Program-made: the position numbers and the translations under genes
The notes under the pieces: model-generated
The model's input: the letters and a program-made list of their open reading frames with translations, nothing else
What the model was told of the DNA's origin: nothing
The model's database searches: none
Part shown: in pieces, positions 1-64,000 of the stretch
Position numbering within the stretch: the stretch's first letter is position 1
Layout of the letters: each line of letters opens with the position of its first letter
Source of the DNA: an uncultured Chloroflexia bacterium
GTDB lineage: Bacteria; Chloroflexota; Limnocylindria; Limnocylindrales; CSP1-4
Reading direction: 5' to 3'
Assembly: GCA_963813335.1 (NCBI GenBank)
Contig: CAWEYL010000003.1
Location: 512,001 to 576,000, forward strand
DNA length: 64,000 bases

Positions 1-642
1 TTCGACGCGCTGATGGCCAAGATCGACAAGAAGCCGCTGCCGATCCTGCGCATCGCCGGGCGGCGCAAGGTGGGGCCCGGGCTCGCCTTCACGGCGGTCC
101 TCGGCTCGCTCTACAACAAGGCCAGCTACCCCGCCCTCGAGAAGGCCCTCGCGCTCGCCAAGGCCGGGGACGGCCGGCTCCTCGTCCTGCTGTCCGACCC
201 GTTCCGCGGGCGGAAGCCCAACGGCTCCTACTCGAACCAGAGCGACGCGTACTTCTCGAACACCTGCCTGGACTTCCCGGTCTCGGCCGACGTCGCCGAC
301 TACACGGCCCTCGCCAATAACCTCCGCAAGGTCGCGCCGCGGTTCCGGGCGGTGGCCTTCAACGACCTGCCGTGCGCGTTCTGGTCGGTCCCGCCCGAGC
401 GGACGCCGGCCCCGGCGACCGGCGCCGGCGCGCCGCCGATCGTGGTGATCGGCTCGACCGGGGACCCGGCGACGCCCTTCCAGTGGGCGAGGAACCTGGC
501 CGCCCAGCTCGAGTCCGGGACGCTCATCACCCGCAAGGGCGAGGGCCACACCGGCTACTTCTTCAGCAATTGCGTGCGGAAGGCGACGAACGCCTACCTG
601 CTCGCCCTGACGGTCCCCAAGAAGAACCTCGTCTGCAAGTAG
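1..642 (+). CDS. Alpha/beta hydrolase, TAP-like peptidase C-terminal part (5' truncated)
   Basis: Frame is open from base 1. Motifs VIGSTGDPATP and EGHTGY plus paired Cys are typical of the TAP-like hydrolase C-terminus. Confidence 0.8.
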   Translation, partial: FDALMAKIDKKPLPILRIAGRRKVGPGLAFTAVLGSLYNKASYPALEKALALAKAGDGRLLVLLSDPFRGRKPNGSYSNQSDAYFSNTCLDFPVSADVADYTALANNLRKVAPRFRAVAFNDLPCAFWSVPPERTPAPATGAGAPPIVVIGSTGDPATPFQWARNLAAQLESGTLITRKGEGHTGYFFSNCVRKATNAYLLALTVPKKNLVCK

Positions 643-658
643 GGTCGGGGCGCGGGCC

Positions 659-1045
659 TCAGCGGCGGTCCTGACCGACCACCACGAGCAGGAACGACGT
701 CTCGACCACGTCGATCCCCGCGATGACCAGCGCGACCAGCAGCGGCAGCGGGTGACCGAGACCCCAGCCCCCCGCGGCCGCGAACGCGGCGATGGCCAGG
801 AACGCCAGGCGCACGCCGCGGATCAACCCCGGCACGTCCGTGGTCCCCTCGGCCATCCGGGCGAGACTGCGCGACAGCAGCAGCACGCCGACCGCCACGG
901 ACGCGCCCACCAGCGCGGCGCGGATGACGGTCGGCGGCGTCACGAGCGCGTCGAGCAGGCCGGCGGTGGAGCCGAGGACCGTGGCCGCGACCACCGCGAC
1001 CGCGCCGATCGCGAGCGCCCCGAGCGACGCCGCGCGCGGGCTCAC
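659..1045 (-). CDS. Small membrane protein (about 4 TM), last gene of the cys operon
   Basis: Hydrophobic 128 aa ORF whose start overlaps the mec stop (GTGA). Confidence 0.65.
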   Translation of the reverse strand: MSPRAASLGALAIGAVAVVAATVLGSTAGLLDALVTPPTVIRAALVGASVAVGVLLLSRSLARMAEGTTDVPGLIRGVRLAFLAIAAFAAAGGWGLGHPLPLLVALVIAGIDVVETSFLLVVVGQDRR

Positions 1046-1492
1046 GCCAGCGTCACCTCGTGGACCTCGCCGGCGACGATCCGCCAGGCGCGGACGCCCG
1101 GCTCGCCGGTCGCGGGATCGGCCTGGTCGTCGGCCAGCGAGACCAGCAGGTACAGCGCGTCGGGGTAGAAGGCGAGGCCGATGTCGGTCGGCGACGGGAC
1201 CGCCGGCGAGTGCGTGTGCGAATGGACGATCCCCCAGAAGACCTCGTCCGCATCGTCGGTCGCGATCGTCAGGCGGTACAGGTCGTCGGGGTCGATCTCG
1301 TAGCGGAGCGGGGAGGCCGCCTTGTTCCTCGTGGCCTCGAAGCGGAGCGCCTGCCCGCCGTCAGCCGCCGGCGCGTCGCCCACGATCAGGCCGCACGCCT
1401 CGTTCGGGATACTCGGCCCGGGCATGCGCGACGAGCGCGGCGCGGATCGCCGCGGGGAGCACGGCGGTCGCCGGCCCGGGATGGGCGCTCAC
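1042..1492 (-). CDS. mec: CysO-cysteine peptidase, JAMM/M67 family (frameshift near 1410)
   Basis: NEACG and HSHTHSPAVPSPTD JAMM motifs. The N-terminus (AAIRAALVAHARAEYP) lies in the adjacent frame. GTGA overlap with cysM. Confidence 0.9.
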
Positions 1493-2526
1493 CACCAGTT
1501 GACGCCACCCTCGAGCGCGTCCTCCATCTCGTCGAGCGACATCGAGAACGTGCCGGCCGAGAGGTACTTCCAGCCGCCGTCGGGGAGCAGCGCCACGATC
1601 GTGCCGCCGTCCATCTCCCTGGCGACGCGGGCCGCGGCGACGAGCACGGCGCCGCACGACGGCCCGGCGAAGATGCCCTCGCGGAAGACGAGGTCGCGCA
1701 GCGCCGCGATCGAGTCCTCGTTCGAGACGAGGTACTTCGCATCGATCAGGTCGGGCTCGAAGATCTCGGGGATGAACCCCTCGTCGAGCGAGCGCAGCCC
1801 CTGGACCTTCTCGCCGGGGAGCGGCTCGACCGCAACGACCCGGACACCCGGCTTCTGCTCGTGGAGGTAGCGCGAGACGCCCATCAGCGTCCCGGAGGTG
1901 CCGAGGCCCGCGACGAACACGTCGATCTCGGGGCAGTCCGCGAGGATCTCCGGGCCGGTGGTCTCGTAGTGGGCGAGCGTGTTGGCCGGGTTCCCGTACT
2001 GGTACGGCATCACGAACCGCTCGTCCTTGGAGACGAGGTGCTTGGCCAGCGCGATCGAGCCGTTCGAGCCGAGCGCGCCGGGCGAGTCGATGACCTCCGC
2101 GCCGTAGAGCGCGGCCATCTGGCGCCGCTCGTTGGTGACGTTGTCGGGCATGACCAGCGCGACGCGGTAGCCCTTGCGCCGGCCGATCATCGCGAGCGCG
2201 ATGCCGGTGTTGCCCGAGGTTGGCTCGAGGATGATCGACTCGGGGCCGAGCAGCCCGCGCGCCTCGAGGTCCTCGATCAGGTACTTGGCGACGCGATCCT
2301 TGACCGAGCCGGTCGGGTTCAGCATCTCCAGCTTGGCGAAGATGTGGACGTCCGGGTTCGGGCTCATCCGCGGGATCTCGACGAGCGGCGTGTGCCCGAT
2401 CGCCTCGAGGATGTCGGTGTAGCGACCGCCGTGGGGGACCATCGCCTCGTGGGCGTGGGCGTGCGCGTGCGCCTCGTCGTGCGCGTGCGGGTCTTCGGCT
2501 TCGGGGAGCCGCCAGGGGACGGCCAT
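1489..2526 (-). CDS. cysM: PLP-dependent cysteine synthase, CysO-thiocarboxylate type
   Basis: NPTGSVKDR, TSGNTG, GLGTSGT and DGGWKYLS motifs; lies between cysO and mec. Confidence 0.9.
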   Translation of the reverse strand: MAVPWRLPEAEDPHAHDEAHAHAHAHEAMVPHGGRYTDILEAIGHTPLVEIPRMSPNPDVHIFAKLEMLNPTGSVKDRVAKYLIEDLEARGLLGPESIILEPTSGNTGIALAMIGRRKGYRVALVMPDNVTNERRQMAALYGAEVIDSPGALGSNGSIALAKHLVSKDERFVMPYQYGNPANTLAHYETTGPEILADCPEIDVFVAGLGTSGTLMGVSRYLHEQKPGVRVVAVEPLPGEKVQGLRSLDEGFIPEIFEPDLIDAKYLVSNEDSIAALRDLVFREGIFAGPSCGAVLVAAARVAREMDGGTIVALLPDGGWKYLSAGTFSMSLDEMEDALEGGVNWW

Positions 2527-2529
2527 GGG

Positions 2530-2802
2530 TCAGCCCCCGGCCATCGCCGGCAGGAGCCGGACCTCGTCCGCTGCCGCGACCGGCGTGTCCAGCCCGGCGA
2601 GATAGCGGACGTCCTGGCCGTTGATGTAGACGTTGACGAACCGGTTGAGCTCGCCGTCCTCGGTCAGCAGCTGGCCGCCCAGCGACGGATGCCGCTCCAC
2701 GAGCGCGTCGACGACGTCCCGGATCGAGCCGCCATCGAGCTCCAGCGACTTGGCGCCGCCGACGTTCGGGCGGAGCACGGCCGGGATGAAGACCGTGCTC
2801 AT
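2530..2802 (-). CDS. cysO: Ubiquitin-like sulfur carrier (MoaD/ThiS family)
   Basis: 90 aa, MSTVFIP...RFVNVYINGQDVRYL...PAMAGG, ending in Gly-Gly. ATGA overlap with moeZ. Confidence 0.9.
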   Translation of the reverse strand: MSTVFIPAVLRPNVGGAKSLELDGGSIRDVVDALVERHPSLGGQLLTEDGELNRFVNVYINGQDVRYLAGLDTPVAAADEVRLLPAMAGG

Positions 2803-4025
2803 GCGCGCGCCTCGGGCGAGACCGCGCCGGCGGCACCGGTCATCGTCATCGCGAACGGGATGTCGTCGCCGACCGCGTCCACGGTGATCGGGTGGCCGGC
2901 CTTGCGCGCGGCAACGGCCTTGTCCGAGCAGACCGGGCACTCCGGGTCGCGGCGGAGCTTGAGCTCGGTGAACTCGGTCTCGAGGGCATCGAACAGGAGC
3001 AGCCGGCCGGCCAGCGTGTTGCCGATCCCGAGGAGCACCTTGAGCGCCTCGTTCGCCTGGAGCAGGCCGAGGATGCCGGGGACGACGCCGAGGACGCCGG
3101 CCACGGAGCAGCCGGGCGCGAGCTCGGGCGGCGGCGGGGTCGGGTACAGGCAGCGGTAGCACGGCCCCTCGAACGGGACGAAGGTCGTGAGCTGGCCCTC
3201 GAAGCGGAAGACCGAGGCGTGGATGACCGGGATGCCGGCCGCGACCGCCGCGTCGTTGAGGATGTAGCGGGTCTCGAACGTGTCGGTGCCGTCGAGGATC
3301 ACGTCGTAGCCGGCGATGATCCGCTCGACGTTCGCGCCGACCAGCATCTCCTCGTGGGCGACCACCTTGATCTCGGGGTTGAGCGCCTGGATCGCGATCC
3401 GCGCGGACTCGACCTTGCGCTCGCCGACCCGGTCGGTCGTGTGGATGATCTGGCGCTGCAGGTTGCTGACGTCGACGACGTCGAAGTCGACGATGCCGAT
3501 GGTCCCGACGCCCGCCGCGGCGAGGTACAGCGCGCCCGGCGAGCCGAGCCCGCCGGCGCCGATGAACAGCGCCTTCGAGCCGAGCAGCTTCGCCTGGCCG
3601 GCCGAGCCGACCTCGGGGATCAGCAGGTGGCGGCTGTAGCGCTGCTTCTGCTCCGCCGAGAGCACGACCGGCGTCTCGAACTCGAGGCCGGCGCCCTTCC
3701 AGGCCTGGAAGCCGCCCGACATCGACTTGACGTTCGTGTAGCCCATGTCGGCGAGGGTCTGGGCCGCGAACAGCGACCGCACGCCGCCCGCGCAGTACAG
3801 GATCACCGGGGCGTCGCGGTCCGGGACCGCGCCCTCGATCTGCTGCTCGATGTAGGACTTGGAGATGTGGACGGCGCCGGGGAGGTGGCCCTGGTCCCAC
3901 TCGGAGGCCTCGCGGACGTCGATGATCGCCGCGCTCCCGGGCGCGAGGGCGTCCACCTGCTGGGAGGTGACTTCATCGATCTGGGCGCGGGCCTCGCGCA
4001 GGAGGTCGGCGTAGGACTTCGGCAT
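2799..4025 (-). CDS. moeZ: Rhodanese-ThiF/MoeB sulfur-carrier adenylyltransferase/sulfurtransferase
   Basis: N-terminal rhodanese (YCAGGVRS), then RYSRH, GAGGLGSP, SNLQRQ and CYRC/CPVC zinc motifs. Confidence 0.9.
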   Translation of the reverse strand: MPKSYADLLREARAQIDEVTSQQVDALAPGSAAIIDVREASEWDQGHLPGAVHISKSYIEQQIEGAVPDRDAPVILYCAGGVRSLFAAQTLADMGYTNVKSMSGGFQAWKGAGLEFETPVVLSAEQKQRYSRHLLIPEVGSAGQAKLLGSKALFIGAGGLGSPGALYLAAAGVGTIGIVDFDVVDVSNLQRQIIHTTDRVGERKVESARIAIQALNPEIKVVAHEEMLVGANVERIIAGYDVILDGTDTFETRYILNDAAVAAGIPVIHASVFRFEGQLTTFVPFEGPCYRCLYPTPPPPELAPGCSVAGVLGVVPGILGLLQANEALKVLLGIGNTLAGRLLLFDALETEFTELKLRRDPECPVCSDKAVAARKAGHPITVDAVGDDIPFAMTMTGAAGAVSPEARA

Positions 4026-4077
4026 GGGGCTGGTTGGCTCCGATGGGACGACGGGCTGGCGGCTGGCGCCAGGGCGG

Positions 4078-4111
4078 AAACGAAAGAGAGGACGGCCCCC
4101 AGGCCGTCCTC
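4078..4111 (-). terminator. Intrinsic terminator/attenuator upstream of moeZ
   Basis: 10-bp stem GAGGACGGCC/GGCCGTCCTC with a 4-nt loop, followed on the minus strand by TCTTTCGTTT. Confidence 0.75.
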
Positions 4112-4159
4112 ACGATGAGTGGTTCGCGGGCGGGGGCGGTTCGGATGACTCGCCGGCGA

Positions 4160-4204
4160 TCAGGCCGGCCGGCGACACCTGCAGCGGCGCTCGATCCCGG
4201 TCAT
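4160..4204 (-). CDS. Putative cysteine leader peptide MTGIERRCRCRRPA
   Basis: ATG overlaps the sufU TGA (ATGA). TGC-AGG-TGT codons. Precedes a terminator and the cysteine synthesis genes. Confidence 0.55.
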   Translation of the reverse strand: MTGIERRCRCRRPA

Positions 4205-4617
4205 GCGCCGGCCTCGGCGGGGCTGGGGGTGAGGTTGGTGGGATCGGCCGCGCCGAGGTCCGCCAGCACGTGCTGGAGGCTGTCGTGGCTGAGCATCGCG
4301 CACTTGAGGCGGGCCGGGCTGATCTCGATGCCGAGCAGGTCGAGCAGGTCGTCGGCGCGGAAGCCACTGACCTCGGCGAGCGGCTTGCCCTTGATCTCGT
4401 CGGTCAGGAGCGAGGCGCTGGCCTGGCTGATCGCGCAGCCGCGGCCGGTGAAGCCGACGCGGTCCACGACCCCGTCCTTCACCCCGAGCATCAGCGTGAT
4501 CCGGTCGCCGCAGAGCGGGTTGGCGCCCTCGTACGACGCGTCGGCGTCCTCGACGACCCCGAAGTTGTGGGGGCGCCGGTAGTGCTCGAGGATGTAGTCG
4601 CGGTAGAGGTCGTCCAT
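4201..4617 (-). CDS. sufU: SUF system NifU-like protein
   Basis: LYRDYILEHY, NPLCGD, GCAISQASAS and ARLKCAML motifs. Confidence 0.9.
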   Translation of the reverse strand: MDDLYRDYILEHYRRPHNFGVVEDADASYEGANPLCGDRITLMLGVKDGVVDRVGFTGRGCAISQASASLLTDEIKGKPLAEVSGFRADDLLDLLGIEISPARLKCAMLSHDSLQHVLADLGAADPTNLTPSPAEAGA

Positions 4618-4643
4618 GGCTGTCTCGAAGTCTAGCGCGTCTG

Positions 4644-4674
4644 TCTAATCCCGACCAGCAAGGTCGGGATTAGA
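4644..4674. promoter_or_regulatory. IscR/Rrf2-type operator upstream of sufU
   Basis: Perfect 13-bp inverted repeat TCTAATCCCGACC-N5-GGTCGGGATTAGA. Minus-strand -10-like TAGACT at 4634-4629. Matches the site upstream of rrf2. Confidence 0.75.
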
Positions 4675-4703
4675 TCCGGCCGGCTCGGGCCCGTCGGTGG
4701 GCA

Positions 4704-4778
4704 GGGACGCGTCAGAGCGCCGGGACGCGTCGGAGCGCGGCCGGGGCGCCGTCCTCGTGCTCGGGGCGCCGTCCTCGT
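4704..4778. repeat. Two pairs of short tandem duplications
   Basis: GGGACGCGTC(A/G)GAGCGC at 4704 and 4722; CGGGGCGCCGTCCTCGT at 4742 and 4762. Confidence 0.7.
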
Positions 4779-4975
4779 ACCCTGGGCCGTCATCGTCACG
4801 CGCTGGCGCCGTTGTCGTGCGCTGGGCCATCCATGGACCGTCCGACAAAGGAGCCGCATGGGATCGCCGTCGGATAGTCCTCTGACCACCTCGGATGCTC
4901 TCTTCGTCGTCGATCGGCCCGCCATTGGTCATTTCGATGAAGGAGGACGAGCGGGCGACCGCCTCCGGACCTTCG

Positions 4976-5054
4976 GCTGGCCGGTCGGACGGTCCGTCGG
5001 CAGCCCACGCGTGCCAGCCCGCTGGCCGGTCGGACGGTCCGTCGGCAGACCACG
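4976..5054. repeat. 34-bp direct repeat with internal palindrome
   Basis: GCTGGCCGGTCGGACGGTCCGTCGGCAG(C/A)CCACG at 4976 and 5021, period 45. Confidence 0.8.
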
Positions 5055-5169
5055 TCGGCCCGTGAGCGCAGTGGCCGGCTGTGCGGGTCAGTACTGTTGC
5101 GACCCTTGGACGGTACGAAACGCTCCCTGCACGGCGGTCGCGAGGCCCTATCGTCCATCACCCGTGGTG

Positions 5170-6450
5170 ATGAGTGGCGCGCACCCGACCTCCATCTCGC
5201 TGTCTGGCCAGGCATCGAAGCGAGGCCCGATCCGGCGGGTGCCCACGGCCGAGCGCCTCACGGGCGACATCGAGACCTGGCTCCGGACCGAGTACGCGAC
5301 GGCCGTCCGTTCGATCCTGCGTCAGATCAAGTCGACCGGTGAGGAGCGCCTGCTGGTCGACTTCCATCCCGCGGCCGCGCCTGTCGCGATCGTCGTGAGC
5401 GAGTCGGGTCAGGTCGACGTCACGATGGAGGCTGTCTACGCGGGTCCCGGGTATCACCGCTTCGTCGGGCGCGTGCTCGAGCGTCTCGGGCAGGAACTCT
5501 CGATCGAGTGGGACGCACCGTCCGACGATCCGTCGGCGGCCGTCAGCTTCAGTGATCGCGCGGCGACCGAGCACGACTACCTGGGCTGGCTCGGGACGGC
5601 GCTCGCCGACGTCCGCGCAGCACGGCGGCTCGGATCAGGACCGCAGCATCTCGGCACCCCGTCAGGCGTGACGTACTCGATCGGCGGGGCGCTCGCCACG
5701 GTCCTGGGACCACGCGACGACACATGGCTCGATGCCGCGATCGCCGATCCGCGCCATGCGATCGACATCGTGCCCTGGTGGGCCGACGCGACCGACGGCC
5801 GATCCCTCATGAATCAGGCGCTCGTTCTGATGTGGCTCGAGATCCGCTGGCGCCGTCCCGCCCTCGAGGGTGAAGCGGCGACATTCGACGAGGTCCATCG
5901 CCTCCTGTCACGCGCATACCCGCTCGACCCGGACCTCCCCTACCCGTGGACCGCCTGGGCGGAGTTGGCCACCCTTCGCGGCATCGATGACCCGATGGCC
6001 CGACAGGCGATCGCGCGGGCGGAACGCGACGGCGAGCCACCCGGGCCTCCGATCGGCTATCGGCGCCTGCCCGTCCGGATCAGCCACGAGGGTTGGGTCC
6101 TGGATGGCGTCCCCGGCTCGTTCGCAGAGCGCCGGACCGACGAGGAGTGGTGGGGCGGCGGAGCGGGCCGAGGCATCACGCTCGCCGCGATCGACACCGG
6201 AACGATGAGCGCGGAAGCATTCCTCGATCAGGTCGCAGCCGGGCTCGGCCCGGACGTCCTGGATCATCGGGCCGGTCCGATCGTCGGTCGTGGGCGGCTG
6301 ACGTCAGATGCGAGTTCCGGTGTGGCCGTCGGGGTCGTCGAAGGGTTCTCGGCCGTGCCCGGTTCCGGTGCGGTGATCCGCATCGTCTTCGACGATCCGG
6401 CCGACTGGCAATGGGCGCTCGAGACGTGGCGAGGGCTCGCCCCGGGCTGA
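5170..6450 (+). CDS. Hypothetical protein (~426 aa, GPGYH motif)
   Basis: Long globular-looking ORF. The upstream extension to 4858 is repeat-derived, so the start is placed at ATG 5170. Confidence 0.6.
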   Translation: MSGAHPTSISLSGQASKRGPIRRVPTAERLTGDIETWLRTEYATAVRSILRQIKSTGEERLLVDFHPAAAPVAIVVSESGQVDVTMEAVYAGPGYHRFVGRVLERLGQELSIEWDAPSDDPSAAVSFSDRAATEHDYLGWLGTALADVRAARRLGSGPQHLGTPSGVTYSIGGALATVLGPRDDTWLDAAIADPRHAIDIVPWWADATDGRSLMNQALVLMWLEIRWRRPALEGEAATFDEVHRLLSRAYPLDPDLPYPWTAWAELATLRGIDDPMARQAIARAERDGEPPGPPIGYRRLPVRISHEGWVLDGVPGSFAERRTDEEWWGGGAGRGITLAAIDTGTMSAEAFLDQVAAGLGPDVLDHRAGPIVGRGRLTSDASSGVAVGVVEGFSAVPGSGAVIRIVFDDPADWQWALETWRGLAPG

Positions 6451-6529
6451 ATGCCGCAGGAGGGGGCGATCGCGCTGGCCTCCGATCGGCTGCGCGCGGC
6501 GTGGAGGGTCGTCGTGCGATGCTTCGAGG

Positions 6530-7172
6530 ATGTACGTGCCCGCCCATTTCAAACCCGACGACGACGAGGTCCGCGAGCTCCTGCGGAATGTCGGGGCCGC
6601 CGACCTGATCACCTCGACCGCCGACGGGCTGCTCGCGACGATGCTGCCGCTCATCTGGATCGAGCCGAAGGCCGGCACGGACGGCTGGGGTGTCCTGCAC
6701 GGGCACGTCGCGCGCAACAACCGACAATGGAAGGTGCCCGCGGTCGGCGACGCCATGGCCATCATCCGGGGCCCGAACGCGTACATCTCGCCGGCCTGGT
6801 ACGCGACGAAACGCGAGCACGGCCGCGTGGTCCCGACCTGGAACTACATCACCGCCCACGTCCACGGCCGGCTCGTCATCCACGACGATCCGGCCTGGGT
6901 CGAGGTCAACGTGCGGGCCCTGAGCGACCGCCACGAGGCGGCGCGCGAGCAGCCCTGGTCGGTCGACGACGCGCCCGTGCCCTACATCGAGGGCCAGCTG
7001 AAGGCGATCGTCGGCGTCGAGCTCGTCGATCGACCGCGTCGAGGGCAAGTGGAAGCTCAGCCAGAACCGCTCCGACGCGGACATCGCCGGCACGATCGAG
7101 GGCCTCGAGGCGTCCGGCGAGAAAGGGGTCTCGGCGGCGATCCGGGCGCTCGGACGAGGCGGCCCGACCTAG
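6530..7172 (+). CDS. paiB: PaiB-like FMN-binding protein (frameshift near 7030)
   Basis: MYVPAHF, GHVARNN, YISPAWY and VPTWNY motifs; continues as RVEGKWKLSQNR in a shifted frame to TAG 7172. Confidence 0.85.
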
Positions 7173-7296
7173 CCGAGGACGCCCTCCCATCCTTCGCCAC
7201 GCGACAGGGCAGGACGCGTATGCTCCATCCATCACGGTCAGGCGTCGAGCCTCACTTCCGGATCGCGACCCGGAACGCAGCCTAGCGCCTGCAGGT

Positions 7297-7397
7297 GAAG
7301 GGACTGGCTCACAGTCCCGACTTGGTTGTCACAGATGGAGGAGGCCCGGGTTCGGCGTATCGCGCCGCCCGTTGGTCCATCGGGACACAAGCCCTTC
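7297..7397 (+). promoter_or_regulatory. Structured 5' leader of ABC operon 1 (riboswitch candidate)
   Basis: Nested pairings GAAGGG/CCCTTC, CTTG/CAAG, TGTC/GACA, GATGGA/TCCATC and CGGCG/CGCCG end just before the GAGGAGG RBS. Confidence 0.35.
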
Positions 7398-7412
7398 GTT
7401 GAGGAGGTACAC

Positions 7413-8535
7413 GTGCAAAACCAGAAGGTCCGTCTCGCCGCCTTGTTCGGGATCGCAGCGTTGCTCCTGGCGGCATGCAGCAGCGCCGGCTCATCGCCCG
7501 CGGTCGCGGCAAAGGACGCCAAGTCGGCCGCCGACATGGGCGGTGTCGACGCCGTCTGCGCCGCCGGCAAGACCGAGGGCACCGTCAACATCATCGCCAC
7601 CCCGCCCGACTGGGCGAACTACGGGCAGATGATCACCGACTTCACGGCGAAGTACGGGATCAAGGTCCAGTCCGACAAGCCCGGACGGCAACAGCCAGGA
7701 CGAGATCAACCAGGCCACCCAGCTGGCCGGCACCGGGCGCCAGCCCGACCTCTTCGACCTGGGATCCGTCGTCGCCGCGGCGCACACCGACATGTACGCC
7801 CCGTACAAGGTGGCCACGTGGGCGGACATCCCCGACGCCAACAAGGAGGCCACCGGCCTCTGGTGGAACAACTACACCGGGTTCATCACGATCGGCTACG
7901 ACACCAAGCTCGGCGACATCCAGAAGCTCGCCGACCTCGCCGATCCCAAGTACAAGGGCAAGGTCGCGCTCAACGGCGATCCGCTCAAGGCGTCGGCCGG
8001 CTTCAACGGCGTGGTCGCGGCCTCCCTGGCCAATGGCGGCTCCGCGGATAACATCGCGCCCGGTGTCGACTTCTTCAAGAAGCTCGCCGATAGCGGCAAC
8101 CTCATCCCGGTCGACCCGGACCCAGGCACGATCGCGGCGGGGACCACCCCGATCGTGATCGACTGGACCTACACCAACGGCGCCCAGACCGCAGTCCTCG
8201 CGCCGAAGGGCATCACCTGGAAGACCGTCGTCCCGTCGGACTCGCCGCCGGTCGCCGCCTACTACAACTCGGCGATCAACAAGGACGCCGCGCATCCCGC
8301 GGCCGCCCGCTGCTGGTTTGAATACGCGTTCTCGGACGCCGGCCAGAACACGTGGCTGAAGGGCTTCGCCCTGCCAGTCCGCCTGGCCGCCATGCAGAAG
8401 GCCGGGACCGCCGACGCGGCAGCCCTCGCCGCCATCAACCCGCCGACGACCCCGCCGGTCCAGCTGACCCAGGCGCAGACCGACACGGCCACGAAGTACC
8501 TCACCGACAACTGGAAGTTCATCGCCATCAAGTAG
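7413..8535 (+). CDS. ABC substrate-binding lipoprotein, PotD/AfuA-like (frameshift near 7685)
   Basis: RBS GAGGAGG, GTG start, lipobox LLAAC, ATPPDWANYG; paralog of 55111-56250. Confidence 0.85.
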
Positions 8536-8566
8536 CCCGGCCTCTCGGTCGAGCGGTCGCGTCGAC

Positions 8567-9507
8567 ATGACCGATCCATCGGTCAGCACGGCCCGGCCGA
8601 CGCCACGGTGTCGGCCGGCCCCGCCTCGAGCGGGGCCGGTTCGCGCCGCCTCCGGGGAGCGGCGAACTACGTCGCCCTGACCCCCTTCCTCGCCTACGTC
8701 GGGTTGTTCCTCATCGTCCCGACGCTGGTCGTCACGTACGGGGCGCTCACGACCGCTGACGGCCAGTTCACGTTCGACAACATCGCCAGCATGTTCACGG
8801 ACGATGTCTTCGTCCAGGCCGTTCGTGCGGTCGATCCAGCTCGCGGTGGCCACGGCGATCGCGGGCGCCATCTTCGGCGGCGCTCCTCGCCTGGGCGGTG
8901 GTCCGCGGCGATCCCGACGGCCTCCTTCGGCAGCTGGTGATCGCGGCATCCGGCGTCCTCGCCCAGTTCGGCGGCGTCATGCTCGCCTTCGCGTTCCTCG
9001 CGACCTTCGGGATCCGGGGCCTCGCCACGGTGTTCCTCACGGACACCCTGCACCTCGACCTCCTCTCGGACGCGTCGTGGCTCTACAGCCTCGCCGGCCT
9101 GGCCGTCGTCTACACCTACTTCCAGATCCCGCTGATGCTGATCGTCTTCCTGCCGTCGCTCGACGGGCTCCGCCAGGAGTGGTACGACGCGTCGTCGAGC
9201 CTCGGCGGCAGTCGCCTGGTCGTTCTGGCGACGCGTCGGCGGGCCGATCCTCGCACCGTCCTTCCTGGGCGCGCTCCTGCTGCTCTTCACGAACGCGTTC
9301 TCCGCCTACGCGACGGCCGCGGCGCTCGTCAGCCAGGGCAGTCCGATCGTCACGCTCCAGATCGCCTGACAAGATGCAGAGCGAGGTCGTGCTCGGGCCA
9401 GGAGAATGTCGGCAAGGCGCTGGCGCTCGGGATGATCCTGGTCGTCTCGCTGGTGATGGCTGCTCTACGCGTTCATCCAGCGGCGCGCCTCGCGGTGGGT
9501 CCGATGA
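8567..9507 (+). CDS. ABC permease (multiple frameshifts)
   Basis: TM segments and YFQIPLM...DGLRQEWYDASSSLG (EAA loop) spread over several frames. Confidence 0.75.
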
Positions 9508-10399
9508 CCGACATGCAGGGCCCCGAGCTCGCGGCGCGCGGCGCCGGGAGGCGGCGCGCTGCATCGCGCGGCCGACCGGTGCGGTCGCCGGGGGCCACGT
9601 CGGCATGTCCCGGCACGGGCTCGCGATCCTCGTCATCGTGCTCGGCTACCTGGTCCTGCCGCTGTTCGCGATGCTCGAGTTCTCGACGCGCGGCAACTAC
9701 GGGAGCCGGAGCCTCGACTCGTACGCGGCGATCTTCTCCGACCAGAACCTCATCGACGGCATCACGAACGTCGCTCGAGATCGCGGTCCTGACGGTCGCC
9801 GGCATGCTCCTGCTGCTCGTGCCCGACGATGGTCTGGACGGTCGTGCGCGTCCCGCGCATGCGCCAGGTGATCGAGTTCCTGTGCCTGCTGCCACTGGCC
9901 ATCCCGGCCATCGTCATCGTCGTGGGGATCGCCCCGATCTACCGCTGGATGGGCCAGCACCTCGGGGCGGTCGGGGCGTCCCCGTTGACGCTCGCCTTCA
10001 TCGACATCATCCTGGTGCTCCCCTTCGCGTACCGCGCGATCGACGCGAGCCTGCGGTCGATCGACACGGCCACGCTCGCCGAGGCGGCCCGCAGCCTGGG
10101 GGCCAGCTGGCCGCGGGCGATCTTCCAGGTGATCGTCCCGAACATCCGCGGCGGCATCGTCTCGGCGTCGGTCCTCGCGGTCGCGCTCGTCCTCGGCGAA
10201 TACACGATCTCGTCGCTGCTGTCGTTCAACACGCTGCAGGTGGTCATCTACCTGCTCGGCAAGCGCGACCCGTTCATCGCGGTCGCGGTGTCCTTCGCCG
10301 CCCTGACCTTCGCGTTCGTCCTGCTGTTCGTCATCACCCGCTTCGCGCCCGGGCCAGGGCCGCGGTACCGAGCAAGCCGCCGAGGAGCCCACGACATGA
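9504..10399 (+). CDS. ABC permease 2 (multiple frameshifts)
   Basis: EAA motif TLAEAARSLGA; ATGA overlaps at both ends. Confidence 0.75.
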
Positions 10400-11470
10400 C
10401 CGTCAACGAGCCTCGCCCCTGCCGCGAACGGGCATGGCGTCGGCGTCGAGTTCCAGGAGCTGCACCGCTGGTACGGCCCGGTCCATGCCCTTGACGGGCT
10501 GACGATCGACATCAAGCCGGGCGAGCTTGATCGCGCTGCTCGGGCCGTCGGGCTGCGGCAAGACGACGGCGCTCCGCGCGCTCGGCGGGCTCGACGTCGT
10601 CGACGCAGGGACGGATCCTGGTGGACGGCAAGGACATGACCCACGTGCCCGCGAACAAGCGGAACATGGGCATCGTCTTCCAGGCCTACAGCCTGTTCCC
10701 GAACATGACGGCGCGCGACAACGTGGGCTACGGCCTGCGGCTGCGGGGCGTGGACGGGGCGAGGCGCAAGAAGCAGGCCGAGGCGATGCTCGAGCTGGTC
10801 GGGCTCGCGCAGCAGGCCAGCCGCTACCCGCACCAGATGTCGGGCGGCCAGCAGCAGCGCGTCGCGCTCGCCCGCGCGCTCGCCATCGAGCCCAAGCGTG
10901 CTCCTGCTCGACGAGCCGCTGTCGGCGCTCGACGCGAAGGTGCGGCGTCAGCTCCGCGAGGAGATCCGGCGCATCCAGATCATGATCGGCATCACGACAC
11001 TGTTCGTGACCCACGACCAGGAGGAGGCGCTCGCGATGGGCGACCGCGTCGGCGTCATGTCGGCTGGCCGGCTCGAGCAGATCGCGGCCCCGTCCGAGCT
11101 CTACGACCGCCCGCGGACGCGGTTCGTGGCCGAGTTCGTCGGCCTGACCAACCGGATGCCCGGGACCGCCGCCGGCGGATCGGTCAACGTGCTCGGCACG
11201 CCGGTGCCGCTGCTCGAGGGCTCGGCGCAGTCCGGACCGGTCCACGCGCTGGTACGACCGGAGAACGTGCGACTCGCGGCCGCGGATGACGGCAGGGCGC
11301 GGGTCCTCGCGGTCAGCTTCCTCGGATCGCTGTGCCGCGCCCAGGTCACGCTGCTCGACGGGACCCTGGTGGTCGCGCAGATGTCGGCGTCCGATGCCAG
11401 CGGCCTGATCCCGGGGGCGGCGGTCTCGGTCAGCGTCGTGCCCGGCCCGGTCTTCGCCGTCGCCGACTGA
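10396..11470 (+). CDS. ABC ATP-binding protein, PotA-like (multiple frameshifts)
   Basis: [31 protein letters not shown] and a TOBE-like C-terminus. Confidence 0.85.
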
Positions 11471-11497
11471 CGCTGCCCAGCGAGGATCCCCGCGGTC

Positions 11498-12864
11498 ATG
11501 AAGCAGATCACCGAAGCCGCCCGCAGCGTCGACGTCATCCACGAGACCGACGTGCTCGTCGTCGGGAGCGGCCCGGGCGGGCTGTCGGCGGCGCTCGCGG
11601 CCGCGCGGGCCGGCGCCACGACGACGCTCCTCGACCGCTACGGCTGCTTCGGCGGGAACATGACCCAGGTCGGCGTCGAGAGCATCGGCTGGTACCGCCA
11701 CGAGGCGACCGTGGAGGCCGATGGGATCGGCCGCGAGTTCGAGGAGCGCGCCGCGGCGATGGGCGCCGCGAACCCCGAAAGCCAGTCGCTGAGCATGGGC
11801 ATCGACGGCGAGCGCTTCAAGTACGTCGCGGACGTGCTGGTCGCCGAGGCCGGCATCACCCCGATGCTTCACCGCCTCGCCGTGCGGCCGATCGTCGAGG
11901 ACGGCGCCATCCGTGGGGTCATCACCGAGAGCAAGTCGGGCCGCGAGGCGGTGCTCGCGAAGCGGGTCGTCGACGCAACTGGCGACGCCGACATGGCCGC
12001 GCGCGCCGGCGCGCCGGTCCGCAAGACGCCGAAGGAGGAGATGCTCGCGGCGTCCGTGATGTTCTCGATGACCGGCGTCAACAAGCGCAAGTTCCTCGAC
12101 GAGGTCAAGGCGGATTCGCCCACCTACCGCGACTGGGCCGGCAACGCGGAATGGGACATCGAGACCACCGGGAAGGAGGACGAGCTCTTCTCGCCGTTCC
12201 TCCGCAAGCCGTTCAAGCGCGCCGTCGAGGCCGGTCTGATCCCGCCCGACTTCATCACCCTCGCCGGGACGTGGGGCACGATCACCGACCAGGGCGACCT
12301 CACGTACCTCAACCTCGTCCACCTGGCCGGGGTCGACGGCACGGACGCGGACGCGCTGACCCGCGGCGAGATCGCCGGTCGCGAGGAGGCGATGCAGGCG
12401 ATCAAGGCGCTCCGCGCGTTCATGCCCGGCTGCGACGACGCCAAGCTCCGCAACTTCGGCATGACCATCGGGATCCGCGACACGCGCAAGATCGAGGCGC
12501 TTTACGACCTGACCGAGCGGGACGTCCGCGAGCAGGGCCGCTTCGAGGATTCGATCGGCATCTTCCCCGAGTTCATCGACGGGTACGGGATCCTGATCCT
12601 GCCGACCACGGGCCGCTACTTCCAGGTGCCGTACCGCTCACTCGTGCCGAAGGGCATCGGACACCTGATCGTCGCCGGACGGTCGATCGGCGGCGACAAG
12701 GTCTCGCATGCGTCGACCCGGAACATGATGTGCTGCGCGGTCAGCGGCCAGGGTGCCGGGGTCGCCGCGGCCGTCTCGGTCCGGACGGACCAGCCGTTCG
12801 ATCGGGTCGACGTCGCGCACAGGTCCAGGCCGAGCTTCGTCGCCAGGGCGTCCGGCTCGACTGA
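11498..12864 (+). CDS. FAD-dependent oxidoreductase (PF12831-like; frameshift near 12818)
   Basis: VVGSGPGG, VDATGDAD and FQVPYRSLVP...LIVAGR motifs; ends VQAELRRQGVRLD in a shifted frame. Confidence 0.85.
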
Positions 12865-14126
<1,262 letters not shown>

Positions 14127-15020
14127 CTAGCCGCCGACCTCGACGGCTTCGAGCTCGGGGCCCTTCGGGACGAGGAGCGCCTCATCGGGCACGTCGGGCG
14201 AGAGCCCGGCCTCGCGCAGGATCGGGCCGTAGCCCTCGTCCTCGAGGCGGAGCGCCAGGTCCTTGCCGCCGGACTTGACGATGCGGCCCTGGGCCAGGAC
14301 GTGGACGACGTCCGGCTTGATGTAGTTGAGCAGGCGCTGGTAGTGGGTGATCAGCAGCACGCCGAGCTCGGGGTTGAGCATCGCGTTGACGCCCTCGGCG
14401 ACGATCCGCAGGGCGTCGATGTCGAGCCCGGAGTCGGTCTCGTCGAGGATCGCCATCTCCGGCTCGAGGACGGCCATCTGGAGCATCTCGAGGCGCTTCT
14501 TCTCGCCGCCCGAGAAGCCGTCGTTGACGTAGCGCGACGCGAAGCCCTCGTCCATCTTCAGGAGCGCCATCTTCTCGCGCATCGTGTTGCGGAAGTCGCG
14601 CATCGAGACGCCGCCCTTGATCGAGTCGGTCGGGTCGATGTCGGGGTTCTTGTCGATGCCCTGGAGCTTGGCGTTGAGCGCGGAGCGGATGAAGCTCGCG
14701 ACGCTCAGGCCGGGGATCGCGGTGGGGTACTGGAAGGCGAGGAAGAGCCCGAGGCGGGCGCGCTTGTCCGCCGACAGCGCGAGGATGTCGCGGCCCTTCC
14801 AGGTGACCGTGCCGCCCTTGATGACGTAGGCCGGGTGGCCCATCAGCGCATAGGCGAGCGTGGTCTTGCCGCTGCCGTTGGGGCCCATGATCGCGTGGAC
14901 CTCGCCCTTGCCGACGGTCAGGTCGATCCCCTGGAGGATCTCGTGCTCGGGCGAGGCGACGGGCGCGACGCGCAGGCCGCGGATGACGAGGTGCTGGTCG
15001 GTGACGGGCTGGTCGGTCAC
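14127..15020 (-). CDS. sufC: Fe-S assembly ATPase
   Basis: GPNGSGKTT, FLAFQYP, FSGGEKKR, LDETDSGLDIDA and ITHYQRLL motifs; GTG start overlaps the rrf2 stop. Confidence 0.95.
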   Translation of the reverse strand: MTDQPVTDQHLVIRGLRVAPVASPEHEILQGIDLTVGKGEVHAIMGPNGSGKTTLAYALMGHPAYVIKGGTVTWKGRDILALSADKRARLGLFLAFQYPTAIPGLSVASFIRSALNAKLQGIDKNPDIDPTDSIKGGVSMRDFRNTMREKMALLKMDEGFASRYVNDGFSGGEKKRLEMLQMAVLEPEMAILDETDSGLDIDALRIVAEGVNAMLNPELGVLLITHYQRLLNYIKPDVVHVLAQGRIVKSGGKDLALRLEDEGYGPILREAGLSPDVPDEALLVPKGPELEAVEVGG

Positions 15021-15538
15021 GGGTGGGTCACGGCTCCGTGGTTGGTGGCTTCGGGGTCGATGGATGGGATGTCGCGGCGTTGGGGGACGAGGTCGGCGAG
15101 GGTCATCGAGTCGAGGGCGCCGGTGATGGCGTCGCGGACGCGGACCCACAGGAGGTTGACCGTGCAGCGCGAGCTGCGGTCGCAGGTGGTGGCGTGCTCC
15201 GGGTCGTCGGTGGCGCACATCATCGGGGCGATGGGGCCCTCGAGGGCGCGCAGGACGTCGCTCATCGGGATCAGCTCGGGGGCGCGGGCGAGCTCGTAGC
15301 CGCCGTGGGCGCCGCGGGTGCTGACCACGAGGCCGGCGTCGCGCAGGCTCACGACGAGCTGCTCGAGGTACGCGCGCGGGAGGTCCTCCTCGGCGGCGAT
15401 CTCGGCCAGGCTGGCCGGCCCGGACCCGTAGTGCCGGGCGAGCTGGACCATCAGCCGGACGCCGTACTCGCCCTTCGTGCTGAAGGAGACGGCGCCGGTG
15501 CCGTGGAAGGTGGGACGGGTCGCGACGGGAAGGGTCAG
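15017..15538 (-). CDS. Rrf2-family Fe-S-binding regulator (IscR/CymR-like); start uncertain, possibly CTG
   Basis: FSTKGEYGVRLM, STRGAHGGYEL and three C-terminal Cys. No in-frame ATG/GTG upstream of the conserved N-terminus; CTG at 15538 follows GAGG. Confidence 0.85.
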   Translation of the reverse strand: MTLPVATRPTFHGTGAVSFSTKGEYGVRLMVQLARHYGSGPASLAEIAAEEDLPRAYLEQLVVSLRDAGLVVSTRGAHGGYELARAPELIPMSDVLRALEGPIAPMMCATDDPEHATTCDRSSRCTVNLLWVRVRDAITGALDSMTLADLVPQRRDIPSIDPEATNHGAVTHP

Positions 15539-15550
15539 CGGAGTGCCTCG

Positions 15551-15605
15551 ATATCCGAGTGATTTCGTCGGGATTAGTCTACGCGGCGCGGCGGAAGGGC
15601 GTCAA
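15551..15605 (-). promoter_or_regulatory. Sigma70-like promoter with overlapping IscR-like operator
   Basis: TTGACG-N18-TAGACT, then CTAATCCCGACGAAATCACTCGGATAT (15577-15551). Confidence 0.7.
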
Positions 15606-15739
15606 CGAGGCTCGGGGGTAGTAGATCGGGAGCTCCGAAGTTGCCGCTTGCCGGCCGGACACGGTTGTGGGGCGAGTGGTGCGGCCGACCATCCCCTGTC
15701 GGAAGTTGCCGCCAGCACACGATCGGGATGTGATCGCGC

Positions 15740-16222
15740 TCAGGCCGGCCGCTCGTCTGACAGGGTCGTCGACGAGAAGACGGTCGTGCCTTCGACCTGC
15801 TGCTCGAACTTCAGTGGCATGCCAGGGGCCGACTTCGCGAACCAGAAGGTGCCGACGCCGTCTTCGTCGGTCCGCGTGTAACGGAGGCAGGCGAACCGTC
15901 CCGCGGGGATCTCGATCTCCTCCTCGGTCACGGTCGTGCGATCGGCGGGCATCGACGCATGGCCCTGGAGCTCGCGCCAGGCTGAGTGGCCGGTCTCCGT
16001 CTCGGTCAGGCGGGTCCCGTCCGGCGTCTCGTTCCAGAACTCCTGGTCGCCCCCGTCCTCGTCCCCGGTCGAGAAGCGGGTGACGTGGACATACGGGTCC
16101 TGGTCGGCCCGAACGACCAGCGTGCGGACCGTCCGACCCGGCGGACAGCCCTGGCGGATCTCGTCGGCACTGAAGGGAGTCGGTTGATCGCCGAGCCTGA
16201 ACTGATGCGGATCGTCAGTCAC
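15740..16222 (-). CDS. Hypothetical beta-rich protein
   Basis: GTG start after GAGGAA; PTPFSADEIR and EIPAGRFAC motifs. Confidence 0.6.
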   Translation of the reverse strand: MTDDPHQFRLGDQPTPFSADEIRQGCPPGRTVRTLVVRADQDPYVHVTRFSTGDEDGGDQEFWNETPDGTRLTETETGHSAWRELQGHASMPADRTTVTEEEIEIPAGRFACLRYTRTDEDGVGTFWFAKSAPGMPLKFEQQVEGTTVFSSTTLSDERPA

Positions 16223-16328
16223 TTCCTCGGAGTGTAGCGACGGCGCGACCCCCAGGGGCGCCCGGCAACTTCGAGCCGCTCTATCTACTACCCCGTCAAC
16301 GAGGCTCGTCGTCGTTGACGACGGGCCG

Positions 16329-17319
16329 ATGATGCGGGGTAGCGTGAAGCTTCGAGCGATCCTGGGACTCTCGGTCGCGATGGTCGTCGGCTGCTCGGGG
16401 ATCGGCGACGAGCGCTCCGGGTCGGCGAACGCTCCCGCGTCGGCGACGAGCGCTCCCGCGGTCGGCCTCGCCCGTCGCAGCATCGCGCGTCGCGGATGTC
16501 GTCGTCGGCGGCGCTCGACCCGTGACCATCCACGTCCCGGCTGGGTACGACGCCAACCGCCCGGCGCCGCTCCTGATCGTCCTCCACGGCTACAGCTCGT
16601 CGGGCAAGCAGCACGACGCGTACTTCCATCTCGGGGAGGCCGCGATGCAGCGCGGCTTCCTCTACGCCTACCCGGACGGCACCGTCGACAGCTCCGGGAA
16701 CCACTTCTGGAACGCCACCGACGCGTGCTGCGACTTCGATCCGCGCGGGGTCGACGACGTCGCCTACCTCGCCGGCGTCATCGCCGAGGCGCGGGCGTCA
16801 CTCGCGGTCGATCCCAGGCGCATCTACCTCATCGGGCATTCGAACGGCGCGTTCATGAGCTACGCGATGGCCTGCGCGCAGGCCGACCAGGTCGCCGCGA
16901 TCGTCAGCCTGGCCGGCGCCACGTTCGTGGACCCGGCGGACTGCGCCCCGGCGGTCCCTGTCGCGGTGCTCCAGATCCATGGCACGGCCGACGACACGAT
17001 CGCCTTCAAGGGCGGACAGATCGTTCTGGGTGGGGGCCGGTCGATGGCGCCCTACCCCGGCGCCGAGACGTCGGTCGCCACCTGGGCGTCGTACGACGGC
17101 TGCGCGGGCTCTTCGGTCGTCGACGAGCGCGTCGACGTCGACGCGGACCTTTCCGATCACGGCTCGCCGGCCGAGGCCTCGGTGACGCGCTGGACCGGCT
17201 GCAAGCCTGGCGGGGCGGTCGAGCTCTGGACGGTGCCGAACGGCGGTCACAGCCCGAACATCTCCGCGTCGTTCCCGGCGGCCGTCCTGGACTTCTTCGA
17301 GGCCCACCCGAAGCCGTAG
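16329..17319 (+). CDS. PHB depolymerase/LpqC-like esterase lipoprotein (frameshift near 16480)
   Basis: Lipobox VVGC, LHG, WNATDACC, GHSNG, IHGTADD and GGH motifs. Confidence 0.85.
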
Positions 17320-17335
17320 GCGGCGTCGAGCGGGG

Positions 17336-18136
17336 TCAGTCAGCCGCGCGGATGAGGCGGAGCGGGCGGAGCGTCAGCCCGTAGATGACGATCGCGCCGA
17401 TGCCGGCGAGCAGGCCGAAGACGATGGCGCCAGCCGGCACCCACGGACCTTCGACGATCGCATGCCACACATCGAAGGCGACCGCGGTCACCAGCGCGCC
17501 GAGGATGCCGACGGCCAGCCGGTGGCGACGCGGGCTCAGGCCCGATCGATCGAGGAACGCCGTGGTCCGGGCGACGACGGGGCGAAGCGGGCGCAGCGGC
17601 GGGATCCGGCCAACGAGCTCGTCGCCGAGGCCGAGGGCGTCGTCGAGGAGGTCGGGTTCCGGGGCTGACGGGGTGGCCGCACCGGTCGCGGTCCCGGCCC
17701 GCACGGCGCGGACGAGCAGGACCGTGGCCGCGGCGACCGCCACGGAGTTGATGAGCCACAGCGCGGCCACGAACCACGGCAGCTCCGTGCCCGCATCCGC
17801 CGGCGGCGCCGCGTACGCGAGCGCGTCCGAGACGAGCGTCACGCCCATGATCGCGAGCGCGATGCCGATGCCGAGCCGGATGCGCCGGGCCACGGCCGGG
17901 TCGAGGACGGTCTCGCGATGACGAAGGCTGCGGACCCAGGTCGCGCCGGCGACCAGGGCGATCGCCATGACGGCGTAGCTGACCACGGCGTCGTAGGGGT
18001 CCAGCGTGAACGGCAGCGTCTCGCGCAGGTCGTGGACCTGGGTCGTCAGGAAGCAGAGGAGGCCGAACAGCACGACCGCACAGGCCGCGGTGTTGGCGGC
18101 GAGTCGCGTGGCTCGGGTCTCGTCCCGATCGCTCAT
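17336..18136 (-). CDS. Hypothetical multi-pass membrane protein
   Basis: About 6 TM segments; -10-like TATCGT 6 nt before the ATG (possibly leaderless). Confidence 0.65.
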   Translation of the reverse strand: MSDRDETRATRLAANTAACAVVLFGLLCFLTTQVHDLRETLPFTLDPYDAVVSYAVMAIALVAGATWVRSLRHRETVLDPAVARRIRLGIGIALAIMGVTLVSDALAYAAPPADAGTELPWFVAALWLINSVAVAAATVLLVRAVRAGTATGAATPSAPEPDLLDDALGLGDELVGRIPPLRPLRPVVARTTAFLDRSGLSPRRHRLAVGILGALVTAVAFDVWHAIVEGPWVPAGAIVFGLLAGIGAIVIYGLTLRPLRLIRAAD

Positions 18137-18159
18137 GGCCGAACGATAGCCCTCGGGAC

Positions 18160-18197
18160 GTCGAAGCGCCCCGCCGCGTTCGACGGGGCGCTTCGAC
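18160..18197. terminator. 14-bp hairpin
   Basis: GTCGAAGCGCCCCG / CGGGGCGCTTCGAC; no clear U tract. Confidence 0.45.
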
Positions 18198-18252
18198 CTG
18201 CAGTACGCCGCTCGGGGAAACGGCGTCCGCTCAGGGAGAGGAGGTGGTGGGT

Positions 18253-18288
18253 GCATGAGCCCCGGTGGGAGGACACCGGGGCTCATGC
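18253..18288 (-). ncRNA. 15-bp hairpin with anti-Shine-Dalgarno loop (UCCUCC)
   Basis: GCATGAGCCCCGGTG-TCCTCC-CACCGGGGCTCATGC on the minus strand. Confidence 0.35.
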
Positions 18289-18344
18289 GAGAGCGCGTCC
18301 GCGCGCCGGGCAGCCACGACCGACGGGCGGGGTGGGAGACAGGG

Positions 18345-18461
18345 TCAGCGGCGGCGGTCCCGCCGGATGGGTTGGGGGGCGGGCGTTTCGATCCCGAAGA
18401 GCGAGCCGACCATCGCCGCGATCCGGGCGATGCTGCGCTGGAGGCGGATCGAGATGGGCAT
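18345..18461 (-). CDS. Putative 38-aa small protein MPISIRLQRSIARIAAMVGSLFGIETPAPQPIRRDRRR
   Basis: AGAGG RBS, GC3-rich codons, amphipathic helix with basic tail. Confidence 0.55.
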   Translation of the reverse strand: MPISIRLQRSIARIAAMVGSLFGIETPAPQPIRRDRRR

Positions 18462-18619
18462 CGATGAGACCTCTGGTGGATGGCCCGTCTCGCCGAAAAT
18501 GCATTCCGACGAGGCGGACCGCCAGCATGGCCATCAGGTACTACGCGGTCTAGTACCTTCGGTGCACACGTTTCCCCTGCCGACGTCAGCGGACCCCACC
18601 GGACCGCACCAGGGCGAGG

Positions 18620-19499
18620 TCAGGAAGCGTTGCTGACCGACACCGACGCGAGGTACCGGCGCCGCCATGTCTCGGTCGCCTCGACGTTGTTGAACGTGTA
18701 CAGGTGCAGGTCCGCGACGCGCGCCGCCGGATCCGCGATCGACCGGCGCAAGGCCCTCCAGCAGCCCGTCCGGCCGGTAGAACCCGCCCGAGCGGAGGAG
18801 ACGCGCCACGAACCGGGCGTTCTTGGTCAGGAACCGGTGGGTGTCCGCGACGCCGATCCGCGCCGTGATCGCCAGCAGCTTGTGCGGCTCGGCGACGCCC
18901 GGCAGCCCGATATGCACCGGGAGCGTCAGCCCCTCGGCGCGCCGGGCGGCGATCCAGGTCCCGATGGCGATGGGATCGAAGCAGAGCTGCGTCGTCATGT
19001 AGCTGGCGTACGTCGCCTTGGCCGCGAGGGCCTCGGCCAGCGGCCCGTCCGGGATGAAGGCGTGGCCCTGCGGGTAGCACGGGATCCCGATCTCGGCGAG
19101 CGGATGCCCGATGTCGGCCATCTCGCGCAGCAGCGCGAGGCCGTCGACGAAGTCGCCCGGCTCCTTGGCATCGCCGCCGACGACGAACGCGCGATCGACG
19201 CCGGCGCCCTCGAGCCACGCGATGAGGTCGGCGAGGTGCGCCCGGTCGCGGACCATCCGCGCGGACAGGTGCGGGACGGCCTTGAAGCCGCGCGCCTGGA
19301 GCGCCTCGCACAGCGCGATCGTCGCCTCGATGCCCTTGGCCGGCGACGCGGTGACCGAGACGGTGGCCCCGGCGGGCAGGTGGTCCGCCTGCTCGAGCGC
19401 GTTCTTGAGCGGCACCAGCTCGAGCGTCGGCGAGGCGAGGACCCCGGCGACCGCCCGGCGCTGGGCGGCCGTCAGCCGGGAGTGGCGGCGGAAGAGCAC
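18620..19499 (-). CDS. metF: Methylenetetrahydrofolate reductase (frameshift near 18740)
   Basis: VPHLSAR, VVGGD, YPQGH, TQLCFD and LHLYTFN motifs. Confidence 0.85.
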
Positions 19500-19502
19500 G
19501 CC

Positions 19503-21039
19503 CTAGACGTCCGAGTCGGGCTGCGCCGCCTTGCGCTTGACGATGAACTCGAGGAGCGCCTCGTCGGTCGCGTCGTCGATGGGCGGCGCCTCGTACTCGG
19601 CCAGCATCCGCTTCCAGATCGCGTTCGCCCGCTGCGCGGCGTCGAGCGAGCCGTCCTCCTGCCACTGCTCGAAGCTGTTGTTGTCGGCGATCTCCGAGCG
19701 GTAGAAGGCGTGCTCGAAGTTGGCCAGGGTGTGGGCGTTGCCGAGGTAGTGCTGCCCCGGCTCGTTGGTGCGGATCGCGTCGATCGCCTGGCCGTTCTCG
19801 GAGAGGTCGACGCCGTTGACGAAGACCGCGGCCATCCCGCACTGGTCGGCGTCGAGGATGAACTTCTCGTAGCCGACGGTGAGCCCGCCCTCGAGCCAGC
19901 CGGCCGCGTGGAGGACGAAGTTGACGCCGCCGAGGATCGTGGCGTTGAACGTGGCCGCCGACTCGTAGGCGGCCTGGGCGTCGGCGATCTTCGAGGCGCA
20001 CAGGTTGCCGCCGGAGCGGAACGGGACGCCGAGCCGGCGGGCCAGCGAGGCCATGACGTACAGGACCAGCGACGGCTCCGGCGTGCCGAAGGTCGGCGCG
20101 CCCGACTGCATCGAGATGGAGCTGGCGAACGAGCCGAGCACGACCGGCGCGCCCGGCCGGACCAGCTGGACGAAGGCCATCCCGCCGAGCGCCTCGGCGA
20201 GCGTCTGGGTCGCGGCGCCGGCGACCGTCACCGGCGACATCGCGCCGGCGAGGATGAACGGCGTCAGGAGCGTGGCCTGGTTGGCCTCGGCGTAGGCCTG
20301 CGCCGCGCCGAGCATCACGCCGTCCCAGACGAGCGGCGAGTTGGCGTTGATGAGGCTCAGGACCACGGGATGGTCCTCGAGGTACGGCGCGCCGAACAGG
20401 ATCCGCGCCATCTCGACGGTGTCGCGCGCCCGTTCCGGGGCGGTGACCGAGCCCATGAACGGCTTGTCGCTGTAGCGCATGTGGGCGTAGACCATGTCGA
20501 GGTGCCGCTTGTTGACCGGCACGTCGACCGGCTCGCAGACCGTGCCGCCCGAGTGGTGGAGGTGCGGCGACAGGTAGGTGAGCTTCACGAGGTTGCGGAA
20601 GTCCTCGATCGTGCCGTAGCGCCGGCCGCCGTCGAGGTCGCGCACGAACGGCGAGCCGTAGTTGGGCGCGAAGACCGTGTGCATCCCGCCGATCTCGACG
20701 TTCCGCTCCGGGTTGCGCGCGTACTGGGTGAACTGGCGCGGCGCGGTCGCCTGGACGATCGAGCGCGCGAGCCCGCGCGGGAAGCGCACGCGCTCGCCGG
20801 TCGACGTCGGCGCCGGCCTCGCGGAAGAGGCGCAACGCGTCGGCGTTGCCGCGGAACTCGAGGCCGACCTCCTGGAGCATCGTGTCCGCGTTGTACTCGA
20901 TCAGCGACAGGCCCTCGTCGTCGAGGACCTCGAACGGAGTCAGCGTCCGGGTCAGGAACGGCACGTGCTCGGCATGCGCCAGGAGCCGGGCGGCCTGCCG
21001 GGCGGCCCGGCCGCCGCTGCGCCGACGGGGTTCGTCCAT
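19503..21039 (-). CDS. mttB: MttB-superfamily methyltransferase, non-pyrrolysine (MtgB-like; frameshift near 20805)
   Basis: GGTVCEPVD, INANSPL, GAPTFGTPE, SKIADAQA and HAAGWLEGGL motifs; no in-frame amber codon. Confidence 0.9.
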
Positions 21040-23088
21040 CTACTCGCCCTCCGGGGTGCCGACCGCGACCGCGCGGCGGCGTCGTCGTTCCGGGCGGCCG
21101 TCCGCGCCGGTGGCCCGCTCGGCCTTCGCTGGCAGGTCCACGACCGCCCCGAGGTGCGGGAACGCGGCCGTCTTGTGGGGGAAGGCCATCGCCTCCACGA
21201 AGTGCTCCTGGAACCGCGGCTCGACCGCGGTCTCGATCTTCTCGACGCGCCGGACGACGCCCTCGATCTCGCGTCGGGCCGCGCCGGACAGCAGCGCGAT
21301 CAGCGCGCCGGTCCCGGCGGCATTGCCGGCGGAGCGGACGTCGGCAAGGTCGCAGTCGGGGACGAGCCCGAGGATCATCGCGTGGATGGGGTCGATCTGG
21401 CTGCCGAACGCGCCGGCGAGGCGGATCTCGTCCACCGCGTCGATCGCCAGCTGGTCCATCAGCAGCCGGACCCCGGCGTAGAGCGCGGCCTTGGCGAGCT
21501 GGATGGCGCGGACGTCGTTCTGGGTGATGACGATGCGCGGGCCGCCGGCGACGCCCTCGTGGAGGACGTATCCGGAGGTCCGGCCGTCCGCGACGATGCG
21601 CGGCGAGCGCGCGGCAAGCGTCCCGTCGACCACGCCGTCCTCGGTGATGACGCCGGCGAGGAACAGCTCCGCGACCACCTCGATGATGCCCGAGCCGCAG
21701 ATGCCGGTGATCCCGGTCTCGGTCACGCCGGCCGCGAAGCCCGGCTCGTCCGACCAGGCATCGACGCCGATGACCCGGAACCGCGGCTCGAGGGTCTCGC
21801 GGTCGATGCGGACGCGCTCGATGGCACCGGGCGCGGCGCGCTGCCCGCCCGAGATCTGGGCGCCCTCGAAGGCGGGGCCGGTCGGGCTCGATGCCGCAAG
21901 GAGCCGGCGCTTGTCGCCGAGGACGATCTCGGCGTTGGTGCCGACGTCGACGACCAGCGTCATCCGCTCGGCCCGGTGCGGCTGCTCGGCGAGGATCACC
22001 CCGGCCGTGTCCGCGCCGACGTGGCCGGCGATGCACGGGAGCAGGTAGACGCGGGCGCCCGGATGGGCGCGCAGTCCCAGCTCGGCGGTGGTGGTCTTCA
22101 CCGCGCGGTCCGTGGCCAGCGCGAACGGCGCGCCGCCGAGCGGCGTCGGGTCGATGCCCAGGACCAGGTGGTGCATGATCGGGTTGCCGACGATCGTCAG
22201 CTCGAGGATCTCGGCCCGCTTGATCCCGGCCCGCATCGCGAGGGTCGCGATCAGCCCGTCGAGCGCCTTGCGCACGGCCGCGGTCATCTCGCCGGCGCCC
22301 TCGGGATGCATCATCGCGTAGGAGACCCGGCTCATCAGGTCCTCGCCGAACCGGATCTGCGGGTTCATCACGCCGTTGCTCGCGAGGACCGCGCCGTCGG
22401 CGAGGTCGGCCAGGTGGCCGGCGATGGTGGTCGAGCCGACGTCGATGGCGACGCCATAGGCCTTGTCGTGGAGGCCCGGCCAGATGCCGATGACCTGGCG
22501 TCCCTCGTGGACCGCCACGGTGACGGCGTACCTGCCGGCCTCGAGCGCGGGCTGGAGCGCACGGACGACCTCGAGGTCCGCGTCGAGATCCGTCAGCTGC
22601 CACTCGCGCTCGAGCGCCTCGAACAGGCGCGCGAGGTCGCCGGTCGGCGACGCCAGCTCGGGCGGGACGACCTCGACGTAGTGGAGGCGGATGACCGGGT
22701 CCACGGTGAATGTCCGGACGTCGAGGCCCTTGCGGACCACCTGGCGGTGGACCTGGCTCTCGGGCGGGACGTCGACGAGGACGTCGCCGCAGAGCGTCGC
22801 GGCGCAGGACAGGCGGCGGTCGGCGGCCAGGCCCTTTTCCTCGCGGTAGGCCGTCTCGAGCGCCGCGAACGGCGACAGGTTGCCCGGCGCCGACGTGATG
22901 GCGTGCTTGGGGAACTCGCCGATGCCCTGGGTCACCTGGCAGCGGCCGCAGATGCCGCGGCCGCCGCAGACCGAGTCGATGTCGACGCCGAGCGAGCGCG
23001 CCGCGTCGAGGACCGTCGTCCCGGTCGGGAACCGCCCGCGGCGACCCGACGGCGTGAAGATGACGAGCGGCTCGGCCTCGGCCGTCAC
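21040..23088 (-). CDS. ATP-dependent reductive activator of corrinoid proteins (RACE/RamA, 2Fe-2S plus ASKHA)
   Basis: CGGRGICGRC, IDVGSTT, VDVGTNAE, GPAFEG, GICGSG and AGAFGS motifs. Confidence 0.9.
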   Translation of the reverse strand: MTAEAEPLVIFTPSGRRGRFPTGTTVLDAARSLGVDIDSVCGGRGICGRCQVTQGIGEFPKHAITSAPGNLSPFAALETAYREEKGLAADRRLSCAATLCGDVLVDVPPESQVHRQVVRKGLDVRTFTVDPVIRLHYVEVVPPELASPTGDLARLFEALEREWQLTDLDADLEVVRALQPALEAGRYAVTVAVHEGRQVIGIWPGLHDKAYGVAIDVGSTTIAGHLADLADGAVLASNGVMNPQIRFGEDLMSRVSYAMMHPEGAGEMTAAVRKALDGLIATLAMRAGIKRAEILELTIVGNPIMHHLVLGIDPTPLGGAPFALATDRAVKTTTAELGLRAHPGARVYLLPCIAGHVGADTAGVILAEQPHRAERMTLVVDVGTNAEIVLGDKRRLLAASSPTGPAFEGAQISGGQRAAPGAIERVRIDRETLEPRFRVIGVDAWSDEPGFAAGVTETGITGICGSGIIEVVAELFLAGVITEDGVVDGTLAARSPRIVADGRTSGYVLHEGVAGGPRIVITQNDVRAIQLAKAALYAGVRLLMDQLAIDAVDEIRLAGAFGSQIDPIHAMILGLVPDCDLADVRSAGNAAGTGALIALLSGAARREIEGVVRRVEKIETAVEPRFQEHFVEAMAFPHKTAAFPHLGAVVDLPAKAERATGADGRPERRRRRAVAVGTPEGE

Positions 23089-23101
23089 GGCGGTCGGCGC
23101 C

Positions 23102-24005
23102 TCAGCCCGCCGCGACCGCGCGCCGGTTGACGCGTCGGCGGCCGACCTCGCCCTCGGGCACGGCCGGGCGATGGGCGAGGATCCAGCGGCCGCAGTCGGG
23201 GTCGTGGCCCATCAGCACGTCGGCGGCCATGACCGAGGCCTTGACCTCGGGCATCAGCGGGTTGGTGATCGCCGAGGTCATGCCGCTGGCGATGGCCATC
23301 GGCAGGAAGGCGGCGTTGATGCCCTCGCGCTGGGGCAGCCCGAAGCTGACGTTCGAGGCGCCGCAGGTCGTGTTGACGCCGAGCTCCTCGCGCAGGCGGC
23401 GGACGAGCGTGAAGACCTGGCGGCCCGCCTCGGCGAGCGCGCCGATGGGCATGACCAGCGGGTCGACGACGATGTCCGAGGCGCGGGATGCCGTGGTCCG
23501 CGGCACGCTCGACGATGCGCTTCGCGACGGCGAAGCGGACGTCCGGGTCCATGCTGATCCCGGTGTCGTCGTTGCTGATCGCGACGACCGCGGCGCCGTA
23601 CTTGCGGACCAGCGGCAGGACGCGCTCGAGGCGCTCCTCCTCGCCGGTCACGGAGTTGACCAGCGGCTTGCCCTGGTAGACGGCGAGCCCGGCCTCGAGC
23701 GCCTCGACGATCGACGAGTCGATCGACAGCGGCAGGTCGGTCAGCGACTGGACGAGCTGGATGGTCTTCGCGAGGATCGCCGGCTCGTCGGCCAGCGGGA
23801 TCCCGGCGTTGACGTCGAGCATGTGGGCGCCGGCCTCGACCTGGGCGAGCACGTCGCGCTCGACCCGGCTGAAGTCGCCGGCCTTCATCTCCTCGGCCAG
23901 GAGCTTGCGGCCGGTCGGGTTGATGCGCTCGCCGATGATCACGAACGGCCGGTCGAAGCCGATGACGACCTCGCGAGTCGCCGAGGACAGGACGGTGTCG
24001 GTCAC
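23102..24005 (-). CDS. Pterin-binding methylcorrinoid:THF methyltransferase (frameshift near 23485)
   Basis: IIGERINPTGRK, LDVNAG, SIDSS, DPLVMP and GASNVSFGLP motifs. Confidence 0.88.
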
Positions 24006-24358
24006 TGGGCCATCTCCGACTTGCGCGGGATCGGCGTCTCGTGGGCCGGCGGCAGCACGGGTCCGCCGGAGACACCGCCGCTCTGGATCAGCTCGGCCAG
24101 GTGGTGCTTGTCGAAGGCGGCCTCGAGGCGCTCCGCCTCGGCGCTCACCTCGGCCTCGATGTCGTCGCCGCAGCGCCGCTGCTCGCGGCGCCACTCCTCG
24201 ATGTAGTCGTTGTAGGCGCTCTTGCCGGCGCGCGCGGCGGCCTTGTCGATGGCGACCTGGAAGCGCGGGTGGAGGACCTGCTTGCTCTGGCGCCGGCCCT
24301 CGCGGGCGAGCACCTGCGCTGGGATGTCGCGCCACCAGATCACGGTCATGACGCCCAT
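24002..24358 (-). CDS. PF13769 'virulence factor' family protein, corrinoid-system associated
   Basis: WRDIPAQV...FQVAIDKAA...YIEEWR motif and gene context. Confidence 0.8.
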   Translation of the reverse strand: MGVMTVIWWRDIPAQVLAREGRRQSKQVLHPRFQVAIDKAAARAGKSAYNDYIEEWRREQRRCGDDIEAEVSAEAERLEAAFDKHHLAELIQSGGVSGGPVLPPAHETPIPRKSEMAQ

Positions 24359-24365
24359 GGCGGCC

Positions 24366-24957
24366 TCAGGCGACCGCGCGACGGATGGTCGGGGTCAGCT
24401 CGCCGTAGCCGGTCGAGCGGCGCTCGAAGGCGAGCCCGAGTCGCGTGGCGGCGGCCTCGGCCTTCGCGGTCAGCTCCGGGTCGTCGGTCTGGGCGAGGTA
24501 GACCAGCCGGCGGTAGCTCCCGAAGTAGTCGGGCAGCAGCTCCGGATGGCGGTCGAGCCCGAGGCCCGCGAGCACGATGGTCTCGAACTGGCGGGCCAGG
24601 AAATCAGTCAGGTAGAACGTGCCGAGCTCCTCGTCCTGCATCGCCGCGAAGGCGGCCGAGCCGGCATAGAACTCGTAGCAGTGGGCGCCGGCGATGCGCT
24701 CCACGCCCTCGCGCTCGATCACCGCGTCGAGCGCGCCGCCGGTCCCGCAGTCGGCGTAGGCGACGAACAGGCGGATGTCGGGGCCGTAGGTCCGGCGCGT
24801 CTCGGCGATGCGGGCGGCGACCGCGTCGGCGATCAGCGCCGGGCGCATGTGCAGGCGGGCGTCGATGCAGACGACCTTGACCGCGGGCAGGTCCCGGGTC
24901 AGCGCGAGGAGCTCGCGCGCGAGCGCGCCACAGCCGATGACGACGACGCGCGGTGTC

Positions 24958-24974
<17 letters not shown>
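24366..24974 (-). CDS. DUF1638 protein
   Basis: IGCGAL, YADCGTGG, HCYEFY, FYLTDF and RLVYLAQ motifs. Confidence 0.85.
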
Positions 24975-25659
<685 letters not shown>

Positions 25660-25710
25660 CGGGATCCGTCGCTCCGTGTCGTCGTGCCTGCGTCGCGTGG
25701 CGTGGTGCGT

Positions 25711-25747
25711 GGTTCCACGATGTGGAACCGTACCGTATGATGGAACC
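25711..25747. promoter_or_regulatory. Tandem IclR-type operator sites
   Basis: Palindrome GGTTCCAC-GAT-GTGGAACC, then a degenerate copy GTACCGT-ATG-ATGGAAC overlapping TATGAT. Confidence 0.7.
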
Positions 25748-25778
25748 GCGACCCGGAATCTAGCCGACAGGGAGGCCC

Positions 25779-26529
25779 ATGTCCAGCGTCCAGGCCATCA
25801 GGCGGGCCTTCGACGTGCTCAGCGCGCTCGCGGCCGGCCCGCTCGGGGTCACCGAGGTCGCGGATCGCTCCGGCCTGCCCAAGTCGACGGCGGCGCGGAT
25901 GCTCGCGACGCTGGTCCACGAGGGCGCCGTCGAGCAGGTGCCGGGCGACTCGCGCTACCGGCTCGGGCCGCGCATGGCGACGCTGGCCGCGGGGCTGACG
26001 CCGGCCCGCTCGCTGGCCGCGGTGGCGCATGCCTCGCTGGCGGCCCTGGCCGCGTCGGCCGGCGAGGCCGCCGGCCTGTCGGTCCCGGACGGCGACCTCG
26101 TCCACTACATCGACCAGGTGGACACGCCCGAACCCGGTCTCGGTCCGCGACTGGACCGGCAGCCGGGTCCCGCTGCACGCCGTCTCCTCCGGCCAGGTGC
26201 TGCTGGCGTTCCGGCCGCCCGGCGCCATCGAGCGCTACCTCGAGCGGCCGCTGGAACGGTTCACGCCGCGGACCGTCGTGGATCCCGACGCGCTCCGCGA
26301 GCGGCTGCGGGCCATCCGTCGCGACGGATACGCCTGGGTCCTCGAGGAGTTCGACGAGGGGATCGCGTCGGTGGCCGCGCCGATCGCGGACGGGTCCGGC
26401 GAGGTCATCGCCGCGGTCCACCTCCACGGGCCGTCGTACCGCTTCCCCGCGGACGGGGCGGCCGAGGTGATCGCCGAGGCCGTGGTCGGTGCCGCGGCCC
26501 GGATCGCGAAGGATCTGCGACGGACGTAG
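25779..26529 (+). CDS. IclR family regulator (frameshift near 26125)
   Basis: HTH GLPKSTAAR; effector domain VPLHAVSSGQ, GYA, SVAAPI. Confidence 0.9.
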
Positions 26530-26601
26530 CAGCGGGAAGTGGCGCCGGCGTCCCGACGACGGGGAGTGGGGCCGTGGACATGACGACGGGGAGTCGCGCC
26601 G

Positions 26602-26876
26602 CCGGCCGGCCGGGCCGCGATGCCGGCTGTCGAGCGACCCGGCATGACGCTCATCCACAGAACGCTATGGCCGATGCATGGCGGATCCTCGGCCTGGGGG
26701 ACCCGTTCGGTCGACCATCGGACTCGTGCCTGAGCACGAGATCGGCTGCTCAGCCGGCCGATCGGCGTGTCCACCCGACCGGTCAGGCCCTCCGAGGACG
26801 TCCGACCGGCCATTACGTTCTGTCCATGGTCGTTGTGCCGGGTCGCGGCTCCACCGGGCATCGCGGCACCGACCGG
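26602..26876 (+). ncRNA. Long rod-like structured RNA candidate
   Basis: About eight nested helices (up to 16 bp), G-U pairs on the + strand and two apical hairpins. Confidence 0.45.
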
Positions 26877-27040
26877 GCAACGCCCCGCCTCCGCCCGCCC
26901 GCGCCCGCCACGGGCCTACGGATCGAGCCTTCATCCCCTCTTCATGGCCCGCCGGCATCCTGTGGCCACGCCGCGAACCCACGCGGCCCAGCAGTCCGTC
27001 CCCGTGCTCACCGCGGGGCTCTGGTAGGAAGGAGTTCGTC

Positions 27041-27586
27041 TTGGCGAACCACCGACGCCGCTCGCTCGCCGGCAGCCTGCTCGTCCTGAGCGGACTGACC
27101 GCCGCCCTCGTCGCCCCGGCGGCCACCTTCGCCGCCTCGCCCGACGCAACACCCGCCACGACCAACTGCAGCGAGACCCACTGGCCCGTCTCCGTGCAGG
27201 GCGTGCCGCTGACCCTCAAGGCGGGCGCGCGGGCCGGCGACTACATCTGGCACAGCTCGACCGGGTGGCACCTGCGCGTGACCCATCCCGGGTCGGCGAA
27301 GGTCACGTTCACCGGTCGCATCGTCTCGAGCGCGCCCATGACCTTCAAGCCGGCACGACTCGAGAAGGGCGACACGATCACCCTGAGCGCCGACAAGAAG
27401 ACGCTGACCTACAAGTTCTACAACTACGGCAAGATCGACGGCATCGACTTCAAGACCGCGTGCGCCCAGCGGCTGCGGTTCTCGGCCTCGATCAACGGCA
27501 ACAAGCTCGCGACGAGCCGGATCATGCTCGGCACGCATGGGCGGCACCCGCTCGAGAACCCGTTCGTGGTCATCAAGATCGTCTGA
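27041..27586 (+). CDS. Secreted hypothetical protein
   Basis: AAGGAG RBS, TTG start, signal peptide, beta-rich mature part (YIWHSSTGWHLRVT). Confidence 0.75.
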   Translation: MANHRRRSLAGSLLVLSGLTAALVAPAATFAASPDATPATTNCSETHWPVSVQGVPLTLKAGARAGDYIWHSSTGWHLRVTHPGSAKVTFTGRIVSSAPMTFKPARLEKGDTITLSADKKTLTYKFYNYGKIDGIDFKTACAQRLRFSASINGNKLATSRIMLGTHGRHPLENPFVVIKIV

Positions 27587-27608
27587 TCGAGACCCATCCC
27601 GGGGACAG

Positions 27609-27636
27609 CGGCGGCGGTCGGCGACGACCGCCGCCG
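27609..27636. terminator. Hairpin between convergent genes
   Basis: CGGCGGCGGTCG-GCGA-CGACCGCCGCCG followed by TTCCTT. Confidence 0.55.
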
Positions 27637-27644
27637 TTCCTTGT

Positions 27645-28367
27645 CTAGGACGTGGTGACCGGCGCGCCCCGCCCCGGCGCCTCGAGCGGCGTCATGCGGT
27701 GCTCGGCGATCAGCGTCTGGGCGTCGAACTGGCCGCGGCCCAGGACGAACCAGATCGCGGTGACCGGCACCTCGCCGATGTTGGCGAGGCGGTGCGGGAT
27801 CGACGAGTCGATCGAGATCGCGTCGCCGGGCCTCAGCACGTACTCCTCGAAGCCGATGCGCACCTGGAGCGACCCGGTCAGGACGTAGCCCCACTCATGG
27901 CCGGCGTGGCGCTGGTAGGCGTCCTCCGGGCTCGACGCGCCGCCGACCTCGTAGGTCACGTGCAGGAACTCGATGCCGGGCTCCGACATCGTCGTCAGGC
28001 GCTCCCATTCCACGCCGGACGCGAGGCGGATGCGGTGCCGGTCGACGGCATGCTGGACCGGCGCCCCGGGCGCCATCGTGCCGACCGTCCCGGGCTGCGC
28101 CGGCACCGGCGCGGCCTCGGCCGGGCGCCGGTCGTTGAACAGCAGCTCGTCGAGCGAGACGTCGAGCTCCCCGGCGATCGCGTACAGCGTGCTGACCGAC
28201 GGGTTCGCGCGGCCGGTCTCGATCTGCGAGATCAGGCTCGGGGAGACGCCGAGGCGGTCGGCCAGCTCGCGCAGGCTGAGCCCGCGTCCGCGCCGCGCCT
28301 CGCGCAGGGCGTCGCCCATCTCCGGGTAGTCCAGCTTGCCGTTCCGTGGAGTTCGAGCCGTGGCCAA
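27645..28367 (-). CDS. XRE-HTH plus cupin regulator
   Basis: SLRELA...SQIETGRANPSVSTL; cupin HAGHEWGYVL...PH. Confidence 0.9.
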   Translation of the reverse strand: MATARTPRNGKLDYPEMGDALREARRGRGLSLRELADRLGVSPSLISQIETGRANPSVSTLYAIAGELDVSLDELLFNDRRPAEAAPVPAQPGTVGTMAPGAPVQHAVDRHRIRLASGVEWERLTTMSEPGIEFLHVTYEVGGASSPEDAYQRHAGHEWGYVLTGSLQVRIGFEEYVLRPGDAISIDSSIPHRLANIGEVPVTAIWFVLGRGQFDAQTLIAEHRMTPLEAPGRGAPVTTS

Positions 28368-28452
28368 GCGCCTGCGTCCTTCGGTCGTGCCTGGGGCCTG
28401 ATGGTCCTGATTATCGGCGTCGGCGGGACGACCCGCCGATCGGCTCGGTGGC

Positions 28453-29157
28453 CTAGCGACAGTGCCACCCTCCGTCGACGATGAGGTCGACGCCGTTCAC
28501 CCCGGTGTTCTCGAGCAGGAACACGGTGGCGTCGACGATCTCGGCCATCGTGGTCAGCCGCTCGATCGGCGTCTCCGAGGTGTATCGCGCGATGGCCGCC
28601 GGCTTCTCGGACCAGTACGGGCTGTCCCCGACGACGCCGGGATGGATGGAGTTGACCCGGCGCGGCTTGAGCTCCTCGACGAGCGTCCGCGTCAGCCCCA
28701 CGACCCCGCCGTTGACGGTCGTGACGGTGGTCGAGCCCGGATACGGCCGCTCCTTGGCCATCCCGCCGAAGAGCACGAGCGAGGCGTCGTCGGTGAGCCG
28801 GTCGCGCAGGGCGTGGACGACCTCGGTGTAGCCCACCAGCTTCAGCGTGACGAGGCGGATCGCGCGGACGAGGTCGTAGTCGGCGACGGTGTTCTGGTCG
28901 CGGTCGATGGCGGCGAGGACGAGCCGGCGGACCGGCCCGACGCCGGCGAGGGCCGGTCCGATCGACGTCGGCTCGGCGAGGTCGAAGGCGAGCCCGGTGG
29001 TCGCGCCGCCGACCTCGGCGACCGCGGCCGCGACGTTCGCCGGATCCTGCCCGGTCAGGACGACCGTGCCGCCCTTCGATGCGTAGTGCCGCGCGATCTC
29101 CTGCCCGATCGCCCGGGTGCCCCCGACGACGACCACCGCTCCTGCAGCCTCGTTCAC
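28453..29157 (-). CDS. Atypical SDR oxidoreductase
   Basis: VVGGTRAIG Rossmann motif and RVNSIHPG; no YxxxK at the expected position. Confidence 0.8.
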   Translation of the reverse strand: MNEAAGAVVVVGGTRAIGQEIARHYASKGGTVVLTGQDPANVAAAVAEVGGATTGLAFDLAEPTSIGPALAGVGPVRRLVLAAIDRDQNTVADYDLVRAIRLVTLKLVGYTEVVHALRDRLTDDASLVLFGGMAKERPYPGSTTVTTVNGGVVGLTRTLVEELKPRRVNSIHPGVVGDSPYWSEKPAAIARYTSETPIERLTTMAEIVDATVFLLENTGVNGVDLIVDGGWHCR

Positions 29158-30077
29158 GATCGCTCCTCCGTTCTGCTGGTCTCGTAGCGCTCCCAGTCGC
29201 GGATCCAGCGATAGGAGTGGCGCGCCGGCGGCTGCGGGGCCTGGGTCTCGATCCAGCGGACCCGTTCGTCGCCGGTGTTGTAGAAGCCGTGGACCGCGCC
29301 CACGCCGGCGAACGCGACGTCGCCGGGCCGGAACACGTAGTGCTGGCCCTCGAACTCGCCCTCGATCTCGCCGGCGAGGAAGACGTACGCCTCCTCGAAC
29401 GGGTGGTCGTGCGCCTGGGCGGCGCCGCCCAGCTCGTAGTCGACGGTGAACATCGTCACGTGGTCCGCGCCGGACTGGTGGTCGACCAGCATCTTCACCG
29501 AGATCCCGCTGTAGACCACGAGCGCGGTGTCCCGCCCGGCCGACGCGCGGCCGCGCGCCTCGTCCTTGACGCGCAAGCGTCTCGAGCTGGGGGCCGGTCC
29601 CGTCGTAGTGGCCGACCAGCCGGAGGGTCGGGTCGCCGAAGGGCGGCCGTTTCGCGGCCGCGTCCATCGCGGCCAGGTCCTGGGCCGGCTCGAAGAAGGT
29701 GTCCTTCCGCCCGGCGTCCGGCGGCAGCCGCTGCGGCGATGCCAGCGACAGCATCCGGACCGGCGTCGCGTGCTGCTGTTCCCGAGCGCGTGGCGGTAGC
29801 CGGTCGGCATCAGGGCGTAGTCGCCCGGGACGAGGCGATGGAACGCGCCGGCGATCTCGAGCAGCAGCTCGCCCTCGAGGATGTAGAGCGTCTCCTCGAA
29901 GCTGTGGACGTGCGGGGCGAGCCAGCCGCCGGGCAGGATGGCGACCGCCGCGAGGTCCGTGTGGACCGCGCCCTGCGCCCGGCCGACGAGGGGGGCGCGG
30001 GCGAGCCCCGACGAGGTGGCGCTGGCGGGAGCCGGATGGTCGACGAACGACCAGTCGATGCGACCGACGGAATGCAT
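29154..30077 (-). CDS. Bicupin protein (two frameshifts)
   Basis: Two cupin motifs: HVHSFEETLYILEGE...H and HDHPFEEAYVFLAGE...H. Confidence 0.8.
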   Translation of the reverse strand: MHSVGRIDWSFVDHPAPASATSSGLARAPLVGRAQGAVHTDLAAVAILPGGWLAPHVHSFEETLYILEGELLLEIAGAFHRLVPGDYALMPTGYRHALGNSSTRRRSGCCRWHRRSGCRRTPGGRTPSSSRPRTWPRWTRPRNGRPSATRPSGWSATTTGPAPSSRRLRVKDEARGRASAGRDTALVVYSGISVKMLVDHQSGADHVTMFTVDYELGGAAQAHDHPFEEAYVFLAGEIEGEFEGQHYVFRPGDVAFAGVGAVHGFYNTGDERVRWIETQAPQPPARHSYRWIRDWERYETSRTEERS

Positions 30078-30098
30078 GGGTCCTGCTGGCTGGCTCCG

Positions 30099-31079
30099 CT
30101 ACTCGAACCGTCGCGACCAGGCGTCGACGCCGACGGCCAGGAGCAGGATGACACCGAGCGTGACCTGCTGGTAGAACGGGTCGAGCCCGAGCAGGTTGAA
30201 GCCGTTGGCGATGAGGGCGACGAACAGGCAGCCGAGGACCGTCCGACCGATCGTCCCCTCGCCGCCGAGGATGCTCGTGCCGCCGACGATGATGCCGGTC
30301 AGGACGGTGAAGGTCAGGAACTGGCCGCTGCTGGCCTGGGCGCTGAGCACCCGCGACGCGTCGAGGATCCCGGCCATGGCCGCGGCCGTGCCGCTCAGCG
30401 CGAAGGTCGCGACCCGGATGGCGTCGACCCGGACACCCCCGAGCCGCGCGGCCTGGGCGTTGCCGCCCGTCGCGTAGACATAGCGGCCGAACGTGGTCCG
30501 GCTCAGGAGGATGAAGGCGAGGACCGCGATGATGATCATCATCCAGGCGCCGCTCGTGATGCCCAGGATCTTGGTGGCCGCGAACGCCTGGAAGTCGAGG
30601 CGGTCGAGGGCGACGACGAGGTTGCCCTTGGTCACGATCGCCGCGATCCCGCTCACGACGAAGGTCATCGCCAGGGTCCCGATGAGGGGATTGATCCGGA
30701 ACCGGGTGACGATGATCCCGTTCGCGAGGCCGACGGCCAGGCCGACCGCCAGGCCGGCCAGGATCCCCACGGGCGCGGAGACCGCGGTCGCGGTCTGGAG
30801 CGACACGGCGGCCGCGAGCCCGTAGATCGCCCCGATCGAGAGGTCGATGCCACCGGCGATCAGCACGAAGGTGCCGGCGCAGGCCACGATGATGATCCCG
30901 GCCTGCTGGTCGAGGATGTTGGTGAGGTTGGCGACCTTCAGGAACGGCGGCGAGATGATCGCCAGCACGACGAACGCGATCAGGAACGGGATGAGGATCC
31001 CGGCCCGGCCGACGACCCGCCCGAGGCGCTGCGACAGCGGGGCGTCAGGCTGGCTGGCGGGCACCGCCTCCGTGCTCAT
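30099..31079 (-). CDS. Sugar-type (RbsC-like) ABC permease
   Basis: GGIDLSIG, FGRYVYATGGN and GGTSILGGEG motifs. Confidence 0.9.
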   Translation of the reverse strand: MSTEAVPASQPDAPLSQRLGRVVGRAGILIPFLIAFVVLAIISPPFLKVANLTNILDQQAGIIIVACAGTFVLIAGGIDLSIGAIYGLAAAVSLQTATAVSAPVGILAGLAVGLAVGLANGIIVTRFRINPLIGTLAMTFVVSGIAAIVTKGNLVVALDRLDFQAFAATKILGITSGAWMMIIIAVLAFILLSRTTFGRYVYATGGNAQAARLGGVRVDAIRVATFALSGTAAAMAGILDASRVLSAQASSGQFLTFTVLTGIIVGGTSILGGEGTIGRTVLGCLFVALIANGFNLLGLDPFYQQVTLGVILLLAVGVDAWSRRFE

Positions 31080-32590
31080 GCCGCGCTCGAAGTGGTCGTG
31101 CCGAACGCTGCACCCACGATCGCCTCCTCCGTCATGTCCGGACCCGACAGCTCCGCGACGAGGCGCCCGGCGCGCATCACGAGCACCCGATGCGCCAGCC
31201 CGAGGATCTCCTCGACCTCGTTGGAGATGAGCAGGATCGCCAGCCCGTCCGCGGCGAGCTTGACCAGGACCTCGTAGATGTCCCGCTTGGCCCCGACGTC
31301 GATCCCGCGGGTCGGCTCGTCCGCGAGGAGCACACCCGGGTCGATCAGCAGCGACCGGGCGAACAGGAGCTTCTGCTGGTTGCCGCCGGACAGCGATCCG
31401 GCCGGCGCGTCGACGAGGTCGGTCCCGTCCACCCGCGCGAGCGCGGCACGCACCTCGGCACGCTCCGGGCCGCGCCGGACGAACCCGAGGCGCTGGAAGC
31501 GCTCCAGGCTGGTGAGGCTGACGTTCTCGCGGATCGGGCGGCGGAGGATCAGCCCATCGTCCTTGCGCGACTCCGGGATCATCGCCACGCCGGCCTTGAT
31601 CGACGCGGCCGGCTGCCCGCCGAGCGGCTCGCCGCGCACGAGGACTCGTCCGGCGGTGACGGGGTCCGCCCCGTAGATCGCGCGGGCGAGCTCCGAGCGC
31701 CCCGCACCGATCAGGCCGGCCAGGCCCACGATCTCGCCGGCTCGCAGGGTCAGCGACACGTCGGCGACGCCGAGGGCCGTCAGGCCGTCGATGGTGATCG
31801 CGACCGGGGCATCGGGCGGCGGCGGCTGCTTCGGTGGATACGTCCGACTGGCCGGCCGGCCGAGCATCCCGGTGACGAGGCTCGCCTCGGTCTCGTCGGC
31901 GGTCGGCCCGGTCCGCACGACGCGCCCGTCGCGCAGGACGGTGACGACATCGGACAGGTCGAGCACCTCGCCGAGGAAGTGCGAGACGAGGATGACCGTG
32001 TGCCCGCGCGCGCGGAGCGTGCGCACGACCTCGTGCAGCCGCTCCATCTCCGTCGCCGACAGGCTGGCCGTCGGCTCGTCGAAGACGATCAGGTCGGCGT
32101 CCCGGGCCAGGGCGCGGAGGATCTCGACCTGCTGCTGCTGGGCGAGCGGCAGCCGGCCGACGATCGACCCTGCCCTGATCTCGAAGCCCGCCTCCGCGAC
32201 GAGCCGGTCGAAGCGGTCCCGGAGGGTGCCCCGCTCGATGAAGCCGGCTCGCTTGGGCTCGGCTCCGAGGAAGACGTTCTCGGCGGCGGTCAGCCTGGGG
32301 ACCAGGGCGACCTCCTGGGCGACGAGGGCGATGCCCTGGGTCAGGGCCTCCCGGGGGGAGCGGAACGAGACGGTCTGCCCGCGCAGGACCAGGTCGCCCT
32401 GGTCCTGCGGGAAGACGCCGGCGATGATCTTGCCGAGCGTCGACTTGCCGGCGCCGTTCTCGCCGACGAACGCGTGGACCGTGCCGGCCCGGACCGCCAC
32501 CGAGACCTCGTCGAGGGCTCGGGTCGCCCCGAAGGACTTGCCGAGCCCGCGAACGTCGAGGTGGGTGGCGTCGCTGGCCGCGGTGGCCAT
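31076..32590 (-). CDS. Sugar ABC ATPase (RbsA-like)
   Basis: GENGAGKST, LSGGNQQK and DEPTRGIDVGAK motifs. Confidence 0.92.
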   Translation of the reverse strand: MATAASDATHLDVRGLGKSFGATRALDEVSVAVRAGTVHAFVGENGAGKSTLGKIIAGVFPQDQGDLVLRGQTVSFRSPREALTQGIALVAQEVALVPRLTAAENVFLGAEPKRAGFIERGTLRDRFDRLVAEAGFEIRAGSIVGRLPLAQQQQVEILRALARDADLIVFDEPTASLSATEMERLHEVVRTLRARGHTVILVSHFLGEVLDLSDVVTVLRDGRVVRTGPTADETEASLVTGMLGRPASRTYPPKQPPPPDAPVAITIDGLTALGVADVSLTLRAGEIVGLAGLIGAGRSELARAIYGADPVTAGRVLVRGEPLGGQPAASIKAGVAMIPESRKDDGLILRRPIRENVSLTSLERFQRLGFVRRGPERAEVRAALARVDGTDLVDAPAGSLSGGNQQKLLFARSLLIDPGVLLADEPTRGIDVGAKRDIYEVLVKLAADGLAILLISNEVEEILGLAHRVLVMRAGRLVAELSGPDMTEEAIVGAAFGTTTSSAA

Positions 32591-32614
32591 CGCGTCAGTC
32601 GACCTGGTCGGATC

Positions 32615-33703
32615 TCAGCCCGGCCACTCCGCGAGCGGCAGGAAGTGATCGACGTTGGCCTTGGTGACGACGCCGCCGTCCTGCAGCGATGCGAGCGGGT
32701 CGACGCCCGGGGCGGGCGTACCCGTCCGGATCGCCTGGATGAGCTGCGTCGTGCCCTGGCCGCCCTCGGTGGCCGGCATCTGCATGACGGTCCCGAAACG
32801 CTCGCCGGACGCGATGCCCTGGAGCGCGATCGTGCCGCCGCCGTAGCCGACGAGGCGGACCTTGTCCTTGATGTCCTTGACCGCGACGACCGCACCGGTG
32901 ATGGCCTGGTCGGCGCTGACGATGACCGAGACGTCCGGGTGGGCCGCGACGATGTCCTGCGACGCCTTCAGGCCGAGGGCCGTCGTGTAGAAGGACTCGC
33001 CCGTGTCGGACACGACCTTGATCTCGGGGTGGCTCGCGATCGCCGTGTCGAACGCGGCCTTGAGGGCCTGGTCCAGCGCGGCGGCCTTGACCGACCAGAT
33101 GTAGCCGATGTTGCAGGGGTTGGCCTTGAGGTCGGCGCAGGCGGTGACCACGAGCTCGCCGATCTTGCGTCCGAGCTCGCTCGGGACGAAGGCGACGTTC
33201 GCGCTCAGCCCGGGGACCTGCGAGTTCGGGGTGGTCATGTCGGAGCCGAGCACCTGGTCGATGTTGCCGACGGCGATGCCGGCGGCGATCGCCTTCTTGA
33301 CGTCCTCGACGAGCCCGGCGCCGTAGAGCGGCTGGGTGATGATCGCGTCGTACTTGCCGGACGCGGTCGCGTCCTGGAGCTGCTTGGTCTGGGCGGCCGG
33401 GTCGAGGTTCGCGTCGAAGACGGTCAGCTTGGCGTTGCCGGCGGCCGCGGCGGCCTGGGCGGCCGCGAGCATCGGGGCGTCGTAGCTGTTGGCCACGGCG
33501 AACGAGAGATAGGCGATCTCGAGGGTCTTGGCCGGCGCCGAGGCGCTGGCGGCCTCGCTGGGCGCCGCGACGCTCGGCGCGGTCGTCGGTGCGGCGCTCG
33601 GCGCCGTCGAGGCGGCCGGGCTGCTGCAGGCTGCGGCGATGACGATGACTCCGAACAAGCCCAGCAGGCGTCCCCGCCCGGGCTGGCCGTTTGGTGCGCG
33701 CAT
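32615..33703 (-). CDS. Sugar-type ABC substrate-binding lipoprotein
   Basis: Lipobox AAAC, Ser/Ala/Pro linker, Peripla_BP_4-like pattern. Confidence 0.88.
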   Translation of the reverse strand: MRAPNGQPGRGRLLGLFGVIVIAAACSSPAASTAPSAAPTTAPSVAAPSEAASASAPAKTLEIAYLSFAVANSYDAPMLAAAQAAAAAGNAKLTVFDANLDPAAQTKQLQDATASGKYDAIITQPLYGAGLVEDVKKAIAAGIAVGNIDQVLGSDMTTPNSQVPGLSANVAFVPSELGRKIGELVVTACADLKANPCNIGYIWSVKAAALDQALKAAFDTAIASHPEIKVVSDTGESFYTTALGLKASQDIVAAHPDVSVIVSADQAITGAVVAVKDIKDKVRLVGYGGGTIALQGIASGERFGTVMQMPATEGGQGTTQLIQAIRTGTPAPGVDPLASLQDGGVVTKANVDHFLPLAEWPG

Positions 33704-33745
33704 GTGTCCTCCTCCACCGATCCAGGCGCCTCGGCGCTGCGGCGG

Positions 33746-33923
33746 AGTGTGCAGAGCCGGTTAACAGGTGTCAAGCCACATTGCAAGATTGTGGAGTGGT
33801 GTCGATCATCTGTTCGCTGCCGTTGTCGGCGTGGTCGCGTGCTCGGATGCGACCGGAACGACACTGAACACGCCACCGCGGCGCTCCCACCGGACTTGCG
33901 CGGCCGGACCGGCTGTGTAGCAT
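33746..33923. promoter_or_regulatory. Divergent promoter region
   Basis: Minus strand TTGACA-N17-CACACT (33774-33746); plus strand TTGCGC-N16-TAGCAT with TG extension; palindrome CCACA-N9-TGTGG. Confidence 0.5.
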
Positions 33924-33990
33924 GGATGAACACTTCGGCCCTCCTGCACGGATCCGTCGATCCGGCGTTCGACCGCACTGGGGTACTGCG

Positions 33991-35229
33991 ATGACCCGAT
34001 CCTTTGCTTCGCCGGGTTCGATGAACGTCGACTGGGAGGAGCGCTGGAACGTCGACCGGCTCCGCACCTACCGGCTGGGACGCGCCCGCGCGGCGCTCGC
34101 GGCCTCGGAGGTGGGCGCGGTCCTGCTGTTCGACTTCAACAACATCCGCTACGTCACCAGCACCCACATCGGCGAGTGGGCGCGCGACAAGATGACCCGC
34201 TACGCCCTGCTGACCCGCGGCGGCGATCCGCACATCTGGGACTTCGGCTCGGCCGCCAGGCACCACCGGCTCAACTGCCCGTGGATGCGGCCGGAGAACA
34301 TCCACGCCGGGATGATCGGGCTGCGCGGGGCGGTCGCCCCGGACGCCGGCCTGTTCCGCGCCGCCGCGAAGGAGATCGCCCGGATCCTCAAGGACGAGGG
34401 CGCGGCCGACATGCCCATCGGCGTCGATATCGTGGAACCGCCGATGCTGGCGGCCCTCGCCGAGGAGGGCGTCAGGGTGCTCGACGGCCAGCAGGTGATG
34501 CTCGACGCCCGCGAGGTCAAGTCGATCGACGAGATCATCCTGCTCAACACCGCCTGCGCGATGGTCGACGGGGCGTACCAGATGCTCGCCGAGCAGCTCA
34601 AGCCGGGCGTCCGCGAGAGCGAGCTGGTGGCGAACGTCACGAAGGCGCTCTTCGACATGGGCTCGGAGCACGTCGACAACATCAACGCCGTGTCGGGCGA
34701 GCGCTGCAGCCCGCACCCGCACGTCTTCAGCGACCGGATCATCCGCCCGGGCGACCAGGCCTTCTTCGACATCATCCACACCTTCGTCGGCTACAAGACC
34801 TGCTACTACCGGACGTTCGTGGTGGGCAAGGGCACGGACCCGCAGCGCGACGCCTACAAGCAGGCCCGCGAATGGATCGACGCCTCGATCGAGCTGATGC
34901 GCCCGGGCGTGACCACGGACCAGGTCGCGAAGGTCTGGCCGAAGGCCCAGGAGTTCGGCTTCGACAACGAGATGGAGTGCTTCGGGCTGCAGTTCGGCCA
35001 CAGCGTCGGGCTGTTCCTCCACGAGCGGCCGATCATCAGCCGGCTCAACTCGATCGAGCACCCGGTCGAGCTGAAGGAGGGCATGGTCATCGCGCTCGAG
35101 ACCTACTGCCCGGCCAAGGACGGCGTGTCCGCCGCCCGCATCGAGGAGGAGGTCGTGATCACCGCCGACGGCCCGGTCGTCATCACCAAGTTCCCGTCGG
35201 ACGAGCTGTTCGTCGCCAACGCGTACTAG
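33991..35229 (+). CDS. M24 (Xaa-Pro peptidase/creatinase fold) protein
   Basis: FNNIRY, GHSVGLFLHERP, ALETY and RIEEEV motifs. Confidence 0.85.
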   Translation: MTRSFASPGSMNVDWEERWNVDRLRTYRLGRARAALAASEVGAVLLFDFNNIRYVTSTHIGEWARDKMTRYALLTRGGDPHIWDFGSAARHHRLNCPWMRPENIHAGMIGLRGAVAPDAGLFRAAAKEIARILKDEGAADMPIGVDIVEPPMLAALAEEGVRVLDGQQVMLDAREVKSIDEIILLNTACAMVDGAYQMLAEQLKPGVRESELVANVTKALFDMGSEHVDNINAVSGERCSPHPHVFSDRIIRPGDQAFFDIIHTFVGYKTCYYRTFVVGKGTDPQRDAYKQAREWIDASIELMRPGVTTDQVAKVWPKAQEFGFDNEMECFGLQFGHSVGLFLHERPIISRLNSIEHPVELKEGMVIALETYCPAKDGVSAARIEEEVVITADGPVVITKFPSDELFVANAY

Positions 35230-35242
35230 GAGCGTCGACCCG

Positions 35243-36243
35243 ATGGCGACCACCGCGCCCGACATCGAGCGGGCCACCCAGCTGCGGATGTACCGGACGA
35301 TGCAGGAGTGCCGGCTGTTCGAGGTCCGCGCCCAGGAGCTGTTCTTCGAGGGCCTGGTCCGGGGCACGACCCATCTCGGCGTCGGGCAGGAGGCGGTGGC
35401 GGCCGGCGTGGCCGCGGCGATGCGCGACGACGACTACACGTTCTGCACCTACCGCGGCCACAACCACACGCTCGCCCGGGGCGTGCCGATGGCGCCGATC
35501 TTCGCCGAGCTCTTCGGTCGCGGGACGGGGCTCCTCGGCGGCAAGGGCGGGTCGATGCACCTGACCAGCGTCGAGCACCACGCGATGGGCTCGTACGCGA
35601 TCGTCGGCGCGCACCTGCCGATCGCGCTGGGCGCCGCGTGGTCCGCGCAGTACCGCAAGTCCGGGCCAGGTCGCGGTCTGCTTCTTCGGCGACGGCACCA
35701 CCAACATCGGCGCGTTCCACGAGGCCCTCAACATGGCCGCGGTCTGGAAGGCCCCGGTGGTGTTCGTCTGCGAGAACAACCAGTACATGGAGTACACCGC
35801 CATCGGCGACGTCACGGCCGTGCCGCGGCCCGCCGCGGACCGGGCGAGCGCCTACGGCCTCGAGCCGATCGTCGTGGACGGCAACGACGTCGAGGCGGTC
35901 CACCGGGTGGCGCGGACCGCGGTCGACCGGGCGCGCGCCGGCGATGGGCCGTCGCTCATCGAGGCCATCACCTACCGCCACGGCGGCCACTCGCGCGCCG
36001 ACCCCGGCAAGTACCGGCCCGACGACGAGGTCGCCGCGTGGAAGGCGCGCGACCCCATCCCGGCCTACCGCGCGCAGCTGCTCGGCGAGGGCGCCGACGG
36101 GGCCGGCCTGGACGCCATCGACGCGGCCGCGGCCGACGCCGTCGCCGCTGCCGAGGCGATCGCCCGGGCGGCACCCGAGCCCAGCCCCGGACGTGCTGGA
36201 GACCCAGGTCTGGGCGGACGGAGGCTCGTCATGGCGGAATTGA
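35243..36243 (+). CDS. ThDP-dependent dehydrogenase E1 alpha (AcoA/PdhA-like; two frameshifts)
   Basis: GQEA, TYRGH, GKGGSMH, FFGDG...ENN and TYRHGGHS motifs. Confidence 0.88.
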
Positions 36244-37217
36244 CGTACCGCGCGGCGTTCGCCGCGGCGATCGCCCAGGAGATGGAGCGCGACCCGAGCG
36301 TCGTGCTCATCGGCGAGGACGTCGGCGCGGCCGGTGGCGTGTTCAAGCTGACCGAGGGCCTGTACGGGCGGTTCGGCGGCGAGCGCGTCCGCGACACGCC
36401 GATCAGCGAGCAGGCCATCGTCGGCGCGGCGATGGGCGCGGCGATGACCGGGCTGCGGCCGATCGCCGAGCTCATGTTCAGCGACTTCTTCGCGGTCGCC
36501 TGGGACATGGTCGCCAACCAGATCGCCAAGACCCGCTACATGACCGACGGCCAGGTCTCGCTGCCGCTGGTGCTCCACACCGCCAACGGGGCGGGCCTCC
36601 GCTTCGGCGCGCAGCACAGCCAGAGCGTCGAGAACTGGGCGATGGCGATCCCCGGGCTCAAGGTCGTCGCGCCGTCGACGCCGGCCGACGTGATGGGCCT
36701 GATGGCGGCCTCGATCCGCGACCCCGACCCGGTGGTCTTCTGCGCCTCGAAGGCGCTCCTCGCGACCAAGGGCGAGGTCCCCGACGGGGAGCACGTCGAC
36801 ACGCTCGGGACCGCGCGGGTCGTCCGCGCGGGCTCGGACGCCACGATCCTCGCGCTCGCCGCGATGGTGCCCAAGTCGATCGAGGCGGCCGACCGGCTCG
36901 CCGCCGAGCACGGCCTCGACATCGAGGTGATCGACCTGCGCTCGCTGGTGCCGCTCGACACCGCGACCATCCTCGCCTCGGTCAAGAAGACCAGCCGCGT
37001 GTTCACGGTCGAGGAGAACCCGCGCCTGTGCGGCTGGGGCGCCGAGATCGCCTCGATCATCGCGGACGACGGCTTCTACAGCCTCGACGCGCCGATCGTG
37101 CGGATCACCACCCCGCACATCCCGCTGCCGTCGGCGGCGGCCCTCGAGGACCTCGCGGTGCCGTCGGTCGAGCGCATCGCCGAGACCGTCAAGAGGCGAC
37201 TGGATGACGCCGCCTGA
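36231..37217 (+). CDS. ThDP-dependent dehydrogenase E1 beta
   Basis: GEDVG, DTPISE, QHSQ and IDLRSL motifs. Confidence 0.9.
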   Translation: MAELTYRAAFAAAIAQEMERDPSVVLIGEDVGAAGGVFKLTEGLYGRFGGERVRDTPISEQAIVGAAMGAAMTGLRPIAELMFSDFFAVAWDMVANQIAKTRYMTDGQVSLPLVLHTANGAGLRFGAQHSQSVENWAMAIPGLKVVAPSTPADVMGLMAASIRDPDPVVFCASKALLATKGEVPDGEHVDTLGTARVVRAGSDATILALAAMVPKSIEAADRLAAEHGLDIEVIDLRSLVPLDTATILASVKKTSRVFTVEENPRLCGWGAEIASIIADDGFYSLDAPIVRITTPHIPLPSAAALEDLAVPSVERIAETVKRRLDDAA

Positions 37218-38113
37218 CGGCCGACCCACCGTCGGGCTCCTCGGCTGCGGCCGGATGGGCTCGGCCATGGCCCGCGCGCTGGCCGCCGGCGGGTACGAGG
37301 TCGTGGCCTGGAACCGCTCGCCCGGACCGGCGGCCGAGCTGGCCGCGCGCGATCGGCGGGCGGGCCGTCGCGACGCCGGCCGACGTCGCCCGCGCGGCCG
37401 ACGTCTGCGTCTCGATGCTCGCCGACGGCGCGGCCGTGGACGCGGTCTACGGCGGCCCGGACGGGCTGCTGGCCGGGGCGCATCCCGGGAGCGTCTTCGC
37501 GGATGCCTCGACCGTGGCGCCGGCCACGCTGCGTGCCCATGCCGCCGCGGCGGCGGCCGCGGGAGCCGGCCTCCTGGACACGCCGGTCTCGGGCAGCGTC
37601 GGGCTCGCCCAGAGCGGCACGCTGACGATCATGGTGGGCGGGGATGCCGCGGACCTGGCGCGGGCGCGGCCCGTGCTCGACACCCTGGCCGCGACCGTCT
37701 TCCACATCGGCCCGCTGGGCACCGGCGCGGCGATGAAGCTCGCGGTGAACACCGTGATCTTCGGGCTCAACCAGGCGGTCGCGGAGAGCGTCCGCCTCGC
37801 GGAGGCCGCCGGCATCGACCGGCCGGCCGCGTACGACGTCCTCGCCGTCAGCGCCGTCGGGGCGCCGTACCTCGGCTACAAGCGGGACGCCTTCCTCGAG
37901 CCGGACACGACCCCGGTCGCGTTCTCGCTCGACCTGGCCGCCAAGGACCTGCGGCTCATCGCCGACCTCGCGGCAGCGGTCGGCGTCGAGCTGCCGCAGG
38001 CCGGCACGAACCTCGCCGCGATCGAATCGGCCGCCGCGTCGGGCGGCGGCGACCGCGACTTCTCGGCCGTGATGCGGCCCACCGTCGTCGGAAGCAAAGG
38101 AGGACCGGGCTGA
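37204..38113 (+). CDS. Beta-hydroxyacid dehydrogenase (HIBADH-like; frameshift near 37350)
   Basis: GCGRMG, DTPVSG, MKLAVN and KDL motifs. Confidence 0.85.
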
Positions 38114-38189
38114 CCGACCACTTGGCAGGGGCCGGCCGGCCCGTCGACCGAGCACACGCGATCGTCGAAGCAGCACAGAGGAGGCCGCA

Positions 38190-39584
38190 ATGAGCGAACG
38201 AACGCTGATCAAGGATGCCATCGTCCTCACGGTCGACCCCGACATCGGGGAGTTGCCGCGCGCGAGCATCCTCGTCGAGGACGGCAAGATCGCAGCCGTC
38301 GGTCCGGACGTGACCGCCGCCGACGCGAGGGTCATCGACGCGGCCGGCGACATCGTCATCCCGGGTTTCGTCGACACCCACCGGCACACCTGGGAGACGT
38401 CGATCCGGACCTGCGCCCCGGACTTCGCGCTGATCACCTACTTCGGGTCGATCCTCGACAAGTTCGCCCCGCACTACCGCCCCGACGACGTGCTGGCCGC
38501 GAACCGCTGGGGTGCGCTCGAGTGCCTCAACGCGGGGATCACCACGCTCGTCGACTGGTCGCACATCATGAACACGCCGGATCACGCGGACGCGGCGATC
38601 CACGGCCTCCAGGACACGGGCATCCGGTCGGTCTTCGCGTACGGGTTCGGGAACACCTCGCTCGTCGACTGGTGGTTCGGGCCCGACTACACGGGCAGCG
38701 TGCTGACCTCCGACGGCGCCGACGCCCGCCGCCTGCGCAAGCAGTACTTCAGCTCCGACGACCAGCTCGTGACGATGGCCCTCGCCACGCGCGGCACCGG
38801 GTTCTGCAAGCCGGACGTCGTCCGCCACGACTGGGAGCTGGCCAAGGAGCTCGACCTCAACATCACGGTCCACGTCGCCATGGACCGGTTCGGCTACACG
38901 AAGCTCCAGGTCCTCGCGCTGCGCGACATGGACCTGCTGTACCCGAACACGACCTACGTCCATGCCTCGCACTTCACCGACGAGGAGTGGGCGCTCGTCC
39001 GCGACTCCGGCGGGAACGTGTCCTTCGCCCCGCAGATCGAGGTCCAGATGGGCCACGGCTGGGCGCCCGCGGTGACCGCCCTCGCGTACGACGTGCCCAT
39101 CGGCCTGTCGTCCGACGTCGCCACCACCGCCCCGTCCGACCAGTTCACGCAGATGCGCTCGATCTTCGGCTCGGAGCGCGGCCGCAAGCACCAGGAGGCC
39201 TGGGACGCCGACCTCGACGGGCTCCAGGCGTCGCCCGGGCTCATCACCTCACGGCAGGTCCTGGAGTGGGCGACGCTCGGTGGCGCGAAGGTCGCCGGCA
39301 TCGCCGACCGGACCGGGTCGATCACGCCCGGCAAGCAGGCCGACCTCGTGATCATCGACGGGTCCGCCGTGAACGTGGCACCGGTCATCGACCCGGTGGG
39401 CGCGGTCGTCTGCGCCGCGGACGTCTCGAACGTCAAGACCGTCCTGGTCGGGGGCAACGCCCTCAAGGAGGACTTCCGGCTGAAGGCCTCGCTGGCCGCC
39501 CCGCGCAAGGACGTCGAGGCCAGCCGCGATTACCTCCTCGGGAAGTTCGGCGACCCGGAACCGGGCTGGCTCGCGCCCGCCTGA
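38190..39584 (+). CDS. Metal-dependent amidohydrolase (deaminase/chlorohydrolase-like)
   Basis: PGFVDTHRH, ITVH, YVHA, LSSD and GKQADLV motifs. Confidence 0.88.
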   Translation: MSERTLIKDAIVLTVDPDIGELPRASILVEDGKIAAVGPDVTAADARVIDAAGDIVIPGFVDTHRHTWETSIRTCAPDFALITYFGSILDKFAPHYRPDDVLAANRWGALECLNAGITTLVDWSHIMNTPDHADAAIHGLQDTGIRSVFAYGFGNTSLVDWWFGPDYTGSVLTSDGADARRLRKQYFSSDDQLVTMALATRGTGFCKPDVVRHDWELAKELDLNITVHVAMDRFGYTKLQVLALRDMDLLYPNTTYVHASHFTDEEWALVRDSGGNVSFAPQIEVQMGHGWAPAVTALAYDVPIGLSSDVATTAPSDQFTQMRSIFGSERGRKHQEAWDADLDGLQASPGLITSRQVLEWATLGGAKVAGIADRTGSITPGKQADLVIIDGSAVNVAPVIDPVGAVVCAADVSNVKTVLVGGNALKEDFRLKASLAAPRKDVEASRDYLLGKFGDPEPGWLAPA

Positions 39585-39606
39585 CCCCTCGCCCCCAGCG
39601 CCACGG

Positions 39607-39628
39607 GAGCCCGGCCTCGGCCGGGCTC
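39607..39628. terminator. Hairpin between convergent operons
   Basis: Inverted repeat GAGCCCGGCC / GGCCGGGCTC. Confidence 0.5.
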
Positions 39629-39634
39629 TCGGCG

Positions 39635-40486
39635 TTACGGGCCCGGCACGCTCCAGTCGATCCGCATCGACGCGCGGAGGATGCCGCCCGCTTCGAGGAT
39701 CGCGAGACCCGTCCTGGGCGCCTCGGCCTCCCCGCCGGCCAGCGCGTTCGGCCAGGCGGTCTGCGGTTCGACGCAGAACGCATGCGGCGGGGTGTAGACG
39801 ACCACCGAGCTCACCGGCGCGTCCCAGGAGATCCGCAGCTCCAGGTCCGGGAACGTCGCGACCGCGGGCGAGCGCGGGTCGACGTAGGCGTGGTCGACGT
39901 GGCGGCCGGCGATGGGCCGGCCCGGCCGCAGGTCGGTCATGCCGCGGACCGGGATCCGCTGGCCGGTCGGGATCAGGCCGCGCGTCTGCAGGACCTCGTC
40001 GGCATCGACGCGCAGCCGCGGCCCCGGCGCCTCGCGGCGGAACCACGGGTGCCAGCCGAGCGCGGCCGGCATCCGCCGCTCGGCCTCCACCTCGGCCTCG
40101 ATGTGCACGCCCGACGCCCCGAGGCGGAACCGCTGCCGGGCGACGCCGCCGAACGGCCAGCCGGCCGGGCCGAGGTCGCACGACAGCTCGGCCAGGTCCC
40201 CGTCGACGCGTGTGGCGGTCCAGGACCGGTCGAAGACGACGCCGTGGATCGCGTGCCGGCCGAGCGTCGGCGGCATGACGTAGCGCCGCCCGTCAAAGTC
40301 GAAGATGCCGTTCTCGAGGCGGCCCACCCAGGGTGCCATCAGGAAGCTGCCCCACTCGATCGAGCGGTCGGTCGCGTCCGGCGGCCCGACGAGGATCTCG
40401 CGCTCGCCGAGGCGCAGCGACGACAGCCGGCCGCCGCGATCGAGGTCGATGCCGAGCCGCGCGCTCCCCGCGACGAGGCCGATCAC
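39635..40486 (-). CDS. Aldose 1-epimerase family protein
   Basis: MAPWVGR, HAIHG, GWHPWF and CVEPQ motifs. Confidence 0.85.
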   Translation of the reverse strand: MIGLVAGSARLGIDLDRGGRLSSLRLGEREILVGPPDATDRSIEWGSFLMAPWVGRLENGIFDFDGRRYVMPPTLGRHAIHGVVFDRSWTATRVDGDLAELSCDLGPAGWPFGGVARQRFRLGASGVHIEAEVEAERRMPAALGWHPWFRREAPGPRLRVDADEVLQTRGLIPTGQRIPVRGMTDLRPGRPIAGRHVDHAYVDPRSPAVATFPDLELRISWDAPVSSVVVYTPPHAFCVEPQTAWPNALAGGEAEAPRTGLAILEAGGILRASMRIDWSVPGP

Positions 40487-41938
40487 GACCCGTGGGCCGG
40501 GGCGGCTGCCGCGAGCTCGATCGCGCCGCGGAAGGCGGCGATGCGGTCGCGCCGCTCGGCGTCCAGCGGCAGCGGATCCAGCAGCGTGCCGGCGCTGGTC
40601 CCCCAGCGGCGGGCGATCGCGGCCGGGTCCTCGTCGCGCCAGGCGGCGGTCGCCTGGACGGCGGCACCGATGGCCACCAGCTCGTCCGCGTCCGGGATCA
40701 GCACCGGTCGGCCGGAGAGGCGGCGCACGACGTCGACCCAGGTGCGGCCGCGCGACCCGCCGCCGACCAGCATCAGCGGCGCGGCGTCGTCGAGCCCGCC
40801 CACGGCGGTCCCGATCGCGTCGAGCGCCTCCAGCAGCGCCGCGGCGGCGCCCTCGTAGGTCGCCATCAGGATCTGCTGCGGCGTCGACGTGTGGCGGAGG
40901 CCGAGGATCGTGCCGGACGCCCCGGGCAGGTCCGGCGTGCGCTCGCCGTCGAGGTACGGGTAGACGACCACCGAGCCAGCCGGCGCGACGTCGTCGCGGT
41001 CGAGCCCGAGCCAGGCGGCGGTGCGGTCGACCGCGAGGGTGCAATTCAGGGTGCAGGCGAGCGGCAGGAAGCGACCCGAGGCGTCGGCGAAGCCGGCGAC
41101 GACCCCGCTCGGGTCGGCGGTGGGCCGCTCGGAGACCGCGAAGATCGTGCCCGACGTCCCGAGGCTCATCGCCGTCTGGCCGACGCCGAGCCCGAGGCCG
41201 AGGGCGGCGCCCATGTTGTCGCCGGTGCCGGGGCCGACCACCGTGCCGCGCGGCAGGCCAGTCTCGTCCACGACGGCGGCGGCCACCTCGCCGGCCGGCT
41301 CGCGCGGACCGAGGAGCCGCGGCAGCAGGCCGGCCGGCAGGGCCACGGCCGGGTGGTCGAGGATCTCCGGCTCGTAGGCGCCGCTGGTGGGCGACCACCA
41401 GCCCGTGCCGGAGGCGTCGCCGCGGTCCGTGGCGGCCGTGCCGGTCAGGCGACCGGTGATGTAGTCGTGCGGGAGCTGGACGGCCGCGGCCGCCGCGGCC
41501 GTCGCCGGCTCGGTGCGACGCAGCCAGGCCCACTTCGAGACCGTGAACGAGGCGTTGGGACGGAGGCCCGTCAGTCGCGCCCAGCGCTCTGCGCCCAGCT
41601 CGGCGGTCAGGCGCTCCGCGTCCGGCGCGGCACGCGTGTCGTTCCAGAGCGACGCATCCCGCAGCGGCGTCGCCGGCGGCGTCGAGGACGACCAGGCCGT
41701 GCTGCTGGCCCGCCACGGAGATCGCGCCGACATCGGCGGCCCGGCCGGTCTCCGCGAGCGCGTCGCGGACGGCGGCCCACCAGCCGCGCGGGTCGGACTC
41801 GCGGGCGCCGTCCGTGCCGGTGACGACGTGCGGTGCCTGCCCGCGCGCGACGACCGCGCCCGAGTCGGGATCGATCAGCAGGATCTTGGTCGACTGGGTC
41901 GAGCAATCGACCCCGGCGACGAGCCGTCCACCCGTCAC
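40483..41938 (-). CDS. xylB: Xylulokinase/FGGY kinase (frameshift near 41670)
   Basis: GVDCSTQSTK, GQQHG, LWND, DASGT, GTGDN and GERTP motifs. Confidence 0.85.
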
Positions 41939-41954
41939 GTGCGTCCCTTCCGCG

Positions 41955-42497
41955 TCACGCCTCGAGCGCGTCCCGAAGCCAGTCCCAAAGGTAGCGCACG
42001 AACGAGGGCCGGACGAGCACCCGGTACACGGGCTCCGGGGCGTCGGCGACGTGCCACAGCACGACGTTGGCGCGCGCAAGCAGGGTCTGCGCGCAACCGC
42101 CCGGCCGCAGCCCGCGCTCGAGGTCGAGCGCGCAGCCGGACGCGAGCAGGTCCGCGGCCCCGGACCCGGCGATCTCGATGCCGACCCGGTTCGCGGAGAC
42201 GTCCACGGTCGTCAGGAAGGCGTCCCCGGCTGCGGCCCGGAGGGCGGTCTCGATGGCGGGCGCGGTCCCGGCCGGGGCGCCCTCCCGCCCGACGACCAGC
42301 CACTCGTCGGGGCCGAGCCAGAGGACGTGTCCCTCGCCGTCGGTCGCGGCGGTCACGGTGTTCGGGGCGGTCGGCGGCCGGGCCGCGAGCGCCTCGCCGA
42401 TCCGTCCCAGGAGCGCGGCATCCGACGGGTCGGCGCGCATCGAGACCTGCGGGATCGGACCCAGCTCGCGGATCGTCACGTCGGTGTGCGCGGTCAT
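41955..42497 (-). CDS. soxG: Sarcosine oxidase gamma subunit
   Basis: WLGPDEWL and VRPSF motifs; operon position. Confidence 0.88.
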
Positions 42498-45111
42498 GTG
42501 GCGGGCTCCCCGTCGCGGCGGCGGTTCTCCGGGTCGAACAGCACGGACTCGGCGATCGTGGCCTCGACCACGCCGTCCGCGAGCGGGGCCAGCACGTGCT
42601 CGCCGACGCGGTCGCGCCCGCCCTTCACGAGCGCCAGCGCGAAGGTCCGACCGAGCGCCACGCTCCGGTACGACGAGGTGACGTGCCCCAGCATCGGCAC
42701 CGGGAGCCGCCCCATGTCGGTATCACGGGCGACGAGCTGTGCGCCTTCGGGGAGGAGCGCATCGGGATCGACCGGCAGCAGCCCGACGAGCTGCTTCCGG
42801 TCCGGCCGCACGCTGTCGGGCCTCCGGTGCGAGCGCCGCCCGATGAAGTCCTTCTTCGTCGACACGAGCGCGCCCAGGCCAAGGTCCTGCGGGGTCACCG
42901 TCCCGTCCGTCTCCTGGCCGATGATCGGATACCCCTTCTCGGCGCGGAGGACGTGCATCGTCTCGGTGCCGTAGGGCGTGATCCGGAGCGGCGCACCGGC
43001 CGCCATGACCGCCTCCCAGAGCGCGAGACCGTCCGACGACGGCACGTTGAGCTCGTACGCCAGCTCCCCGGAGAACGAGATCCGGAAGACGCGCCCGGCG
43101 ATCCCCGCGATGACGGCGTCGCGCCAGGTCATGAACGGGAAGGCCTCGATGCCGACGTCGAGCGCCGGCGCCAGCGCTGCGACGACCTCGCACGACCGCG
43201 GCCCGACTACGGCGACCGTCGCCCACTGCTCGGTGACGCTGGTCGCGCGGACCCGCAGATCCGGCCACTCGGTCTGGAGGAACTCCTCGAGGTGGTCGAG
43301 GACCGGGGCCGCGTTGCCCGTCGTGGTCGTCATGTGGAAGCGGTCCTCGGCGAGCCGCGAGGTCACGCCGTCGTCGAAGACCATCCCGTCGAGCCGGCAC
43401 ATGACGCCGTACCGGCACGCCCCGACCTTCAGCGTCGAGAACGTGTTCGTGTAGACGCGGTCGAGGAAGACGCCCGCGTCCGGCCCCTGGAGATCGATCT
43501 TGCCGAGCGTCGTGGCGTCCATGATGGCGACCCCGGTCCGCGCAGCCGCGCACTCGCGCAGGACTGCCGCTTCCATCGATTCGCCGTCGCGCGGGAAGTA
43601 GCGCGGCCGCTTCCACTGGCCGACGTCCTCGAAGACGGCGCCGTTCGCGACATGCCAATCGTGGATGGGCGTGACCCGGACCGGGTCGAGCAGGTCGCCG
43701 CGGTCGCGGCCGGCGAGCTGGGCGAAGCTGACCGGGACGACCGGCGGGCGGTAGGTCGGGACGCCGACCGCCCCGACCTCCTGGCCGAGGATCGCCGCCG
43801 CGATGGCCGAGGCGACGACGCCCGAGGTCTTGCCCTGGTCCGCCGCGGTGCCGATGGTCGTGTAGCGCTTGACGTGCTCGATCGAGGTCAGCCCGGCGCC
43901 GAGCGCCCGGCGCACGTCGCGCGCGGTCGCATCCCGCTGGAGGTCGACGTAGTGGGTCGCCCAGGCGTCCTCGTCGGGGTCGTCGCCTGGCGGTGGGACG
44001 ATCCAGAGCGGCGCGACCGCGCCGAGCGCCCGTCGATGTCGCCGGCGGCCGCGCCGACTGCGGCCATCCGACCGTGCGGCCCGGGCTTGTCCGGCACGAA
44101 CGCCGCGATCCGCTCGTCGAAGCGGAGCGTGCCGCGGGCCTGGCTCCACAGCGCCACGTTGGGGTTCCAGCCGCCTGACACGAGGAGCAGGTCCGCCTCG
44201 ACGGTCTCGGAACGGCCGTCCGCCCAGGCGATCGCCACGGATAACAGACGACCGGCTTCGTCGCCGCCGGTGCCGACCACGCGGTCGCCCTGCCGGGCAT
44301 CGACCTCGGCGACGATGGTCGTCCCGGCCGCGCGCAGGGCGTCGAGCACCGCGTCCGTCGTGCCGTTGTTCGTGAAGACCGCGGCCCGGTCGCCAGGACG
44401 GACCCCGTACCGCTCGACGTACGTCGCGGCCGCGCTCGCCAGCATGATCCCCGGCCGGTCGTCGTCGGCGAAGACGATCGGCCGCTCCGTGGCGCCCGTC
44501 GCGATCACGATGCGGCCGGCCCGGATGTGCCACAGTCGGCCCTCGGTCCGCGCGGTCGGGCGCCGCTGGACGGCGGTCACGTAGCCGTGGTCGTAGATCC
44601 CGAGCGCCGTCGTGTCGGTGAGGACCCCCTCGCGCGCGACCGGATCCGCATCGACGACCAGCACCCGCGCATCCGGCTCGGCAGCGCGTGCGTCCGCGGC
44701 CGCCGCCATCCCCGACGCCCCGGCCCCGATGACGAGCGCCTCGACGTGCGCGTACCGCTTGTCGAACCGGACGTCGTCGCGTTGGTCGACCAGCCGGCCC
44801 TTCCCCGCCAGCGGCCACGCTCGCATCCCCTCCTCGAGCGGCAGGGTCGTGGCGCGCACCATCGGCTCGGACACGCCATCGGCGCGCTCGACCTGGACGA
44901 GCGCGTTCGGCTCCTCGTGGCCGGCGGTCATCACGCCGCGGGGCCGGTCGTCGTAGATGCTCCGCGCGACGACATCGACGCCGTTCGCCAGCAGCGCCGA
45001 CGCGAGCGTGTCGCCGGCGAACCCGGTCATCGGGTGCCCGTCGAACTCAAAGCTGATCGGCCGCTCCCGGTCGATCCGGTCGCCGCCAGCCGGCAGGCGC
45101 CGCCCGCTCAT
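42494..45111 (-). CDS. soxA: Sarcosine oxidase alpha subunit (frameshift near 44030)
   Basis: [42 protein letters not shown] and GcvT domain. Confidence 0.92.
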
Positions 45112-45350
45112 CCGAGGATCTCGTTGGTCAGCGTGTCGCGGGTCACGTCGAACCAGCGCCGACAACCGGCCGTGTGGACCCAGCGCTCGCGCCACGCGCC
45201 CTTCGGGTTGTCGCGCATGAACAGGTAGTCGGCCCACTCGGCGTCGGTCAGCGCGTCGGGATCGGCCGGGTAGGCGATGCCCGCCTGGCCGCCGTAGCGG
45301 AACTCGGTCTCGTCGCGCGGCCCGCACCACGGGCAGGGGATCGACAGCAT
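45108..45350 (-). CDS. soxD: Sarcosine oxidase delta subunit
   Basis: CPWCGPRDETEF...HTAGCRRWF zinc motif. Confidence 0.92.
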   Translation of the reverse strand: MLSIPCPWCGPRDETEFRYGGQAGIAYPADPDALTDAEWADYLFMRDNPKGAWRERWVHTAGCRRWFDVTRDTLTNEILG

Positions 45351-46591
45351 CAGTGGGCGACGGCGGCGGCGCCGTGCTCGTCGATCAGGGCGCCGGTCGT
45401 GAAGCGGTCCAGCGCGAACGGCCGATTGAGCTCGTGCGGGGCATCGTGCGCGACCGTGTGGGCCAGCACCCAGCCGGACGCCGGCGTGGCCTTGAACCCG
45501 CCGGTCCCCCAGCCGCAGTCGAGGTACAGCCCGCCGACCGGCGTCAGCCCGATGATCGGCGAGGCGTCGGGTGACACGTCCACGATCCCGCCCCACGTCC
45601 GCAGCACGTGCGCGCGCGCGAACATCGGGAAGAGCTCGAGGGCAGCGGCCATCTGGTGCTCGATGATGTGGAAGGCGCCGCGCTGGTCGTAGCCGTTGTA
45701 GCCGTCGATGCCGGCGCCGAGCACCAGCTCGCCCTTGTGCGCCTGGCTGACGTAGACGTGGACGGCGTTCGACATGACCACGACCGGGTGGACCGGCTCG
45801 AGCAGCTCGGAGACCAGCGCCTGGAGCGGGTGGCTCTGGAGCGGCAGGCGGATCCCGGCCATCGCCGCGACGACCGACGCGTGACCGGCGGCGACGATCG
45901 CGACCTTGCCGGCGGCGATGCGGCCGCGCGAGGTCTGGACGCCGGTGACCCGGCCGTGCTCGATGTCGATGGCGGTCACCTCGGCGCCCTCGATGAGGTC
46001 GACGCCGAGCGCGTCGGCGGCCCGGGCGTACCCCCACGCGACGTGGTCGTGCTTGGCGATGCCGCCACGTGGCTGCCACGTCGCGCCGAGGACCGGGTAG
46101 CGCACGTCGTCGGCGACGTTGACGATCGGGCAGAGGCGCTTGACGTCGTCGGGTGTCAGCCACTCGGCGTCCACCCCGTTGAGCCGGTTCGCGTGGACTC
46201 GCCGCTGGCCCTCGCGTACGTCGCCCAGGTTGTGGGCGAGGTTCATCACGCCGCGCTGGCTGAAGAGGAGGTCGTAGTCGAGCTCCTCGGGGAGCGTCTC
46301 CCACAGCTTTAGCGCGTGCTCGTAGATGGCCGCGCTCTCGTCCCACAGGTAGTTGCTGCGGATGATCGCGGTGTTCCGGGCGATGTTCCCGCCGGCCAGC
46401 CAGCCGCGCTCGACCACCGCCACGTTCGCGATCCCGTGGTTCTTCGCGAGGTAGTACGCGGCGGCCAGCCCGTGCCCGCCGCCGCCGATGATCACGACGT
46501 CGTAGGCGGGCTTCGGGTCGGGGTGCCGCCACAGTCTGTCCGGGTGCGGGGACGGGTGACGGTCGGTGCCGCCGGTGCGGGTCGGGTCCAC
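45350..46591 (-). CDS. soxB: Sarcosine oxidase beta subunit
   Basis: [27 protein letters not shown] and C-terminal GAAAVAH. Confidence 0.95.
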
Positions 46592-46724
46592 CCTCGAAGG
46601 GTAGCGCGGCGGTCGGGCCGGATGGACCTCGGGCCGACCTGACAGGCGGTCCGCCGCCTTGACGACGGCCGCGCCACCCCCGACCCTAGCGGCCCAGCCA
46701 GCGACGATCGAGTGAGGGATCCCG

Positions 46725-48194
46725 TTGCCGGACCTGTACATCGACGGCGCGTGGGTCGCCTCGGGCGACCGCACGTGCAGCCCCGTGATCAATCCGTCGG
46801 ACGGCTCGGTCGTGACCGAGGTGGACGTCGCGACCGACGACCAGGTCCAGGCCGCCATCGCCGCCGCCCGCCGCGCCTTCGACCACGGCGAGTGGCCGCG
46901 CACCCCGGCCGCCGACCGCGCCGCCGTCCTCACCCGCGTCGCCGAGCTGATCGACCGCGACCTCGAGGCGATCGCCCGCGAGGAAACGCTCCAGACCGGC
47001 AAGGCCATGCGCGAGAGCCGCTGGGACATCGCCGATGTCGCCCGCTGCTTCCGCTACTACGCCGGCCTCGCGTCCGACGACGACGATCGCATCGTCGATC
47101 AGGACAACCCTGACGTCCGCTCGCGGATCGTCCACGAGCCGGTCGGCGTCTGCGCGTTGATCGCCCCATGGAACTACCCGCTGCTGCAGCTCTCCTGGAA
47201 GATCGCGCCGGCGCTGGCCGCCGGAAACACCGCGGTGATGAAGCCCGCGTCGGTCACGCCGCTCACCGCCATCCACCTCACCCGCCTGCTCGCCGAGGCC
47301 GGCGTCCCGGCCGGCGTCGTCAACCTCGTGCTGGGGCCGGGCGGCCGGGTCGGGCAGGCGCTCGCGGACAGCCCGGACGTGGACCTCGTCTCGCTGACCG
47401 GCGGCATCGAGGCGGGTCGGGCACTCATGCGCGGCGCGGCCGGCAACATGAAGAAGGTCGCCCTGGAGCTCGGCGGCAAGAGCCCCAACATCGTCTTCGC
47501 CGACGCCGACTTCGAGACCGCCGTGGACAACGCCCTGACCGCCGCATTCACCCATTCCGGGCAGGTCTGCTCGGCCGGCTGCCGGGCGATCGTCCAGGAC
47601 GAGATCTACGACCGGTTCGTGGCCGAGGTCGGCCGCCGCGCCGACCTGATCCACCTCGGCGTCGGCCTCGACGACGCCACAGAGGCCGGCGCGCTGATCA
47701 CCGCCGAGCACCGGGCCAGGGTGGAGGGCTACGTCGCCTCGGCGCTCGAGGAGGGCGCCCGGCTCGTCGCCGGCGGCCGGCGCCCGTCGGAGCCCGAGCT
47801 GCAGACCGGCTTCTTCTACCGCCCGACGGTCTTCGCCGACGTCGACCGCGGCATGCGCATCATCCGCGAGGAGGTCTTCGGGCCGGTCCTGACCATCGAG
47901 CGGTTCACGACCGAGGATGAGGCGATCGAGCTGGGTAACGACACCACCTACGGCCTCGCCGGCGCGGTCTGGACGGCCGATCCCGAGCGCGCGCAGCGGG
48001 TCGCCGCCCGGCTCCGCCACGGCACGGTCTGGATCAACGACTACAACACCTACCTGCCCGAGGCCGAATGGGGCGGCTTCAAGCAGTCGGGCATCGGGCG
48101 GGAACTTGGCCCCGGCGGTCTGGACGAGTACCGTGAGGCCAAGCACATCTGGCAGAACTCGGCACCCGGTCCCACAGGCTGGTTCGGCGGCTGA
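46725..48194 (+). CDS. betB: Betaine-aldehyde dehydrogenase-like ALDH
   Basis: PWNYP, LELGGK, GQVCSAG and EEVFGP motifs; adjacent to a betaine transporter. Confidence 0.8.
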
Positions 48195-48236
48195 CGTCGG
48201 GCGGCCATCGCGTTCGTACGGAGGGTCAGCGCGACG

Positions 48237-49295
48237 ATGACGGAGCCGACGCCAGCGGGGGCAGCCGGCGGGCTGACCGTCCGCGACCTGTGGAAGGTCT
48301 TCGGCCCGGCGGAGGCGAAGATCGCGAAGGGCGCGAGCACGCCGCCGGACGCCGAGGCCATCGAGGCGGCGGTGACCGCCCAGGGCGGCACCATCGCGGT
48401 CCGCGATGTCTCGTTCGACGTCAAGCCGGGCGAGGTGTTCGTGGTCATGGGCCTGTCGGGCAGCGGCAAGTCCACGCTCGTCCGCTGCCTGACCCGCCTG
48501 ATCGAGCCGACGCTCGGCACGGTCGACCTCGACGGCGAGGACATCCTGGCCGCCAGCCCGGCCCGCCTGCGCGAGCTGCGACGCAAGAAGTTCTCGATGG
48601 TCTTCCAGCACTTCGGACTGTTGCCGCATCGACCGGTCCTCGACAACATCGCCTTCGGGCTGGAGCTGCGCGGCGAGCCGAAGGCGACGCGCCTCGAGCG
48701 CGCCCGCTCGATGCTGGGGCTGGTCGGCCTCGACGGCATGGCCGACCGCTACCCGGAGGAGCTGTCCGGCGGCCAGCAGCAGCGGGTCGGCCTGGCCCGC
48801 GCGCTCGCCGGCGACCCGGAGGTGATGCTGCTCGACGAGCCGTTCAGCGCCCTCGACCCGCTGATCCGACGGGACATGCAGAGCGAGATCCTGCGGCTGC
48901 ACCACGAGCTGGGCAAGACCATGGTCTTCATCACCCATGACCTGGCCGAGGCGCTCAAGTTGGGCGACCACGTGATGATCATGCGGGCCGGCCAGATCGT
49001 GCAGATCGGCCGTCCGGAGGAGCTCGTCGCCCGCCCGGCCGACGACTACGTCAAGGACTTCGTGCGCGACATCCCGAAGTCGCACGTCCTGACCCTGCGC
49101 TGGGTGATGCGCGACGCCACCCCCGACGACGTCCTCGACGGCCCGGTCTTCACCTCCGACACCGTCATCCGCTCGGCGGTCCACGCCGTGGCCGCGAGCG
49201 AGCGGCCGATCCGCGTGGTCGATGACGGGAAGCTCGTCGGCGTGGTCGACCGTGCCCATGTCCTCGAGGCCATCGCCGGCGGTGACGCCGCGTGA
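48237..49295 (+). CDS. proV: Glycine betaine/proline ABC ATPase
   Basis: [15 protein letters not shown] and [12 protein letters not shown] motifs. Confidence 0.9.
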
Positions 49296-51220
49296 CCACG
49301 GTCCGCTGGGGGGAGACCACCCTTCCGAACCCCGCGAGCTCGAAGAAGGCGCTGTTGGCCGTGCTCGGCCTGGCCGCCGTCGTGGCGTACTTGCTGTTCA
49401 ACGGCCAGTGGACCCTCCCCCACGACGACGACGCGGACATCTTCCGCTGGCTCAACGGGATCAAGGACGTGATCGCGGAGAACCGCCAGATCCTCGACCC
49501 GGTCCGGATCGGCGTGACGTCGCTCGTCGACCTCTTCGACGAGGTCCTCGCGTCGCTCGGCTGGCCCGGCGTCATCGGCCTGGTCAGCGCCCTCGGCCTG
49601 CTGTTCGGCGGCTGGCGCCTGGCGCTGCTCGCGGGCCTCGGCTTCGCCTCCCTCGGCGTGCTCGGCCTCTGGGACGAGAGCATGGCGACCCTCTCCGTCG
49701 TGCTCGCCGCAGTCCTGATCGCGCTGGCGATCGGCCTGCCCCTCGGGATCGCCGCCGGCCGCAGCAACCGTCTTAACGCGCTGCTGTCGCCGATCCTCGA
49801 CGTCATGCAGATCATGCCGACCCTGGCGTACCTGACGCCGATGACGCTGCTGTTCCTGATCGGCTCGCCGTCGGCGACGGTGGCGACCCTGATCTACGCC
49901 TTGCCGGCGGCCATCCGCATCACCACCCTGGGGATCCGCGGGGTCCCGCGCGACACCGTCGAGGCGGCCTCTGCGTTCGGGGCCACCGGGATGCAGCGGC
50001 TGCGCAAGGTCGAGCTGCCGCTCGCCCGCCGGGCGATCGCGCTCGGGATCAACCAGACCATCATGCTGAGCCTCTCGATGGTGGTCATCGCCGGCCTCAT
50101 CGGCGCCCCGGGGCTCGCGCGGAACATCGTGATCGCCCTCTCCAAGGTCGATGTCGGCACGGCCTTCGATGCGGGGCTCGCGATCGTCATCCTGGCGATC
50201 GTCCTCGACCGCCTGACGCACGCCGCCGGTGAGTGGCTCTCGCCTCGCGCCCGGATCGCCCGCCGTCGGAGCGGCCGGCCGGGCTGGCAGCGTCTGGTCG
50301 GACCCGCCATCCTCCTCGCGGCCGGGCTCATCGCCCCGGCACTCGTCGATGCGACGTCGTTCCCCGACACCGTCCAGGTGTCGCTGGCCGACCCTGTCAA
50401 TGCGGCGGTCGACTGGATCACGTCGACCTTCTCGTTCGCGACCATCGGACTCCAGAATGTCGTGACCAACGTCGTCCTGAACCCGATCGAGAGCGTGCTC
50501 ACGTCGTCGCCCTGGTGGCTGGTCGTCGCCATCGCCGTCATCGCGGCCTGGGCGATCTCGGGGAGCCGGGCCGCGTTGATCTCGGCGATCTGCCTCGGGC
50601 TGATCGTCGTCCTCAACCTCTGGAATCACTCGATGGTGACCCTGGCGAACGTGGTGGTGGCGACGGTGCTGACCCTGGTCATCGGGATCGCCCTCGGGAT
50701 CACCACGGCGCGCAACGCCCGCGTGCGGCGCGTCCTGCAACCGCTGCTCGACGCTGCGCAGACGCTCCCGGCCTTCGTCTACCTGATCCCGGCCCTGGCG
50801 CTGTTCGCGCCGTCCCGGTTCACCGCGATCGTCGCGGCGGTCATCTTCGCGGTGCCGCCGGTGATCCGCCTCGTCGAGGTCGGGATCATGTCGGTCCCGA
50901 CCGACGCCGTCGAGGCAGCGGCCTCGTCGGGCGCCACTGACCGACAGATGCTGTTCAAGGTGCAGCTGCCGATGTCGCGGAAGACCCTGCTGCTCGCGAC
51001 CAACCAGGGCATCGTGATGGTCCTGTCGATGGTGGTCATCGGCGCATTGGTGGGCGCCGGCGCGCTAGGCTACGACGTCATCACGGGCTTCTCCCGTGGC
51101 GAGCAGTTCGGGAAGGGACTCGCGGCGGGCGTCGCGATCGTGCTGCTCGGGATCATGCTCGATCGGATCACCCAGGGAGCCGGCGGCCGACGACGGTCCG
51201 CGGCAGCGAGGGCCGGCTAG
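49292..51220 (+). CDS. proW: Glycine betaine ABC permease with two fused ProW domains
   Basis: Duplicated EAA / NQTIM(NQGIV) / GAPGL(GAGAL) modules. Confidence 0.88.
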
Positions 51221-51249
51221 ACCGGCCGCAGGAGGAGGAGCACACGAAG

Positions 51250-52302
51250 ATGCGAGAGCACCGGATCGGCCGCTGGCTCAGCGGCGTGGCGATCGTCGCG
51301 ATCGTCGTCACCGGATGCGCGAAGAGCTCGGGTGCCTCGGCGCCCGCGCCGACCGTCGCGCAGGCGAGCGCGACAGCGGCGGCGTCGGCCGCAGGATCCG
51401 CCGCCCCCAGCACCAGTGCCGCCCCCGCCGCCGCCACCTGCAAGGGCAGCGGCGACAAGGGCAACGTCCAGTTGATGATCAACGAGTGGGTCGGCGCCGA
51501 GGCCAACGTCGCCGTGGCCCAGTGCCTGCTCCAGCAGATGGGCTACAAGGTCAAGACCGACACGCTGGCCGAGGAGATCGCCTGGCAGGGCTTCGACACC
51601 GGCCAGGTCGACGTGATCCTCGAGAACTGGGGCCATCCCGAGCTCGAGAAGCATTACATCGCCGACACCAAGCTCGCCACGGACGCCGGGCCCAACGGCG
51701 TGACCGGGATCATCGGCTGGTACGTCCCCGGCTGGATGGTCGAGAAGTACCCGGACATCACCGACTGGAACAACCTCAACAAGTACGCCGACATGTTCAA
51801 GACCCCCGAGTCGGGCGGCAAGGGCCAGTTCCTGGGCGCCAACCCGACCTTCGTGCAGTACGACGAGGCGCTCATCGCCAACCTCAAGCTGAACTACAAG
51901 GTCATCTTCTCGGGCAGCGAGGCAGCGACCATCACCGCCTTCCAGGCGGCCGACAAGAACAAGACCCCGTTGCTGGGGTACTTCTACGACCCGCAGTGGC
52001 TGCTGAACGAGATCAAGCTCGTCCAGGTCAAGCTGCCGCCGTATACCGCGGGCTGCGACGCCGACCTCAAGAAGGTGGCCTGCGATTACCCGCCGTACAT
52101 CCTCAACAAGATCGTCCGCACCGAGTTCATCTCCAAGAACCCGGACGCGGCGGCCTTCATCAAGAACTTCAAGTGGTCCAACGCCGACCAGAACGAGGTC
52201 GCCGACTCGATCACCACCAAGAAGATGTCCGACGAGGACGCCGCCAAGGCGTGGATCGACGCCCACCCGGACGTGTGGCAGGCGTGGATGCCCACCTCCT
52301 AG
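51250..52302 (+). CDS. proX: Glycine betaine ABC substrate-binding lipoprotein
   Basis: Lipobox VTGC, ENW, GWYVP and YFYDPQW motifs. Confidence 0.88.
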   Translation: MREHRIGRWLSGVAIVAIVVTGCAKSSGASAPAPTVAQASATAAASAAGSAAPSTSAAPAAATCKGSGDKGNVQLMINEWVGAEANVAVAQCLLQQMGYKVKTDTLAEEIAWQGFDTGQVDVILENWGHPELEKHYIADTKLATDAGPNGVTGIIGWYVPGWMVEKYPDITDWNNLNKYADMFKTPESGGKGQFLGANPTFVQYDEALIANLKLNYKVIFSGSEAATITAFQAADKNKTPLLGYFYDPQWLLNEIKLVQVKLPPYTAGCDADLKKVACDYPPYILNKIVRTEFISKNPDAAAFIKNFKWSNADQNEVADSITTKKMSDEDAAKAWIDAHPDVWQAWMPTS

Positions 52303-52316
52303 GCCGAGGCTGATCC

Positions 52317-52349
52317 CGATGCCGGCGTCCCACCGGGGCGCCGGCATCG
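52317..52349 (+). terminator. Hairpin after the SBP gene
   Basis: CGATGCCGGCGTCCC-ACC-GGGGCGCCGGCATCG then TCGTTT. Confidence 0.55.
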
Positions 52350-52377
52350 TCGTTTCCGCGCGAGATCGGGAGACCCC

Positions 52378-54837
52378 ATGAACCGAGGGCCACGGGTCGT
52401 GATCATCGGGGCTGGCATCGTCGGATGCTCGCTCGCGGATGAGCTCGCGTCGCGCGGCTGGACCGATGTCACGGTCCTCGACCAGGGCCGGCTGTTCGCG
52501 CCCGGCGGCTCGACCTCCCACGCCCCGGGGCTCGTCTTCCAGACCAACGGCTCCAGGACCATGGCCGAGTTCGCCCGCTACACCGTCGAGAAGCTCAGCT
52601 CGCTCACGCTCGACGGCCAGTGGTGCTTCCAGCAGGTGGGTGGGCTCGAGATCGCGCTCACCCCGGAGCGGCTCGTCGACCTGCGACGGCGCCACGGGCT
52701 CGCACAGTCGTGGGGGATCGACGGGCGCCTCCTCGACCCCGATGAATGCCTGGCGGCGTGGCCGCTGCTGGGCCGCGAGGTCGTCCTCGGCGGCTATCTC
52801 GTCCCGACGGACGGCCTCGCCAAGGCCGTCCGGGCGAGCGAGGCGCAGGCGCGCCGGGCGACCGACGCCGGCGCCCGGTTCCTGGGCGAGCAGACCGTCA
52901 CCGCCATCCGCACGGAGGGCGGCCGGGTGACGGCCGTCGTCACGGACCGCGGCGAGTTCCCGGCCGACATCGTCGTCTGCGCGGCCGGCATCTGGGGACC
53001 GCGGGTCGGTGCACTGGCCGGCGTCCCGGTCCCGCTCCAGCCGCTGGCCCACCAGTACGTCAGGACCTCGCCGCTGCCGGCCCTCGCGGCCATCGCGGCA
53101 TCGCCCGCGCTGGAGGACACCCGGCCCATCCTGCGGGTCCAGGACCGCGACCTCTACGCCCGCGAGCACGTCGACCGGCTGGGGATCGGGGCGTACGGCC
53201 ACCGGCCGATGCCGATCGACCCGGGCTCCCTGCTGTCGCCCGCCGAGGCGCCGGTGATGCCCTCGGTGCTCGAGTTCACGCCGGACGACTTCGCCGAGTC
53301 GTGGGCCTGGGCCCAGGCCGTCATCCCGGCCCTGCGAGGCGCCACGTGCGAGGAGGGGATCAACGGCGTCTTCTCGTTCACCACGGATGGCATGCCGCTG
53401 ATGGGCGAGTCCCGCGAGGTCCGCGGCTTCTGGCTGGCCGAGGCCGTCTGGGTCACGCATTCGGCCGGGGTCGCGAAGGCGACGGCCGAATGGCTGGTCG
53501 ACGGCGCCCCGACGGTCGACGTCCACGAGTGCGATATCGACCGGTTCGAAGCCCACCAGCTGGCACCCGCCTACGTGCGCGAGCGCGGCGTGCAGAACTT
53601 CATCGAGGTCTACGACATCCTGCACCCGCTCCAGCCGATGGAGTCGCCGCGACCCCTGCGGACGAGCCCGTTCCACGACCGCGAGGTGGACCTCGGCGCG
53701 CGCTTCCTCGAGGGCAGCGGCTGGGAGCGGCCGCATTGGTACGAGGCGAACGCGAGGCTGCTCGACCGCTACGAGGACCGCATCCCGGCCCGTGGCGACT
53801 GGGCCTCGCGCTACTGGTCGCCGATCGCCGGCGCGGAGGCGCTGGCCACCCGCGACGGCGTCGCCCTGTACGACATGACCTCGCTCAAGCGGCTCGAGGT
53901 GACGGGCCACGGCGCGCTGGCGTTCCTCGATGGGCTGACGACCAACCGTCTCGACCGGCCGGTCGGGACCGTCGTGTACACGCTCATGCTCGGCGCGGAC
54001 GGCGGGATCCGCAGTGACCTGACGATCGCCCGTCTCGGGGCGGAGCGGTTCCAGATCGGGGCGAACGGCAATCTCGACCTCGCGTGGCTCGAGTGCCATG
54101 CCCCCACGGATGGCAGCGTCGTCATCCACGACACCACCGCCGGCACCTGCTGCCTGGGCCTGTGGGGCCCGCGAGCCCGCGACGTGCTCGCGTCGCTCGC
54201 CGACATCGACGTCTCCAACGAGGCGTTCGGCTACTTCAAGGCGCGCTCGTTCCACGTGGCGCACGTGCCGGTCACCGCGCTCCGCCTCTCCTATGTCGGC
54301 GAGCTCGGCTGGGAGCTGTATACGACCGCCGACATGGGCCGCAAGCTGTGGGACGAGCTGTGGGTGGCCGGCCGCGCGCACGGGCTCATCGCCGCGGGCC
54401 GCAGCGCGTTCGGCAGCCTGCGGCTCGAGAAGGGCTACCGCTCGTGGGGCACGGACATGACCACGGAGCACGACCCGTACGAGGCCGGCCTCGGGTTCGC
54501 GGTCCGGCTCGACAAGGGCGACTTCATGGGTCGCGCGGCCATCGCCGGCCGGGGCGAGGCGACGGCGTCGCGACGGCTCGTGCCACTGGTCCTAGACGAC
54601 CCGGCAGAGGTGCTTCTGGGCAAGGAGCCGGTGGTCGCCGGTGGTCGGACCGTGGGCTACGTCACGAGCGCGGCGTTCGGCTACACCATCGGGCAGTCGA
54701 TCGCCTACGCGTGGGTCCCGGCGGCCGCCGCGACCCCCGGGACGGCGCTGTCGGTCGTCTCGTTCGGAAGGGACCTGGCGGCGACCGTCGCCGCGGATCC
54801 GCTGTTCGATCCCGGGATGGCGCGGCTGCGCGCCTGA
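52378..54837 (+). CDS. Dimethylglycine dehydrogenase/oxidase (FAD plus GcvT)
   Basis: GAGIVG, GSTSHAPG, EAVWVTH, GWERP and RLEKGY motifs. Confidence 0.9.
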   Translation: MNRGPRVVIIGAGIVGCSLADELASRGWTDVTVLDQGRLFAPGGSTSHAPGLVFQTNGSRTMAEFARYTVEKLSSLTLDGQWCFQQVGGLEIALTPERLVDLRRRHGLAQSWGIDGRLLDPDECLAAWPLLGREVVLGGYLVPTDGLAKAVRASEAQARRATDAGARFLGEQTVTAIRTEGGRVTAVVTDRGEFPADIVVCAAGIWGPRVGALAGVPVPLQPLAHQYVRTSPLPALAAIAASPALEDTRPILRVQDRDLYAREHVDRLGIGAYGHRPMPIDPGSLLSPAEAPVMPSVLEFTPDDFAESWAWAQAVIPALRGATCEEGINGVFSFTTDGMPLMGESREVRGFWLAEAVWVTHSAGVAKATAEWLVDGAPTVDVHECDIDRFEAHQLAPAYVRERGVQNFIEVYDILHPLQPMESPRPLRTSPFHDREVDLGARFLEGSGWERPHWYEANARLLDRYEDRIPARGDWASRYWSPIAGAEALATRDGVALYDMTSLKRLEVTGHGALAFLDGLTTNRLDRPVGTVVYTLMLGADGGIRSDLTIARLGAERFQIGANGNLDLAWLECHAPTDGSVVIHDTTAGTCCLGLWGPRARDVLASLADIDVSNEAFGYFKARSFHVAHVPVTALRLSYVGELGWELYTTADMGRKLWDELWVAGRAHGLIAAGRSAFGSLRLEKGYRSWGTDMTTEHDPYEAGLGFAVRLDKGDFMGRAAIAGRGEATASRRLVPLVLDDPAEVLLGKEPVVAGGRTVGYVTSAAFGYTIGQSIAYAWVPAAAATPGTALSVVSFGRDLAATVAADPLFDPGMARLRA

Positions 54838-54918
54838 GGCGCCCCGCCGCTCCATGAGAGGAAGCGGCTGGACCGACGCAACGCGCTCACGCGGCGTTAC
54901 CAATGCCCTCACAATCTC

Positions 54919-55087
54919 TTGACGCCCGGCCGTCCGGGCTGTCCAATGCGAGTGGCGGCGATCGATGCAGCGGCGACACCTAGGAGCGCCGATACGGGCG
55001 ATCCCGCGGAGGGCCGATCCGGGTCGAGGAGGGCTCGGGCGATCGGCGCGACCCATCGACGTGCTCGTGGCACCCGTGCCAACTCGC
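54919..55087 (+). promoter_or_regulatory. Promoter and structured leader of ABC operon 2
   Basis: TTGACG-N17-TCCAAT; nested pairings GCGAGTGGC/GCCAACTCGC, TCGATG/CATCGA and GCGCCGAT/ATCGGCGC. Confidence 0.4.
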
Positions 55088-55110
55088 GTATCGAGATCGG
55101 AGGAGACACC

Positions 55111-56250
55111 TTGTCAACGCGACGCTCCGTGACTCGCGCAGCCGGCCTGCTGGCCGTCGCTGGCCTCGTCTTCGCAGCCTGCTCGAGCAGTTCGAGCCCG
55201 GCACCGTCAGGCGGCGCGTCCGCCGCCGCGGGCGCAGGCGGCGCCAGCCAACAGCTGATCGATGCCGCCAAGAAGGAAGGCCAGCTGTCGGTCATCGCGC
55301 TGCCGCACGATTGGTGCAACTACGGCGAGATCATCACGGCGTTCAAGGCCAAGTACGGCCTGACCGTGAACGAGATCACCCCGGACGCCGGCTCCGGCGA
55401 CGAGATCGAGGCCATCAAGGCCAACAAGGACAACCCCGGGCCGCAGGCGCCGGACGTCGTCGACGTCGGCATCACGTTCGGCGACCCGGCCAAGACCGAC
55501 AAGCTGATCCAGCCCTACAAGGTCTCGACCTGGGACACCATCGATCCCAAGCTCAAGGACCCGGACGGCTACTGGTACGGCGACTACTTCAGCATCCTGA
55601 CCTTCGAGATCAACAAGGCCGCGGTCAAGAACTCGCCGGCCGACTGGGCCGACCTCCAGAAGCCGGAGTACAAGAACCAGGTCGCGCTCGCTGGCGATCC
55701 GCGCCAGTCGAGCCAGGCCATCAACTCGGTGTACGCGTCGTCGCTGGCGAATGGCGGTTCCCTCGATGACGCCTCCAAGGGGCTGTCGTTCTTCGCGGAC
55801 CTCAACAAGGCCGGCAACTTCGTTCCGACGATCGCCAAGACGGCGACCATCGACGCGGGCGCCACGCCGATCACCATCCGCTGGGCCTACAACGCGCTGG
55901 CCCACAAGGACATCGCCGCCGGCAATCCGGAGATCGACGTCGTCGTCCCGGCCAGCGGCCGGTTCCTCGGCGTCTACGCGCAGGCGATCAGCGCCTACGC
56001 CCCGCACCCGAACGCCGCCAAGCTTTGGATGGAGTACCTGTACTCCGACGAGGGCCAGACCGGGTGGCTCAAGGGCTATTGCCACACGACCCGTCTCGCG
56101 GACCTGAAGGCCCGCGGCGTCGCGACCGACCTGATCGCGAAGCTGCCGGACATCTCCGGTGCGGTCTACCCGACCTCGGCGCAGGCCGCGGCCGCCAAGG
56201 ACCTGATCACCAAGCAGTGGGACTCGGTCGTCGGCGCCGACGTCAAGTAG
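55111..56250 (+). CDS. ABC substrate-binding lipoprotein, PotD-like
   Basis: GGAGGAG RBS, TTG start, lipobox FAAC, ALPHDWCNYG. Confidence 0.88.
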   Translation: MSTRRSVTRAAGLLAVAGLVFAACSSSSSPAPSGGASAAAGAGGASQQLIDAAKKEGQLSVIALPHDWCNYGEIITAFKAKYGLTVNEITPDAGSGDEIEAIKANKDNPGPQAPDVVDVGITFGDPAKTDKLIQPYKVSTWDTIDPKLKDPDGYWYGDYFSILTFEINKAAVKNSPADWADLQKPEYKNQVALAGDPRQSSQAINSVYASSLANGGSLDDASKGLSFFADLNKAGNFVPTIAKTATIDAGATPITIRWAYNALAHKDIAAGNPEIDVVVPASGRFLGVYAQAISAYAPHPNAAKLWMEYLYSDEGQTGWLKGYCHTTRLADLKARGVATDLIAKLPDISGAVYPTSAQAAAAKDLITKQWDSVVGADVK

Positions 56251-56275
56251 GCACCCCGACCCACATCCGACGATC

Positions 56276-57178
56276 GTGAGCGGCTCCGCCACGGTCATCG
56301 CAGAGCGGGACGCGCCACCGGCGCGTCCCGCGACGCAACGCCGGCGCTGGTCCTGGCTGGGACTGGTGCCGTTCTTCCTCTTCTGCGGGCTGTTCCTGGG
56401 CGTCCCGCTGGCCTTCCTCGTGATCGGCAGCTTCCTCGACCCGGCGGGCAACGCGACCCTGCAGAACTACGCAGACCTCTCGGACGCCCGCATCCTGGCG
56501 GCGTTCCGGAACAGCATCGAGATCAGCCTGGTCACGGCGATCCTCGGCGGCCTGTTCGGCTTCGCCCTCGCGGGTGCCGTCATCCTCGGCGGCCTGCCGC
56601 GCTTCCTGCGGAGCTCGCTCATGACATTCTCGGGAGTCGCCTCGAACTTCGCCGGCATCCCGCTCGCCCTGGCCTTCACCTTCACGCTCGGCCAGCTCGG
56701 GATGGTCACCGTGATCCTGAAGAACCTCGGCATCGACATCTGGGCCAGCGGGTTCAACCTCTACTCGAAGCTCGGCCTCGAGCTCGTCTACCTCTTCTTC
56801 CAATTCCCGCTCATGGTGCTGATCATGGCGCCCGCCATCGACGGGCTGCGGCCCGAGTGGCGCGAGGCCGCCGAGAACATGGGCGCGACCCGACGGCAAT
56901 ACTGGCGACGCGTCGCGCTGCCGATCCTGACCCCCACCCTGCTCGGCAGCATGATCCTGCTGTTCGGCAACTCCTTCGGGGCGCAGGCGACGGCCTACCA
57001 GCTGACCGGCGGCCAGATCCCGCTCGTCACGCTGGTCATCGGCAACCAGATCAGCGGCGACGTGCTCCACAACGCCGGGCTCGGGTACGCCATCGCGATG
57101 GGCGGCGTCGGGATCATGGCGATCTCGATCCTCGCCTACAGCTTCCTGCAGCGGCGCGCCGAGCGGTGGATGCGATGA
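56276..57178 (+). CDS. ABC permease
   Basis: FQFPLM...EWREAAENMGA motif. Confidence 0.88.
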   Translation: MSGSATVIAERDAPPARPATQRRRWSWLGLVPFFLFCGLFLGVPLAFLVIGSFLDPAGNATLQNYADLSDARILAAFRNSIEISLVTAILGGLFGFALAGAVILGGLPRFLRSSLMTFSGVASNFAGIPLALAFTFTLGQLGMVTVILKNLGIDIWASGFNLYSKLGLELVYLFFQFPLMVLIMAPAIDGLRPEWREAAENMGATRRQYWRRVALPILTPTLLGSMILLFGNSFGAQATAYQLTGGQIPLVTLVIGNQISGDVLHNAGLGYAIAMGGVGIMAISILAYSFLQRRAERWMR

Positions 57179-58053
57179 CCGTCGGCGGGCAGCCTGCCAT
57201 CGGTCCACGCGCGCCCGGTGCACTCGAATCGGTCGCCTCGTCCACGGCCGCGACCAAGCGGCCGCGACGGCGCCTCGGCTCGCCGTGGGCATGGGTCGTC
57301 TTCATCATCGGCGTGACCTACTTCTTCGTGCCGCTCATCGCGACGTTCGAGTTCTCGATGCGGAAGAAGCCGGCGTTCTCCGCGTACACCGACGCCCTGG
57401 CGAACCCGGGGTTCTGGTCGAGCCTGGGCTACTCCTTCATCGTCGGCGTCATCACGGTCGTGCTGAGCATCGCCTTGATCGTCCCGACCGCCTACTGGGT
57501 CCGGCTGCGGGTCCCGCGCCTCCGCCCGCTCGTGGAGCTGATCACGCTGCTCCCGTTCGTCATCCCGCCCGTCGTGCTGGTGTTCGGGCTGATCCGGGCG
57601 TACAGCCGGCCACCGCTGCCGTTCACCTACACCGACATCGGCAGCACCGCGCTGCTGGTCTTCGCCTACATCATCCTGTCCCTGCCGTACATGTACCGCT
57701 CGATCGACGCCGGCCTGCGGGCCATGGACATCCGGACCCTGACGGAGGCCGCCCAGAGCCTCGGCGCCGGATGGTTCACGATCATCGTCAAGATCATCCT
57801 GCCGAACCTGCGCGTGGCGCTGCTGTCCGGCGCGTTCCTGAGCCTCGCGATCGTGATCGGCGAGTTCACCGTCGCCGCCTATCTCGTCCGCCCGGCCTTC
57901 GGGCCGTTCCTGAACCTGCTCGGCGGGAGCCGGAGCTACGAGGCGGCCGCCGTGTCGCTGATCAGCTTCGGTCTGACCTGGCTGGCGATGATCGCCATCT
58001 CCATCGTGGGTCGCGGCTCGCGGAGCCGGATCACCCTGGCCGGCGCCCGCTGA
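57175..58053 (+). CDS. ABC permease
   Basis: TLTEAAQSLGA EAA motif; ATGA overlap. Confidence 0.88.
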   Translation: MTVGGQPAIGPRAPGALESVASSTAATKRPRRRLGSPWAWVVFIIGVTYFFVPLIATFEFSMRKKPAFSAYTDALANPGFWSSLGYSFIVGVITVVLSIALIVPTAYWVRLRVPRLRPLVELITLLPFVIPPVVLVFGLIRAYSRPPLPFTYTDIGSTALLVFAYIILSLPYMYRSIDAGLRAMDIRTLTEAAQSLGAGWFTIIVKIILPNLRVALLSGAFLSLAIVIGEFTVAAYLVRPAFGPFLNLLGGSRSYEAAAVSLISFGLTWLAMIAISIVGRGSRSRITLAGAR

Positions 58054-58073
58054 CCCATGGAGGCACCCCGTCC

Positions 58074-59213
58074 ATGACCTTCCTCGAGCTGACCGGCATC
58101 CAGAAGCACTTCGGCGACGTCGCCGCCGTCCTCGACTTCAACCTGCAGGCCGAGCGAGGCGAGTTCGTGTCGTTCCTGGGGCCGTCCGGCTGTGGCAAGA
58201 CCACGACCCTGCGGATGATCGCGGGCTTCGAGATCCCGACGGCCGGCCGGATCACCGTCAACGGGGCCGACATCACGCGCAAGCCGCCGAACCAGCGGAA
58301 CGTCGGCATGGTGTTCCAGTCCTACGCACTCTTCCCGAACCTGACAGTCGCCGACAACATCGGGTTCGGGCTCAAGGTGCGCGGCAAGCCGGGGGCGGAG
58401 ATCCGCACCCGCGTTGCCGAGCTGCTGGAGATGATCCATCTCTCCGATCGCGGCGGCCGCTACCCGTACCAGCTGTCGGGCGGCCAACAGCAGCGCGTGG
58501 CCCTCGCCCGGGCGCTCGCGATCGAGCCGCAGGTGCTGCTGCTCGACGAGCCCCTGTCCGCGCTCGACGCGAAGATCCGCATCTCGCTGCGCAAGGAGAT
58601 CCGGGCGATCCAGCGCCAGCTCGGGATCACGACGGTCTACGTCACCCACGACCAGGAGGAGGCCCTCTCGCTCTCCGACCGGGTGGTCGTGATGAGCGAC
58701 GGCCGGATCGAGCAGATCGGGACACCGTTCGAGATCTACAACTACCCGACGACGACGTTCGTCGCCTCGTTCGTGGGGACGCTGAACCTGGTGGATGCCG
58801 CAGTGATCGATGCGGCTGGCGGACGGCTCTCGCTGGCCGGCCAGGAGGTCCGGACCGCCAGGCCGATCACCGACGCGGCCTCCGGCGCGCACGTGACCCT
58901 GGCGGTCCGTCCGGAGGGGATCGAGCTCGGCGAGGGATCCGAGGGGCGGAACCGGCTCCGCGGCCAGATCGAGGACATCAACTTCCTCGGCTCGATCGTC
59001 CGCCTCCGCCTCGCCCTCGGCGACGGCGCCGCCGGGTCGGCGCCGACGGCCCTGTCCCTCGACACCTTCAACGAGCCGCACCTGACCCTGCCCGCCGTCG
59101 GCGAGCACGTCACGGTCTCCTTCCCGCCAGAGGCGTGCTTCGTCCTCGCGGCGACCGGCGGACGGACCAGCCCGGCGGGCCTCGAGGCCCTGGAGGACGG
59201 CGCGACGGCGTGA
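58074..59213 (+). CDS. ABC ATPase, PotA-like
   Basis: [18 protein letters not shown] and VTHDQEEA motifs. Confidence 0.9.
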   Translation: MTFLELTGIQKHFGDVAAVLDFNLQAERGEFVSFLGPSGCGKTTTLRMIAGFEIPTAGRITVNGADITRKPPNQRNVGMVFQSYALFPNLTVADNIGFGLKVRGKPGAEIRTRVAELLEMIHLSDRGGRYPYQLSGGQQQRVALARALAIEPQVLLLDEPLSALDAKIRISLRKEIRAIQRQLGITTVYVTHDQEEALSLSDRVVVMSDGRIEQIGTPFEIYNYPTTTFVASFVGTLNLVDAAVIDAAGGRLSLAGQEVRTARPITDAASGAHVTLAVRPEGIELGEGSEGRNRLRGQIEDINFLGSIVRLRLALGDGAAGSAPTALSLDTFNEPHLTLPAVGEHVTVSFPPEACFVLAATGGRTSPAGLEALEDGATA

Positions 59214-59956
59214 CCACGCCGCTCGACGGGATCGACCTCGTCGTCTTCGACAAGGACGGCACGCTGATCGACTTCCACGCGATGTGGAGCGCCTGGCCGG
59301 AAGAGCTGGCCAGCGGCCTGGAGGTCGCGACCGGCCGCGACCTCCGGGTTCCCCTGTTCGCGGCCCTCGGCTACGACGAGACGACCGAACGAGCGGTGGC
59401 GAGCGGATATCTCGCGGCGACCCCGATGGCCCGGATCCGCGACGCGACGCGGGACATCCTGCTTGGCGCCGGCCTTCGGCCGGCGCAGGCCGACGCCGCG
59501 CTCGAGTCCGCGTGGCACGCTCCGGACCCGGTCGAGTCGGCCACCGCGGTCACCGACCTCGTCGACCTGTTCACGGCCCTGCGCTCGAGCGGTCGGCACA
59601 TCGCGGTCGCGACCAGCGATGACCGGGCGCCGACCCTTCGGACCCTTGGCGCGTTCGGGGTCGACGCGCTCGTGGAGGCCACGCTGGGTGCCGACGACGG
59701 GATCCCGGCCAAGCCCGCGCCGGACATGGTCCTCGCGATCTGCCAGTTGATCGCGATCGCGCCTGCCCGGACCGCCGTCGTGGGCGATTCGGCGGCCGAC
59801 CTGGCCATGGGCCGCGCGGCGGGCGTCGCCCGGTGCATCGGCGTCCTGTCCGGGATCGGGACCGTGGACGACCTGGCGCCCCTCGCGGACGTCATGCTGG
59901 CATCGATCGCCGAGCTGCGGCCCGGCCCGAGCACGGATCGGAGGCTGCCCCGATGA
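59210..59956 (+). CDS. HAD-superfamily phosphatase
   Basis: FDKDGTL, ATSD, KP and VGDSAAD motifs. Confidence 0.88.
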   Translation: MTTPLDGIDLVVFDKDGTLIDFHAMWSAWPEELASGLEVATGRDLRVPLFAALGYDETTERAVASGYLAATPMARIRDATRDILLGAGLRPAQADAALESAWHAPDPVESATAVTDLVDLFTALRSSGRHIAVATSDDRAPTLRTLGAFGVDALVEATLGADDGIPAKPAPDMVLAICQLIAIAPARTAVVGDSAADLAMGRAAGVARCIGVLSGIGTVDDLAPLADVMLASIAELRPGPSTDRRLPR

Positions 59957-60876
59957 CCGAGACCATGCGGCCCGACCCGCGGACCGCGACCATCCTCGAC
60001 GCCATCGGCGAGACGCCGCTGATCCGCATCGACGACATCTGGGTCAAGCTCGAGTTCCTCAACCCGTCGGGGTCGGTCAAGGCGCGCATCGCGCGCTACA
60101 TGATCGAGCGGGCGGAGCGCGAGGGCCGGCTGCGCCCCGGCGACACGATCGTCGAGGCGTCGAGCGGCAACACGGGCAACGCGATGAGCATGGTCGCGGC
60201 CGTGAAGGGCTACCGGATGCTGGTGGTCATGCCCGACGGGATGAGCCCGGAGCGGCTGGCCATCAGCCGGGCGTTCGGCGCGGAGGTCCTGACCCTCGGC
60301 GACTTCCACGTGACCGAGGCGCTGGCGAAGGCGCGCGAGCTCGGGAGCCAGCCCGGCTACTTCAGCCCGCAGCAGTTCGATTCCGAGTGGAACGTCGACG
60401 AGAACCGCGAGTGGCTCGGGCCGGAGCTGCTCCGCCAGCTGCCGGACGGCGTCGTGCCGGACGCGATCGTGGCCGGCGTCGGAACCGGCGGGACCCTGGT
60501 CGGGGTCGGCCAGGCGGTTCGCGCCGTCAACCCGCGTGTCGCGGTCATCGGCGTCGAGCCCAACGAATCGTGCACGCTCATGTGCGGCGAGATCGGCAAG
60601 CACCTGATCGAGGGCATCAGCGACGGGTTCATCCCGGGCATCATCGAGCGCCACCGCGACCTGATCGACGACCTCGTCCCGGTCGACAGCGACGCCTCGA
60701 TCGCGGAGATGCGCCGCCTGGCGCGCGAGCACGGGCTGTTCGTCGGGCCGAGCTCCGGAGCGAACCTGGTCGCCGCGCGGACGTGGCGCGACGGCCATCC
60801 CGATGCCCGCGAGGTCGTGACGTTCTTCTGCGACGAGGGCGAGAAGTACATCACGGACTACTTCACGCCCGACTGA
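59953..60876 (+). CDS. PLP-dependent cysteine synthase family protein
   Basis: NPSGSVKAR, SSGNTG, GVGTGGT, IEGI and GPSSG motifs. Confidence 0.85.
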   Translation: MTETMRPDPRTATILDAIGETPLIRIDDIWVKLEFLNPSGSVKARIARYMIERAEREGRLRPGDTIVEASSGNTGNAMSMVAAVKGYRMLVVMPDGMSPERLAISRAFGAEVLTLGDFHVTEALAKARELGSQPGYFSPQQFDSEWNVDENREWLGPELLRQLPDGVVPDAIVAGVGTGGTLVGVGQAVRAVNPRVAVIGVEPNESCTLMCGEIGKHLIEGISDGFIPGIIERHRDLIDDLVPVDSDASIAEMRRLAREHGLFVGPSSGANLVAARTWRDGHPDAREVVTFFCDEGEKYITDYFTPD

Positions 60877-60917
60877 GCGGCACGAGCCCGACCGACCTGC
60901 GTCGGCCGGGCTCGGGG

Positions 60918-61130
60918 TCAGCTCCGGCCGGTGCCCCTGCGGACGGCCGGCGACGCCGAGGTGTCGCCGCGGGCGATCGCCTCGAGGTGACGGCGGACGG
61001 CGTCGAGGGCGCGGGTGGACGCGACGGGTCGGACGGCCCGGCGCGCCTTGGCGGCAGCCCGCATCCGGTCGAGGTCGACCGGCGCGAACGTGGTGCGGCG
61101 GATGGCCGCGCGTGGCTGGGGTCGTGGCAT
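60918..61130 (-). CDS. Small basic protein (70 aa)
   Basis: AGGAGG RBS immediately after the upstream stop; MPRPQPRAAIRRTTFAPVDLDRMRAAAK... Confidence 0.55.
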   Translation of the reverse strand: MPRPQPRAAIRRTTFAPVDLDRMRAAAKARRAVRPVASTRALDAVRRHLEAIARGDTSASPAVRRGTGRS

Positions 61131-61140
61131 GGCCCGCCTC

Positions 61141-61902
61141 CTAGTTGATGACGAACCAGTGGACGAACGCGGCCGCGGTCGTCGTGGTGTTGAGGTACAC
61201 CGTGAACGAGCCGCTGACCGGCACGACCGCCCGGACCCAGCGACCGGTCTGCGCCGAGCCGAGCACCGCGAGGACATGACTGGAGGTCGATGTCCCCAGG
61301 AGGTTGATCTTGATCGACGCCTTGCCCTTGGCGATCGTCGTCCGTCCGGAGCGGCTGAACTTGGCCTTGCCGATGACCTCGAGGGCCAGGTCCTTGGATG
61401 ACGCACCGACGGCGACGACACCGGCATCGGGACCGCCACTCTCCCCGACGACGCCGATCCCGCCGTAGCCGTACACGCCGATGCTGCCCTGGCCGTAGAC
61501 CCCCCAGTCGTCGCTGTCGCCGACCACGCCGGCGCCCACGAAGCTCGTGTCGGGGTTGGTCGGCGACCAGCCGTAGATGCCCGTGTACGCACCGAACCCG
61601 GGCTCCCAGTTCGGAGGCGCGCTGATGCTCCAGCCCCACAGGCCGGCGCCGCCGGTGCTGGTGCCCGAGACACCGAGCCCGAGGCCCGTGGCGTGGGCCG
61701 CGAAGGAGTCCGCATCGGCGGTCGAGTTGCTGATCGAGGTGGCGGCCGTCGACGGGTTGGCGGCGCCGAGCTGGACGTCATCGACGTCATGGGCCGCCAT
61801 CGAGAGCGGCATGGCGGCGGACGCGGCGAGGGCGGCGGCTCCGCCCGCGGCGGCAGCGAGCAGCGCACGGCGGGAGCGAGGGGCGGCGAACGGTTCGTCC
61901 AT
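61141..61902 (-). CDS. Tat-exported glycine-rich repeat protein
   Basis: SRRALL twin-arginine signal, repeated G(V/I/L)xG units, beta-rich C-terminus. Confidence 0.75.
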   Translation of the reverse strand: MDEPFAAPRSRRALLAAAAGGAAALAASAAMPLSMAAHDVDDVQLGAANPSTAATSISNSTADADSFAAHATGLGLGVSGTSTGGAGLWGWSISAPPNWEPGFGAYTGIYGWSPTNPDTSFVGAGVVGDSDDWGVYGQGSIGVYGYGGIGVVGESGGPDAGVVAVGASSKDLALEVIGKAKFSRSGRTTIAKGKASIKINLLGTSTSSHVLAVLGSAQTGRWVRAVVPVSGSFTVYLNTTTTAAAFVHWFVIN

Positions 61903-62124
61903 CGGATCCTTCCTGTGGAACGAGAGCAGCGCTCGCCCGGTCGGGTCCGCGCCCTGGGCATCGTCATGGTGCCACGCGACCGTCTCGTGTGCGTCTCGAA
62001 GTCCGGGCGTGGTACGGATGGGCTATCGCGGGTCGCTCCTGCCGCCCGTACCTTGGCGCAGACCGTCGCGCACCGTGTGCGGCGGCCCTCGGTCATGCCG
62101 TCAACCGGAGGCACTCGAACCCGG

Positions 62125-64000
62125 ATGGTCCTCGCTCAGGAGCCGCGCCGCCCACCCGGCTCTCGGGCCCGACCCCACCGTCCGCCGACCCGGCCGCGTC
62201 CGCTCGGCAAGGCCGAGGGGGGACCGGGTGCCGATGAGGCGACCCGCGCCGCCGCCCTGCGCCGGATCGTGGCCGAGGTCAGCAGCAGCCAGGACCTCGA
62301 TCGGCTGTTCGAGGAGGTCATCGACGCCTCGTTCACGCTGTTCGGCGCGGACCGGGCCGGGCTGTGGATCTACGACGATTCGCCCGCGCCCCTGAACCTC
62401 GCCGCGCAGCGCGGCCTGTCGAACGTGATGCTCGACCTGATCGCGAGCCTCCCACGCGACGCCCAGACGGTCGGCATGACCGCGCTGCGCGAGCGGCATG
62501 TCACGGTCCTCGCCGGCGAGCTCGAAGGGACGGTCCCGCGCCTCCAGCGGATGTACCGCGCCGAGGGCATCCGCTCGATGTGCTTTGTGCCGATCGTCTT
62601 CCGGGACGAGGTCCTCGGGCTGCTCGTCCTGTACCACCGGACGGACTACGAGTGGTCCGACGACGAGACCGATCTCGCCCGCTCGTTCGGCGATCACATC
62701 GCCGTTGCGATGCAGAACGCCAGGCTGGCCGAGTCCTCGCATGCCCTCGCCGAACGCCTCGGCGCCATCTCCGAGCTGGCCGTCCGGCTCAACCGGATCC
62801 ACGACATCGACGGCATCGCGGCGTCCATCGTCGGCGAGGCCGGCCGGCTCATCGACCACGACACCATCCGCGTCTACCGCGTCGACCACGCGGCCGGCGT
62901 CTGCGAGCCGATCGCCTTCCAGGGCACGTTCCTCGGCAGCAGCGACCCCGATCCCGACACCCTCCGCGTCGCGATCGGCGAGGGCCTGACCGGGTGGGTC
63001 GCGGAGCACAACCAGACGGTCCGCTCGGGCGATGCCGGCGCTGACCCGCGCGGCGTGGTCATGGGCTCCAACGATGAGCCCGAATCGATGCTCATCGTGC
63101 CGATGGCCTTCGAGGACGTCGTGCACGGCGTGGTCGTCGTCTCGAAACGCGGTCGCGACCGCTTCGACGCCGACGACGAGACCACCTTCGGGATCTTCGC
63201 GAGCTATGCGGCCCAGGCCCTGGTCAACGCCTCGAACGTGGGCCGCCTCAAGCTCCAGCAGGCCGAGCTGCACCACCAGCTCGCCAGCCAGCGCCGGCTG
63301 CTGGAGGTCAACGAGCGGCTGCTGTCGACGCTCGAGCCGAACAGCGTCCTCGACCTGATCGCCGATTCGCTGAAGGTGATCGTCCCGTACGACACGCTGA
63401 CCATCTACCGCGTCGACCGGGTCGCCGGCGTCCGCCGCGCGGTGATCGCCCGCGACCGCTTCGCCGACCTGATCCTCGCCCACGAGAGCCCGCTCGGCGT
63501 CGGGATCAGCGGTTGGGTCGTCGACCACGGTGAGGCCGTGCTGGCCAACGAGGCGCACCTCGATCCCCGCTCCGTCCAGGTGCCTGGGACCCCGTTCGAG
63601 CCGGAGTCGATGATCGTGGTCCCGCTGCTCGTCGGCGGCGAGGCCATCGGCACGCTCAACATCGGCCGGATGGGCGAGGCGGAGGCGTTCTTCAGCGCCA
63701 ACGAGTTCGACCTGACGAAGCTCTTCGCCGGGCAGGCCTCCATCGCGCTCCAGAATGCCGAGGCGCACGGCGAGGTGCGGGTCCGGGCGGAGCACGACGC
63801 CCTCACCGGCATCCGCAACCACGGCGCCTTCCAGGCCGACCTCGGCGACGCCGTGCGGGCGGGCGGCAGCGGCGGGCCGTTCGCGGTGCTGATGATGGAC
63901 CTCGATGCGTTCAAGGCCTTCAACGACACGCGCGGGCACCCCGCCGGGGACGCGCTGCTGACCGGCATCGCCCGGGTGATGAGCGCCGCCGTCCGCGACG
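62125..64000 (+). CDS. Multi-GAF diguanylate cyclase (3' truncated)
   Basis: Open frame from ATG 62125 with three GAF-like repeats, then HDALTG...MDLDAFKAFNDTRGHPAGD. Confidence 0.88.
   Translation, partial: MVLAQEPRRPPGSRARPHRPPTRPRPLGKAEGGPGADEATRAAALRRIVAEVSSSQDLDRLFEEVIDASFTLFGADRAGLWIYDDSPAPLNLAAQRGLSNVMLDLIASLPRDAQTVGMTALRERHVTVLAGELEGTVPRLQRMYRAEGIRSMCFVPIVFRDEVLGLLVLYHRTDYEWSDDETDLARSFGDHIAVAMQNARLAESSHALAERLGAISELAVRLNRIHDIDGIAASIVGEAGRLIDHDTIRVYRVDHAAGVCEPIAFQGTFLGSSDPDPDTLRVAIGEGLTGWVAEHNQTVRSGDAGADPRGVVMGSNDEPESMLIVPMAFEDVVHGVVVVSKRGRDRFDADDETTFGIFASYAAQALVNASNVGRLKLQQAELHHQLASQRRLLEVNERLLSTLEPNSVLDLIADSLKVIVPYDTLTIYRVDRVAGVRRAVIARDRFADLILAHESPLGVGISGWVVDHGEAVLANEAHLDPRSVQVPGTPFEPESMIVVPLLVGGEAIGTLNIGRMGEAEAFFSANEFDLTKLFAGQASIALQNAEAHGEVRVRAEHDALTGIRNHGAFQADLGDAVRAGGSGGPFAVLMMDLDAFKAFNDTRGHPAGDALLTGIARVMSAAVRD

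Follow-up and report, generated by a model that had tools for sequence, protein, structure and literature searches.

A conserved cysteine-codon leader ORF between sufU and moeZ in Limnocylindria as a candidate ribosome-based cysteine gauge

What is the function of the short interval between sufU and moeZ in an uncultured bacterium of the Limnocylindria (Chloroflexota), and does it respond to cysteine? The window analysed here is a stretch of 64,000 nt, and a sequence-only reading of it had proposed a classical attenuator at 4026-4204, in which a ribosome waiting at the Cys codons of a 14-codon ORF would free an antiterminator and allow read-through into moeZ-cysO-cysM-mec. Judging from the comparison of relatives and from RNA folding, the leader ORF probably lets the ribosome gauge cysteine, though not via the terminator switch first proposed. 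The features of the locus, in the direction of transcription, were as follows.

4629-4674, minus strand: likely sufU promoter/operator, an inverted repeat and a -10-like TAGACT (4634-4629)
4201-4617, minus strand: sufU-like gene (NifU_N domain, Pfam E 1.9e-23), ending ...GCA TGA, stop at 4203-4201
4160-4204, minus strand: leader ORF MTGIERRCRCRRPA, 14 codons, TGA stop at 4162-4160
4175-4183, minus strand: putative sensor codons UGC (4183-4181), AGG (4180-4178) and UGU (4177-4175)
4152-4169, minus strand: hairpin P1, GCCGGC (4169-4164), loop CUGAUC with the leader stop, GCCGGC (4157-4152)
4112-4151, minus strand: C-rich, G-poor spacer, its sequence and length varying among relatives
4078-4111, minus strand: lineage-specific intrinsic-terminator-like hairpin, stem 4111-4088, U-rich tail 4087-4078
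4049-4076, minus strand: conserved block 2, CGCC (4076-4073), hairpin P2 CUGGCG/CGCCAG (4072-4056), CCCGUCG (4055-4049)
4023-4041, minus strand: moeZ ribosome-binding region, GGAG (4041-4038), ATG (4025-4023)
2799-4025, minus strand: moeZ-like gene, Pfam ThiF 1.1e-81 (C-terminal) and Rhodanese 3.3e-22 (N-terminal)
2802-2530, minus strand: cysO-like ThiS-fold gene, its ATG overlapping the moeZ stop and its product ending in GG
2526-1489, minus strand: cysM-like PALP gene (Pfam)
1425-1042, minus strand: mec-like JAB gene (Pfam)

The downstream genes had been named moeZ-cysO-cysM-mec from the letters, and these names were borne out by the Pfam matches (ThiF/Rhodanese, PALP and JAB) together with an ortholog of the cysO-like ORF that matches Pfam ThiS. 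The sufU-like gene is single-copy in the genome; of 30 same-genus loci, 29 have moeZ next to it and one is interrupted by a contig end. The CysO/CysM cysteine pathway always lies 3' of the leader, even when a 1-Cys peroxiredoxin (prx) gene intervenes first. In relatives that have no leader ORF (L173, L184-L186, L200, L040 and L041), sufU and moeZ overlap directly, which indicates that the leader was inserted into a single translational unit formed by both genes. Contigs from RNA libraries span the sufU 3' end, the leader, the spacer, the terminator and the moeZ 5' end; they are short contigs of relatives (88-99% identity), possibly include DNA and cannot prove one single transcript.

The leader ORF reads ATG ACC GGG ATC GAG CGC CGC TGC AGG TGT CGC CGG CCG GCC TGA. 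It opens on the sufU stop as the sequence-only reading had described, its ATG beginning with the A that precedes the sufU TGA, and it ends 134 nt before moeZ (leader stop to moeZ ATG, 67-139 nt across loci). A Shine–Dalgarno (SD)-like GAGG is located ~7 nt 5' of the leader start, within sufU, and 56 of the 76 unique loci have such a motif. Unless stated otherwise, counts were made over these 76 loci, and alignments comprised 74 loci. In 74 of 77 loci, the sufU stop is overlapped by an ATG or GTG that shares its frame with the Cys codons, across 17 different in-frame distances. The length of the leader varies from 10 to 66 codons, and its N-terminus and the residues after the second Cys are unconserved. 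These comparisons support a short, translated-looking ORF that is coupled to sufU and has the Cys codons as its conserved feature.

We compared the sufU-moeZ regions among relatives, as the sequence-only reading had advised, and found the leader ORF with its Cys codons conserved in 29 of 29 same-genus loci and in 25 of 36 loci of other genera of the family, the latter having been picked before their intergenic regions were seen. Conservation of the leader ORF, the Cys codons and the first hairpin is far beyond chance. The genome has one copy each of the leader motif, the P2 block and the terminator hairpin, so that they do not constitute a repeat family. In a genome-wide pattern scan, 46 of the 80 loci fetched were unrelated coincidences within coding sequences, for example in genes of Mycobacterium and Streptomyces.

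All 76 unique copies contain UGC-NNN-UGU (C-x-C). The middle codon was AGG in 71 copies, GCG in two, and ATG, ACG and ACC in one each. Every leader has two to four Cys codons; three or four were present in eight of the 76 loci, and the variants with extra Cys read CCRC, CLGCCRC, CACRCTC and CRCC. Among the leader peptides listed, adjacent Cys residues occur in L114, L188 and L194 only. The variable middle codon and the extra Cys codons point to selection of the Cys codons rather than of a fixed RNA motif. Across 948 long high-GC3 ORFs of the genome, Cys accounts for 0.55% of all codons, TGT for 9.4% of Cys codons and AGG for 3.1% of Arg codons; the earlier remark that AGG and TGT are uncommon in the surrounding genes therefore holds genome-wide. 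The strict choice of TGC and TGT might be caused by some constraint at the RNA level.

A hairpin enclosing the leader stop had been proposed from the complementarity of TCGCCGGC (4175-4168) and GCCGGCGA (4157-4150), which we confirmed and by which P1 can be extended to 8 bp in this genome. In the 74-locus alignment, GCCGG is invariant, the 3' arm is at least 90% conserved, and the 5' arm starts exactly 5 nt after the UGU (alignment columns). The leader stop falls inside the P1 loop in 70 of 76 loci. RNAalifold, run on 43 full leaders, predicted P1 with six pairs and one compensatory U-A change (L029); the only other helix predicted was a weak CCG/CGG one of 3 bp, joining CCCGUCG to CGGAG of the moeZ ribosome-binding site. 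As both arms of P1 are conserved in sequence with almost no covariation, P1 could be a sequence-specific site and not just a hairpin. The C-rich, G-poor tract that had been noted downstream proved to be general: between the leader stop and the moeZ ATG, the 76 loci average 48% C and 27% G, C exceeds G in 76 of 76, and the mean C-G difference is matched by 0.27% of 100-nt genome windows. Block 2 is conserved in the alignment of 74 loci. Covariation in P2 amounted to 51 cells changed on both sides, compared to 25.3 in shuffles (0 of 500 reached 51), and the registered structure scored above all slid versions.

The terminator-like hairpin has a different distribution. A 10-bp hairpin with a U-rich tail had been described at 4111-4078, and a pattern scan recovered it, the 10-bp stem spanning 4111-4088 and TCTTTCGTTT coming after it (three overlapping predictions, all at this site; the expectation from shuffled 500-7000 was 0.9 +/- 0.9). 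The stem with its U tail was present in two of 76 unique loci, namely the window itself and L101, its closest relative, where the tail is weaker. In L022, L026 and L108 the stem lacks a U tail; the majority of loci carry a different hairpin or no hairpin. Contigs from RNA libraries (short contigs from relatives) bridge the hairpin in three of four runs. The terminator at 4111-4078 was acquired recently in this lineage, and its effect is probably a constitutive reduction of read-through.

These data bear directly on classical transcription attenuation, in which stalling at the Cys codons would free the antiterminator GGCCGGCCUG/GAGGACGGCC and block the terminator at 4111-4078. The U-tailed hairpin is real, and a check by hand confirmed that GGCCGGCCUG and GAGGACGGCC are complementary at 8 of 10 positions, as claimed; the part of the claim that failed is the antiterminator, which had a predicted probability of 0.000. 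The proposed comparison of the two folds thus went against the switch: with folding restricted to RNA 3' of the ribosome, the terminator had a probability of 0.93-0.99 whatever the ribosome position. When sufU RNA 5' of the ribosome was included, the terminator probability was 0.12-0.26 with UGC in the A site and 0.53-0.89 with UGU, the competitors being the arbitrarily included sufU coding RNA and not the proposed antiterminator. Further counting against this mechanism are the locking of the leader 3' end in the more stable P1 and the phylogenetic pattern given above, neither the 8/10 pairing nor the terminator being conserved beyond chance. We regard it as very improbable. Several observations would fit an RNA structure, either a riboswitch or the binding site of a protein, in which the reading frame is incidental: CGCUGCAGGUGU is nucleotide-invariant within the genus, the P1 arms are conserved without covariation, P2 looks like an aptamer or operator, its single-stranded flanks being invariant, and block 2 is retained in L195, a locus that has no leader ORF. 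What speaks against it is that the frame and the overlapping start have been maintained through many indels, and that the middle codon shifts to GCG, ATG, ACG or ACC while the Cys codons stay constant. No long-range pairing was found. With an E limit as loose as 10, none of the covariance models of Rfam 15 matched 4026-4204, positions 1-12000 of the window gave eight weak matches with none reaching the gathering score, and three sister-family loci yielded nothing relevant. An RNA of this kind seems quite improbable to us.

Two further explanations accept translation of the ORF and dispense with the sensing of Cys-tRNA. The product could be a functional C-x-C micropeptide, e.g., a metal- or sulfur-binding partner of SufU or MoeZ, or an arrest peptide responding to a small molecule like TnaC or SpeFL; the conserved C-x-C and the C-terminal Pro-Ala just 5' of the stop are in line with both. 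In tnaC, the stop lies beside a C-rich tract, and so does the leader stop here. A comparison to tna has been made for Cys leaders in the available text of PMC1262725. Against a peptide function stand the length range of 10-66 codons with unconserved residues on both sides of the Cys codons, and the fixed synonymous choice of TGC and TGT, which such a function does not require; the Pro-Ala is encoded by the P1 arm and hence need not be selected as peptide. We consider a functional peptide unlikely. Rather unlikely, too, is a non-sensing relay, in which the ORF would keep ribosomes on the mRNA or deliver them to moeZ by reinitiation or scanning and so fix the SufU:MoeZ ratio. The overlap of leader start and sufU stop, the direct coupling of sufU and moeZ in some relatives, and a G-poor spacer that would be little structured all agree with a relay, and a published hypothesis, as far as the available text of PMC4833913 goes, holds that leader genes raise expression by reinitiation over distances of ~10 nt. 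The distance from the leader stop to the moeZ ATG is 67-139 nt instead, and a relay leaves the invariant Cys codons, their codon choice and the gain of extra Cys unexplained.

We also looked for a fold by which a stalled ribosome could act on moeZ. The probability of the moeZ SD being unpaired averaged 0.29 with a ribosome masking the Cys codons, 0.29 with one masking the stop and 0.30 with none (partition function, unique loci, skipping those without a GGAG-like SD). A duplex between the stall-covered segment and the SD-AUG region of moeZ was predicted no better than in shuffles (mean z +0.61, n = 75), z being < -1.64 in 3% of the 75 loci. Both results are thermodynamic predictions in GC-rich RNA and count as weak evidence. 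A three-way junction pairing the motif GCUG, CAGG with CAGC, CCUG at the P2 base was rejected because natural variants contradict it: L046 and L179 keep the motif despite a CCG/CGG P2 base, and L161 and L171 change the motif. Thus, none of the three ideas (SD masking, duplex and three-way junction) provided an alternative RNA fold that would connect the stall site with an output.

On balance, we think it fairly probable that this interval, lying between two genes of the same operon, holds a leader ORF that senses cysteine through the ribosome; that leaders typically have two, non-adjacent Cys codons counts against this reading. Ribosomes ending sufU would restart on the overlapping AUG, or enter via the SD-like GAGG, and translate an ORF of 10-66 codons in which only UGC-NNN-UGU and then the hairpin-encoded Pro-Ala are conserved. 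When Cys-tRNA is scarce, the ribosome would wait at UGC or UGU, the latter a rare codon presumably read by wobble. With UGU in the A site, the GCCGGC hairpin would start at about +12, at the mouth of the mRNA channel, so a stalled ribosome would leave P1 folded; an unstalled ribosome would melt P1 and terminate in its loop. The difference between the two states may set the expression of (prx)-moeZ-cysO-cysM-mec. We infer that stalling raises downstream expression, and we infer the route of this effect as well.

As to that route, the P2 block, the C-rich spacer and the presence of rho in the genome (a Rho_RNA_bind domain match of 102.5 bits) suggest a Rho-type or translational output. Given a Cys sensor, Rho termination in the C-rich spacer and the rut-like CGCC-hairpin-CCCGUCG, relieved while a ribosome is engaged, would be the leading candidate, with a chance somewhat below even; control of moeZ translation initiation comes next as a real but secondary possibility, and some other route after that. 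A ribosome stalled upstream leaves the rut-like tract unmasked, and the Rho route thus needs an extra assumption, namely that coupling is retained. In a specific form that we put forward tentatively and with a limited chance of being right, the locus would be an intercistronic attenuator with no alternative fold: the ribosome coming from sufU and parked at UGC/UGU against P1 would stay coupled and keep Rho off the rut-like block, and termination in the loop would free Rho to stop transcription before moeZ. Two hallmarks of amino-acid attenuators were found at the locus, i.e., biosynthetic genes just 3' and enriched, conserved Cys codons, and mutually exclusive terminator and antiterminator folds were not. 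The hallmark of Rho-type uORF attenuators, a C-rich, G-poor tract in a genome with a rho gene, was found as well.

To our knowledge, cysteine-sensing leader ORFs have been shown experimentally in mycobacteria only and predicted in few other groups. E. coli tnaC and Salmonella mgtL are Rho-dependent uORF attenuators, and tnaC, mgtL and the locus studied here have in common a C-rich, G-poor tract after the uORF and a proposed role of the ribosome position in deciding Rho termination. The same applies to E. coli toiL, another Rho-dependent uORF attenuator according to the available text of PMC12121999. In contrast to these systems, no steric masking of the tract is evident here, as 15-21 nt separate the stall site from the stop, folding revealed no alternative structure, and the role of Rho is that of a candidate.

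The mycobacterial polycysteine leaderless sORFs (the Cys 'ribulon'; Canestrari et al. 2020, 10.1101/834739) were recognised, in the available part of that paper, by two consecutive Cys codons. According to the same part, they resemble our leader in having the Cys codons near the sORF 3' end, directly 5' of cysteine-metabolism genes, and in the proposed sensing of Cys-tRNA by ribosome pausing, for which an intrinsic terminator is dispensable. The ORF described here differs in being neither leaderless nor the first cistron (it begins on the sufU stop, with a likely promoter 5' of sufU), in its C-x-C with UGC and then UGU fixed and consecutive Cys in few copies, and in its phylum, Chloroflexota. 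The mechanism of Ms5788A is defined, in the available part of 10.1101/834739, by a duplex of the stall region with the downstream ribosome-binding site, which predictions for 75 loci did not find here.

The precedent cited in the sequence-only reading, Cys-containing leaders at actinobacterial cys genes, stands as an analogy; as a family assignment it falls, because the host belongs to the Chloroflexota. In the accessible portion of Seliverstov et al. 2005 (PMC1262725), the leaders of actinobacterial cys operons share with our locus a pyrimidine-rich tract, the lack of a conserved terminator and the suggestion of a Rho-dependent mechanism, there a tna-like one. Those leaders are located at the 5' end, contain Cys codons in runs and have an unconserved poly-Y tract, whereas the leader here is intercistronic and has a conserved hairpin block in its C-rich tract. 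Similarly, uORFC-8-2 before cysS in Rhodobacterales has two conserved Cys codons and was read as ribosome-mediated attenuation, as far as the available text of Brewer et al. 2021 (PMC8632094) describes it. Unlike our leader, it is described there as carrying tandem Cys codons inside a stem, always ending in an intrinsic terminator with a U-run, controlling cysS rather than cysteine synthesis, and uncoupled from any upstream gene (PMC8632094).

If the cysteine-sensing reading is right, the principle would also hold in a class of Chloroflexota that is uncultured and abundant in soil, and for cysteine synthesis via the sulfur carrier (CysO/CysM). The leader is laid out in an unusual way: it lies inside an operon, with a restart on the stop of a sulfur-relay gene, two non-adjacent Cys codons of fixed codon choice, a hairpin at fixed distance, and neither a conserved terminator nor a duplex sequestering the ribosome-binding site. 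A Rho-dependent output would make the locus a clean natural case of ribosome position versus Rho in GC-rich bacteria without canonical terminators, and the no-alternative-fold version would amount to a cysteine-sensing, coupling-based Rho switch in Chloroflexota. For annotation, the locus marks a conserved, unannotated ORF and a putative regulatory RNA in many Limnocylindria genomes.

A search of the genome for other short Cys-rich ORFs gave 36 candidates, mostly alternative frames of coding sequence. The best of them, MCCPCRHPS, located 40 nt before an amino-acid permease gene, was treated as a chance occurrence because it is missing upstream of all seven permease orthologs (71-79% identity).

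A promoter scan of 500-7000 gave no sigma-70-like site, which is still compatible with a moeZ promoter, as is the result of inspecting the spacers by eye, where no TAnnnT was seen. Cover by metatranscriptome contigs (four RNA-library runs) stops at ~4750, upstream of sufU; these are contigs of relatives and the region is non-conserved, hence this edge is not interpretable. The inverted repeat upstream of sufU, TCTAATCCCGACC-N5-GGTCGGGATTAGA (4674-4644), was recognisable in 28 of 29 same-genus loci, being absent from L013 and degenerate in L010, L012 and L023, and TAnnnT was present upstream of sufU in 29 of 29.

The sufU-moeZ region was annotated in the window, where every feature from sufU to the JAB-domain gene lies on the minus strand. 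The Cys-containing ORF that the sequence-only reading had placed on the sufU stop is present, as are the hairpin enclosing the leader stop, the C-rich tract past the leader, and the stem with a U-rich tail. The features were as follows:

4674-4644, minus strand: perfect 13-bp inverted repeat, TCTAATCCCGACC-N5-GGTCGGGATTAGA, at the would-be -35 position upstream of sufU
within 4629-4674, minus strand, after the repeat: TAGACT -10-like hexamer, 11 nt ahead of the sufU ATG
4617-4201, minus strand: sufU-like gene with a NifU_N domain, ending GCA TGA
4204-4160, minus strand: leader ORF MTGIERRCRCRRPA, 14 codons, beginning at the A preceding the sufU TGA
4111-4078, minus strand: terminator-like 10-bp stem and U-rich tail, from a pattern scan of the sequence
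4025-2799, minus strand: moeZ-like gene, rhodanese N-terminal and ThiF C-terminal
2802-2530, minus strand: ThiS-like ORF with a Gly-Gly terminus; an ortholog matches Pfam ThiS
2526-1489, minus strand: PALP enzyme gene (domain match)
1425-1042, minus strand: JAB-domain gene (domain match)

The moeZ start lies 134 nt past the leader-ORF stop. We take the gene set to match the MoeZ/CysO/CysM/Mec sulfur-carrier route to cysteine, as in the mycobacterial system. The MoeZ-like protein (2799-4025) has its rhodanese domain at residues 28-111 and ThiF at 130-365 (Pfam); mycobacterial MoeZR has the opposite order. The source genome (2.54 Mb, seven contigs, 71.9% G+C) belongs to the phylum Chloroflexota, not Actinobacteria. 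Two leader codons are uncommon in it, as had been proposed: across 948 long ORFs, TGT makes up 9.4% of Cys codons and AGG 3.1% of Arg codons. Rfam gave no match across the leader region, even at E 10.

The predicted conservation of a coupled Cys ORF in relatives was borne out. A search of 60 relatives with the MoeZ-like protein yielded 30 same-genus loci (77-91% protein identity), 29 of which had sufU, 108-208 nt of intergenic sequence and moeZ; the 30th was truncated by a contig end. The leader ORF was present in all 29, at 10-34 codons, with an ATG or GTG start overlapping the sufU stop (ATGA, GTGA, or TGATG) and peptides reading (R/S)-C-R-C-x-x-P-(A/V)-stop. An exact-motif scan of one genome per species gave at least 119 matches. 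Among the 80 examined, 34 were sufU loci of the class and 46 were coincidences within unrelated coding genes. Of these sufU loci, five were excluded (sufU frame broken in L094 and L115, no sufU within locus L087, peroxiredoxin next in L075 and L119), and removal of six duplicates left 52 unique loci.

As a motif scan finds only motif carriers, a second sample was picked blind to the intergenic region: 36 loci in 35 genomes from other genera of the same family, drawn from sufU matches (tallies of these matches include ten genomes flagged unpublished, on which no claim rests). The coupled leader ORF was found in 25 of these loci; 24 stood ahead of moeZ and one ahead of a 1-Cys peroxiredoxin gene, followed by an overlapping moeZ and by ThiS and PALP genes. 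Such an insertion, a 1-Cys peroxiredoxin gene standing after the leader with a stop that overlaps the start of moeZ, occurs in L230 (G125:C7) as well as L075 and L119; in some lineages the leader thus also heads a thiol-peroxidase gene. A further blind-sample locus (L192) had a single Cys codon. Four blind-sample loci had sufU and moeZ overlapping or abutting directly, and in five sufU did not adjoin moeZ. We read the element as most likely a cysteine-sensing leader ORF inserted into a sufU-moeZ translational unit, a reading supported by the direct overlap of the two genes in relatives without the leader.

Outside the family, the junction differed. Three loci from another family of the class had different sufU neighbours, with a SufB-like gene following in at least two, and a sister family with 1-Mb genomes had a differently built sufU junction. 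There (L032-L039), a TAGnnT -10-like hexamer after sufU stands 6-8 nt ahead of an ATG opening a conserved ORF, MSAAELIASVAGEPSICRRPSSPAPRPLAR, which contains a single Cys codon (UGU). Between this ORF and moeZ lies a membrane-protein gene. The ORF may be related to the leader as a leaderless form; Rfam returned nothing at this junction.

Leader length among the 76 unique copies ranged from 10 to 66 codons, with a widely variable N-terminal part, and an SD-like motif lay 4-16 nt ahead of the start in 56. The first Cys codon was TGC and the second TGT in all 76. The codon between them was AGG in 71, GCG in two, and ATG, ACG, and ACC in one each; eight copies had three or four Cys codons (e.g., CCRC, CLGCCRC, CACRCTC). 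The Cys codons were in frame with the sufU-stop-overlapping start in 74 of 77 loci, at 17 distinct in-frame spacings (the count omits L165, which matched by chance in a locus without moeZ). With frame and Cys codons constant despite varied lengths and middle codons, selection appears to act on a translated frame and on its Cys codons as such, rather than on an RNA word of fixed sequence. In two loci (L099 and L164) the stretch from the sufU stop to the Cys codons is longer by about 150 nt, with GC-rich hairpins in the extra part. An in-frame ORF of >60 codons would still be opened by a GTG 10 nt past the sufU stop, and L164 also has a nearer ATG.

In every aligned copy, a GCCGGC begins 5 nt past the TGT and pairs with a second GCCGGC (hairpin P1), whose loop holds the leader stop codon in 70 of 76 copies. 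Covariation is nearly absent in P1 (one U-A change, one G-U), as both arms are conserved in sequence. If UGU occupied the A site, P1 would begin to pair at roughly +12, counted from the P-site codon, where the mRNA enters its channel in the ribosome; a ribosome awaiting Cys-tRNA would thus leave P1 folded, and a proceeding one would have to melt it. The spacer after P1 varies in sequence, but all 76 loci share its richness in C and poverty in G (averages of 48% and 27%); 0.27% of genome windows reach its mean C-G difference. In the alignment it is followed by CGCC, a second hairpin (P2), CCCGUCG, and then GGAG and the moeZ ATG. P2 covaries: both sides changed in 51 cells versus 25 in shuffles, with none of 500 shuffles reaching 51, and its fourth pair is G-C, C-G, U-A, or A-U. 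A blind-sample locus without the leader ORF (L195, G329:C1) kept this second block, so the block can work without a Cys ORF; there, CCGCCCUG-hairpin-CAGCCCGUCG-SD lies just 10 nt beyond the sufU stop.

The terminator/antiterminator switch originally proposed fails. The U-tailed hairpin was seen only in the window and its closest relative (L101, with a weaker tail); in L022, L026, and L108 the stem lacks a U tail, and elsewhere there is either another hairpin or no hairpin at all. When window RNA was folded with a ribosome at UGC, UGU, or the stop, the antiterminator pairing had a probability of 0.000, and the terminator formed at 0.93-0.99 in every ribosome state when only RNA 3' of the ribosome was folded. 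Including 5' RNA lowered the latter to 0.12-0.26 (UGC in the A site) and 0.53-0.89 (UGU), the competing pairs coming from arbitrarily included sufU coding RNA. In the source genome, the added terminator (4111-4078) probably acts as a constitutive brake on read-through. The entire sufU-moeZ junction is spanned by short contigs assembled from soil RNA, which bridge the terminator in three of four runs; this accords with read-through without proving one continuous transcript.

Cys-codon leader ORFs have been described in mycobacteria (10.1101/834739), where the MoeZ/CysO/CysM/Mec route to cysteine is also known (see PMC3227635), and predicted in several Actinobacteria (PMC1262725) and for Rhodobacterales cysS (PMC8632094). 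The mycobacterial mechanism, a duplex of the stall region with the next RBS, was not seen here: predicted SD accessibility was unchanged by ribosome position, and pairing of the stall-covered segment with the SD region did not surpass that of shuffled sequences, both weak negatives from thermodynamic predictions on very GC-rich RNA. For actinobacterial Cys leaders lacking terminators, Rho-dependent attenuation was suggested long ago (PMC1262725), and it likewise fits the conserved C-rich tract here. The tract, the hairpin between two C-rich conserved segments, and the rho gene present in the source genome fit a Rho-dependent attenuator. An upstream stall alone does not mask the C-rich tract, so this attenuator would need the stalled ribosome to hold Rho off through continued coupling to the polymerase. 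The alternative would be a translational route by way of a weak CCG/CGG helix beside the SD, or a putative partner of the second block. Our search of full-text literature, with subscription journals outside its coverage, found no Cys leader described in Limnocylindria or Chloroflexota, nor such a leader coupled to an upstream gene.

Of the 29 same-genus loci, 28 have a recognisable copy of the inverted repeat upstream of sufU. The repeat is likely an operator for a putative regulator of the sufU-moeZ unit, so that initiation is probably a further point of control over transcription of the entire unit. Outside the window, the source genome has a short ORF, MCCPCRHPS, 40 nt ahead of an amino-acid permease gene (contig C3, 490582-492400); it is probably a chance occurrence, not being conserved upstream of seven orthologs. 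The ~3 kb upstream of sufU (window ~4636-7630), where the ORFs tested had no Pfam match, show just a weak bias toward GC at third codon positions; 4636-6450 (+) and 6377-7285 (+) are the best frames, with GC3 of 0.79-0.82 versus 0.92-0.99 in neighbouring genes.

Follow-up and report, generated by a model that had tools for sequence, protein, structure and literature searches.

A conserved catabolic-type locus joining an M24 metalloenzyme to a ThDP-dependent E1 in Limnocylindria-like Chloroflexota

A gene cluster at 27645–39584 of the analysed stretch of DNA (64 kb, hereafter the window), from a Limnocylindria-like Chloroflexota MAG, contains a conserved core of three activities: a two-domain M24 enzyme with an Asp-to-Cys exchange in its metal site, a heterotetrameric ThDP-dependent E1 and a beta-hydroxyacid dehydrogenase. 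The reading we put forward, with a confidence close to even, is that the cluster is a working inducible catabolic locus and the Limnocylindria-specific form of a widespread uncharacterised module, the breaks in its reading frames being assembly indels. The two divergent operons and all the genes listed in the first-pass annotation were recovered at their listed positions with Pfam, NCBIfam and a GC3 frame plot. Overlapping alpha and beta genes immediately after the M24 gene encode the E1, and E1 alpha adjoins the M24 gene in all of the 30 closest Limnocylindria loci; E1 beta and the HIBADH-like gene are both found in 27 of the 27 loci of sufficient length, and the amidohydrolase gene in 27/30, the other three loci ending short of its position. 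The enzyme genes are thus conserved together across the 30 closest loci, which supports the earlier description of the region as a catabolic island. None of the cluster's enzymes reaches an NCBIfam equivalog cut-off and no characterised pathway for the M24–E1 cluster was found in the literature, in agreement with the view that it matches no named pathway.

The M24–E1 core and its distribution

The M24 metalloenzyme (33991–35229, plus strand; Peptidase_M24, 2e-36) represents a distinct family, in which five metal-site residues (D260, C271, H337, E370, E385) do not vary among 83 sequences, Cys271 standing where the second metal-binding Asp would be expected. The best fold for its AF2 model (pLDDT 79) is DddP (TM 0.77, 21% identity), followed by prolidases, DoeA and creatinase. 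DddP is also the best full-length sequence match and the N-terminal domain is DddP-like, while the best sequence match of the catalytic domain is a prolidase, 1pv9 (7.4e-24). His344 aligns with the Asp of the DddP ..DEWP motif, which we take to be the catalytic Asp377 mutated in entry 4s01, the other DddP residue roles being likewise assumed; this position is His in all but 2 of the 83 family members. The prolidase-type His-Glu at the DddP Asp position favours hydrolysis, but a lyase ranks first both by fold and by full-length sequence, so the M24 enzyme may cleave rather than hydrolyse.

The M24 enzyme shares the pita-bread two-domain fold with DddP, creatinase and DoeA (EutD) over its full length (TM 0.69–0.71 for DoeA and creatinase), but its identity to them is about 21% at most. 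According to the titles of their structure entries, these enzymes act on small zwitterionic substrates, namely DMSP, creatine and ectoine, and they function within catabolic clusters. The GH..G..HE and E..E motifs of the M24B prolidases are kept as well, whereas the gene context here is that of small-molecule catabolism and not of peptide use. Four assignments were tried and rejected: DddP-type DMSP lyase (121 bits against a cut-off of 600, with His344 for Asp and Cys271 for the second Asp ligand); ectoine hydrolase DoeA (67 and 59 bits against 613 and 575); creatinase, whose chains match at 1.7e-8; and M24B prolidase, whose dinuclear D,D,H,E,E site is replaced by one with Cys271.

E1 alpha (35243–36243, plus strand) is spread over three frames, the E1_dh profile covering its positions 2–122 in one frame and 146–299 in another. 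Its ThDP motif GDG..NN is intact when read across the frame break (FFGDGTTNIG...CENNQY), and the subunit falls below both PDH equivalog cut-offs. E1 beta (36231–37217, plus strand) is intact and scores 361 bits against NF006667 (cut-off 321); the Glu of DTPISE and the His of AQHS (AQHSQ) align with their counterparts in 1w85_B and 1um9_B, and we take the former to be catalytic and the latter to serve the reductive acylation of lipoyl-E2. The first-pass annotation had pointed out FCASK in E1 beta in place of the usual FxEHK; the motif is indeed located there, at residue 170, but it is confined to the window and two close relatives, the remaining aligned relatives carrying mostly FCEHK, VCEHK or FFEQK. 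The third core enzyme, a beta-hydroxyacid dehydrogenase of the HIBADH family (37204–38113, plus strand), has its NAD_binding_2 N-terminus in one frame, and its second frame scores 163 bits as tartronate-semialdehyde reductase, 131 as HIBADH and 125 as L-threonate dehydrogenase, all below cut-off.

Neither E2 (PF00198) nor E3 was found inside the cluster; a tblastn search with one E2 query gave no hit in the 30 Limnocylindria loci and hits in 10 of the 55 other loci, and E3 was found in none of the 30. Genome-wide, one E2, one E3 and a second E1 pair are present on contig C1, which holds the single E2 locus and, beside the second E1 pair, an E3 scoring 518 bits against TIGR01350 (cut-off 409). 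In other phyla the orthologous E1 (62–78% identity) is found beside E2 and sometimes E3, so that the label E2-less holds for this cluster and describes the Limnocylindria form only. The cluster E1 has the heterotetrameric make-up, the ThDP motif, the beta Glu and the beta His in common with PdhAB, BkdAB and AcoAB, which differ in being accompanied by E2 and E3. To our knowledge, no described 2-oxo acid or acetoin dehydrogenase complex has its E1 directly downstream of an M24 gene. Regarding acetoin systems, the SDRs encoded next to the roseobacter and Marinobacterium clusters are similar to acetoin reductase but score 201–257 bits against a cut-off of 304.

Outside Limnocylindria, the core of M24 enzyme and E1 alpha/beta is found at 65–71% identity in Actinomycetota, Dormibacterota, Alpha- and Gammaproteobacteria and Verrucomicrobiota, usually with a regulator of the LacI type and an aldehyde dehydrogenase (ALDH) resembling GabD, and often with E2 and E3; this combination forms a catabolic make-up. 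Cultured carriers include Phaeobacter inhibens P92, Tritonibacter mobilis, Marinobacterium nitratireducens and Kibdelosporangium persicum. Where the flanks of other-phylum loci are long enough to judge, an orthologous E1 alpha sits next to the M24 gene in 22/42 and no E1 at all accompanies the M24 gene in 11/37, which means that the M24–E1 coupling is not obligate; in one of these eleven (L068) an orthologous E1 lies about 5 kb off.

An organosulfonate route would give these genes a different substrate, although we regard it as unlikely. In such a route the M24 enzyme would be a DddP-like beta-elimination lyase converting, for example, 3-sulfolactate to pyruvate and sulfite, the HIBADH-like and GabD-like enzymes would take dihydroxypropanesulfonate (DHPS) through sulfolactaldehyde to sulfolactate, and a PDH-like E1, with E2 and E3, would use the pyruvate. 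The resemblance to DddP speaks for it, as do the matches of the cluster HIBADH-like proteins to a sulfolactaldehyde reductase model (1e-31 to 4e-40), the match of the cluster ALDH to the solved structure 8c54 (434 bits), presumably the Rhizobium sulfolactaldehyde dehydrogenase, and the highest scores of the E1 and the Marinobacterium E2, which are on pyruvate dehydrogenase models. Sulfur-linked neighbours were also seen: a TauE-like permease in three loci, SsuA/NMT1-type binding proteins in L043, L048 and L087, a luciferase-like monooxygenase with flavin reductase in L087, rhodanese in L043 and L055 and sulfite reductase in L075. However, these neighbours occur in a small minority of loci and all come from common families, the cluster ALDH scores higher against E. 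coli GabD than against 8c54, and the His replacing the DddP Asp is nearly universal in the family; no sulfite-handling gene was seen in the cluster of the window or its 30 close relatives, and no literature link of an M24 enzyme to sulfolactate or DHPS was found.

Reading frames and assembly

Five single-base frame breaks are spread over three of the eleven genes, namely E1 alpha, the HIBADH-like gene and the bicupin gene. Compared with 18–30 relatives, E1 alpha has one surplus base at about 35660–35667 (TCCGGGCC) and a second at 36185–36188 (CCCC); because of the latter, alpha and beta appear fused in frame, whereas relatives encode them as separate genes whose frames differ, and in the window the alpha stop overlaps the beta start. 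The HIBADH-like gene has one surplus base at about 37345–37351, visible as a gap against relatives, and in the bicupin gene two indels that cancel each other shift the frame of the middle third (about 29576–29777), as seen in the frame model and in an alignment with six relatives. At the aligned E1 alpha and HIBADH-like sites, the surplus bases are absent from the relatives. The GC3 frame model finds 15 of 43 same-strand frame changes in the 64-kb window without a nearby stop, so the broken frames belong to the whole window and not to the M24–E1 cluster; the genome's E2 gene is likewise split between frames. The assembly consists of seven contigs at 81% completeness, which fits an error-rich long-read assembly. 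The break density is about even across the window, and judged from the sequence the five breaks are therefore most likely assembly indels and not gene decay.

Were the breaks real mutations, the cluster would be a decaying, non-functional copy, a case that we consider improbable. It would agree with the five breaks lying within 12 kb, a somewhat higher density than over the window as a whole (about one per 4.3 kb), and with the neighbouring IclR and FGGY genes, which are also broken. But each break is one surplus base within a G/C run, the intact parts are still 80–99% identical to the closest relative, L003, which itself carries different indels in the same gene, and the comparable breaks elsewhere extend to a housekeeping gene, that of E2.

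The importer operon, its regulator and the accessory enzymes

The minus-strand operon begins with three importer genes: a sugar-type periplasmic solute-binding protein (SBP, 32615–33703; Peripla_BP_4, 2.1e-26), a tandem-domain ABC ATPase of AraG/RbsA type (31076–32590; ABC_tran in two stretches, 1.4e-50) and a CUT2-type permease of AraH/RbsC type (30099–31079; BPD_transp_2, 9.1e-33). These are the same three parts as in the CUT2 sugar importers AraFGH and RbsABC, but all three proteins lie below equivalog cut-offs (permease, 217 bits against 378 for AraH; ATPase, 467 against 689 for AraG), and the SBP is distant from any solved one, its best solved relative being 5hsg (4.1e-14). At the far end of the operon lies the regulator (27645–28367, minus strand), an XRE-type helix-turn-helix followed by a C-terminal cupin (HTH_3, 1.8e-18; Cupin_2, 4.8e-17). 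Its architecture is that of PuuR, with its cupin sensor domain, but it scores 60 bits against the PuuR cut-off of 211 and no Puu enzymes are found near it. Both operons share a divergent control region (33704–33990). An alignment of the window with 26 relatives over the 260 bases preceding the M24 gene shows two conserved motifs: CTTGCG, a spacer of about 17 bases and TGTGTAGCATGGATGAAC ahead of the M24 gene, and GTGTCAAGCC..ATTGCAA directed towards the importer operon; both may be promoter or operator elements.

Between the importer and regulator genes, the bicupin (29154–30077, minus strand; Cupin_2 in two stretches, 1.1e-25) has full HxH..E / H metal motifs in both cupin domains; its assignment as (S)-ureidoglycine aminohydrolase was rejected, at 37 bits or less against equivalog cut-offs of 200 to 445. 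The short-chain dehydrogenase/reductase (SDR, 28453–29157, minus strand; PRK07041-like, adh_short_C2, 5.3e-22) scores 107 bits against NF005449 (cut-off 257) and is fairly called atypical, since YxxxK is missing from the canonical position. The amidohydrolase (38190–39584, plus strand) closes the M24 operon and belongs to the NF006056 (PRK08204) subfamily, passing with 533 bits (cut-off 391) a model that carries the name hypothetical protein. It has HxH at residues 64–66 and scores 163 bits or less against the cog0402 deaminase/chlorohydrolase equivalog models (AtzA/TrzA, guanine and 8-oxoguanine deaminase). H228, assigned as the beta-5 His by position only, is followed by VAM and not xxE; without the HxxE expected of cog0402 deaminases, the deamination step proposed earlier becomes uncertain.

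In a further route, which has little probability in our view, the cluster would degrade a hydroxy-acid amide, for instance pantothenate or pantoate. Here the M24 enzyme would be the amide hydrolase, the HIBADH-like and GabD-like enzymes would oxidise the terminal alcohol to the acid, and E1, E2 and E3 would act on a branched 2-oxo acid. In Pseudomonas, work of the 1960s reportedly traced a pantothenate route through a hydrolase, an alcohol dehydrogenase, an aldehyde dehydrogenase and a 2-oxoisovalerate dehydrogenase; enzymes of the first three types are found in the core, as is a candidate E1, but the early enzymology of pantothenase is said to have suggested an acyl-enzyme hydrolase and not a metalloenzyme. 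Genes for acyl-CoA dehydrogenase, enoyl-CoA hydratase and an epimerase-like VOC protein adjoin some clusters, and TRAP carboxylate importers occur in three loci. A 2023 article describes pantothenase as still without a known gene (PMC10393543). Against this route, dimethylmalate dehydrogenase (isocitrate/isopropylmalate-type) was found in none of the annotated loci, solved-structure matches do not separate the E1 as pyruvate or branched-chain type, and the route has no use for the window's bicupin, amidohydrolase or sugar-type importer.

That the two operons have nothing to do with each other, an importer for sugar plus bicupin and SDR happening to lie next to an M24–E1 module, is improbable: the module outside Limnocylindria does lack the bicupin (0/55 other loci), this SDR type and this SBP, and 17 of the 30 Limnocylindria loci have no importer (SBP present in 13/30), but the bicupin (29/30), the SDR (27/30) and the XRE-cupin regulator (28/30) are kept beside the M24 operon despite importer loss.

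Proposed working of the locus

The cluster is enclosed by a betaine and sarcosine breakdown island, and 8 to 11 of the 30 relatives have a corrinoid methyltransferase module next to the locus; the habitat of the host bacterium is soil and wetland. The earlier interpretation as a whole is partly supported; the order of steps that it proposed, from uptake of a small nitrogen-containing or heterocyclic compound to semialdehyde reduction, is hypothetical. The sugar-type SBP is a poor fit to a nitrogen-rich zwitterion, and the amidohydrolase without HxxE and the SDR without a canonical YxxxK also count against the working outlined below.

If the cluster is a working catabolic locus, as we prefer to read it, the substrate of the CUT2 importer would be a small polar compound, probably an osmolyte-like one that contains nitrogen, and the lineage-specific upstream conversions would fall to the bicupin, the atypical SDR and the PRK08204 amidohydrolase. 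The M24 enzyme would then hydrolyse a C–N bond, of an amide or an amidine, and the E1 would decarboxylate or cleave the resulting 2-oxo acid or acyloin, its product either passing as an acyl group to the E2 and E3 of contig C1 or being released as an aldehyde. The HIBADH-like enzyme may interconvert a semialdehyde and a hydroxy acid, and the XRE-cupin regulator may control both operons from the shared 287-bp region.

Gene content and conservation of the cluster

All eleven genes named by the first-pass annotation were found at 27645–39584. Since the G+C content of the window is 72%, ORF lists are full of false frames; genes were called from third-position G+C and then with a seven-state frame model, together with Pfam and NCBIfam. 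The minus strand carries an XRE-HTH/cupin regulator, an SDR, a bicupin, a CUT2 permease, a tandem ATPase and a Peripla_BP_4 binding protein, and the plus strand carries the M24 enzyme, E1 alpha, E1 beta, a HIBADH-like dehydrogenase and an amidohydrolase. The SDR had been called atypical, and YxxxK is indeed absent from its usual place; the bicupin has a complete cupin metal motif in each half, also as described. The amidohydrolase is a member of the functionally unassigned NF006056 subfamily, with a mid-protein His that has no HxxE after it. Comparison of the binding protein, the bicupin and the amidohydrolase with solved structures gave distant or unnamed matches only, and a protein atlas search gave generic names only; ureidoglycine aminohydrolase and PuuR memberships were rejected, with scores far under the cut-offs. 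The divergent operons share a region of 287 bp (33704–33990), in which the window and 26 relatives have conserved motifs: on the M24 side CTTGCG, followed after some 17 bases by TGTGTAGCATGGATGAAC, and on the transporter side GTGTCAAGCC..ATTGCAA; these are possible promoters and a possible operator.

The E1_dh profile of Pfam is divided over two frames. Compared with 18–30 related loci, E1 alpha has one extra base each at 35660–35667 and 36185–36188, and the latter shifts its tail into the beta frame. An apparent E1 alpha–beta fusion was rejected as an artefact of this extra base; in relatives these are separate genes in different frames, and in the window the E1 alpha stop (36241–36243) overlaps the E1 beta start (36231). 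A single extra base also lies in the HIBADH-like gene, at about 37345–37351, and in the bicupin the middle third, flanked by two compensating shifts, reads as nonsense rich in Arg, Pro and Ser. We read these breaks as assembly errors, in an assembly (7 contigs, 81% complete) that is probably rich in single-base indels at G/C runs. Across the whole 64-kb window, 43 same-strand frame changes were counted, of which 15 have no stop nearby; the neighbouring IclR and FGGY genes are also split, as is the E2 gene of the genome (contig C1, 1212761–1213427), and the closest relative of the window, L003, has different indels in the same gene. Decay of this copy of the cluster, of which the breaks could be a sign, is thus unlikely. 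Between 0.21 and 0.41 of sampled words were contained in 20 wetland and soil sequencing runs, a result that bears on neither habitat nor the frame breaks.

In a protein search, M24 proteins near-identical to that of the window carry the labels Chloroflexota or Candidatus Limnocylindrales. At least 585 M24 relatives were confirmed by tblastn in contigs of one genome per species, and the best 80 loci were examined; 30 of them, with an M24 protein at least 80% identical, form the Limnocylindria set. E1 alpha adjoins the M24 gene in all 30, and the 27 loci long enough to tell all have E1 beta and the HIBADH-like gene as well; the bicupin (29/30), the XRE-cupin regulator (28/30), the amidohydrolase (27/30) and the SDR (27/30) are nearly as constant, and the binding protein is kept in just 13 of 30. 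The first-pass annotation had allowed that the genes might not be conserved together, which would count against its catabolic island; because the set stays linked across the 30 loci, this doubt falls away, and adjacency of the two operons by chance is unlikely. Among the loci examined, the bicupin, the cluster-type amidohydrolase and the XRE-cupin regulator are limited to the Limnocylindria set.

The E1 component and the M24 enzyme

The cluster resembles an operon for a 2-oxo acid or acetoin dehydrogenase to which a non-peptidase M24 enzyme has been joined. It had been described as E2-less, which holds for the cluster itself and for the 30 Limnocylindria loci, none of which contains E2 or E3, but does not hold for the genome or for a number of loci of other phyla. 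The search for E2 and E3 elsewhere in the genome that had been proposed found both on contig C1, which carries an E3 (518 bits, above the cut-off) with a second E1 alpha/beta pair; the E2, which has both a lipoyl and a catalytic part, lies at a distance of 5.7 kb. Since the cluster E1 beta retains the catalytic Glu and the His of lipoyl acylation, it is possible that the cluster E1 shares the housekeeping E2/E3. The FCASK sequence noted in E1 beta is present, but in the alignment with relatives it is confined to the window, L003 and another related locus, L010, whereas the others mostly have FCEHK, VCEHK or FFEQK at this position; FCASK as a mark of life without E2 was therefore rejected, and on this alignment it says nothing about the family in general.

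The best full-length sequence match of the M24 enzyme is DddP, a DMSP lyase, which is also the best match of its predicted fold (AF2, pLDDT 79; TM 0.77); prolidases, DoeA and creatinase come next, all at about 21% identity. Membership of the DddP, creatinase, DoeA and prolidase families was rejected, the scores being far under the equivalog cut-offs. In 83 family members, D260, H337, E370 and E385 are invariant, and the second ligand position is Cys271 in all 83, within an invariant GY.TCYYRT motif. Because a His-Glu of prolidase type occupies the place of DddP's Asp, a hydrolase is favoured from the active-site residues, although the enzyme may be a lyase.

Among solved chains, the module HIBADH-like proteins are nearest to 3pef and 3pdu, which are Geobacter 4-hydroxybutyrate or succinic semialdehyde reductases, and also to 2-(hydroxymethyl)glutarate dehydrogenase, and the module ALDH is nearest to E. 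coli GabD; both enzymes suggest a short-acid semialdehyde.

Genomic surroundings and the wider module

The cluster is set within an island for methylated-amine/osmolyte breakdown. Directly beside it lies a corrinoid methyltransferase module (19503–27089), in which an MttB-family enzyme (674 bits), a corrinoid (B12-binding) protein, RACo and a pterin-binding protein span 19.5–25.7 kb, with DUF1638 and a frame-broken IclR. Of its parts, the IclR C-domain, the B12-binding protein and DUF1638 are found again next to the cluster in 8 to 11 of the 30 relatives, but MttB and RACo in just 1. A betaine/sarcosine breakdown block (41955–54837) contains sarcosine oxidase subunits (42–47 kb), an ALDH, an OpuA-type ABC importer and a dimethylglycine-dehydrogenase-like enzyme. 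Its ALDH (46725–48194) is betaine-aldehyde-dehydrogenase-like (612 bits; cut-off 669) and, at 35–41% identity to the cluster ALDHs, was rejected as a missing GabD-like partner; a betaine-type ALDH lies directly 3' of the amidohydrolase in 4 relatives. Just past the amidohydrolase, on the minus strand, are a frame-broken FGGY sugar kinase and an aldose 1-epimerase (39635–42079), which stand beside the cluster in L003 alone among 80 loci (L003–L082).

The protein search for M24 relatives gave at least 8000 scored candidates, every one with E of 1e-20 or better. The other 50 of the best 80 loci, with M24 proteins 64–71% identical to that of the window, belong to Acidimicrobiia, Actinomycetes (Streptomyces, Kibdelosporangium and Actinocrispum), Dormibacterota, Alpha- and Gammaproteobacteria, Verrucomicrobiota and Myxococcota. 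In other phyla, an orthologous E1 alpha adjoins the M24 gene in 22 of the 42 loci whose flanks are long enough, and an E1 of some kind occurs in 26 of 37. There the M24 gene is typically accompanied by a LacI regulator, by a HIBADH-like gene directly upstream of it, and by a GabD-like aldehyde dehydrogenase (554–583 bits with the SSADH subfamily model, cut-off 646) and E2, sometimes with E3 and a VOC protein; importer types vary (CUT2, Liv-type, TRAP, NMT1/SsuA-type and MFS). The same gene set is found on annotated plasmids from Phaeobacter, Pacificitalea and Streptomyces. The E2 of the roseobacter form appears to be split in two, with lipoyl-bearing and separate catalytic-domain proteins flanking the GabD-like ALDH gene in Phaeobacter (L083, 14280–17901) and Pacificitalea (L085, 15271–18928).

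Substrate and biological meaning

The cluster belongs to none of the named systems tested, and no paper on this gene set, and none naming the M24 substrate, was found in a literature search that had supplementary transcriptome and fitness tables outside its scope; the earlier statement that the combination could not be matched to a named pathway thus stands. The cluster is real and uncharacterised, and less odd than it first appeared. Because it lies in a methylated-amine/osmolyte island, because the corrinoid module and ALDH are linked to it in relatives, and because creatine, ectoine and DMSP are the substrates of the characterised non-peptidase enzymes with the M24 fold, the leading guess is that the substrate would be a small zwitterionic solute, probably nitrogen-containing.

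A pantothenate-type route, an unlikely rival, matches the enzyme classes of the module, and the gene for pantothenase was still unassigned in 2023 (PMC10393543), but the dimethylmalate dehydrogenase step of this route is absent from every annotated locus. Also unlikely is a sulfonate route, which would use DddP-like chemistry. A few scattered neighbours speak for it: SsuA-type importers, a luciferase-like monooxygenase with a flavin reductase, rhodanese, sulfite reductase, and TauE/SafE-type anion permeases in three proteobacterial loci with a TRAP importer (L076, 8050–8826; L077, 11319–12068; L046, 7664–8410), located between the LacI and HIBADH-like genes or immediately 5' of M24; however, these sulfur-linked neighbours are few and all come from common families. 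No E1 gene occurs in the available stretch of L076 or L077, and that of L046 stops just past the beginning of E1 alpha.

On a broader and rather doubtful reading, the M24–E1 pair would be the heart of an undescribed, globally distributed catabolic pathway for some abundant small metabolite, whether an osmolyte-like zwitterion, a C3/C4 sulfonate or a vitamin-derived hydroxy-acid amide, in which a new Asp-Cys-His-Glu-Glu metal site with chemistry new to the fold would pass its product to a dedicated ThDP E1, and the Limnocylindria form would add its own upstream enzymes and borrow the housekeeping E2/E3. The pair in this reading is one of soil, wetland and marine bacteria of several phyla. M24 relatives are very common and remain 65–71% identical between phyla; naming the substrate would give a function to thousands of genes labelled "Xaa-Pro peptidase" or "E1 component", and its identity could expose a flux of carbon, nitrogen or sulfur through soils and oceans. 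A defined growth substrate could also help to culture the Limnocylindria, which are soil bacteria so far uncultured.
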